DNA of 32,000 nt, taken from contig NC_014825.1 in the NCBI RefSeq assembly GCF_000179635.2, positions 90,001 to 122,000 of the forward strand. The letters run 5' to 3'. Of the stretch, positions 1 through 32,000 are shown piece by piece. Position 1 is the stretch's first letter, and the number at the start of each line of letters is the position of its first letter. The position numbers and the translations under genes were made by a program. The notes below the pieces were generated by a model, which saw nothing but the letters and a program-made list of their open reading frames with translations, did no database searches and was not told where the DNA came from. The DNA is from Ruminococcus albus 7 = DSM 20455 (GTDB lineage: Bacteria > Bacillota > Clostridia > Oscillospirales > Ruminococcaceae).

Positions 1-1
1 C

Positions 2-400
2 GATAAGCTGGATTCCGATTTTGAGCAGACAGTTTCAGAAGCAAAGATCAGGACAGTTATCTTCGGTGACAGATTTCCTTTCAGATATCTTTGCGATGAT
101 TACGGACTTGACTACTATGCAGCTTTTGTTGGCTGCTCAGCTGAAACAGAAGCATCATTTGAAACAATAGCATTCCTTGCAGGCAAGACCGATGAACTGG
201 GTATAGATACTATATTCACCATTGAAAATTCCGACGGCAAGGTAGCTCAGGCTATAATAAACAGCACCGAGAAAAAGGGTATGACTACCGCGGTGCTGGA
301 TTCACTTCAGTCCGCAGACAAAACACAGATCGCGGACGGAGCAACATATATCTCCCTTATGGAGAAAAACTGTGAAACTTTAAGAACAGCACTGAGTTAA
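2..400 (+). CDS. Metal ABC transporter substrate-binding protein (ZnuA/AdcA/TroA type), C-terminal part; 5' end lies outside the window
   Basis: Frame-2 ORF is open from the window edge to TAA at 398-400. The translation (..VIFGDRFPFRYLCDDYGLDYYAAFVGCSAETEASFETIAFLAGKTDELGIDTIFTIENSDGKVAQ..) resembles the C-lobe of ZnuA-family binding proteins. It is directly followed by matching ATPase and permease genes. It is absent from the ORF track because no start codon lies in the window. Confidence 0.75.
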   Translation, partial: DKLDSDFEQTVSEAKIRTVIFGDRFPFRYLCDDYGLDYYAAFVGCSAETEASFETIAFLAGKTDELGIDTIFTIENSDGKVAQAIINSTEKKGMTTAVLDSLQSADKTQIADGATYISLMEKNCETLRTALS

Positions 401-471
401 AATACTAACAGTACAAAAAATGACCCTTGTCTGTAATATCGGCAAGGGTCTAATGATGACGGAGAATAATT

Positions 472-1191
472 ATGGGCAAGCTGATAGAATGTAAAAACTG
501 CACACTTGGATATGAGGGCGTACCCGTGACAGAAGGCATAAACTTTACTGTCAGCAGCGGTGATTACCTCTGTATACTGGGCGAAAACGGCTCAGGCAAA
601 AGCACACTGATAAAATCACTGCTGGGACTTAGACCCGTGATGAGCGGCAGTATAGATTGGCTTGAAGTCAAACACAGTGAGATAGGGTACCTTCCCCAGC
701 AGACCCTTGTTCAGAGGGATTTTCCTGCTTCGGTAAAAGAGATAATCGTGTCGGGCGCTATGACTAAAGGTAAATTTCGCCCCTTCTGTACAAAAGCAGA
801 CAAAGAACGTGCCATGAAAGCCATGGAAAGGCTTGGTATAACCGACCTGGAAAAGCACTGCTACCGCGAACTTTCAGGAGGTCAGCAGCAGAGAGTTCTT
901 CTGGCACGCGCACTTTGTGCAGCAGATAAGGTACTTCTTCTCGATGAGCCTGTGACAGGTCTTGATCCCAAGGCGCAGAACGATCTGTATGAACTGATAG
1001 CAAAGCTAAACGCAGGTGGTATGAGTATGATAATGGTATCCCACGATATACACGCAGCCGTGAGATATGCAAGCCACATCCTGCATATCGGCAGCAAAAA
1101 ACAGCTGTTTTTCGGCACCAAGGAAGATTATGTAAACAGTAAGCTCGGACAGAGCTTTATCAATTCGGAGGAGGCAGAGCACGATGACTGA
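472..1191 (+). CDS. Metal ABC transporter ATP-binding protein (ZnuC/AdcC-like)
   Basis: 239-aa ORF preceded by a GGAG RBS. Walker A GENGSGKST, ABC signature LSGGQQQR, Walker B LLLDEP, H-loop SHD. It sits between the binding-protein and permease genes. Zn versus Mn specificity cannot be decided from sequence. Confidence 0.9.
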   Translation: MGKLIECKNCTLGYEGVPVTEGINFTVSSGDYLCILGENGSGKSTLIKSLLGLRPVMSGSIDWLEVKHSEIGYLPQQTLVQRDFPASVKEIIVSGAMTKGKFRPFCTKADKERAMKAMERLGITDLEKHCYRELSGGQQQRVLLARALCAADKVLLLDEPVTGLDPKAQNDLYELIAKLNAGGMSMIMVSHDIHAAVRYASHILHIGSKKQLFFGTKEDYVNSKLGQSFINSEEAEHDD

Positions 1192-2086
1192 GATGATCGA
1201 CACCCTGCAAAAATACTTTCAGTTTGAATTTGTCAGGTACGCCCTCATCGTCGGACTGCTGATAGCGCTGTGTTCTTCATTGTTGGGCGTGACCCTTGTA
1301 CTGAAACGTTTCTCGTTCATAGGCGACGGTCTGTCCCACGTAGCATTCGGGGCTATGTCTGTTTCAACAGTATTGTCCGTGACCCTGAAACAGGCTTCCC
1401 ACGGCGAGAGTGCATTTGCCAAATTTCTGCAGGATACCAACGGCATGGTGATAATACTACCCGTGACCCTGCTGGCGGCTGTGCTGCTGCTGCGAACAGG
1501 TCAGAACACAAAGATCAAAGGCGATGCCGCAATAGCCATGATATCCGTCAGCTCCCTGGCACTGGGATATATGCTGATGAACAGATTTCCGGGCTCTGCA
1601 AATGTGACCGGGGATGTATGCTCAACGCTTTTCGGCTCAACATCCATACTCACGCTAACAGGCGGCAAGGTACTGCTCTCTGCCATACTGGCAGCCGTAG
1701 TTCTCGCTGTATTCATAATATTCTATAACCGTATATTCTCCGTCACCTTTGACGAAAGCTTCGCCAAGGCAAGCGGTGTAAGATCTGACGGCTACAATCT
1801 GCTCATAGCAGTTATAACAGCTATGATAATAGTGCTCGCGATGAACCTCGTCGGTTCGCTGCTGATATCAGCATTGATAATCTTCCCCGCGCTTTCAGCC
1901 ATGAGGCTTTTCAAAAGCTTCAAAAGCGTGGTGATATGCTCAGCCGTGATATCAGTGATATGTGCAGGAGTCGGAATCATAGTTTCCATACTTTTCTCTA
2001 CTCCTGTGGGTTCAACGATAGTAACAGCGGATATAGCGGTATTCCTGATATTCAGCTTTATCGCAGCCATTACAAAACGCAATTGA
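1184..2086 (+). CDS. Metal ABC transporter permease (ZnuB/AdcB-like)
   Basis: 300-aa very hydrophobic multi-pass ORF. Its start at 1184 overlaps the ATPase stop at 1191, suggesting translational coupling. Operon context supports the call. Confidence 0.85.
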   Translation: MTEMIDTLQKYFQFEFVRYALIVGLLIALCSSLLGVTLVLKRFSFIGDGLSHVAFGAMSVSTVLSVTLKQASHGESAFAKFLQDTNGMVIILPVTLLAAVLLLRTGQNTKIKGDAAIAMISVSSLALGYMLMNRFPGSANVTGDVCSTLFGSTSILTLTGGKVLLSAILAAVVLAVFIIFYNRIFSVTFDESFAKASGVRSDGYNLLIAVITAMIIVLAMNLVGSLLISALIIFPALSAMRLFKSFKSVVICSAVISVICAGVGIIVSILFSTPVGSTIVTADIAVFLIFSFIAAITKRN

Positions 2087-2103
2087 TACCGGAGGGACTA
2101 TAC

Positions 2104-2691
2104 TTGAAAAAAACAGCATTGATACTTATCGCAGCTTTGATGCTGACAGGCTGCGGAGATACTTCCAATGTCGATAAGATCATAGAAGAAAAAGAAAAAT
2201 CAAAAGAAACAGAAGTTTCACTTTCCCCTGCTGACGAGGTAATAGCAGCCGAAGCAGAAAAAGCAGTAAGCAGACAGCAGGAGATGTTAACAACATCTCA
2301 GCCGCCGACGGCTTTTATTCCCGATGAAAACGAACTGAAAAACGGAGATATCGACCTGGATCTCACAGAGCTGAATGCTAATATGCTATATGCTGAGGTA
2401 TTCCAGATCACAGGCGATCCTGAAAAATATCAGGGCAAGACCATACGTACAAGCGGTACCTTCAACTATATGATGGATGACGGCACTGAGTATTTTGCCG
2501 TATTCATGGCAGATGCAGCCGCCTGCTGCCAGCAGGGTCTTGAATTCCGCACCGCCGACGACCTCAAATACCCCGATGACTACCCCGAAATAGGAACTCC
2601 CATTGTAGTAACAGGCACATTCAACAGCTACCAAGAAGGCGTATACACTTACTGCGAAATAAAAGACGCAACATTTGAATTAGCAGAATAA
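2104..2691 (+). CDS. Putative lipoprotein encoded at the end of the metal-transporter operon
   Basis: In-frame TTG at 2104 gives LKKTALILIAALMLTGCGD, a signal peptide plus lipobox. The track start at 1936 would overlap the permease gene by about 150 nt. An acidic linker is followed by a C-terminal domain carrying an adjacent Cys pair (AACCQQG). Confidence 0.6.
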   Translation: MKKTALILIAALMLTGCGDTSNVDKIIEEKEKSKETEVSLSPADEVIAAEAEKAVSRQQEMLTTSQPPTAFIPDENELKNGDIDLDLTELNANMLYAEVFQITGDPEKYQGKTIRTSGTFNYMMDDGTEYFAVFMADAAACCQQGLEFRTADDLKYPDDYPEIGTPIVVTGTFNSYQEGVYTYCEIKDATFELAE

Positions 2692-2697
2692 TAAAAA

Positions 2698-2731
2698 GAA
2701 AAGGTATCCTCGTGGACACCTTTTCTTTTTT
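2698..2731 (+). terminator. Rho-independent terminator of the metal-transporter operon
   Basis: GAAAAGGT (2698-2705) pairs with ACCTTTTC (2718-2725) and is followed by a T-run, 7 nt after the TAA stop. Confidence 0.7.
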
Positions 2732-2733
2732 GT

Positions 2734-2759
2734 AAAAAAAAGCCCCCAGTATTCCGGGG
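2734..2759 (-). terminator. Probable terminator of the dockerin gene
   Basis: On the minus strand, CCCCGG-AATA-CTGGGG (6 bp including one G-U pair) is followed by GC and T8. It lies about 25 nt downstream of the stop at 2786. Confidence 0.45.
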
Positions 2760-2785
2760 ACTAATTAACTAAATTAAAAACAGAT

Positions 2786-3151
2786 TTAACCGTTACCTTT
2801 CACCTTAACTGAAAGCAAACTCAGATCTGTGATATTTACAAAACCATCACTGTTGATATCAGCAGCATCAGTGTCAATGATTTTATCTCCTTTGATGTGT
2901 GCAGCTAAAGCAGCAACATCAACTACATTGATCACATTATCTCCATTGATATCGCCCTTCTCGGAAACCTCAGCAACAAATACGGCTCTCTCTGTTTCCT
3001 CAACGAGTTCAGGCTTAACTTCTACGACTGTTGAACAAACCCGCGCATCCTCATCAGTAAGTACAGGCGCAGCATATGCAGATACAACAGCAGAACCCAT
3101 GCAAACAACAGCGCTCATAATACCTGCGATCTTCTTAACAAAACCGTTCAT
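2786..3151 (-). CDS. Small secreted dockerin-domain protein
   Basis: N-terminal signal peptide (MNGFVKKIAGIMSAVVCMGSAVVSAYA). Two calcium-binding dockerin repeats (GDINGDNVINVVDVAALAAHI and ADINSDGFVNITDLSLLSV). GGAGG RBS upstream. Confidence 0.85.
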   Translation of the reverse strand: MNGFVKKIAGIMSAVVCMGSAVVSAYAAPVLTDEDARVCSTVVEVKPELVEETERAVFVAEVSEKGDINGDNVINVVDVAALAAHIKGDKIIDTDAADINSDGFVNITDLSLLSVKVKGNG

Positions 3152-3511
3152 TCCGCATACCTCCGTTCAATATCCACCCTAGTCATTAATTTATTTAACT
3201 AAAGAATGTTTCAAAAAAACCGTACCGCTTTTTCTACCGATACGTCTCTTTTATTTGTTATCTGTATAATAGCACAATCCAACAAGAATGTCAACAGTTT
3301 GGTTTATACTTTGTATCAATTTACATAGGATGACAGATATTAACCGACATTCATTGTACATTTCGTAAATTCGATTGATTTCGGGGAATTTGGATATATA
3401 TGTAAACACAGACAATATTCAGTAAATCATTTAACTCCACTGTTTTTCATCGCTGTATGATAATAAATGAACAAACCAAAAACAGATGACCTATTTGCCT
3501 GTCATAAACAA

Positions 3512-3539
3512 GACCACTTCCAATCATACAGAAGTGGTC
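3512..3539 (-). terminator. Terminator of the cyclase-family gene
   Basis: GACCACTTC (3512-3520) pairs with GAAGTGGTC (3531-3539), 9 bp. It lies immediately downstream of the stop at 3545 on the minus strand and is followed by TTGTTT. Confidence 0.55.
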
Positions 3540-3544
3540 ACGCC

Positions 3545-4129
3545 TCAGATTTCCATGATATACGCCCTGCAGGGAGCACCGTCGCTTCCGCCAAGACAAA
3601 GTGGTGCAGCACTGAGAAAGTACTCTCCTTCTGCCACTCCCTCAAGTCTTATACCCTCAAGAAGTATGACCTCAGCGCCAAGAAGTATTAGATGGACCTC
3701 CATAGGCGCATCCTCCGGCCCAACGGTCTGGCTCTCATTACCGATAAGCTTCAACCCAGCCTCTGCAAATACCCTTGCAGCATCAGCAGTCACCGTACAT
3801 CTTCCGCCGATCAGCAGACGCTCACAGCAGCCCGATCTTTTCAACATCGTTTTCGCATCATCAGCCGTAACATCACCCTCATGACGACATACAAAGCATT
3901 TACCAACAAAGCATTCAAGCGGCATCTCGTCGATCTTGCGTCCATAATTGATAAAATGATACGGTGCATCTACATGAGTACCGTTGTGAGCGCACATAGA
4001 TATCTCCGTAAGATTACACACATCCCCATTATCTATACTCATCGGTGTTTTTCTTATCGGCTGAGGATCTCCCGGGAAAACACTGCATCCAAATACCTCC
4101 TGGGAAATATCGATTATTCTCTTTCTCAT
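3545..4129 (-). CDS. Cyclase-family protein (arylformamidase / kynurenine formamidase-like)
   Basis: 194-aa ORF with an AGGAGG RBS. It contains the family hallmark HNGTHVDAPYHF (HxGTHxDxPxH). Confidence 0.85.
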   Translation of the reverse strand: MRKRIIDISQEVFGCSVFPGDPQPIRKTPMSIDNGDVCNLTEISMCAHNGTHVDAPYHFINYGRKIDEMPLECFVGKCFVCRHEGDVTADDAKTMLKRSGCCERLLIGGRCTVTADAARVFAEAGLKLIGNESQTVGPEDAPMEVHLILLGAEVILLEGIRLEGVAEGEYFLSAAPLCLGGSDGAPCRAYIMEI

Positions 4130-4787
4130 AATGACCTCCTGTTATACGATCTATTGACCGGATGCATATCCGGCACCGTTTACCATATTCTGACAGCATT
4201 TTTTACACACCTAAAGCTAAAAATCGTTTTAGCGGAACATCCCTTTATGCATAATACACCGGATTAATAATTTTCACAGTCCTTGTTTATACAACATTCA
4301 CATTTAGTATAATCTAAATTCATATTGCACTGCCAAATCTCATCAAAAATCGTATTTCCATTATTTTCCACCTAATTTTACAGAGAACGGTTAAGATGCC
4401 ACGAAATAATAAAATGCTTTGTGCAAATCGCACATTGATTTAAATTGCATTATTAAGAGCGTAATTAATTGTCATATTTCACGATATAATCTCTTAATAT
4501 TTGTATCATAAGACCCTTCCGAATCAATAATTACCATAATTTTCTACTACTTTTTAACCGAAAAGGTTAACGACTGTTTCAATTTACAAATGCTTTGTGC
4601 ATTTTGTATAGGCTTAATATATTCCAACATCCTATGAAAATTATTTTTAAACTGAGTATAATATAAAATTCACAATTTTCAGCCAACTGATTATGACCGT
4701 TATTTTGTATTGGAAAAATTATATACGATTAAGAAAGATTTGTCAAGAAAAAAATTTTTCATAACTCCGCAAAATTAAAAAAATCTA

Positions 4788-4816
4788 TTGACGTATAACC
4801 ATTTTACTGATATAAT
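4788..4816 (+). promoter_or_regulatory. Sigma-A type promoter for the LRR gene
   Basis: TTGACG (4788-4793), a 17-nt spacer, then TATAAT (4811-4816). It lies about 80 nt upstream of the ATG at 4897. Confidence 0.6.
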
Positions 4817-4896
4817 TATATTAAGAATAAGTAATTTGCTGCAGATCCCATGTTTATTTACATTCGGGATCATAGTTTTATAAGGAGATGCGCTCG

Positions 4897-6654
4897 ATGG
4901 CTAATGAGAATTTTACTATACTTGATGGACAGCTTATATCATACAGTGGCCACGAAAGATCGGTGATCGTGCCTGAAGGAGTAAAAGTCATCAAAGAAGG
5001 TGCTTTCCTTGGATGCGTTCATATTGAGGAAGTTACCCTCCCCGAGGGTGTCATCACCATCAAGCCGAAAGCTTTTTGGGGATGTGTAGGTCTTAAACAT
5101 ATAAAACTGCCTTCCACGCTCTGCACCATTGAATTTTGTGCATTTCGTGAATGCGAATCTCTTGAAGAAATAGATGTCCCTGAGGGCGTGTTCTTTCTTG
5201 GTGACTCGGTATTCCAGGGCTGTGAAATGCTTCAGAGGGCTTATCTGCCTGATTCACTTACAGGTCTTGGCGCAAGTACTTTCTGTGATTGTCTGCATCT
5301 TACAGATGTTCACCTGCCCAAGAAGATCGACACTATCAGTACAGGATTCTTCCGCAACTGCGTTAATCTCAGACGTATCGAGATACCCGAAAATATAAAG
5401 GCACTGGAAGAAAATGCCTTCTTCGGCTGCACTGCACTTGAGGATATAAATCTCCCGAAAGATCTCCTAAGCATCGGCAATAGCTGCTTTGAGGGGTGCC
5501 GCAAGCTTATTAAGATCAGTGTTCCCGACACTATCGAGAGTATAGGTATCAATGCATTCAACAAGACCGGACTGATGATATTCTGCTTCTCCGACTTTCT
5601 TGTACTTGGCGGTATACTGGTAAGATATATGGGCAAGGACGATACTGCCGTTGTCCCCGACGGAGTCCGCTTCATAGGAGATCACGCATTTGCCTGCTGT
5701 GAAGAACTTAAAAACGTTGTTATACCTGCATCCGTTACAGATATACATGATTATGCATTTGAACATTGCAGCATACTTGAAAGCGTCACTCTGCCTGCAG
5801 GTCTTAAAAGCCTTGGCACAGGTGTGTTCATGGATTGTACTGCCCTCAAAAAGCTCAGGCTGCCGCCTGCATTAAACCGCATAGGTTCAAAGCTGTTAAA
5901 CAACACCGCGCTTGAAAAGTCCAATAATTCAGACACAATGATATTGGAGGGCAAGTATCTCATCACTTACACAGGCTCAGCTGACAAGTTCTTAGTTCCC
6001 GACGGCATTCAGGTCATAGCAGATGAAGCATTTGTTCAGTGCGGCGGTGTAAAGGAGATAACTTTCCCTTATGGTCTGCGCACCATCGGCAGCGGTGCGT
6101 TCCGCTGGAGGAATGAGCTGAAAAAAATAAGCATACCATCCACCGTTACTTATATAGGCGATAATGCTTTTGTCAACTGTAACGAGCCGGAAATAACTAT
6201 CATGAATCCCAAGGGCACACTTTGTGAAAACGGATTCCCTGATGGTTCACTGCTGACTTTCGTTGTCGGCAGCCACGTACTTAAAATACGTCTTGTATGG
6301 GAAGTCAAAGCAGGCGATTGTCCCGAAAGGCGGCTCTGGAACTTTGTATGTTCAAGAACGAAGGAAGCATTTGAAGACCTTCAATGGTCTGATTATGCCC
6401 TTCCCTGTGCTTTATGCTTCTATGAAACAGACAGCTGGTACAAAGATTACGTCACCGAGAATATCGTCGATGCTGTATGCTTTGCCGCAGAAGAAGGCGA
6501 TTATGCCCTTGAACGCGTCCTTTCATTCGGACTCTTATCAAAAGACCAGCTCCAGGACTGCATAAACTATGCTATCGAACACAAGCTGACACAGCAGCAG
6601 ATGATACTCCTCCGCTACCGTCAGGAGAATTTCGGCGGCGAAGGATCTGTCTGA
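4897..6654 (+). CDS. BspA-type leucine-rich-repeat (LRR_5-like) protein with a non-LRR C-terminal region and no signal peptide
   Basis: Many iterations of the roughly 23-aa pattern (I.IP.GV..Ig..AF.gC..L..i.lP). AAGGAG at 4882-4887 abuts the track ATG at 4888 with no spacer. ATG at 4897 (MANENF..) has 9-nt spacing and is the likelier start. Confidence 0.85.
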   Translation: MANENFTILDGQLISYSGHERSVIVPEGVKVIKEGAFLGCVHIEEVTLPEGVITIKPKAFWGCVGLKHIKLPSTLCTIEFCAFRECESLEEIDVPEGVFFLGDSVFQGCEMLQRAYLPDSLTGLGASTFCDCLHLTDVHLPKKIDTISTGFFRNCVNLRRIEIPENIKALEENAFFGCTALEDINLPKDLLSIGNSCFEGCRKLIKISVPDTIESIGINAFNKTGLMIFCFSDFLVLGGILVRYMGKDDTAVVPDGVRFIGDHAFACCEELKNVVIPASVTDIHDYAFEHCSILESVTLPAGLKSLGTGVFMDCTALKKLRLPPALNRIGSKLLNNTALEKSNNSDTMILEGKYLITYTGSADKFLVPDGIQVIADEAFVQCGGVKEITFPYGLRTIGSGAFRWRNELKKISIPSTVTYIGDNAFVNCNEPEITIMNPKGTLCENGFPDGSLLTFVVGSHVLKIRLVWEVKAGDCPERRLWNFVCSRTKEAFEDLQWSDYALPCALCFYETDSWYKDYVTENIVDAVCFAAEEGDYALERVLSFGLLSKDQLQDCINYAIEHKLTQQQMILLRYRQENFGGEGSV

Positions 6655-6812
6655 ACTTTATCAGATAACAGTCAAGTCGTTTATCAATGACAAACCTATC
6701 AGAACCAATAAAGAATTTAAGAGATCGCGGCATCACTTCCGCGATCTCTGTATTTATGGCAATATGATCCACAGTGATCATCTCAAAAAATCGCACATAC
6801 CTATGATCAAAA

Positions 6813-6848
6813 ACGGAGGATAACCTTTCTTAAAAAGGTATCCTCCGT
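6813..6848. terminator. Shared hairpin between the convergent LRR and alarmone-synthetase genes
   Basis: ACGGAGGATAACC (6813-6825) pairs with GGTATCCTCCGT (6837-6848), 12 bp with one bulge. The flanking A-run at 6808-6812 gives a U-tract only for the minus-strand transcript. Confidence 0.5.
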
Positions 6849-6891
6849 TAGTTATATGCACCAGCCATCGGGTGAACACGTTGATCATTAC

Positions 6892-7683
6892 TCAGTATAT
6901 AGGCACATCAAAATTCTTTATCTTCTCAAAGAGTATATCTTCCTCCGAGGGTATATCCGCCGCCATCTCTATCTCGCTGCGAATACTCAGCATCTCGCGG
7001 TCTGTCTTTGATATGACCTCAGCACAGTCACGCAGCCTGTCAACGATCTCCTGCTCGTTCTCCACCGCCTGCTTGTATTTCAGCTGATGTTCAAGACTTG
7101 CCCAGAAATCCATAGCGATAGTCCTTATCTGTACCTCTACCCGCATATCGCGTTTTTCCTCAGCAAAAAATACAGGCACGCTGACTATCAGGTGCAGACT
7201 GCGGTAGCCGTTGGGCTTAGGTGAAGCTATGTAATCCTTGCGGGCGATCAGTGTGATATCATCCTGCTGGATCAGCGCATCTGCTATGGAGTAAATATCA
7301 TCTATGTATGCGCATATCACCCTTACTCCCGCCACATCGCTAAGGTTGTTCTCGATGTTCTCGGGTGTCATGGCAAGACCCTTTCTCTGCAGCTTTTCAG
7401 CGATGCTGGAAGTCCTTTTCAGACGTGTGCTTATGAATTCGATAGGGTTGCGTCTGTAACGCACATTGAACTCCGTGTTCAGCACATCGAACTTCGTCTT
7501 GACCTCCTTTATGGCGCAGGTGTACATCATCATAAGCTCCTTGTATTCCACCATAGTGCCAATGATCTGCTTTGTCTGAGAGTATACCATCCTCACTTCA
7601 TCGTTGCTTAGTGCAGGCAGCTCCAGATCAGGTGAATTCATCACCTCGCTGAAAATATCATCAAATCTCTGCTCACCGCTCAT
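6892..7683 (-). CDS. Small alarmone synthetase (RelQ/RelP-type GTP pyrophosphokinase, RelA_SpoT domain)
   Basis: 263-aa ORF with an AGGAGG RBS. Synthetase-domain motifs are GVRVICAYIDDIY, YRSLHLIVSVPV and VEVQIRTIAMDFWASLEHQLKYK. No hydrolase or regulatory domains are present. Confidence 0.9.
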   Translation of the reverse strand: MSGEQRFDDIFSEVMNSPDLELPALSNDEVRMVYSQTKQIIGTMVEYKELMMMYTCAIKEVKTKFDVLNTEFNVRYRRNPIEFISTRLKRTSSIAEKLQRKGLAMTPENIENNLSDVAGVRVICAYIDDIYSIADALIQQDDITLIARKDYIASPKPNGYRSLHLIVSVPVFFAEEKRDMRVEVQIRTIAMDFWASLEHQLKYKQAVENEQEIVDRLRDCAEVISKTDREMLSIRSEIEMAADIPSEEDILFEKIKNFDVPIY

Positions 7684-7789
7684 AACCGACCTCCTGTTCC
7701 CGCGTTGCGCCGCGACTGTTATTATACAATATACTATATATATAGGTAAACAAGACGTTGTTTTTCTGAATTATCTGTGAAAATACGCC

Positions 7790-8590
7790 TCACTGCTCTA
7801 CCCCGAAAAACCTTGCGACCTGTCCATTGAACTCCGCCTGCTCATAAGCCCCGTGACCGTAACCATCCGTCATATAAAGCTCACAGCCCAGCTTTTCAGC
7901 TATCTCCTCAGAAGCCTCAGGCGATACTATCCTGTCCTGCCTGTCACCTATAACCAGCACAGGACATTTTATCTCATTCAGCCTGTCATAGGTATCGCAG
8001 GTCATACAAGCCTTTGTCATACGAATAAAGCTCTCAGCGTCCTTGGGTCTTCCTGCTTTTACCAGCGCAGGCATTATCAGCCTGAATTTTTCAAGCCGTT
8101 CAGGGGGATAATTATACTTCATCGTACTCAGCACCAGCCCGTCAAGATCACCCTTTTCAGCCAGACCCAGCCATTCATCCACCGCCGTACTTACCACCCT
8201 GTTGTTCCGTGACAGCGTCACCCCCAGCACCAGCCTTTCGACCAGCTCAGGATGTTTGATAGCAAGATACTGCGCCGCCATGCCGCCCTGAGATACTCCC
8301 AGCACATAAGCCTTTTTAAGCCCCAGCGCATTCATAGCCGCAGCCACCTCATCACCGATATCCTCAGCAGTGTAGCCCTCTGGGATATTCTTTCTCCTGT
8401 CAAAAATATACACCCTGAATTTTTTTGCGAACTGTCTGTACATGACCGCCAGTGTGAATCCCGTACCCTTCACCCGTTTCAGTGAAAGTCCGGGTATCAT
8501 CACCATGATATCTTCCCCACTGCCGAATGAAGCGTAGTCAATAGACATCCCGCCGATCTCCAGAGTATCTTCCTTTACATTATAAAGCAT
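7790..8590 (-). CDS. Alpha/beta-fold hydrolase
   Basis: Nucleophile elbow GVSQGG (GxSxG) and C-terminal GHGAY. The start is taken at ATG 8590 (MLYNVKED..) because AAGGAGAAGG sits just upstream. The longer track ORF (to 8671) would run into the hairpin at 8677-8695. Confidence 0.8.
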   Translation of the reverse strand: MLYNVKEDTLEIGGMSIDYASFGSGEDIMVMIPGLSLKRVKGTGFTLAVMYRQFAKKFRVYIFDRRKNIPEGYTAEDIGDEVAAAMNALGLKKAYVLGVSQGGMAAQYLAIKHPELVERLVLGVTLSRNNRVVSTAVDEWLGLAEKGDLDGLVLSTMKYNYPPERLEKFRLIMPALVKAGRPKDAESFIRMTKACMTCDTYDRLNEIKCPVLVIGDRQDRIVSPEASEEIAEKLGCELYMTDGYGHGAYEQAEFNGQVARFFGVEQ

Positions 8591-8668
8591 TGTCCTTCTC
8601 CTTATCTTTCGGGTATTACCGTGGCACCGTTCTGTATATCTCACCGCGGAGCCCGTATATGACCTGTA

Positions 8669-8695
8669 CAAAAAAAGCTGCCTGAAAAAGGCAGC
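8669..8695 (-). terminator. Terminator downstream of the small membrane-peptide ORF
   Basis: GCTGCCT (8677-8683) pairs with AGGCAGC (8689-8695) and is followed on the minus strand by T6. Confidence 0.6.
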
Positions 8696-8702
8696 CGAAG
8701 AT

Positions 8703-8828
8703 TCACCGTTCTACGGAATAATACTTATTCAGCTTAGTCTTGAATATCTCCGTAACCACATCAGCAGTCACTATCGCCGCAACGACCGATACGAAAACAA
8801 TGATAAAAACTTTAAGACCCTTACTCAT
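8703..8828 (-). CDS. Hypothetical 41-aa single-pass membrane peptide (below the ORF-track cut-off)
   Basis: My hand translation gives ATG at 8828 preceded by GGAAGGCGGAG, then MSKGLKVFIIVFVSVVAAIVTADVVTEIFKTKLNKYYSVER, with the stop at 8703-8705. A hairpin terminator follows directly. Confidence 0.45.
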   Translation of the reverse strand: MSKGLKVFIIVFVSVVAAIVTADVVTEIFKTKLNKYYSVER

Positions 8829-8935
8829 AATGCTCCGCCTTCCTTTCTTTAGTCTGCGTTACAATCTTACTGCTACAAACATTATACACTATTTTTAACA
8901 GAATTTCAAGTACCTTTACCAATTTTATTGATCAC

Positions 8936-8974
8936 AAAAAATCATCCCTCTCCCGCATTTAGCAAGAGAGGGAT
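8936..8974 (-). terminator. Terminator downstream of the YAWFT-motif protein gene
   Basis: ATCCCTCTC (8944-8952) pairs with GAGAGGGAT (8966-8974), 9 bp, followed on the minus strand by GA and T6. Confidence 0.5.
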
Positions 8975-9162
8975 AATTATTAGCAAGATCGTTGTGCATT
9001 ATATAGTAGAGTTATTTGTAACTTATTAAATATCAGATTCGATCTATCCTATCATGGATCAGTTTTGTTCAGGGTTTTAGGTTGATGAATTATTCAGCAT
9101 CTCTTTCCGTTTTTTTTGGAAAGACGGGCTTATGTTTATCTTGTAAAACAATAAACTGAGAA

Positions 9163-10287
9163 TTAAAGCTTAGTAAAGTTCATGCTTATTACCCAGTCCT
9201 GACCTGCATTGGCGTTCCAACACTCAGGATCTTCACCTTCAAGCCACAGACGAACAATGTATTTCTTCATCTGTCCATAAGAGGTTCCATCTGTACTTGC
9301 TGGGAGAGTAGCTATAACTGCTCCGTCAGTATACTTATCACTAGAAGCTACAGTTGTATATATTGTATCAGTCCCAAGTGTTCCAGCGCTGCTTACAGCA
9401 CCATCAGTAACAGCCGAACCTGCGGCGGTGTTCTTTTTATCGCCATACCAATCGAGTACAGATTTAGTCGTTAATGCATATGGATTCGCAACAGTCTGGC
9501 TATTTGTTGCATCCCAAGCATCCTGTAAATCGATAAGCTTTGTTAATCCTGCTGAAGCAGCATCAACATCATCGCCGCTTGCTCCGCTAGGAAGAATAGC
9601 AATTCGTGTTGCCTTGTAAAGCTCATCAGTAGCGCCTGTAGCCTGTGCAGTTTCACTATTAGGTATTACATAAGCATCTACCTTTAATGTAGCACCACTA
9701 GTAGATGATGTTCTGAGCCAAATCGGAATATCTACATAGTATCCATCATCCTGAGTTACATTATAAGCAGTAGAAGGTGTCGCTGTCCATGTATCAGATG
9801 CTACATTTGCGTGTAATTTGGCAGCAAGAGAAGCTCCTGTACCTGAATCAACGGTTGAATCAGCCAAGGCAGTTAACCCATTTGTAGCTGCATGGTACTC
9901 TGCTGTTCCCTTAACTGTTTTACCAACACCATCAGCATCAGGAGTGAAGTAGATATTTGAGCCATTCGTTGATGAAGCGGGAATTAATCTACCAAACTTA
10001 TAGTATGTTCCTATTTCAACGGAGTTAGACCAGTCAAGCATAGAGGTCTGATCATTTCCAGCAGCAGGTGCCTGTACTGCACCATCATCAGCTTTTGCAC
10101 CTTCTGTAGAGGAAGAAGGAGTGAGCGTTCCTGCATTAGCTGAAAGACCAGATTTTCCAGTCGCATTAACTGTTACACCAGAAAGATGTCCAAGAGAAAT
10201 CTGAATATCTTCAGGAACAGTTGCAGTCATCTTAATACCAGTAACTTCAACCTCACGGCTCATAGTGAACCATGCGTACATAGACAA
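9163..10287 (-). pseudogene. Secreted protein with a SipW-type (TasA/camelysin-class) signal-peptide motif, 5'-truncated
   Basis: The reading frame opens with ..SMYAWFTMSREVEVTG. That is the conserved end of SipW-dependent signal peptides, but the basic and hydrophobic parts are missing. The frame upstream reads *GLRRLVNCFV through repeat-element sequence. The only start is a TTG at 10287, exactly at the element boundary. The rest is Thr/Ser/Ala-rich and ends in ..YIVRLWLEGEDPECWNANAGQDW.. Confidence 0.6.
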
Positions 10288-10930
10288 TACAAAACAGTTG
10301 ACGAGCCTTCTAAGCCCCTATTATCAATGCTTTCCGAGCTTGAAAATGTCATTTTTCAAAACTCGATTTTCATGGTTGACATGGACTATTTTTTGCGTTT
10401 TTGAGGGTATTTCAACATAAAAGTTGACGCAAATCATCGGTCTGTATTACTCGTATTATATCACCATATAAGAATGCTGTTTTTTGAATATAAAAATATT
10501 AAACTTGATTTTTGGTAAGTACAAGGAGAATGGCAGTCCTATAAAATGTACAATTCAGCAATTAACATATTTTGTAATTTATCAAAAATCTATGATTTTT
10601 GTTGTAATCTTTTTTGTAAGGAGGTCGTCAACTGTTTTGTAAGGAGTTGGTCAACCGTTTTGTAAGCAGTCAATCAACCGTTTTGCACACACCATATTTT
10701 ACCTGTTGAATAGTGCTTGATATGGCACTTAATCAGTAGCTTAGACAAGATGTTCGCACCATGTTTCGATACACTGTTAAGTGATACTTTTGTCAACTTT
10801 TTCGTATGGAGTGAACTGTTTTATCTCATATAAACAGATGTGTTTTGGCTATACAAAAATATGGAACCGACATTTTGAGCTGTTTTTTCTGTCATCTGTT
10901 TTGTAAGGGGTTGGTCAATCGTTTTGTTCA
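10288..10930. mobile_element. Non-coding, repeat-bounded (MITE-like) element flanked by an 11-bp direct repeat
   Basis: TACATAGACAA occurs at 10277-10287 and again at 10931-10941. The inner termini are inverted: TACAAAACAGTTGAC (10288-10302) versus GTCAATCGTTTTGTTCA (10914-10930). The left part holds 3 dispersed GTTGAC-type sites (10288-10302, 10364-10380, 10413-10428). The right part holds tandem sites. It contains no ORF of useful length. Confidence 0.4.
10616..10684 (+). repeat. Three phased 23-bp tandem repeats (transposon-end-like binding-site array)
   Basis: GTAAGGAGGTCGTCAACTGTTTT (10616-10638), GTAAGGAGTTGGTCAACCGTTTT (10639-10661) and GTAAGCAGTCAATCAACCGTTTT (10662-10684), followed by GCACACA. 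Related units lie at 10791-10822, 10891-10930 and 15507-15555. Confidence 0.85.
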
Positions 10931-10964
10931 TACATAGACAAACACCCTTTTGCACAGCACTATA

Positions 10965-11960
10965 TTATTCTTTACAATCTGAATTATCTGAAAACAACTC
11001 ACCTATCTTATTCATAGCCTTCATGATTTTACTTTTTTCGATCTCATGCAGGTACACGGGATTTAGTCTTTTCTTTGAATAGCTAAGATAAGAATCTTTG
11101 GTTTCATCAATAAGCAAAGCAGTAAAATACTGTTCCCAGCTGAAATGCTTTTCACTCAGAATATGGTTCTCAGAATTTTCAAGAATTTCTTGAATGCGAG
11201 TTCCGTCGATCAACCCCGACTTCAAAATCAGCCACTCAAACGACTCGGGAAGATACAGAATAACATTGTCGGAATCCTGTATCAGCTTCATAACCCTGTC
11301 GATTTCCGAACCAAAAGCAGCCCCATCTGCAATGACAAGACACGTTTCCGAAGGATCATGTTCAAGAAGTTTTTTGAACACACCCGAGTTACCCTCGGCA
11401 CTAATAACAGCCGGCTTACCGTCAACCGCAAGTGCCGAAAAGAATTCATAGCCGGAATTTGTGTCCTCAACAAGCACTTTATCAATTTTGGCTTTTTCTA
11501 TCTCGCTGCCCCAGTGATATATTCGGTAAAACTCATTATAGACCTGTTTTAAGCCTGCATATTTGCCTGATTCTCTTATGCCGTAGATCTCATTCACGCT
11601 GTAAGGAAGATACGCAAGCCCCTCTCTTGTGACGATCACATAATAATTTGAACTGTGGCGTATCGCTTCAGCAAATTCAAGCGTTCTCAGAAAATCGTTA
11701 TCCTCGTCAATAAAAACGATACTGTTCTCTATCGAGGGCAGAATGTACTTCCAGTCACGCCCCGAAAGAGTTCTGCACGGCACACTCGATTCAAGCCGGA
11801 TACCGCTTAACTCTCCGTCTTCATAGTATTCCCGTATCATCTCAACAAGCGTGGTCTTGCCCGTTGCGCTGTTGCCTTTGAGAATAGTGATGTTTCTGCA
11901 AATCGTGAACTCATATCAGAGTCTGCTGTTGCCGACTCTGATAGTATAACTGCCCTTCAT
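10965..11960 (-). pseudogene. P-loop ATPase fused to a Toprim/DUF4435-like C-terminal domain; in-frame TGA at codon 15
   Basis: ATG at 11960 has a GAGGTGAG RBS. The frame reads MKGSYTIRVGNSRL-TGA(11918..11916)-YEFTICRNITILKGNSATGKTTLVEMIREYY.. and continues into the 291-aa track ORF. Walker A GNSATGKTT and Walker B SIVFIDEDN are present. The C-terminal half carries VEDTNSGYEFF, ISAEGNSGV and VIADGAAFG, resembling Toprim-like acidic/Gly motifs. Confidence 0.7.
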
Positions 11961-11964
11961 GCTC

Positions 11965-12170
11965 TCACCTCACGATCATTCCAGCAATCGGAATAAGCTC
12001 CTTCATGCTGTGAACCACCTGATCTGTATTCTGAATGTGAATATCAAAGCTGACCTCGCCAAAATCCATGATATGACGCAGATTGACCGTTATATCCTTT
12101 TTCTTGCCTATCTCCAGAAGCCACTCGGCGCAGTTATCACCGCACGCAGATGCATTAAAGATCTTGTCGG
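11965..12170 (-). pseudogene. 3' part of a roughly 146-aa gene encoding a small protein with an LSGG motif (DUF4869-like), split by IS21
   Basis: It encodes ..DKIFNASACGDNCAEWLLEIGKKKDITVNLRHIMDFGEVSFDIHIQNTDQVVHSMKELIPIAGMIVR*. Removing the IS and one GTCGG copy puts it in frame with 15129-15368. The stop at 11965-11967 lies 4 nt before the ATPase gene start. Confidence 0.7.
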
Positions 12171-12315
12171 TGATTATTTCGCCCCTTGGAACGCACCAAT
12201 CCGCAACAAGGAAAACGGTAATCCGAAACAAGGAACGCACCAATCCTAAACGAGGAACGCATCAATCCGCAGCAAGGAACGCACTTCCCGATGAGGTCAT
12301 ATCTGAATAAATGTT

Positions 12316-12385
12316 TTCACTGCTTCCGCTGGAATGGAGTGGGAACCACGAAGTGGTTCTGCGGAATGGAGGCGGAAGCAGTGAA
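12316..12385 (-). terminator. Long perfect hairpin inside the IS21 end, downstream of the IS operon
   Basis: TTCACTGCTTCCGC (12316-12329) pairs perfectly with GCGGAAGCAGTGAA (12372-12385), 14 bp. The loop holds a nested hairpin, GGAACCAC/GTGGTTC (12342-12359), flanked by two GGAATGGAG direct repeats. A terminator role is an inference. Confidence 0.4.
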
Positions 12386-12468
12386 CACGGCGGCGCGTCT
12401 CGCCGGTTCTCTCCGCAGTGAGCTCATCTGAAACTATCAGACAGGCTCATGCCAAATGCGAACGCTGC

Positions 12469-12663
12469 TCACATTTCAGGATAATCAATGTTATTTTTGT
12501 CCAAGATGGATCTGAGCTCGTCAATGTACGCATACAGCCTCTGAATCTCGATCCAGTTGCCGTGACAAAGGCGGTCAGCCTCTTCCAGTTCGTGGCGGGT
12601 CAGCTCATAATCCTCCCATTTCAGGCATTTGTGATCCTTGCTGAAAGCGCAATAATCTTCCAT
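12469..12663 (-). CDS. Hypothetical 64-aa Cys/His-containing protein, third ORF of the IS21 element
   Basis: Its ATG (12663..12661) shares its A with the istB stop (TAATG overlap). The product is MEDYCAFSKDHKCLKWEDYELTRHELEEADRLCHGNWIEIQRLYAYIDELRSILDKNNIDYPEM. I recognise no family. Confidence 0.4.
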   Translation of the reverse strand: MEDYCAFSKDHKCLKWEDYELTRHELEEADRLCHGNWIEIQRLYAYIDELRSILDKNNIDYPEM

Positions 12664-13409
12664 TATGACTCTGCCCCCTTTGCCTGCAATTCACGCATAT
12701 TGATGTCACCGGAGTACACCCACGCAGCAGTATGTACGATCCTGTCCATGATTGCATCAGCGTGGATACCGCCGCCAAGTCGGCTGTGCCAGTCCTCGCG
12801 CTTGTACTGCGTACAGAAGATCGTGGAGGTGCAGTCATATCGGCGTTCAATCAGCTCGAAGATGAAATGCTGTTCGCTCTCCGTCATATCATTCAGCAGC
12901 CATTCGTCAAGGATCAGCAGCCGGTATCCGCTGAACTTTTTGAGGAGCTTGGCTCTGCCGTGTACATCAAGCGATGCCTCACTAAGTAGCTGCATCAGAT
13001 CGGGAACACGGATATATCTTGTGCGGTATCCCTGCATACAAGCCTGTCTGCCAATGGCACACGCTAGGTAACTCTTGCCGGAACCAGTGAACCCATTGAA
13101 TACGACCGGCTGGTTCTTTTCGATGGAACCGCAGCTTCCGAGTGTTAGGATCAGATCCTTGTCCAATCCGCGCTTTTCATAATACACATTCACAAGCGCC
13201 GCATCTGCAATACGGAACTTGGCTGCACTGATCAGGCGGTGAACCTTGGCATTGTACTTGGCTGAATAGGTGTAATCGACAGCAAGATTCATGCGGTCAT
13301 CAAATGAAAGCGCCATATATTCCGGCTGCTTCTCCTGAAGATCAAGAGCTTCGACCAACTCGCCGAAGTTCATCTCACGCAGCTTGCGTCTCGTCTCTTC
13401 ACTCAGCAT
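12663..13409 (-). CDS. istB: IS21-family transposition helper ATPase IstB
   Basis: The start is taken at ATG 13409 (MLSEETRRKL..) with a GGAGGTGA RBS, overlapping the istA end. Walker A GFTGSGKSYLA and Walker B LLILDEW. The longer track ORF start (13559) lies inside istA. Confidence 0.9.
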   Translation of the reverse strand: MLSEETRRKLREMNFGELVEALDLQEKQPEYMALSFDDRMNLAVDYTYSAKYNAKVHRLISAAKFRIADAALVNVYYEKRGLDKDLILTLGSCGSIEKNQPVVFNGFTGSGKSYLACAIGRQACMQGYRTRYIRVPDLMQLLSEASLDVHGRAKLLKKFSGYRLLILDEWLLNDMTESEQHFIFELIERRYDCTSTIFCTQYKREDWHSRLGGGIHADAIMDRIVHTAAWVYSGDINMRELQAKGAES

Positions 13410-14958
13410 GATCGTCACCTCCGTAATAGGCAGCACCGCGCACAAATCCGGCGGGCGACGATTCGTTCTCCTGTTTCTTGCTCTCCTTGTATTCCATATC
13501 CTGACCGGCGGCAAGGATCGCTCTGAGATGCGAATAGCGAGGCACGCTGACGTGTTCAAGTGCCAGCTCGCAAGCCGTTTCCAAACGCTCGGAGGAGTAT
13601 TTCTTGCTCAGCTTCAGCACGGACATTGCGGGATTGATGCCCTGTTCTGACGTGCGGTAGCTCTTGAAAATACGGTCAATGACTGCCAGTGTCAGCTTGC
13701 CGATGGATGCTGCCCACTGCCGGATCGTAAGCTCGTTCCATTCTGTTTTCTGGAAACGTTCGGGAATATCTTCGGGATAGGTGTCGTACCTGTTGCGGAC
13801 ATAACTCGGGAAACGCTTGTGGGAGGAGATACGTTCATGTCCGCAGTAGATCTCGATCATGCTGTCAGTGATCTTCAAGTCAACCGTCTTGCCGACAAAA
13901 CGATACGGCACGGAATACTTGCAGGTCTGGTAGGTCACATGAAAATCTGCACCGATGACACGCCCGTATTCCCAAACAGCATACTCATATGGAAAGGCAG
14001 GCAGCGGACGAAGCGTAATGCGTTCATTTGCTTCAAACACCTCACGGCGGCTGCCCTCACGCTTCTGGAAAGGCTTGTTGTTGAAATCCTCAAGCGCGGC
14101 AGCAACATCTGTCTTCAGATCATGGATAGAGGTATACTCGTTGTTGCGCAGACGAGCGATGATGGCGGTAGCGATCTTTCCGACAGTACCCTCAACAGAT
14201 GCCTTCTGCTTCGGCTTTTTCACGCCTGCGGGCATGATTGCCGTGCAGTAGTGATTGGAAAAATCTTCATAGCACTGGTTCAGAACGATGTCGCCCTCAT
14301 GGGGGTGTGTGATCACACCGGTCTTGAGATTGTCGCAAACAATACGCAGCGTCACGCCGCCGAAATACTCAAACATATGGATATTGCAATTGATCCATGT
14401 CTGCTCATTCATGTTCAGGCAGGGTTCTACATACGCAAGCTGGCTGTACGGAAGCGCTGCGACAAAGAGATAGACCGGATGTGTCTTACCCTCTTCGGGA
14501 TCGTTCAGCCTCATCGTTTTGCCGCTCCAGTCCACCTCACACACAACACCAGGCTTGTGCGTGAGGTGGTTCGTGAGATTGTTCTGCTCGACATACTTGG
14601 CGTAATCGTCACAGAATTTCGTGTAGCCGACAGGAACGCCGTCCTTTGCACTGTCTTTGTACTCGTGCCAAAGCAGCTTGAGCGTGACTCCCGTCTTTTT
14701 CAGCTCACCATGAACATACTCATAGTTGACAGGGGCGTATACCGTCTCCTTGCGAAACTTGTCCGGGAAGAAGAGCAGATAGACCTCATCGTCACTCTTG
14801 TCTGCAACATCAGCGTAGCTGACACCGAGAGCATCTGCTCTCTTCCATACTGCTGCCACAGACTTGGTTGAAATATGCCTAGATGCTGCGATAGCTCTCT
14901 GCGACATATTTGCCTGCCGAAGCTCAAGAACGAGCTTCACATTGATCTTGTCCGCCAT
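13399..14958 (-). CDS. istA: IS21-family DDE transposase IstA
   Basis: The start is taken at ATG 14958 (MADKINVKL..) with an AAGGAGG RBS 7 nt upstream. N-terminal HTH (MSQRAIAASRHISTKSV). Catalytic-core motifs include VCEVDWSG and RIVCDNLKTGV. Size and istA-istB overlap are typical of the family. Confidence 0.9.
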   Translation of the reverse strand: MADKINVKLVLELRQANMSQRAIAASRHISTKSVAAVWKRADALGVSYADVADKSDDEVYLLFFPDKFRKETVYAPVNYEYVHGELKKTGVTLKLLWHEYKDSAKDGVPVGYTKFCDDYAKYVEQNNLTNHLTHKPGVVCEVDWSGKTMRLNDPEEGKTHPVYLFVAALPYSQLAYVEPCLNMNEQTWINCNIHMFEYFGGVTLRIVCDNLKTGVITHPHEGDIVLNQCYEDFSNHYCTAIMPAGVKKPKQKASVEGTVGKIATAIIARLRNNEYTSIHDLKTDVAAALEDFNNKPFQKREGSRREVFEANERITLRPLPAFPYEYAVWEYGRVIGADFHVTYQTCKYSVPYRFVGKTVDLKITDSMIEIYCGHERISSHKRFPSYVRNRYDTYPEDIPERFQKTEWNELTIRQWAASIGKLTLAVIDRIFKSYRTSEQGINPAMSVLKLSKKYSSERLETACELALEHVSVPRYSHLRAILAAGQDMEYKESKKQENESSPAGFVRGAAYYGGDDHAE

Positions 14959-15125
14959 ATTTATGGCCTCCTTCATGTATATTCGAGGCATAGCCTCTAC
15001 CTATATTATACACGAAGTGCGTTCCTTGCGCGAATTACTGCGTTCCTTGTGCGGTTTGGCGTTTTCCTTGCCGTGGATCGATGTTTTCCTTCCGGCGGAT
15101 TGATGTTTTCCGGAGCGCGGAATAA

Positions 15126-15368
15126 TCAGTCGGGGCAATTGTTGATAAGAATGAGCGTTTTCACGCCGCCCGAAAGCTCTTTTGGAGTGATCGCACCAAG
15201 AACAGGACTGTCGATCACCCGTTCACTTATGACGGTTGAACGGTCAACAGCCTGAATCATTTTACGGGATAATTCATCTGTTATCCATTCGTCTTCATAT
15301 GTGTTTTTGAAGTACACCGCAGGGTTTGTGACTACACCTGCGTGATCGCCAAATATAATGTTCAGCAT
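15126..15368 (-). pseudogene. 5' part of the small LSGG-motif (DUF4869-like) gene, ended by a stop codon created by the IS21 end
   Basis: MLNIIFGDHAGVVTNPAVYFKNTYEDEWITDELSRKMIQAVDRSTVISERVIDSPVLGAITPKELSGGVKTLILINNCPD, then a TGA that lies within the IS21 terminus (15126-15128). Confidence 0.7.
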
Positions 15369-15506
15369 TTGTTTTTTGCCCTTTCATTTAGGTTACTGAT
15401 TGATTTTCGATGTGTTTACTGCTGCTTTTTTATTAAGCCATTAAATATTCCTTATCTTTGACATTGTTGTAAATATATTAAACCGTCCAAAATACACGTT
15501 TTTCGC

Positions 15507-15555
15507 GGTCAACTTTTTTGTAAGGAGTTTGTCAACTGTTTTGTTTGTTTGCACA
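15507..15555 (+). repeat. Orphan repeat-array end of the same family as 10616-10684
   Basis: GGTCAACTTTTTT, GTAAGGAGTTTGTCAACTGTTTT (15520-15542) and GTTTGTTTGCACA. GTCAACTGTTTTGT (15531-15544) is the exact reverse complement of 10289-10302. Confidence 0.7.
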
Positions 15556-15716
15556 TAGCGTAAGCTTCATTGTTCCTCTCTTACTATTATACACTAAAAC
15601 TGGCTTGATTGCAAGAGGGGCAAAGCTGTTTTCAAAAAAGAAGTGAGCCTCGGGAATGGGGATTCCTTTGGCTCACTTAAGTGGGAGTCTTTAATGGTCG
15701 CTTTGTGTTTTGAATA

Positions 15717-16067
15717 ATGATTTTCCTAACAGGAAAGTGGGAGGACACCGACCGCCTGTTCACCACATGGGACGGTAAGCCGATGCACGTCACTTCGCCC
15801 GCGGATTATTTCAAGGAGTTCTGCAAAAAGAACGATCTAAGATATTGCAGCCCTCACAGCTGGAGGCACTTACACGCTACAATAATGATCGAGAGCGGTA
15901 TCGACGTTAAAACTGTTCAGGCGTGCTTAGGACATTCAGCGGCCACGACAACTTTATCCTGCTACTTGCATACATTCCAGTCGGCGCAGGCAGCCGCTAT
16001 GGACGCGGTAGGTGTTGCGATACGAAACTTCACCAAGCCGCAGCAGGATACGGCAGGCGGTCTATGA
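15717..16067 (+). pseudogene. C-terminal remnant of a tyrosine (phage-type) integrase
   Basis: Only about 116 codons, preceded by an in-frame TGA at 15711-15713. It contains the C-terminal catalytic region HSWRHLHAT (HxxR), LGHS and the terminal Tyr region TTLSCYLH. The N-terminal SAM-like domain and first catalytic Arg region are absent. Confidence 0.75.
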
Positions 16068-16141
16068 TTTATTGGTCTTTACTATTCCGAAAAAATGAAG
16101 ACCAAATAAAGACCGAGAGTAAAGACCAAGTAAAAGCAAAA

Positions 16142-16174
16142 GCTCTGAAACAACGTATCTACGTCATTTCAGAG
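16142..16174 (-). terminator. Hairpin terminator downstream of the tRNA-Asn fragment
   Basis: GCTCTGAAA pairs with TTTCAGAGC (9 bp, 15-nt loop) and is followed on the minus strand by TTTTGCTTTT. Confidence 0.5.
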
Positions 16175-16186
16175 CCCTGGATTTTA

Positions 16187-16240
16187 CTCCCCCTGTTGGA
16201 CTCGAACCAACGACCCTGCGGTTAACAGCCGCATGCTCTA
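16187..16240 (-). tRNA. tRNA-Asn (anticodon GTT) 3' fragment; the 5' roughly 20 nt are missing
   Basis: The reverse complement reads TAGAGC-A-TGCGG-CTGTTAA-CCGCA-GGGTC-GTTGG-TTCGAGT-CCAAC-AGGGGGA-G. That is the D-stem 3' half, anticodon arm, variable loop, T arm with TTCGAGT, and the acceptor 3' strand. No matching TCCCCCT acceptor 5' strand or D-loop follows. Similarity stops at 16240/16241. Confidence 0.75.
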
Positions 16241-16330
16241 GCTCTTTTGATTATTCATAACGCAAATTCACAGCTTTTTAATAGACCTGCCTTTCGGTCA
16301 AGTCTATGCGAAAAATATCAAAATATTAAA

Positions 16331-17935
16331 CTAAGCATTGATCGTACTTTTGCTGTTCAGCGTGTCCCAATTATCACAAAATTCCTGATAGTCCATATTG
16401 AGCGTGACCTTTATCTTGTAGCCCTTATAGACCTCTATCCTGCTCACCAGCTGAGAGATGATCATTTTCTTCTTTTCAATGGTGCTTTCATCGAATTCCT
16501 TTGCCCAGCCCGCAAATATCTCGAACATGGGCTTCACGCTCTCCATCGCCTTCTTCTTACCGGTCATTTCCGATTTAAGAGTTTCTATCGCGGTCTTGGT
16601 CTCGGCGATATTTTCCTCGGTGCTTTTGATGACCTTGCTGAGAAGATCGGGCGAAAATCTGCTGTTACCCATAAGGCTGTCAGCGACCTCCGATTCCAGC
16701 TTTTCAAGCTGCTGCGCCTGCTTTTCAGCCTCACGATTCAGCTTCGTGATCTTTGCACGATAACTTGTCATCTCCTTGTCGAAGTTCTTTTTGAGTACGG
16801 CTTCGTCGGGAGATTCTTTTATGCCTGCAAACATATCGTGTATCAGTTCACACACCGCGTCGTCTATTCTTTTCACCTGATATGTAGTCGAACCGCTGCA
16901 CTGACAAAGCCCTCTGCTTTTATGATAGCAGACATATTTAGGCTGAACCTTCACATATTCCGTGCCGTCCTGCCTTGTGTGCCTGTCGATATGCTTCTGC
17001 GTACTCAAATGACCTCCGCAATGACCGCACACCATAATTCCCGAAAGAAGCTGCTGCGTCTGGGTCTTGCGGGCGATCTCACGGGTCTCCTCGTTCTTTT
17101 TCATTCGCTGTTCGAGTATCTTCTGCGCCCGTTCAAAGGTAGTCATATCAATTATCTGCAGATCCTTTAAATGCGGCGATTCGGTATCACCCGAAACCAC
17201 ATATCCCGTGAGCAGCCTGTTCCTCAAAATGCGGTTGATACTGTTGCTCGTGAACCTTGAACCCTTGTGAGTTTTCACTCCGTTCTTGTTCAGAAGCTCG
17301 GCACATCTGAAGGTACCATATCCCTCATTCACGGTCTTAGAGAATATCTCCCTTACCCAATCGGCTTCGACGGGATCGACCGCCAGATCATGCACTTCCC
17401 TGCCCTTTTTGTTAAGCCTTCCGGTATTCACAAGAGTATATCCGAAGGGTACGGGACCGCCTGTATAACTGCCCTCTGCTTTGAGCTGCTGCATACGGGT
17501 CTTTATTCGCATCGAAGTCTTTTCACTCTCACCCGACGCCTGCCAGAACCTTATGTAGTTCATCAGCTTGTCAACGTGGCTTTCAAACCTCTGCTCACCC
17601 TCCTGAACGCTCCATACTCTTATTCCCTGTTTGACGAACCATTCTACTATGAACGGTGTTTCGTCGTCTATTCTTCCGATACGGTCGAACATGAAAACAA
17701 GAAGTATATCAAACTCTTTGTTGAGAGCCGCAGCTTTTAAGTCCTGTATAGCATCACGATTGCTTGCCGAAACCTTGAAACCCGACACACCCTTTTCAAG
17801 AAACTCCTTGCCGATAGTCCAGCCCATTTTCTCGGCGAACTCGTGGCAGGCTTCTCTCTGCATAGGTATATCATCCTTGGTCTTATCGACCTGCTGCTTG
17901 GTGGATACTCTGTATAATGTATAAACTGTGTTCAT
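16331..17935 (-). CDS. Large serine recombinase (resolvase domain, recombinase domain, zinc ribbon, coiled coil)
   Basis: 534-aa ORF with a GGAGG RBS. N-terminal catalytic motif YRVSTKQQ. Cys cluster CGHCGG...C..C. Long C-terminal coiled-coil-like region. Confidence 0.9.
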   Translation of the reverse strand: MNTVYTLYRVSTKQQVDKTKDDIPMQREACHEFAEKMGWTIGKEFLEKGVSGFKVSASNRDAIQDLKAAALNKEFDILLVFMFDRIGRIDDETPFIVEWFVKQGIRVWSVQEGEQRFESHVDKLMNYIRFWQASGESEKTSMRIKTRMQQLKAEGSYTGGPVPFGYTLVNTGRLNKKGREVHDLAVDPVEADWVREIFSKTVNEGYGTFRCAELLNKNGVKTHKGSRFTSNSINRILRNRLLTGYVVSGDTESPHLKDLQIIDMTTFERAQKILEQRMKKNEETREIARKTQTQQLLSGIMVCGHCGGHLSTQKHIDRHTRQDGTEYVKVQPKYVCYHKSRGLCQCSGSTTYQVKRIDDAVCELIHDMFAGIKESPDEAVLKKNFDKEMTSYRAKITKLNREAEKQAQQLEKLESEVADSLMGNSRFSPDLLSKVIKSTEENIAETKTAIETLKSEMTGKKKAMESVKPMFEIFAGWAKEFDESTIEKKKMIISQLVSRIEVYKGYKIKVTLNMDYQEFCDNWDTLNSKSTINA

Positions 17936-18043
17936 TTACGATTACCTCCGATTTCAGATCATGTTGTTCTAAATATCGGTAGATAAATCGTTGTGCTTGT
18001 CCAACATTGGGTATTCAATTGTCAAGATGCGTTCTATAATAAT

Positions 18044-18072
18044 AGTATAACACATCTCGAACGATTTGTCAA
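18044..18072 (-). promoter_or_regulatory. Candidate promoter of the serine recombinase gene
   Basis: On the minus strand, TTGACA (18072..18067), a 17-nt spacer, then TATACT (18049..18044). Confidence 0.5.
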
Positions 18073-18153
18073 CACTTTAAATCGTAAAACCGATATTTTT
18101 TTAGTTTTTTAGTGCCTTTTCCTATACAGGACAAGGCTTTTTTGATAATTTGA

Positions 18154-18182
18154 TTGACTATTCCGCTTTGACATGATATAAT
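18154..18182 (+). promoter_or_regulatory. Strong candidate promoter of the cargo operon
   Basis: TTGACT (18154-18159), a 17-nt spacer ending in TGA (an extended -10 TG), then TATAAT (18177-18182). It is divergent from the recombinase promoter. Confidence 0.6.
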
Positions 18183-18276
18183 ATGCTTAGGATTGTGAAG
18201 ATAAATAATCAAGATACGAAAAGGGAAAAAAAGAAAAAATGACATACTTGCAGCAAATATAGTGAGGAAAAACAAT

Positions 18277-18816
18277 ATGCAGACCGATAATAAGATTATT
18301 CTCATCCCGCTTGAAAGCACCGACCGCGAGCAGTTCATAAAGGACAATCAAGAAGCGTTCAATTATGGCGCTCTTGAAGAGTTCGGCAGACGCGACGACC
18401 ATTTTGAGAACGGCGAGGATATAATATCCCAAAAGACGATAGAGGAAAGCATCGACGGCGGTATAGCCTACCGTATCATGCAAGGGCGTGAAAAGGTAGG
18501 CGGGCTGATACTGACCGTTGACGGCAGTCACGGCGAGCTTGAGATACTGTTCGTTTCTCCTAAATTTCACAGAAAAGGCATAGGCTATGCCGCGTGGTGC
18601 GAGGTCGAAAGAATGTACCCGCAAGTGACCGTGTGGGAAACAGTGACGCCGTATTTTGAAACTCGAAATATCCATTTCTATGTTAACCGCTGCGGATTTC
18701 ATATTGTGGAATTTTACAATAGTCATCACCCCGACCCGCACGACCCTGAAGAAAGCAGTCACGATATTGACGAGCAATTTCCGGACGGTATGTTCAGGTT
18801 TGAGAAAAGGCTATGA
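18277..18816 (+). CDS. GNAT-family N-acetyltransferase
   Basis: Acetyl-CoA motif A ILFVSPKFHRKGIGYAAW. ATG at 18277 has GAGGA 8 nt upstream, so the track GTG start at 18262 is less likely. Confidence 0.8.
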   Translation: MQTDNKIILIPLESTDREQFIKDNQEAFNYGALEEFGRRDDHFENGEDIISQKTIEESIDGGIAYRIMQGREKVGGLILTVDGSHGELEILFVSPKFHRKGIGYAAWCEVERMYPQVTVWETVTPYFETRNIHFYVNRCGFHIVEFYNSHHPDPHDPEESSHDIDEQFPDGMFRFEKRL

Positions 18817-19526
18817 ACAGCACTAGAAGAAAAAATACTATTATAATAGGCAACAGACCATGCACCGTTTACTTCGATCCTGCTCCCAAATATCTACTGA
18901 TACAGCCCACAGGCGAACATGAGCGTGAACACCTTGATAAAGAGGTCGAATACATCAAGTCTCTGACAAACACTCCATCCATTTTCGCAGCCTTTGAAGT
19001 AGACAACTGGAACAAGGAGCTTTCTCCATGGAACGCTCCACCCGTATTCGGTAAAGAGCCATTTGGCAGCTACGCAGGCGAAACGCTCGCATACCTTGAG
19101 GACACGCTCATTCCCGAAATTATAAAGCGATATTCCTTGAAAGAGAATATTCCAGTCATTCTTGGTGGATATTCTCTTGCCGGGCTGTTTGCGTTATGGT
19201 CGGCATATACTTCGGACAGATTTACTGCTGTCGCAGGCGTTTCACCCTCGGTATGGTTTCCGAGGTGGCTCGACTTTATCGCAGAGCACTCCCCTGCTGC
19301 AAAAAACATATACCTCAGTCTCGGAAGGAAAGAGGAAAAAAACCGCAATCAGACTATGGCTGCGGTAGGCGATAATATCCGAAGGCAGTATGAAATGCTG
19401 AAGGCTATGAATTTAAGTGCCACCCTTGAATGGAACGAGGGCAATCATTTCACCGAGCCAGAGATAAGGACTGCAAAGGGATTTTCTTGGTGCATAAACG
19501 AACTAACAAAGGAGAATGACACATGA
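18813..19526 (+). CDS. Putative esterase (alpha/beta hydrolase, esterase-D/IroE-like)
   Basis: ATGA start/stop overlap with the GNAT gene. Serine-nucleophile region ILGGYSLAGLFAL and a C-terminal His region EGNHF. Confidence 0.65.
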   Translation: MNSTRRKNTIIIGNRPCTVYFDPAPKYLLIQPTGEHEREHLDKEVEYIKSLTNTPSIFAAFEVDNWNKELSPWNAPPVFGKEPFGSYAGETLAYLEDTLIPEIIKRYSLKENIPVILGGYSLAGLFALWSAYTSDRFTAVAGVSPSVWFPRWLDFIAEHSPAAKNIYLSLGRKEEKNRNQTMAAVGDNIRRQYEMLKAMNLSATLEWNEGNHFTEPEIRTAKGFSWCINELTKENDT

Positions 19527-20113
19527 ACACTCTTGAAGCCATTAAGACAAGACGCAGCACCCGCCGTTTTTCAGACAAGCGGGTTGAGGTGAAAAAACTT
19601 AATTGGATTGTCGATGCAGGGCGCTATGCTCCCAGCGGTGGTAACTCGCAAAGCTGCCATTTCATTGTAGTGCGAAAGAAAGAAGTTCTCGCCAAACTTG
19701 CCGAGCTTGCGCAAGCGGCTTTCGACAAAAAGGAGATAACCGAAGGTATGTACAAGTCTGTCGCAAATTCGATTAGAGCCTCGAAGAAGGGCGGTTACGT
19801 GTTCCACTATGACCCCGACACTCTTATAATCGTTGCAAATAAAAAGGACTACGGCAACAACATAGCCGACACCGCCTGCGCTCTTGAAAATATGATGATA
19901 GCCGCAAACGAGCTTGACCTTGGCAGCGTTTGGATTAATCAGCTCAGATGGCTGAACGAGGACGAAACACTGCTCGAATATGAACGATCTCTCGGGCTTG
20001 AAGATAATGAACGTATTTACGGTGCGCTTGCTATCGGATACGCCGACACCGAGGACGGTCTGCCTGTCAGAACGCCCCTTGAAAGAACGGGGAACAAGGT
20101 CACATATATATGA
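19523..20113 (+). CDS. Nitroreductase-family protein
   Basis: N-terminal IKTRRSTRRF motif, then APSGGNSQ, and the size is typical of the family. ATGA overlap with the upstream gene. AAGGAG RBS. Confidence 0.85.
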   Translation: MNTLEAIKTRRSTRRFSDKRVEVKKLNWIVDAGRYAPSGGNSQSCHFIVVRKKEVLAKLAELAQAAFDKKEITEGMYKSVANSIRASKKGGYVFHYDPDTLIIVANKKDYGNNIADTACALENMMIAANELDLGSVWINQLRWLNEDETLLEYERSLGLEDNERIYGALAIGYADTEDGLPVRTPLERTGNKVTYI

Positions 20114-20145
20114 ACTGCCGCGCAAAATTACATAAAGGAGAACCT

Positions 20146-20862
20146 ATGATATATCAGAAACAAAGCTATGTCGCGGGAAATATGTGCGACGGCAAGCTGC
20201 AAATGTCGGTGATCGCCGCCGATGAGCTTGTGGAGAACGCAGTTACCGAGCTTATGGGCGATCTCGGCATAGACGGCATAGTTACCAAAGCGAAATATAA
20301 CGCCATGTGGCTTATTTCCAAAAACAATATCCGTTTTGCCCGCCGCCCCGACTGGCGGGAGAGATTCGATGTGAAATGCTGGGTATCTAAGCACACCTCG
20401 GTAAAGCTGAATATTGACACGCTTGTCACTGCCGAAAGCGGGGAAATCTTGCTTGCCGCAAGAACGGAGCTGTGCGCCATAGACCTTGAAAACGCACGTA
20501 TCTGCAAGACAGAAGCGGTCGGCTTCCATCCGGATATGGTACATGAGGAACGGCTTGACGGGCTTGATTTCTCGCGGCTGCCCAAAAGCGGAGAGCCTGT
20601 CGAAAGCGTGACCGTGCGCTCGACGAGCCTGGATTACTGCTATCACACGAACAACGTCGAATATGTCCGCTTCATGCTGAACACCTACCCGGTCGAGCAT
20701 TTCAAGACCCGCGAACCCGAACAGCTCGAGATACACTATGCGAGCCAGTCGTATGAGGGAGAAAGGCTCGATATCGAGAAGCTCTCCGACGAGAACGGGG
20801 ACAGCTTTATTATTCGCAGGAACGGAGATATGATAACCTCATGCAGGATGAAATGGATATAA
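20146..20862 (+). CDS. Acyl-ACP thioesterase-like (double hotdog) protein
   Basis: The start is taken at ATG 20146 (MIYQKQSY..) behind AAGGAG. The two-repeat organisation and motifs such as LDYCYHTNNVEYVRF recall the acyl-ACP thioesterase family. This assignment is from memory only. Confidence 0.6.
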   Translation: MIYQKQSYVAGNMCDGKLQMSVIAADELVENAVTELMGDLGIDGIVTKAKYNAMWLISKNNIRFARRPDWRERFDVKCWVSKHTSVKLNIDTLVTAESGEILLAARTELCAIDLENARICKTEAVGFHPDMVHEERLDGLDFSRLPKSGEPVESVTVRSTSLDYCYHTNNVEYVRFMLNTYPVEHFKTREPEQLEIHYASQSYEGERLDIEKLSDENGDSFIIRRNGDMITSCRMKWI

Positions 20863-20875
20863 CGGAGGAAACGCT

Positions 20876-21718
20876 ATGAACTATCCGTATACAGTCGGCG
20901 GAGGTATTATCCCCGAATGCAGATTTACACAATACAAGCCCGAGCCACACGAATATCTTATCGCTGTCGGAGACGAGTGCGCGGAAATAAGTGATACTCT
21001 TTTCGGAACGACGATCGCCGCCATGCATATCCTCGGCTTCATCGACCTGAACACGGGCGAGCGCGAAGCTATGCTGACGCATCTTATGTGGGAATTATCG
21101 GCAGACGAACTGCGTGAAAACGCCTTTGCGGAGTTATTCAAGAAACGAACTGCCTATCATGTAAAGTGTCTCCCGCCCATGAAGCCTTGGTTTTCCACAC
21201 CGTTCAAGCGGACAGGCAACCTGTATCTGACAGAGATACTCGAAGCCGATATACACGAGCCTTATATTGACGAGGTGATACAGAAATACATCGACAGCCT
21301 TCATCTTAACTCGGAGCTTTTCGGCGTGCTTGACAGCGTTGACGAATACCCCGCCTACCGCGGTACGTTCAACCGGCTCGGAACGGAGATAAAGTTCATT
21401 GTGTCAAATGAGTTTTCTCCCGTCGAGGACGCACTGAGACACATGGAAAACCTCTGCCGAAATTGCGAGACTAATGACAAACTGTTTCGCAAATTCGCCG
21501 CCGAACAGCTTGCCGACCGCGCAAACGAGCTTATGCAAAGCAGCTTCACAAAGGAAGAAATTGCGTCGGGAATGAAGATCAGATATATTGATATGTTCTG
21601 CGACGGAAGCTTTTCGGTCGAGTTTCTTTTTAACGATCATCTGATAAATGTAGACGGAAATCTTAACGGACTGAAACAAGCTGATATAAACAAGTATTAT
21701 CCGGAGTATGACGATTAG
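20876..21718 (+). CDS. Hypothetical protein with a DUF2262-like (immunity-protein-like) C-terminal domain
   Basis: 280-aa ORF with a GGAGG RBS. The C-terminal roughly 120 aa (..YRGTFNRLGTEIKFIVSNE....LFRKFAAEQLADRANEL....MKIRYIDMFCDGSFSVEF..) recall DUF2262. The function call has low confidence. Confidence 0.5.
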   Translation: MNYPYTVGGGIIPECRFTQYKPEPHEYLIAVGDECAEISDTLFGTTIAAMHILGFIDLNTGEREAMLTHLMWELSADELRENAFAELFKKRTAYHVKCLPPMKPWFSTPFKRTGNLYLTEILEADIHEPYIDEVIQKYIDSLHLNSELFGVLDSVDEYPAYRGTFNRLGTEIKFIVSNEFSPVEDALRHMENLCRNCETNDKLFRKFAAEQLADRANELMQSSFTKEEIASGMKIRYIDMFCDGSFSVEFLFNDHLINVDGNLNGLKQADINKYYPEYDD

Positions 21719-21758
21719 TTCGTATTATTGATAAACGACCGCTTTGAGGTGAGCATAT

Positions 21759-22244
21759 ATGAGCGCGGACTTAATGGTATTTGACAAAAGCAAAGCCCCG
21801 ACAGACCCTATCGAATTTCTGAAATGGTACTACAACAAAAGCACATGGCAGTCTGACAGAGATTATCTTGACATCAAAGGCACCTCGCAGCCGCTTGTTG
21901 ATTTCTTCATGGAGATCATCAAGGAATATCCCGCTATGAACGGTCCGTTTGCGCCCGATATTGAAAGCATTGACGACCCCGCGCTTGAAAGCAGGCTGAC
22001 CGACTACACCATTGACGACGACCTTATCTATATGGGCTTCGCGTGGTCTGCCGCGGACAAAGCCTGCGAGCTTGTTGAGGAGCTCGCGTACAAGAATGGG
22101 CTCGGTTTCTATGATATGTTGAATATCCATCTTGACCGTAATACCGTGATAAAGACCCCGCAGATGAGCCGCGAGGAACTATTCAAGTGTGAAAACAAGC
22201 AGAACAGCGGCGGATTTTTCGCAAGGCTGTTCGGGAAGAAATAA
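21759..22244 (+). CDS. Hypothetical cytoplasmic protein
   Basis: 161-aa ORF with a GAGGTGA RBS, co-directional within the operon. No recognisable motif. Confidence 0.6.
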   Translation: MSADLMVFDKSKAPTDPIEFLKWYYNKSTWQSDRDYLDIKGTSQPLVDFFMEIIKEYPAMNGPFAPDIESIDDPALESRLTDYTIDDDLIYMGFAWSAADKACELVEELAYKNGLGFYDMLNIHLDRNTVIKTPQMSREELFKCENKQNSGGFFARLFGKK

Positions 22245-22253
22245 GGTGAGACT

Positions 22254-22830
22254 ATGGCTGAAATACTCGATATTGTTGACGAGAACGGCGAACCCACCGG
22301 TGAGACCGTTGACCGCGTGACCGCTCATGCCAATGGCATACGGCACAGGACTGCTCATGTGTGGATATTCAGAGAAAGCGGCGGCAGAGTACAGGTGCTT
22401 CTGCAAAAACGCGCCGATAACAAGGCTTCCTACCCAGGCTGCTATGACATTTCAAGCGCGGGGCATATACCCGCGGGGGTCGATTACATACCCTCCGCGC
22501 TCAGAGAGCTTAAAGAGGAGCTCGGCATTTCCGCGAAAGCCGATGAGCTGATATACTGCGGGATACGCTATATCTGCTCCGACGATGTTTTTTTTTGGCA
22601 AAGAGTTTCACGACAGGCAGGTGTCAAAAATATACGCCCTATGGAAAGACCTTGACGAGAGCGATCTCGTTCTTCAAAAGGAGGAGGTCAGCGGCGTTCT
22701 CTGGATAGACTTTGACAAATGCGTCGAGAGCGTCAAAGCAGGCAGCTTCAAGCACTGTATCCTTATGGAAGAGCTGATGCTACTCAAAAAGTATCTTGAC
22801 GAAAGGGAGAGAAGATGTACCGCTACATAG
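22254..22830 (+). pseudogene. NUDIX hydrolase interrupted by a frameshift in a T9 run
   Basis: ORF 22254-22655 carries the Nudix box (GHIPAGVDYIPSALRELKEELGI). ORF 22585-22830 continues the same protein in the +1 frame. The two frames meet in T9 at 22588-22596. With T8 the sequence reads ..SDDVFFGKEFHDRQVSKIY.. as a single 191-aa protein. Confidence 0.75.
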
Positions 22831-23348
22831 TTTTCGATGTGGAAACGCCGAACAGATACAACAACCGAATGAGCGCGATAGGTATCGCCGTGATAGAAAA
22901 CGGTGCCGTGACGGAGGAGTATTTTTCATATGTCGATCCGCAGACCTACTTCGACCGCTTCAATACACAGCTTACGGGTATCAACAAGTACACGGTCTCG
23001 GGCGCTCCTACCTTTCCGGAGCTTTGGGAGAGGATCGAGCCGATAATGTCTTCGGGTGTACTTGCCGCGCATAACGCCGTATTCGATCTCGGTGTGCTGA
23101 AAAAGTGTCTTAAAGCATACGGCATTGAATGGAAGAATACCGTGAAATACTGCTGCACCGTGCAAATGGGCAGAAGAGTGCTTCCGGGGATATCGCATAA
23201 GCTGAACGTTCTTTGTGAGCATTATGGTATTGCGCTCGATCACCACAAGGCGGACAGCGACAGCAGAGCCTGCGCGGATATACTGCTCCGATATTTTGAA
23301 AGCGGAGCGCAGGAACGTGAGCATATACGGACATTTCGTTTGGTGTGA
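22815..23348 (+). CDS. DEDDh 3'-5' exonuclease (DnaQ/epsilon-like)
   Basis: Exo I FDVETPN, Exo II AHNAVFDLGVL, Exo III HHKADSDSRA. GGGAGAG RBS. The start overlaps the end of the NUDIX gene. Confidence 0.85.
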   Translation: MYRYIVFDVETPNRYNNRMSAIGIAVIENGAVTEEYFSYVDPQTYFDRFNTQLTGINKYTVSGAPTFPELWERIEPIMSSGVLAAHNAVFDLGVLKKCLKAYGIEWKNTVKYCCTVQMGRRVLPGISHKLNVLCEHYGIALDHHKADSDSRACADILLRYFESGAQEREHIRTFRLV

Positions 23349-23392
23349 GGTGATACAGTCACAGGCAAACATTTCGGTTTCAAATTTTCCGC

Positions 23393-23421
23393 TTGACACC
23401 TCCCTCTAAAAGTAGTATAAT
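23393..23421 (+). promoter_or_regulatory. Consensus sigma-A promoter upstream of the DUF4314-like gene
   Basis: TTGACA (23393-23398), a 17-nt spacer, then TATAAT (23416-23421). Confidence 0.6.
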
Positions 23422-23468
23422 AAGAAAGCTGCGTGTAACAGCAGAACACTTTTGGGAGGCTATAAATC

Positions 23469-23657
23469 ATGGAGAAAATATGTGTCGGAACAAAGATAAG
23501 ACTTATTAAAGACCTCGACGGCAAGAACCCTATCGGCTCGACAGCGACAGTCGTGTACATCGACGAGTTCGGTCAGATATTCGCGGACTGGGCGGAGGGC
23601 GGACAGGTAAGGATAACAAAAGAACAGCTTGAAAAGAACTTTGAGATAGCTGCATAA
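23469..23657 (+). CDS. Small DUF4314-like protein
   Basis: 62-aa ORF with a GGGAGG RBS. The pattern ..GTKIRLIKDLDGKNPIGSTATVVYIDEFGQIFADW.. resembles the small DUF4314 proteins common on Firmicute mobile elements. This assignment is from memory. Confidence 0.55.
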   Translation: MEKICVGTKIRLIKDLDGKNPIGSTATVVYIDEFGQIFADWAEGGQVRITKEQLEKNFEIAA

Positions 23658-23674
23658 ATACTTCTATAATTTCG

Positions 23675-23702
23675 GAGAACTGCCCTGTGCGGTTCTCTTT
23701 TT
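23675..23702 (+). terminator. Terminator after the DUF4314-like gene
   Basis: GAGAAC pairs with GTTCTC (6 bp) and is followed by T5. Confidence 0.5.
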
Positions 23703-23717
23703 CATGACAAATAACAC

Positions 23718-23746
23718 TTGACAAAACAATAAGATGATGATAAAAT
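23718..23746 (+). promoter_or_regulatory. Candidate promoter of the membrane-anchored hydrolase gene
   Basis: TTGACA (23718-23723), a 17-nt spacer, then TAAAAT (23741-23746). Confidence 0.55.
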
Positions 23747-23789
23747 ATAAAATGCTTCTATATAAAATACAAAACGGGAGAAACAGACA

Positions 23790-24887
23790 ATGAAATGTGT
23801 AAAGATAATACTCGGGATATTCAAATGGATATTTATCGTGCTGATATCGCTCGTGCTGCTGATATTTATTGTACGCTTTATCGGACAGCAGATAAACAAG
23901 CTGACGCCCTCGGGCGGTATCAACGAGGAAATGTACATTGACATAAACGGCACGAAACAATGGATAAGCATATACGGCAGGGATAAAAGCAACCCCGTTA
24001 TGCTCTATGTTCACGGCGGACCCGGCATTGCGACGAGCGGCTTTGATTATCCAGTGCTCAGAAAGCTCGCGGACGATTACACCGTGGTGAACTGGGATCA
24101 GCGCGGTGCGGGCAAAAGTCAGATGAAATATCCCTTTGACGGCTATGTTACGCCCGAGCTGCTGCGGGAGGATATTTACGAGGTCACCAAATACGTCCTG
24201 GATAAAACGGGAAAGGAAAAGCTCACTGTCCTCGGTTCGTCGTGGGGAACTCTTTACGGCGGCGATTTCGCTCTTTCTCACCCCGAGCTTGTAGAATGCT
24301 ATATCGGCACAAGTCAGGTCGTCGATTATCAGGACATATACATCAGGCTTAAAGAATCGGCGCTCGAATGGTCAAAGGACGACGCCGAATTTCACAAGCT
24401 CGTCGAAAGCTACGACCCTCTTGTTTTCTCGCAGGAGGAGATCGACAAAAGCACCGCTATCCGCAAAAAATACTGTCAGAATGACAATATCCTGAAGGAC
24501 GGCGATCTCAATATCCTCGCAGCGATGTTCTTCAACCCGTACTATTCGCTGAAAGACCTTTACGGCTATATCAAGGTGTTCGCGTCAGGCAAAATGCCTT
24601 CTGCTTATGAGAAATTCATATATGACGCTTCGCAGGAAAAGCCGAGGATAGGCGGAATACAGGATTTCTCGCTCAAAGCCCGCACAGAGTATCCCATGCC
24701 CGTCTACATTCGCACAGGCAATAAAGACTATCAGTCCAACCCCGACCAGCCCAAGGAATATTTCGATATGATAACCGCGCCCGATAAAGAGTTTGAATAT
24801 GTTGACGGCGGACATTTCCTGCCGTTCATCGACTCGGAGGGGCTTGCCGTTTTCGTGCATAAGGTCAGGGAACGTTCTGCGTCTTAA
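23790..24887 (+). CDS. Membrane-anchored alpha/beta hydrolase (proline-iminopeptidase-like)
   Basis: N-terminal TM helix (IILGIFKWIFIVLISLVLLIFIV), oxyanion motif HGGPG, nucleophile elbow GSSWG, and a C-terminal GGHF. GGGAGA RBS. Confidence 0.8.
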   Translation: MKCVKIILGIFKWIFIVLISLVLLIFIVRFIGQQINKLTPSGGINEEMYIDINGTKQWISIYGRDKSNPVMLYVHGGPGIATSGFDYPVLRKLADDYTVVNWDQRGAGKSQMKYPFDGYVTPELLREDIYEVTKYVLDKTGKEKLTVLGSSWGTLYGGDFALSHPELVECYIGTSQVVDYQDIYIRLKESALEWSKDDAEFHKLVESYDPLVFSQEEIDKSTAIRKKYCQNDNILKDGDLNILAAMFFNPYYSLKDLYGYIKVFASGKMPSAYEKFIYDASQEKPRIGGIQDFSLKARTEYPMPVYIRTGNKDYQSNPDQPKEYFDMITAPDKEFEYVDGGHFLPFIDSEGLAVFVHKVRERSAS

Positions 24888-24924
24888 TGACCTCACCGAA
24901 AAAACTCAAAAACCAGCTTATGTA

Positions 24925-24954
24925 CAGCCGACCTTTCGCGGGTCGGCTGTTTTC
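24925..24954 (+). terminator. Rho-independent terminator
   Basis: CAGCCGACC (24925-24933) pairs with GGTCGGCTG (24941-24949) and is followed by TTTTC. Confidence 0.75.
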
Positions 24955-25217
24955 TTATCTCCCTGCTCTCCGTGCAAGATCTTCCGCTCTGATACAGCAG
25001 TCCCCGATACGCTGTCCCGAAAATAAATTTGAATTTGAACCGGCAGGGTAACTATATCTGTATATGCCGACCCCAAAACCGCAGCTGCACGGACTCGGAA
25101 CCGCACTCTGCCGCACTCTGAACCGCACGCCGCCGGACGTTGACCGCACATATCCAAATCCTGTATAATTATCACAGCACACAGCAATGTGTGACTTGAA
25201 TAACAGGAGGTTCGGAT

Positions 25218-25847
25218 ATGACGAACTATCGAAAGATCTTGGAGATGCATTCTCATGGCTTCAGCCAGAGAAGCATCGAGTCAAGTGTCCACAGTTCCCA
25301 TCAGACTGTCAAAGCAACTCTTGACCGTGCTAAGGAACTGAACATCTCATGGCCGCTAGATGACAACGTGACCAATGAGGTACTTGATGAGCTGTTCTAC
25401 GGTGAACGCAAAAGCGGTATCACACCCTATGCTGCCATCAACTACAACTACATCCACCGCGAGCTGTCCAAGAAAGGCGTGACCCTCACGTTGCTTTGGA
25501 ACGAGTATTGCGAGCGTGCCTATGCCAATGGTGAAACGCCCTACATGAGTACACAGTTTGGTGACAAATACCGTCGCTGGGCTCGTGTCACGAAGGCGAC
25601 CATGCGCGTAACCCACAAGCCCGGAGACACTATGCAGGTGGATTGGGCGGGCGGAACTATTCCGTATTACGATCCGATCACGGGTGAAGAGTACAAAGCT
25701 TATTTGTTTGTCGCGGCTCTTCCTTGCAGCAGTTATCTCTATGTCGAAGCCTGCACAGACATGAAGCAGGAGAACTGGCTAATGTGCCATGTTCATGCTT
25801 ATGAATACTTCGGCGGCGTAACAAGGGTTCTTGTTCCGGATAATCTC
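25218..25847 (+). pseudogene. istA: IS21-family istA, 5' half
   Basis: AGGAGG RBS. HTH region, then ..MQVDWAGG..YLFVAALPCSSYLYVEAC..VTRVLVPDNL. The frame is cut directly after DNL (the CDNLKTGV motif of the other IstA) by the RIT element, which supplies a TAA. Confidence 0.85.
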
Positions 25848-25867
25848 TAATGTAAAGCTTCACATTA

Positions 25868-25900
25868 GAGATTTAATGTAAAGAGGATGTTAATGTAAAG
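25868..25900 (+). repeat. Left 33-bp inverted repeat of the RIT element
   Basis: It is the exact reverse complement of 29272-29304 and contains two TAATGTAAAG units. Further copies of that unit lie at 25848-25857 (+), about 25947-25956 (-) and 29217-29226 (+). Confidence 0.9.
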
Positions 25901-25966
25901 TCGGCCGTTTCAATGAAAGTCTGATCGGCATTCCATCATGACCTACTTTACATTAACAAATGCGTG

Positions 25967-26971
25967 TTATCCTAGTGAATCCAAGAAGGAAATCAAATCG
26001 TCCTTTTCTTTGTCTGAAAAGAAATCAAGGCTTTCTGATACTGTTTTCTCAGCTACTGTCTCGATAGCCTTTCTGATAACTTCCGGATTCGTTGACAGGT
26101 AAATCTGAGTTGTTGCAACAGACTCATGTCCCAAGAAATCCCTGACATTATAAATGTTTACGCCATTGTCCACAAGGTGTGTGGCTTTACTGTGGCGTAA
26201 TCGATGTGGGTATACAGAGCCGGTTATAATACCGGGAACCGTATCGTTTGCCAACTTAGAGTATTTCCTTATTATGTAGCGGATGCCTTGCCTTGTTAGC
26301 CGGTCACCATTCCTGTTGCAAAACATTGGGGACTCTTGCATAAGACCGAATTGCCTGATATATTTTGAGATGATTTTTTCTGTTTTTCCCAGTAACGGAA
26401 TGGTGCGATATTTATTTCCCTTACCATGCACATATATCCTGCAGCATTGACCCGGCTGAAAGTCTTTGACATCTAGTGAAATGATTTCCTGAACCCTACA
26501 AGCTGAATCGTACATAAGGGATAAGATTGCCAAATGCCTTAGTCCCTCGTTAGATGATGAGTCGATCGATGAAAGCATTTGCTTTATAGCATCCGTAGAC
26601 ATACAATCAGGAAGCCTTTTATCTTCCTTTGCAAATGGTATACTGAGTATTTCGCTGCATTGCCCGGAGTATTCAGGTGAGATCATCATTACATATCGAA
26701 AAAATGATTTTATATGTGCCAATCTTACATTTTGGGTAGGCACCCCATTTTTCCTGACATTCGAAAGCCAAGAGAGAAACTTGAGTACTACATCGCAGTC
26801 AATCTCATCAACAGTTTTCTTTGATATGCTTTTACCGGATTCTGACATAAATTTAAGCAAAAGCTTAAAGGTGTCTCGGTATGATGAAACAGTATTAGGG
26901 CCGTAATTATGCTGTTTCATTAGGTAAGACATAAAATATCGTTGTATATAGAAGAATAAATTATCACTCAT
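25967..26971 (-). CDS. Tyrosine recombinase, third gene of the trio
   Basis: 334 aa. The catalytic region is ACRVQE (Arg I region), HRLRHSKATH (HxxR), LGHESVATTQIYL (His and Tyr). The start overlaps the stop of the upstream gene by 8 nt. Confidence 0.85.
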   Translation of the reverse strand: MSDNLFFYIQRYFMSYLMKQHNYGPNTVSSYRDTFKLLLKFMSESGKSISKKTVDEIDCDVVLKFLSWLSNVRKNGVPTQNVRLAHIKSFFRYVMMISPEYSGQCSEILSIPFAKEDKRLPDCMSTDAIKQMLSSIDSSSNEGLRHLAILSLMYDSACRVQEIISLDVKDFQPGQCCRIYVHGKGNKYRTIPLLGKTEKIISKYIRQFGLMQESPMFCNRNGDRLTRQGIRYIIRKYSKLANDTVPGIITGSVYPHRLRHSKATHLVDNGVNIYNVRDFLGHESVATTQIYLSTNPEVIRKAIETVAEKTVSESLDFFSDKEKDDLISFLDSLG

Positions 26972-27944
26972 TGTCCACCTCCGGGAATAGACTCCCCAAG
27001 GATGATTCTTTCTGCAAGAAATCCGTATGTCCCTGTTCTGTGAAATGAATGTATTTTTCTGTATCTATGTAATTCACATGTCCGACGTATGCCGCCAGTA
27101 TTGGAATAGCAGTATAGACATTCATTCCGTTTTCCAACATTTTTTCCAGACTTTTGGTGCAGAATGTATGCCGGATAGAATGGATATTTGGCGTCTTACC
27201 ATCTGACTTGTGTATGCCTGCCGTCTTAAACATCTTTGGAAACATATATTTCATAGCATCATATGTAAGATGACCACCGGTGTAGGAGGAAGTGAAAAAC
27301 GGTCTATTCTCATCAGACATATCTATAGTCTTGGCATAGTCAAATAGGACTTCTTTCAAGCTGTCGGATACAGGAATAAATCTTGAAACGCCATTTTTAC
27401 CGTTGATAACATTGATCACACCGTTTGAAGTGTCAACATTCGCCCGCTTCAGTGCAAGGACTTCGCCTATGCGCATTCCGGTACCTATAAGTAATCTGAC
27501 GAGCACTGGGTATATCTGCTGATGCGAGCTCGACTTTCTTGATGCAGGAAGCGTGTCGGCTGCAATAGTCAGACGGCGCAGTTCATCGTCGCTGAAAATG
27601 TACGGACGAAATTCACTCTTTACCGTTCGCATATATTTTCGTGGGACGATGACCGCATCAATTCCGAGAAGCGCCAAGAAAGAACAAAACTGGCGGAGAT
27701 TCGCTGTAAGATATTGGCGTTCTAATTCGCTTAATCCATCACGAGGAGCCAGTAACTCCTCCACCATCTGGTCAGATATATGGTGTTCATAGTAAGTATT
27801 AAGCGAATTGTTCAGTTTCCTTAAGCGAACCATGGTTGAATGAGCAACTTTTTCACCTTTTCCACGCTTGAACTCTATGAATTTTTCAAAATATGGTTTG
27901 AAAAAACCTTCTTCAAATTTAAGAAATTCCTTGTCATTGATCAT
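26964..27944 (-). CDS. Tyrosine recombinase, second gene of the trio
   Basis: 326 aa. GMRIGEVLAL (Arg I), HSIRHTFCT (HxxR), VGHVNYIDTEKYIH (His and Tyr). ATGA overlap with the upstream gene. Confidence 0.85.
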   Translation of the reverse strand: MINDKEFLKFEEGFFKPYFEKFIEFKRGKGEKVAHSTMVRLRKLNNSLNTYYEHHISDQMVEELLAPRDGLSELERQYLTANLRQFCSFLALLGIDAVIVPRKYMRTVKSEFRPYIFSDDELRRLTIAADTLPASRKSSSHQQIYPVLVRLLIGTGMRIGEVLALKRANVDTSNGVINVINGKNGVSRFIPVSDSLKEVLFDYAKTIDMSDENRPFFTSSYTGGHLTYDAMKYMFPKMFKTAGIHKSDGKTPNIHSIRHTFCTKSLEKMLENGMNVYTAIPILAAYVGHVNYIDTEKYIHFTEQGHTDFLQKESSLGSLFPEVDNE

Positions 27945-29173
27945 TTTTTAGGCACCTCCAATGCTGCTGCTCGGAGATGCTCTATATCTGACCATACATA
28001 AGTTTTTGTGGATGCCGCAGATGTGTGTCCAAGTATCACAGCAATCTCATTTATCGGGGTTCCTGAAACCAAAAGGTTTGTTGCCAAACTATGCCTTAAA
28101 GAATGCAGACCATGATGTTTACCTTTTGTATCAACACCGGCAATTTCAAAAAACGGTAATATCTTGTCGCCAAAGTGATCATTCATTGAGTATGCAATGT
28201 ACGGTTTTCTAAGTCGGATGAACACATTCGAACAGTCTGACTCAGGACGCACATTCTTAATATAGTCAAGGAGTGCAAAAAGGATCTCATCTGTCATGGG
28301 AAGGGAAATCTCTTTGTGCGTCTTGTACTGCGTGATATTTATTGTGCGATTTTTCCAGTTTATATTGTCAAGAACCATTGCTTTGATATCGCTTGAGCGA
28401 AAACCGTACACACTTGCCAAAAGCATCATAAGATAGACTGTTTTTCCCCATGGGGTATTCCTGTCGACAGCATTCAGGATACGCCTTACTTCTTCTGCCG
28501 TGTAAAAGGATGGGAGTCTTTCATGCTTTCCGGAATGAATCCCTGTCAAAAAGGGAATCGGATCGAAAGATAGCGCTCCTGAGAACTCATCATAGGAAAA
28601 GAAATTCCTTAACGTATACAAAATGGACGCTTTTCCCTGTGATGAATACCTATCATTGAGGGACGATACAAATCTTGCAAACAGCTCCGGCGTGATGCCC
28701 TCTAATGATGTACATTTACACTCCTCAAGAAAAGCAAAAAACACAGTGATTCGTCCGGATCTCGTGCGTACTGTGCCATCGCTCTTTTGGTCATTTCTCA
28801 TGAAAGTTTCATATTTTCTGATGACATTCAGGTACGTAATGGGACAATCACGCTTATGGGTGGTATACTTTCTCTTAGGTTCTTTTCCATTAAGGATATC
28901 CAGAATCATCTGAACAGCTCTTCCTCGACGTTCTTTTGATTTTGACGGAACAGCTTCAAATGCAGGGACCCCGACGATAATACGATAGTATTCTTGGATC
29001 ACATCTTCCGGAGAAACCTCCAAATCCGTTTCTTTAGCATACCGCTGTAAATCATTAGAGATCCGAATGTAAGCCTGTGCTGTTTTGGATTCAGATCCGC
29101 AGTTTTGTATGATGTGTCTTTGAAACAGTTGGATTGCATCATACAGTGTCATTGAGTAACTGGAATCAATCAT
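27941..29173 (-). CDS. Tyrosine recombinase, first and largest gene of the trio
   Basis: 410 aa. GFRSSDIKAM (Arg I), HSLRHSLAT (HxxR), LGHTSAASTKTYVW (His and Tyr). GGAGG lies 10 nt upstream of the ATG. Confidence 0.85.
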   Translation of the reverse strand: MIDSSYSMTLYDAIQLFQRHIIQNCGSESKTAQAYIRISNDLQRYAKETDLEVSPEDVIQEYYRIIVGVPAFEAVPSKSKERRGRAVQMILDILNGKEPKRKYTTHKRDCPITYLNVIRKYETFMRNDQKSDGTVRTRSGRITVFFAFLEECKCTSLEGITPELFARFVSSLNDRYSSQGKASILYTLRNFFSYDEFSGALSFDPIPFLTGIHSGKHERLPSFYTAEEVRRILNAVDRNTPWGKTVYLMMLLASVYGFRSSDIKAMVLDNINWKNRTINITQYKTHKEISLPMTDEILFALLDYIKNVRPESDCSNVFIRLRKPYIAYSMNDHFGDKILPFFEIAGVDTKGKHHGLHSLRHSLATNLLVSGTPINEIAVILGHTSAASTKTYVWSDIEHLRAAALEVPKK

Positions 29174-29271
29174 GATGATAATTCCTCCTTTCTATGATTG
29201 ATCCAATTATATCATATTAATGTAAAGTCGAATACCTATAATCATTAGATTTTAGATCTATTTTTATTCAG

Positions 29272-29304
29272 CTTTACATTAACATCCTCTTTACATTAAA
29301 TCTC
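29272..29304 (-). repeat. Right 33-bp inverted repeat of the RIT element
   Basis: CTTTACATTAACATCCTCTTTACATTAAATCTC is the exact reverse complement of 25868-25900. Confidence 0.9.
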
Positions 29305-30134
29305 AAGACAGGTGTAACTGCTAACACTCGCTATGAGACCCAGCTGAACGAGAGTTATCGTGAACTTGCCGAGTATTACGGCACAGCTATTGTGCCTGCA
29401 CGTGTTCGCAAGCCGCAGGATAAGGGACTTGTTGAAAAGTCTGTTGGATTCTCTACAACATGGATAACCGCCGCACTTCGTGAGCGTAAGTTTTTCTCTT
29501 TTGCAGAGGTCAGAGAGGCTGTTGACGAGCGCCTCGAATATGTCAATACAAAGCCTTTTCAGAAGCGTCCCGGCTGCCGCAGAGAAGCCTATCTTTCCGA
29601 AGAAAAGGAATTCATGCTGCCGCTGCCGAAGCGCAGATATGAACCCTCTGTGTGGAAACAGCAGACAGTCGGGAATGATTATCTGATTTCGGACGGTTTG
29701 AACAAATACTCCGTGCCTTTCGATCTTATTGGCGAGCAGGTTCAGATCAGACTGACCAAAGATATGGTCGAGGTGTATTTCAAAGGCAGCCGCATGACTT
29801 CGCACAAGCGCCTTGAAAAGTACAGTGTTCAGCCAATCGTGAAGCAGGAGCATATGCCTGCGAATCACCGCGAGTATCTGAATTACAATGCTGATCAGTT
29901 CAAGGAATGGGCAGCTGGTGTCGGTAGAGCAACCGAAGAAGTTGTCAGGTATTTCCTGAACTCAGGAAGCGTTCCCGAACAAGGATACAAGTCTTGTGTC
30001 AGCCTCACGAAGCTCGGTAAGCGTTACGGAAAGAAGAAACTTGAAGCCGCCTGTGAGCGTATGCTGGCGTTCTCATCTTCGCCTTCGATACGCACGATAA
30101 CAACGCTGCTGAAAAACAACAAAGAGGTCCCCGC
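29305..30134 (+). pseudogene. istA: IS21-family istA, 3' half (3' boundary approximate)
   Basis: In frame from AAG at 29305: KTGVTANTRYETQLNESYRELAEYYGTAIVPARVRKPQDKGLVEKSV.. It is colinear with the other IstA through ..ACERMLAFSSSPSIRTITTLLKNNKE. Beyond about 30130 the open frame runs into IS66-associated sequence. Confidence 0.75.
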
Positions 30135-30151
30135 CCAACAACCCACCACCC

Positions 30152-30188
30152 ACCAAAACACAGATCCCCGAACTTCGGTTCGGGGATC
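30152..30188 (-). terminator. Terminator immediately after the IS66 transposase gene
   Basis: GATCCCCGAAC (30163-30173) pairs with GTTCGGGGATC (30178-30188), an 11-bp perfect stem with a TTCG loop. It is followed on the minus strand by TGTGTTTTGG. Confidence 0.65.
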
Positions 30189-30190
30189 AC

Positions 30191-31786
30191 TCATATTGCT
30201 TTACAGATTTTCTGCACAGATTCGTTCCAAGGCAGGAGTTCTTCCAGAATATCCGGATTTGTCAGGAACGCCATGCTTGGCAGTACAGTGAGAAGCAGTT
30301 CAAAATATTTGAACACATCAAGTCCGTTTGCCTTAGCAGTTTCAACGATGCTGTAGATATCAGCACTTGCTTTAGCTCCTTTAGGCGTGTCACTGAAAAG
30401 CCAGTTTTTTCTGCCGACCGTAAAAGGTCTGATAGCATTTTCGGCGGCATTGTTCGAGATCGCACAGTCACCGTCTTTGAAGTAGTTTCCGAGAAATTCC
30501 CGTCTCTTGAAAGCATATTCAAATGCCTTTCCAAGCTGCGTTTTCGGAAGAACTGTCGGTGCTATCTTTTCAGCCCATGACCAGAAAGCCTCAAACACAG
30601 GCTTTTCCTGCGTCAGACGCTTATTAAAACGTTCTTCGGTTGTAAGTCTGTCAAGTTCCGCCTCTATCGCAAACAGCTTGTCGCAGAAGTCTCTGCCTGT
30701 CCTGGCTATGCTGTCTTCGTTGTCCACGACAATGGCTTCGTGGAACTTTCTGCGAACATGAGCCCAGCAATTGCAGTGCGTGACTTTTGTGAGTTTGTTG
30801 TAGCCCGCATAACCGTCTGTGTGAAGGTATCCGCTGAAGTCTCCGAGAAATGCTTTCGGCACATCTCCTGATCTCGATTTATTGTAATCATAGATCACTA
30901 TCTGTCTTGCGGAAAGCTTGCCTGTGCGGTATCCCCACATATACTGCTTGCTGTTGTCGGAAACATCTTTTTCCCTGAGAACTTTGACGTAAGTCTCATC
31001 GCAGTGCAGAACTTTTTCTTTCAGCATTTCCTCTTTCAGTCTTGCGACAAATCGGCTGAAATAATCCTCGCTGCACCTGATGATCCAGTTTGCCATTGTT
31101 GTTCTTGAAAGCGCATATCCAAGGCGTTCCCAGTCCTTTTCCTGACGATACAGCGGCATTGCGTTGACATACTTCTGGTAGATCACCCATGATACTGTTG
31201 ATGCTGATGCAAGCGAATGCGGCAGCACAGGTGCAGGCACAAGTCCGTGAAGAAATACGGGCATATTCTTTTTCTCACATTTCTTGCAGCTGTATGTATT
31301 GCTGTAATACTTCTTTACGATCAGCTTTGCAGGTATCAGTTCAACTTCTTCACGAATGTATTTCTTGCCGATGGCCTTCATCTGTGAACCGCAGCGAGGG
31401 CATATCTGCTCGTTTTCCGGAACAGTGCAGGTGATGATCTCAGTATCGATATTCTTAATGATCTCATCACGCCTGGTCTTTGAGCTTTTTCTGACATAGC
31501 CCTTGACGGTCTTTTTTACAGGTTCTTCGGGATTTTCAGCGTATTCCTGTTCTGCTTCGTTGAAGAAGGATTGCTGTCCTTCGTCTACTGTATGCTCGCT
31601 CGATTTCCCGAATATTCGATGTTTGGAGAGTATCAGTGCTTCCAGGTAGATATGATTGTCCTTTCGGAGGCACTCATTCTCTACTTCTAATTTATCAATT
31701 TTCTTGTCACGTTTTTTGATCTCGTTTTCAAGCATAGCGATGTATTCTGCGTCAGTCATATTGCCTTTCTCTATCACCGTACTCAC
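30191..31786 (-). CDS. IS66-family transposase (single-ORF, ISBst12-like organisation)
   Basis: 531 aa. N-terminal coiled coil, zinc-finger CPRCG...CKKC, and the family hallmark CNCWAHVRRKF. No tnpA or tnpB-like ORFs are adjacent. The element ends could not be located. Confidence 0.9.
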   Translation of the reverse strand: MSTVIEKGNMTDAEYIAMLENEIKKRDKKIDKLEVENECLRKDNHIYLEALILSKHRIFGKSSEHTVDEGQQSFFNEAEQEYAENPEEPVKKTVKGYVRKSSKTRRDEIIKNIDTEIITCTVPENEQICPRCGSQMKAIGKKYIREEVELIPAKLIVKKYYSNTYSCKKCEKKNMPVFLHGLVPAPVLPHSLASASTVSWVIYQKYVNAMPLYRQEKDWERLGYALSRTTMANWIIRCSEDYFSRFVARLKEEMLKEKVLHCDETYVKVLREKDVSDNSKQYMWGYRTGKLSARQIVIYDYNKSRSGDVPKAFLGDFSGYLHTDGYAGYNKLTKVTHCNCWAHVRRKFHEAIVVDNEDSIARTGRDFCDKLFAIEAELDRLTTEERFNKRLTQEKPVFEAFWSWAEKIAPTVLPKTQLGKAFEYAFKRREFLGNYFKDGDCAISNNAAENAIRPFTVGRKNWLFSDTPKGAKASADIYSIVETAKANGLDVFKYFELLLTVLPSMAFLTNPDILEELLPWNESVQKICKAI

Positions 31787-31972
31787 CTCCGAAAACTCAA
31801 AATATCACTGTATACATTTTACCACAAAAAGCCCGAAAAGTCCAGCAAAACCGTACCTTTCGGGCATAGAAATATTGTCAACAATGATGTGCATTTTTTA
31901 TGTTGGATTTTCAGCATATCGAGCCTGTTTTTGCCGGTTTTATCGCTGTCTTCTGCTCGATCGACAGCCCTT

Positions 31973-32000
31973 TGATTATTTCGCCCCTTGGAACGCACCA
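31973..32000 (+). mobile_element. Start of another copy of the IS21-family element seen at 12171-15128 (runs off the window)
   Basis: TGATTATTTCGCCCCTTGGAACGCACCA at 31973-32000 is identical over all 28 nt to 12171-12198. Confidence 0.8.

What the first reader, a model, noticed from the sequence alone, without database searches (positions are those of the whole stretch)
10965..15368. Two-gene cassette: small LSGG-motif protein plus Walker-A/B ATPase fused to a Toprim-like domain, a candidate OLD/PARIS-like defence module knocked out twice
Deleting the IS21 element (12171-15128) and one copy of GTCGG restores a 146-codon ORF, MLNIIFGD...KELSGGVKTLILINNCPDKIFNASACGDNCAEWLLEIGKKK...AGMIVR. Its TGA (11965-11967) lies 4 nt before the ATG (11960) of a 331-codon gene. 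That second gene has Walker A GNSATGKTT, Walker B IVFIDE and a C-terminal half with VEDTNSGYEFF / AEGNSGV / VIADGAAFG motifs resembling Toprim/DUF4435 domains. The ABC-type signature (LSGG) therefore sits on one small polypeptide and the P-loop plus putative nuclease domain on the other. This compact split version echoes the ATPase-plus-Toprim logic of OLD nucleases, PARIS (AriA/AriB) and AbiL. I know of no assigned function for this pair; from memory the small protein resembles DUF4869. Both genes are independently inactivated here (IS insertion and nonsense codon), and the cassette lies among mobile-element debris. That pattern fits a costly or toxic accessory system such as abortive-infection defence. 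The defence role is inference.
Basis: partly seen in the sequence, partly recalled or inferred. Interest (0 to 1): 0.7.

Follow-up and report, generated by a model that had tools for sequence, protein, structure and literature searches.

The report
Dead copy of a two-part ATPase-nuclease cassette
This is a doubly inactivated copy of a very common but unstudied two-gene cassette of gut and rumen bacteria, probably a two-subunit ATP-driven nuclease related to OLD and PARIS phage-defence enzymes, which comes and goes between strains as a 1.6-kb unit.

Summary
Removing the IS21-family element (12171-15128) and one GTCGG copy restores a 146-codon DUF4869 gene (Pfam E=9e-60). It ends 4 nt before a 331-codon P-loop gene that carries one nonsense codon (TGA, 11916-11918).

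The pair is real and tightly linked:
- All 88 homologous loci examined have both genes side by side, 85 in one order and 3 in the other. No third gene is conserved.
- Relatives of the large gene occur in at least 479 species, mostly Lachnospiraceae and Ruminococcus.

Structure prediction shows DUF4869 is a miniature, degenerate ABC-ATPase head. It keeps the LSGG, D-loop and H-loop motifs but lacks Walker A and B. The partner is a minimal ABC-like Walker A/B domain fused to a four-unit beta-alpha domain with invariant acidic residues.

The Toprim assignment fits the topology, and the best viral fold match is an OLD-type endonuclease (E=1.5e-4). No profile test confirmed it.

Defence-island enrichment was not seen. 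In one gut species, however, the cassette is a clean 1,643-bp presence/absence polymorphism with a 49-bp target duplication (18 empty, at least 21 occupied), and broken alleles are frequent.

Most likely this is a new split variant of OLD-like defence nucleases. Its function is untested.

The parts
15134..15368 (-). Gene A (DUF4869), 5' part: codons 1-78 and the first base of codon 79. Contains LSGG at 15165-15176.
   Evidence: translation; PF16163, E=9e-60 for the spliced ORF.
11965..12170 (-). Gene A (DUF4869), 3' part including the TGA stop (11965-11967). Carries the degenerate Walker-B-like KIFNAS, the CGDNC stretch and the RH motif.
   Evidence: invariant columns.
12171..15128 (-). IS21-family insertion sequence interrupting gene A. 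IstA is at 13399-14991 and IstB at 12663-13409. It has multiple 22-nt terminal repeats. The 5-bp target duplication GTCGG lies at 12166-12170 and 15129-15133.
10965..11960 (-). Gene B, 331 codons plus stop. It is a minimal ABC-like P-loop domain (codons 1-~145) fused to a four-unit beta-alpha, Toprim-like domain and a helical tail (codons ~155-331). It is a pseudogene here.
   Evidence: (AF2 model of the 92%-identical P0002, pLDDT 85).
11916..11918 (-). Nonsense codon TGA at codon 15 of gene B. The intact R. albus homologue has AGA (Arg) here.
11850..11876 (-). Walker A, GNSATGKTT.
   Evidence: The lysine is invariant in 77 diverse homologues.
11703..11720 (-). Walker B, IVFIDE. The glutamate is invariant.
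11232..11471 (-). Conserved acidic core of the C-terminal domain: VEDTNSG (11451-11471), AEGNSG (11382-11399), IADGAAFG (11310-11333) and PESFEW (11232-11249).
   Evidence: Invariant or near-invariant residues are E165, D166, D211, E238 and E241. They sit at the C-terminal ends of predicted strands.
15508..15550 (.). Upstream copy of the 43-nt direct repeat (two 23-nt units, GTCAACTTTTTTGTAAGGAGT...) that brackets the cassette.
   Evidence: The same arrangement occurs in R. albus L001.
10891..10933 (.). Downstream copy of the bracketing direct repeat. More 23-nt units lie at 10604-10692 and 10792-10812. Without the IS and one copy of its 5-bp duplication (2,963 bp), the repeat-to-repeat unit is 1,654 bp.
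10855..15676 (-). Extent of the cassette that is homologous (85% nt, IS excluded) to the intact R. albus locus L001.

Best explanation
The locus is a decayed copy of a self-contained two-gene accessory cassette that encodes a two-subunit, ATP-controlled nuclease of the OLD/PARIS kind.

Proposed mechanism (inferred):
- B carries a minimal ABC-like ATPase core, with Walker A, Walker B and a catalytic Glu. Its signature position is degenerate (LxGRDW).
- This core is fused to a metal-dependent, Toprim-like nuclease domain.
- A (DUF4869) is a 146-residue degenerate ABC head. It has lost Walker A and the Walker B acids but keeps a canonical LSGG signature, a D-loop-like GD and an H-loop-like RH.
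- A and B probably pair head to tail. This would give one composite, competent ATP site (B's Walker A/B plus A's LSGG) and one dead site.
- ATP binding and hydrolysis at that single site would gate the nuclease domain of B. As in OLD, PARIS and Gabija, the nuclease would be unleashed on a cue from an invading phage or other foreign DNA.

In this window the system is dead twice, through an IS21 insertion in A and a nonsense codon in B.

Shown: gene structure, pairing, folds, accessory status. Inferred: the heterodimer, nuclease activity and a defence role.
For: Pairing. 88 of 88 loci have A next to B, with 85 in the order A then B and 3 in the order B then A. Gaps run mostly from -50 to +49 nt, often with 4-nt overlaps. 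No third gene is conserved.

Complementary degeneracy.
- A is invariant at L65-S66-G67, G89-D90 and R110-H111. It has no GK[ST], and KIFNAS replaces hhhhDE.
- B is invariant at K35 and E86 and has no LSGG.
- Canonical spacing is kept: 16 residues from the signature to the Walker-B strand in A, and 14 residues in B (read directly from the sequence).

Folds.
- The A model has pLDDT 95.6. At least 45 of its top 50 PDB fold hits are ABC-type NBDs, including the SMC head 1e69 (probability 0.94) and the Septu ATPase PtuA.
- The B model has pLDDT 85. Its only BFVD hit below 1e-3 is an 'ATP-dependent endonuclease' over 312 columns. A MutS-type ABC ATPase matches with probability 0.99.
- The C-domain has a four-unit beta-alpha topology. 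Invariant E165/D166, D211 and E238/E241 lie at the strand ends.
- Pfam OLD-like_TOPRIM is one of only two families hit by more than one of 27 C-domains (E=0.026).

Accessory behaviour typical of defence genes.
- In one species there are 18 empty and at least 21 occupied alleles. Of 17 fully covered occupied alleles, 4 are broken.
- Broken copies also occur in L072, L075 and L111.
- Two divergent paralogous copies occur in one MAG.
- The distribution across Firmicutes, Negativicutes and Treponema is patchy.
- Some loci lie next to BREX PglZ, GmrSD, methyltransferase or SNF2 genes.
- Class 1 OLD genes are likewise solitary and sit outside defence islands (PMC10568477).
Against: - No experiment exists and no paper mentions DUF4869.
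- No Toprim, DUF4435, OLD, AriA/AriB or GajA model reaches significance on either protein.
- hhalign against P2 Old gives probability of about 1%.
- No OLD, GajA or AriB structure appears in the top 50 PDB fold hits for B.
- The canonical Toprim DxD is D-G-A here.
- Immediate neighbours are mostly housekeeping genes (155 Pfam families in 148 proteins), and only about 5% are defence-like.
- The pair is rare in viral contigs, phage records and plasmids.
- A-B contact was not modelled.
- OLD-like architecture does not guarantee defence: archaeal Cran1 acts in the cell cycle (PMC12796447, abstract).
Confidence: 0.45

Rival explanations
1. The pair is itself a selfish mobile cassette. B, an ATP-dependent Toprim or resolvase-like enzyme, would cut or recombine DNA with A as its partner to insert or home the 1.5-1.6-kb unit. 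No separate integrase would then be needed.
For: - Nothing but A and B lies between target-derived direct repeats of 29-101 nt in L035 (the 3' end of the tmRNA gene), L084, L076, L082, L074, L036, R. albus L001 and this window.
- Exact direct repeats of at least 14 nt flank 7 of 71 loci, against 0 of 71 in both controls.
- There is a clean empty/occupied polymorphism with a 49-bp duplication.
- No integrase or transposase lies inside the unit.
Against: - Cassette ends share no conserved termini or inverted repeats across loci.
- Only about 10% of loci show flanking repeats.
- Cassettes more than 95% identical always share the same flanks, so there is no sign of recent jumping.
- Two copies in one genome are only about 67% identical.
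- One species keeps the pair at a single fixed site in 8 of 8 contexts.
- Repeat lengths vary, unlike the fixed duplications that transposases make.
Confidence: 0.15
2. It is a toxin-antitoxin-like or stress-response addiction module. B would be a toxic ATPase-nuclease and A its neutralising partner, with no dedicated anti-phage role.
For: - It is a tight two-gene operon with a small first gene, often with overlapping stop and start codons.
- Inactivated alleles are frequent.
- It is a stand-alone insertion among housekeeping genes.
Against: - A is not a typical labile antitoxin. It is a well-folded ABC-like domain with an invariant ATP-site signature, and it is more conserved than B.
- The gene order is reversed in 3 loci.
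- A broken alongside an apparently intact B is tolerated in L114 and L128, which argues against strict antitoxin dependence. These may be assembly errors, however.
Confidence: 0.12
3. It is a dispensable cellular nucleic-acid-processing or repair factor, for example an ATP-dependent Toprim RNase or DNase comparable to RNase M5 or RecF/RecR, rather than a conflict system.
For: - A is very highly conserved, with 86% mean column identity across genera.
- In one abundant species the pair keeps a fixed chromosomal position between housekeeping genes.
- Neighbours include tRNA synthetases, UvrB and Hsp33.
- There is one weak DUF4093 (RNase M5 C-terminal) hit.
- Archaeal OLD-like Cran1 has a cell-cycle role (PMC12796447, abstract).
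Against: - Within one species 18 alleles are empty and at least 21 are occupied, and pseudogenes are frequent.
- The phyletic distribution is patchy and crosses phyla.
- There is no conserved genomic partner or operon context.
Confidence: 0.1

Closest known systems
OLD-family nucleases (P2 Old, TsOLD; Class 2 = Gabija GajA)
   Same: - The order is the same: an N-terminal ABC-type ATPase followed by a C-terminal metal-dependent beta-alpha (Toprim-type) nuclease domain.
- B's best viral fold hit is annotated 'ATP-dependent endonuclease'.
- Pfam OLD-like_TOPRIM is weakly hit.
- Class 1 OLDs are also solitary and lie outside defence islands.
   Different: - B is about 325 aa, against about 500-650 aa for OLD proteins.
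- B's ATPase core is only about 140 aa, with no dimerisation insert and no signature motif.
- The signature is carried by a separate obligatory 146-aa protein.
- DxD is D-G-A.
- No OLD, AAA_15 or AAA_21 model passes threshold, and hhalign against P2 Old is not significant.
PARIS (AriA ABC ATPase + AriB DUF4435/Toprim nuclease)
   Same: It is a two-gene module that combines ABC-ATPase elements with a Toprim-like effector. A plausible parallel is an ATPase that holds or gates a nuclease.
   Different: - In PARIS the full ABC ATPase and the nuclease are on separate proteins. Here the P-loop half and the nuclease are fused, and only a degenerate signature-bearing head is separate.
- AriA matches only the P-loop locally (E=0.0085).
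- There is no AriB or DUF4435 hit.
Septu PtuA / SMC-head type ABC ATPases
   Same: The DUF4869 model superposes on the SMC head (1e69, probability 0.94) and on PtuA chains (8ee4, 8eea, 8sux).
   Different: - A is about one third the size.
- A lacks Walker A and B and any coiled-coil or dimerisation insert.
- E-values are only about 1e-2, and there is no sequence-profile link.
Asymmetric heterodimeric ABC NBD pairs with one degenerate ATP site (e.g. TmrAB, TM287/288, CFTR; from general knowledge)
   Same: The logic is the same: one consensus site and one degenerate site, built from two different subunits.
   Different: In those proteins both NBDs are full-length and still bind nucleotide. Here each partner has lost the complementary half of the motif set, and one partner is fused to a nuclease-like domain. 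The pairing itself is inferred.
Integrase-less, att-flanked islets (cis-mobilisable elements, CIMEs; from general knowledge)
   Same: The cassette is bracketed by direct repeats that copy the 3' end of a tmRNA or protein-coding gene, and it contains no recombinase.
   Different: The unit is only 1.5-1.6 kb and carries the same two genes at many different targets. A CIME origin would need repeated, near-identical decay events.

Membership tests
DUF4869 (Pfam PF16163) | Match to the family HMM above the gathering score (28.9 bits) | tested here: met
   200.6 bits, E=9e-60, covering residues 14-140 of the reconstructed gene A.
ABC-type ATPase nucleotide-binding domain (gene A) | Signature motif LSGG(Q) about 15-20 residues before the Walker-B strand | tested here: met
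   L65-S66-G67 are invariant and G68 is near-invariant. The KIFNAS strand follows 16 residues later.
ABC-type ATPase nucleotide-binding domain (gene A) | Walker A GxxGxGK[ST] and Walker B hhhhDE | tested here: not met
   The N-terminal loop is FGDxxxxxxN with no Lys or Thr. The Walker-B position is KIFNAS, with no acidic residue.
ABC-type ATPase nucleotide-binding domain (gene A) | NBD fold | tested here: inconclusive
   The AF2 model has pLDDT 95.6. At least 45 of its top 50 PDB Foldseek hits are ABC NBDs, but the best E-value is 8e-3 with TM about 0.44. hhalign to an ABC_tran protein aligns only 15 columns around LSGG.
OLD-family nuclease | A single chain with a complete N-terminal ABC ATPase (Walker A, signature, Walker B, H-loop) and an inserted dimerisation domain | tested here: not met
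   B's N-domain is about 140 aa with Walker A and B but no LSGG and no insert. AAA_15, AAA_21 and SMC_N hits are sub-threshold and limited to the P-loop.
OLD-family nuclease | C-terminal Toprim domain recognisable by profile (PF20469 OLD-like_TOPRIM) | tested here: inconclusive
   PF20469 is hit in 2 of 27 C-domains at E=0.026 but is not listed for 45 other fragments. hhalign against P2 Old gives probability of about 1%. P2 Old's own Toprim domain also finds no PDB OLD structure by phmmer, so sequence tests here have little power.
Toprim fold | Conserved Glu after strand 1 and DxD after strand 3 of a four-stranded beta-alpha core | tested here: inconclusive
   The four beta-alpha units are predicted. 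E165/D166 follow strand 1, but strand 3 ends in D211-G-A, with a single Asp. Additional invariant E238/E241 follow strand 4. Strand order could not be checked because no coordinates were available.
Toprim fold | Structural similarity to solved Toprim proteins | tested here: not met
   No Toprim, OLD, GajA or AriB chain appears in the top 50 PDB Foldseek hits for the B model, and no hit has E<=1e-3. The BFVD top hit, an 'ATP-dependent endonuclease' at E=1.5e-4, is a predicted structure, not a solved one.
PARIS (AriA/AriB) | AriA and AriB (DUF4435) HMM matches on two separate proteins | tested here: not met
   AriA matches only at E=0.0085 over residues 18-50 of B, and there is no AriB hit. There is no DUF4435 hit in Pfam.
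Anti-phage defence system (operational definition) | Enrichment next to known defence genes or in prophages | tested here: not met
   Among 148 immediate neighbours only a few are defence-like (PglZ x2, ResIII/SNF2 x4, DpdE/ZorD-like x2, AAA-ATPase_like x2); the rest are housekeeping. Five loci were found in IMG/VR. No formal background comparison was made.
Anti-phage defence system (operational definition) | Protection against phage in a challenge assay | not testable with these tools
   No experimental data exist, and no publication mentions DUF4869 or PF16163.
IS21 family (the inserted element) | IstA transposase plus IstB ATPase, terminal inverted repeats with multiple sub-terminal repeats, and a short target duplication | tested here: met
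   IstB_IS21 E=8e-42. IstA has Mu-transpos_C_2 above its cut-off and a sub-threshold rve match. There are 22-nt sub-terminal repeats and inverted ends, and a 5-bp GTCGG duplication.

The most novel reading that the evidence does not exclude
DUF4869 plus its ATPase-nuclease partner would define a new class of OLD-like systems in which one ABC ATP site is split between two polypeptides.
- One polypeptide is a 146-aa relic head that supplies only the signature, D-loop and H-loop.
- The other is a 140-aa Walker A/B core fused to a Toprim-like nuclease.
- The whole system travels as an integrase-less 1.5-1.6-kb cassette. It inserts at the 3' ends of genes with 29-101-bp target duplications and segregates as a presence/absence allele in gut bacterial populations.
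Probability: 0.3. Interest if true: 0.8.

Novelty: new variant of a known kind. Interest (0 to 1): 0.62.

Why it matters
- The pair is abundant. Each protein has more than 5,000 clusters at 90% identity, and at least 479 species carry the pair, mainly human-gut and rumen Clostridia. Yet no paper in the library mentions it, and public records misname the large protein 'translation initiation factor 2'.
- If the split-site model holds, this would be the smallest known ABC-ATPase-gated nuclease. It would be a natural experiment on how the signature motif and P-loop cooperate across subunits.
- It would add a defence or conflict module to gut Firmicutes, whose immune repertoire is poorly charted.
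- The clean empty/occupied polymorphism gives ready-made isogenic comparisons. It also raises the question of how an integrase-less two-gene cassette inserts with long target duplications.

Tried and rejected
1. Sequence routes to name B's C-domain all failed or were marginal:
- Pfam, NCBIfam, PADLOC and PHROGs scans on single proteins.
- Pfam on 77 diverse full-length members.
- Pfam and PADLOC on C-domain-only sets.
- A PDB profile search.
- hhalign against P2 Old, as a single sequence and as a small profile.

2. A C-domain profile search of 1.84 billion representatives found only 1,564 proteins at E<=1e-3. The 150 listed all have the same C-domain at the same position; about half are short fragments. 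There is therefore no bridge to a named family.

3. The last big homologue search, used to build an OLD Toprim profile from P2 Old, returned only 4 fragments. The viral scan for Old gave only close relatives.

4. Foldseek of the whole B model against the PDB gave no significant hit.

6. A fused A+B structure prediction was considered and dropped.

7. A search for a conserved third gene found none.

8. The IS-like behaviour hypothesis was rejected. Near-identical cassettes never sit in different flanks, and cassette termini are not conserved.

9. Rfam found no RNA element in or beside the cassette.

10. The 23-nt repeat unit of the window was not found by exact pattern in other loci.

Full report
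**1. Observation**

The feature lies on the minus strand.
- An IS21-family element occupies 12171-15128 (2,958 bp). It encodes an intact IstA (13399-14991) and IstB (12663-13409; IstB_IS21 E=8e-42).
- It has inverted ends, 22-nt sub-terminal repeats and a 5-bp GTCGG target duplication.
- Removing it and one GTCGG copy restores a 146-codon ORF, gene A (15368..15134 plus 12170..11965).
- Gene A's TGA is followed 4 nt later by the ATG of a 331-codon frame, gene B (11960..10965).
- B carries Walker A GNSATGKTT, Walker B IVFIDE and one nonsense codon, TGA at 11916-11918. An intact 92%-identical Ruminococcus albus homologue has AGA there.

**2. Identity of the two proteins**

Gene A:
- It is a full-length member of Pfam DUF4869 (E=9e-60).
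- NCBIfam, PADLOC, PHROGs and PDB sequence searches give nothing further.

Gene B:
- It has only sub-threshold, P-loop-local hits (AAA_14, nSTAND3, ABC_tran, AAA_15, AAA_23; PtuA and AriA in PADLOC).
- The C-terminal half has no hit.

Both families are large. There are 6,689 proteins for A, and 5,296 for B among the 8,000 candidates scored (E<=1e-3), mostly from Lachnospiraceae and Ruminococcus. B is often misnamed 'translation initiation factor 2'. No paper in the searchable library mentions DUF4869 or PF16163.

**3. The pair is an obligate two-gene unit**

Most are Clostridia. Treponema, Selenomonas, Dialister, Mitsuokella, Phascolarctobacterium, Erysipelotrichaceae and one actinobacterial MAG also carry it.
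- In all 88 loci held at that point, an A gene lies beside B on the same strand. The order is A then B in 85 loci and B then A in 3.
- Gaps run mostly from -50 to +49 nt, and 4-nt overlaps are common.
- Clustering 1,103 neighbouring proteins found no conserved third gene. The most frequent neighbour family occurs in 14 loci and is usually not among the three nearest genes.

**4. Structures**

Model of A (R. albus P0130 with 70 homologues):
- It is very confident, with pLDDT 95.6 and pTM 0.90.
- The order of elements is: strand, degenerate loop, helices, small antiparallel sheet, LSGG helix, strand (KIFNAS), helix, strand followed by R-H.
- At least 45 of the 50 best PDB fold matches are ABC-type nucleotide-binding domains. 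They include the SMC head 1e69 (probability 0.94, 145 columns), Septu PtuA, cohesin SMC3 and P-glycoprotein and other transporter NBDs. Individual E-values are only about 1e-2.
- Conservation in A is concentrated on SPVLGxITPxELSGGVKTL, CGDNC and LRH. Walker A Lys/Thr and the Walker B acids are absent.

Model of B (P0002 with 116 sequences):
- It has pLDDT 85 and pTM 0.84.
- The N-domain (residues 1-140) has the ABC-type N-terminal hairpin, the P-loop and a long helix, a Walker-B strand, and a strand ending in T-R-E.
- A low-confidence linker spans residues 143-151.
- The C-domain has four beta-alpha units plus a helical tail.
- Across 77 representatives at roughly 30-48% identity to the first, the invariant residues include K35, E86, R112, D166, E238 and E241. 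E165, D211-G212, W274-E275, Y293 and K295 are near-invariant.
- B has LxGRDW where an ABC signature would sit, 14 residues before Walker B.

The two proteins are therefore degenerate in complementary ways. This is the basis for the inferred head-to-tail heterodimer with one competent composite ATP site.

**5. Is the C-domain Toprim?**

For:
- The four beta-alpha units, with invariant acidic residues at the C-terminal ends of strands 1, 3 and 4, fit Toprim.
- The only BFVD hit below 1e-3 for B is a giant-virus 'ATP-dependent endonuclease' aligned over 312 columns. A second protein with that name ranks third, and a MatS-unrelated MutS-type ABC ATPase matches with probability 0.99.
- Of 27 C-domains scanned permissively against Pfam, OLD-like_TOPRIM is one of only two families hit more than once (E=0.026).

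Against:
- That hit was not reproduced in 45 other fragments.
- hhalign to P2 Old gives probability of about 1% even with a profile of Neff 4.9.
- A PDB profile search is empty.
- Foldseek against the PDB shows no Toprim protein in the top 50.
- DxD is D-G-A.

A caveat on power: P2 Old's own Toprim domain finds no solved OLD structure by phmmer. I call the claim unresolved but plausible.

A C-domain profile search of 1.84 billion representatives found only 1,564 relatives. The 150 listed all show the same C-domain at the same position, though about half are short fragments, so the family is closed at HMMER sensitivity.

**6. Context**

- Immediate neighbours (148 proteins from 78 loci) fall into 155 Pfam families and are mostly housekeeping: Hsp33, tRNA synthetases, UvrB, transporters and regulators.
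- Only a handful are defence-type genes: PglZ x2, ResIII/SNF2 x4, DpdE/ZorD-like x2 and AAA-ATPase_like x2.
- One Lachnospiraceae locus has an N6 methyltransferase and GmrSD within 9 kb.
- The pair is rare in IMG/VR (5 loci), in phage records (5 virome fragments) and on plasmids (2 large non-mobilisable replicons).

Defence-island or prophage enrichment is therefore not shown. Class 1 OLD genes are also solitary (PMC10568477).

**7. Accessory and mobile behaviour (new)**

Direct repeats:
- Exact direct repeats of at least 14 nt link the 350 nt upstream of A to the 250 nt downstream of B in 7 of 71 loci. Both the inverted and the mismatched controls give 0 of 71.
- The repeats copy local target sequence and differ between loci:
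  - 46 nt of the 3' end of the tmRNA gene in L035, where the distal copy has decayed;
  - 49 nt inside the 3' end of the upstream gene in L084;
  - 29 nt in L076 and 33 nt in L082;
  - 68 nt or more in L074 and 101 nt in L036.
- Nothing but A and B lies between them. Units are 1,495-2,217 bp.

This window and R. albus:
- In this window and in R. albus L001, the cassette is bracketed by copies of a 23-nt-unit repeat (15508-15550 and 10891-10933).
- The repeat-to-repeat unit is 1,654 bp without the IS.

Population polymorphism:
- A metagenome scan with the right junction of L084 ([Lactobacillus] rogosae) returned 48 human-gut contigs.
- 18 are empty sites with a single 49-nt copy. At least 21 are occupied, exactly 1,643 bp longer.
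- The junctions are ...AATTAT[49 nt]AGTTTATAA (empty) and ...AATTAT[49 nt]GGCTTGTAG...cassette...AAATAGCA[49 nt]AGTTTATAA (occupied).
- Of 17 fully covered occupied alleles, 13 are intact. A is frameshifted in two (L114, L128) and B is truncated in two (L131, L132).
- Broken B genes also occur in L072, L075 and L111.

Limits on mobility:
- Another species keeps the pair at one fixed site in 8 of 8 contexts.
- Cassettes more than 95% identical always share flanks, while cassettes 76-82% identical sit in unrelated flanks.
- Two copies in one MAG are only about 67% identical.

Together these show a dispensable cassette that is gained and lost as a unit on evolutionary time-scales. It is not an actively jumping IS. 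The double knock-out in this window is one instance of a general tendency to decay.

**8. Interpretation**

Best explanation (confidence 0.45): a two-subunit OLD/PARIS-like ATP-gated nuclease that acts in conflict with phages or other mobile DNA. The steps shown are the gene pair, the folds, the complementary motif loss and the accessory status. The steps inferred are A-B dimerisation through the composite site, nuclease activity and a defence role. By analogy, P2 Old and PARIS AriB act as tRNA-cleaving abortive effectors (PMC12445682 and PMC11464382, abstracts).

Rivals:
- A self-mobilising nuclease or recombinase cassette (0.15). It is favoured by the integrase-less repeat-flanked units and disfavoured by non-conserved ends and the absence of recent jumps.
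- A toxin-antitoxin-like addiction module (0.12).
- A dispensable cellular processing or repair factor (0.10). This is weakened by the within-species presence/absence pattern.

**9. Novelty and score**

The pair is not a member of the OLD, PARIS, Septu or Gabija families by any model tested. It works most like them and is best filed as a new, split variant of the ABC-ATPase plus Toprim-type nuclease theme. The copy in this window is non-functional. The family behind it is abundant, unnamed in the literature and experimentally tractable. Interest 0.62.

Noticed in passing
window 10604-10692, 10792-10812, 10891-10933, 15508-15550: A 23-nt unit, GTCAACTGTTTTGTAAGGAGT, occurs in tandem arrays downstream of B and as two units upstream of A. 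There are five matches at up to 3 mismatches, against 0 expected. Related copies flank the intact R. albus cassette (L001). Its role is unknown; it could be an operator or iteron, the insertion target, or a species-specific intergenic repeat.
   Followed up: partly
L084 with L112-L159; also L035, L036, L074, L076, L082: The A-B cassette is bracketed by direct repeats of 29-101 nt derived from the target, and it contains no recombinase. In [Lactobacillus] rogosae-type gut contigs it is a clean 1,643-bp empty/occupied polymorphism with a 49-bp duplication. In L035 the target is the 3' end of the tmRNA gene. How the duplication arises is unexplained.
   Followed up: yes
window 16195-16243 (-), 15717-16067 (+), 16331-17935 (-): A partial tRNA lies directly beside a large serine recombinase gene and a truncated tyrosine-integrase fragment. 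It is a 3' half with a GTT (Asn-like) anticodon loop, scoring 28.7 bits in Rfam, just under the cut-off of 29. It looks like an att remnant of an integrated element just upstream of the cassette.
   Followed up: partly
window 25967-29173 (-): Three consecutive, overlapping ORFs of 334, 326 and 410 aa. The outer two are tyrosine recombinases; the middle one was not scanned. This is the layout of a 'recombinase in trio' element. An IS66 transposase follows at 30191-31786.
   Followed up: partly
window 6892-7683 (-): A 263-aa RelA_SpoT-domain protein (E=3e-34) stands alone. It could be a small alarmone synthetase, or possibly a toxSAS-type toxin. It lies near a BspA-type LRR protein (4888-6654) and an alpha/beta hydrolase.
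   Followed up: no
window 9163-10287 (-): A 374-aa ORF rich in Thr, Ser and Ala, directly downstream of the cassette region, has no Pfam match.
   Followed up: no
gene A family (alignment A5; window codons 88, 92, 111, 132): C88 and C92 (CGDNC), H111 and H132 are invariant in DUF4869. This could be a metal site or part of an active centre, beyond the ABC-like motifs. It could not be checked without model coordinates.
   Followed up: no
L061 8404-9986; P0015: In L061 (Mitsuokella MAG) about 1.6 kb separates A from B; the inserted DNA was not examined. P0015 (446 aa) is a B homologue with an internal tandem duplication of about 120 residues, not an A-B fusion.
   Followed up: no
L001 1-9164: In R. 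albus the intact cassette lies directly downstream of a giant ORF of more than 3,400 aa with no Pfam hit, and upstream of IS66 TnpB-like genes.
   Followed up: no
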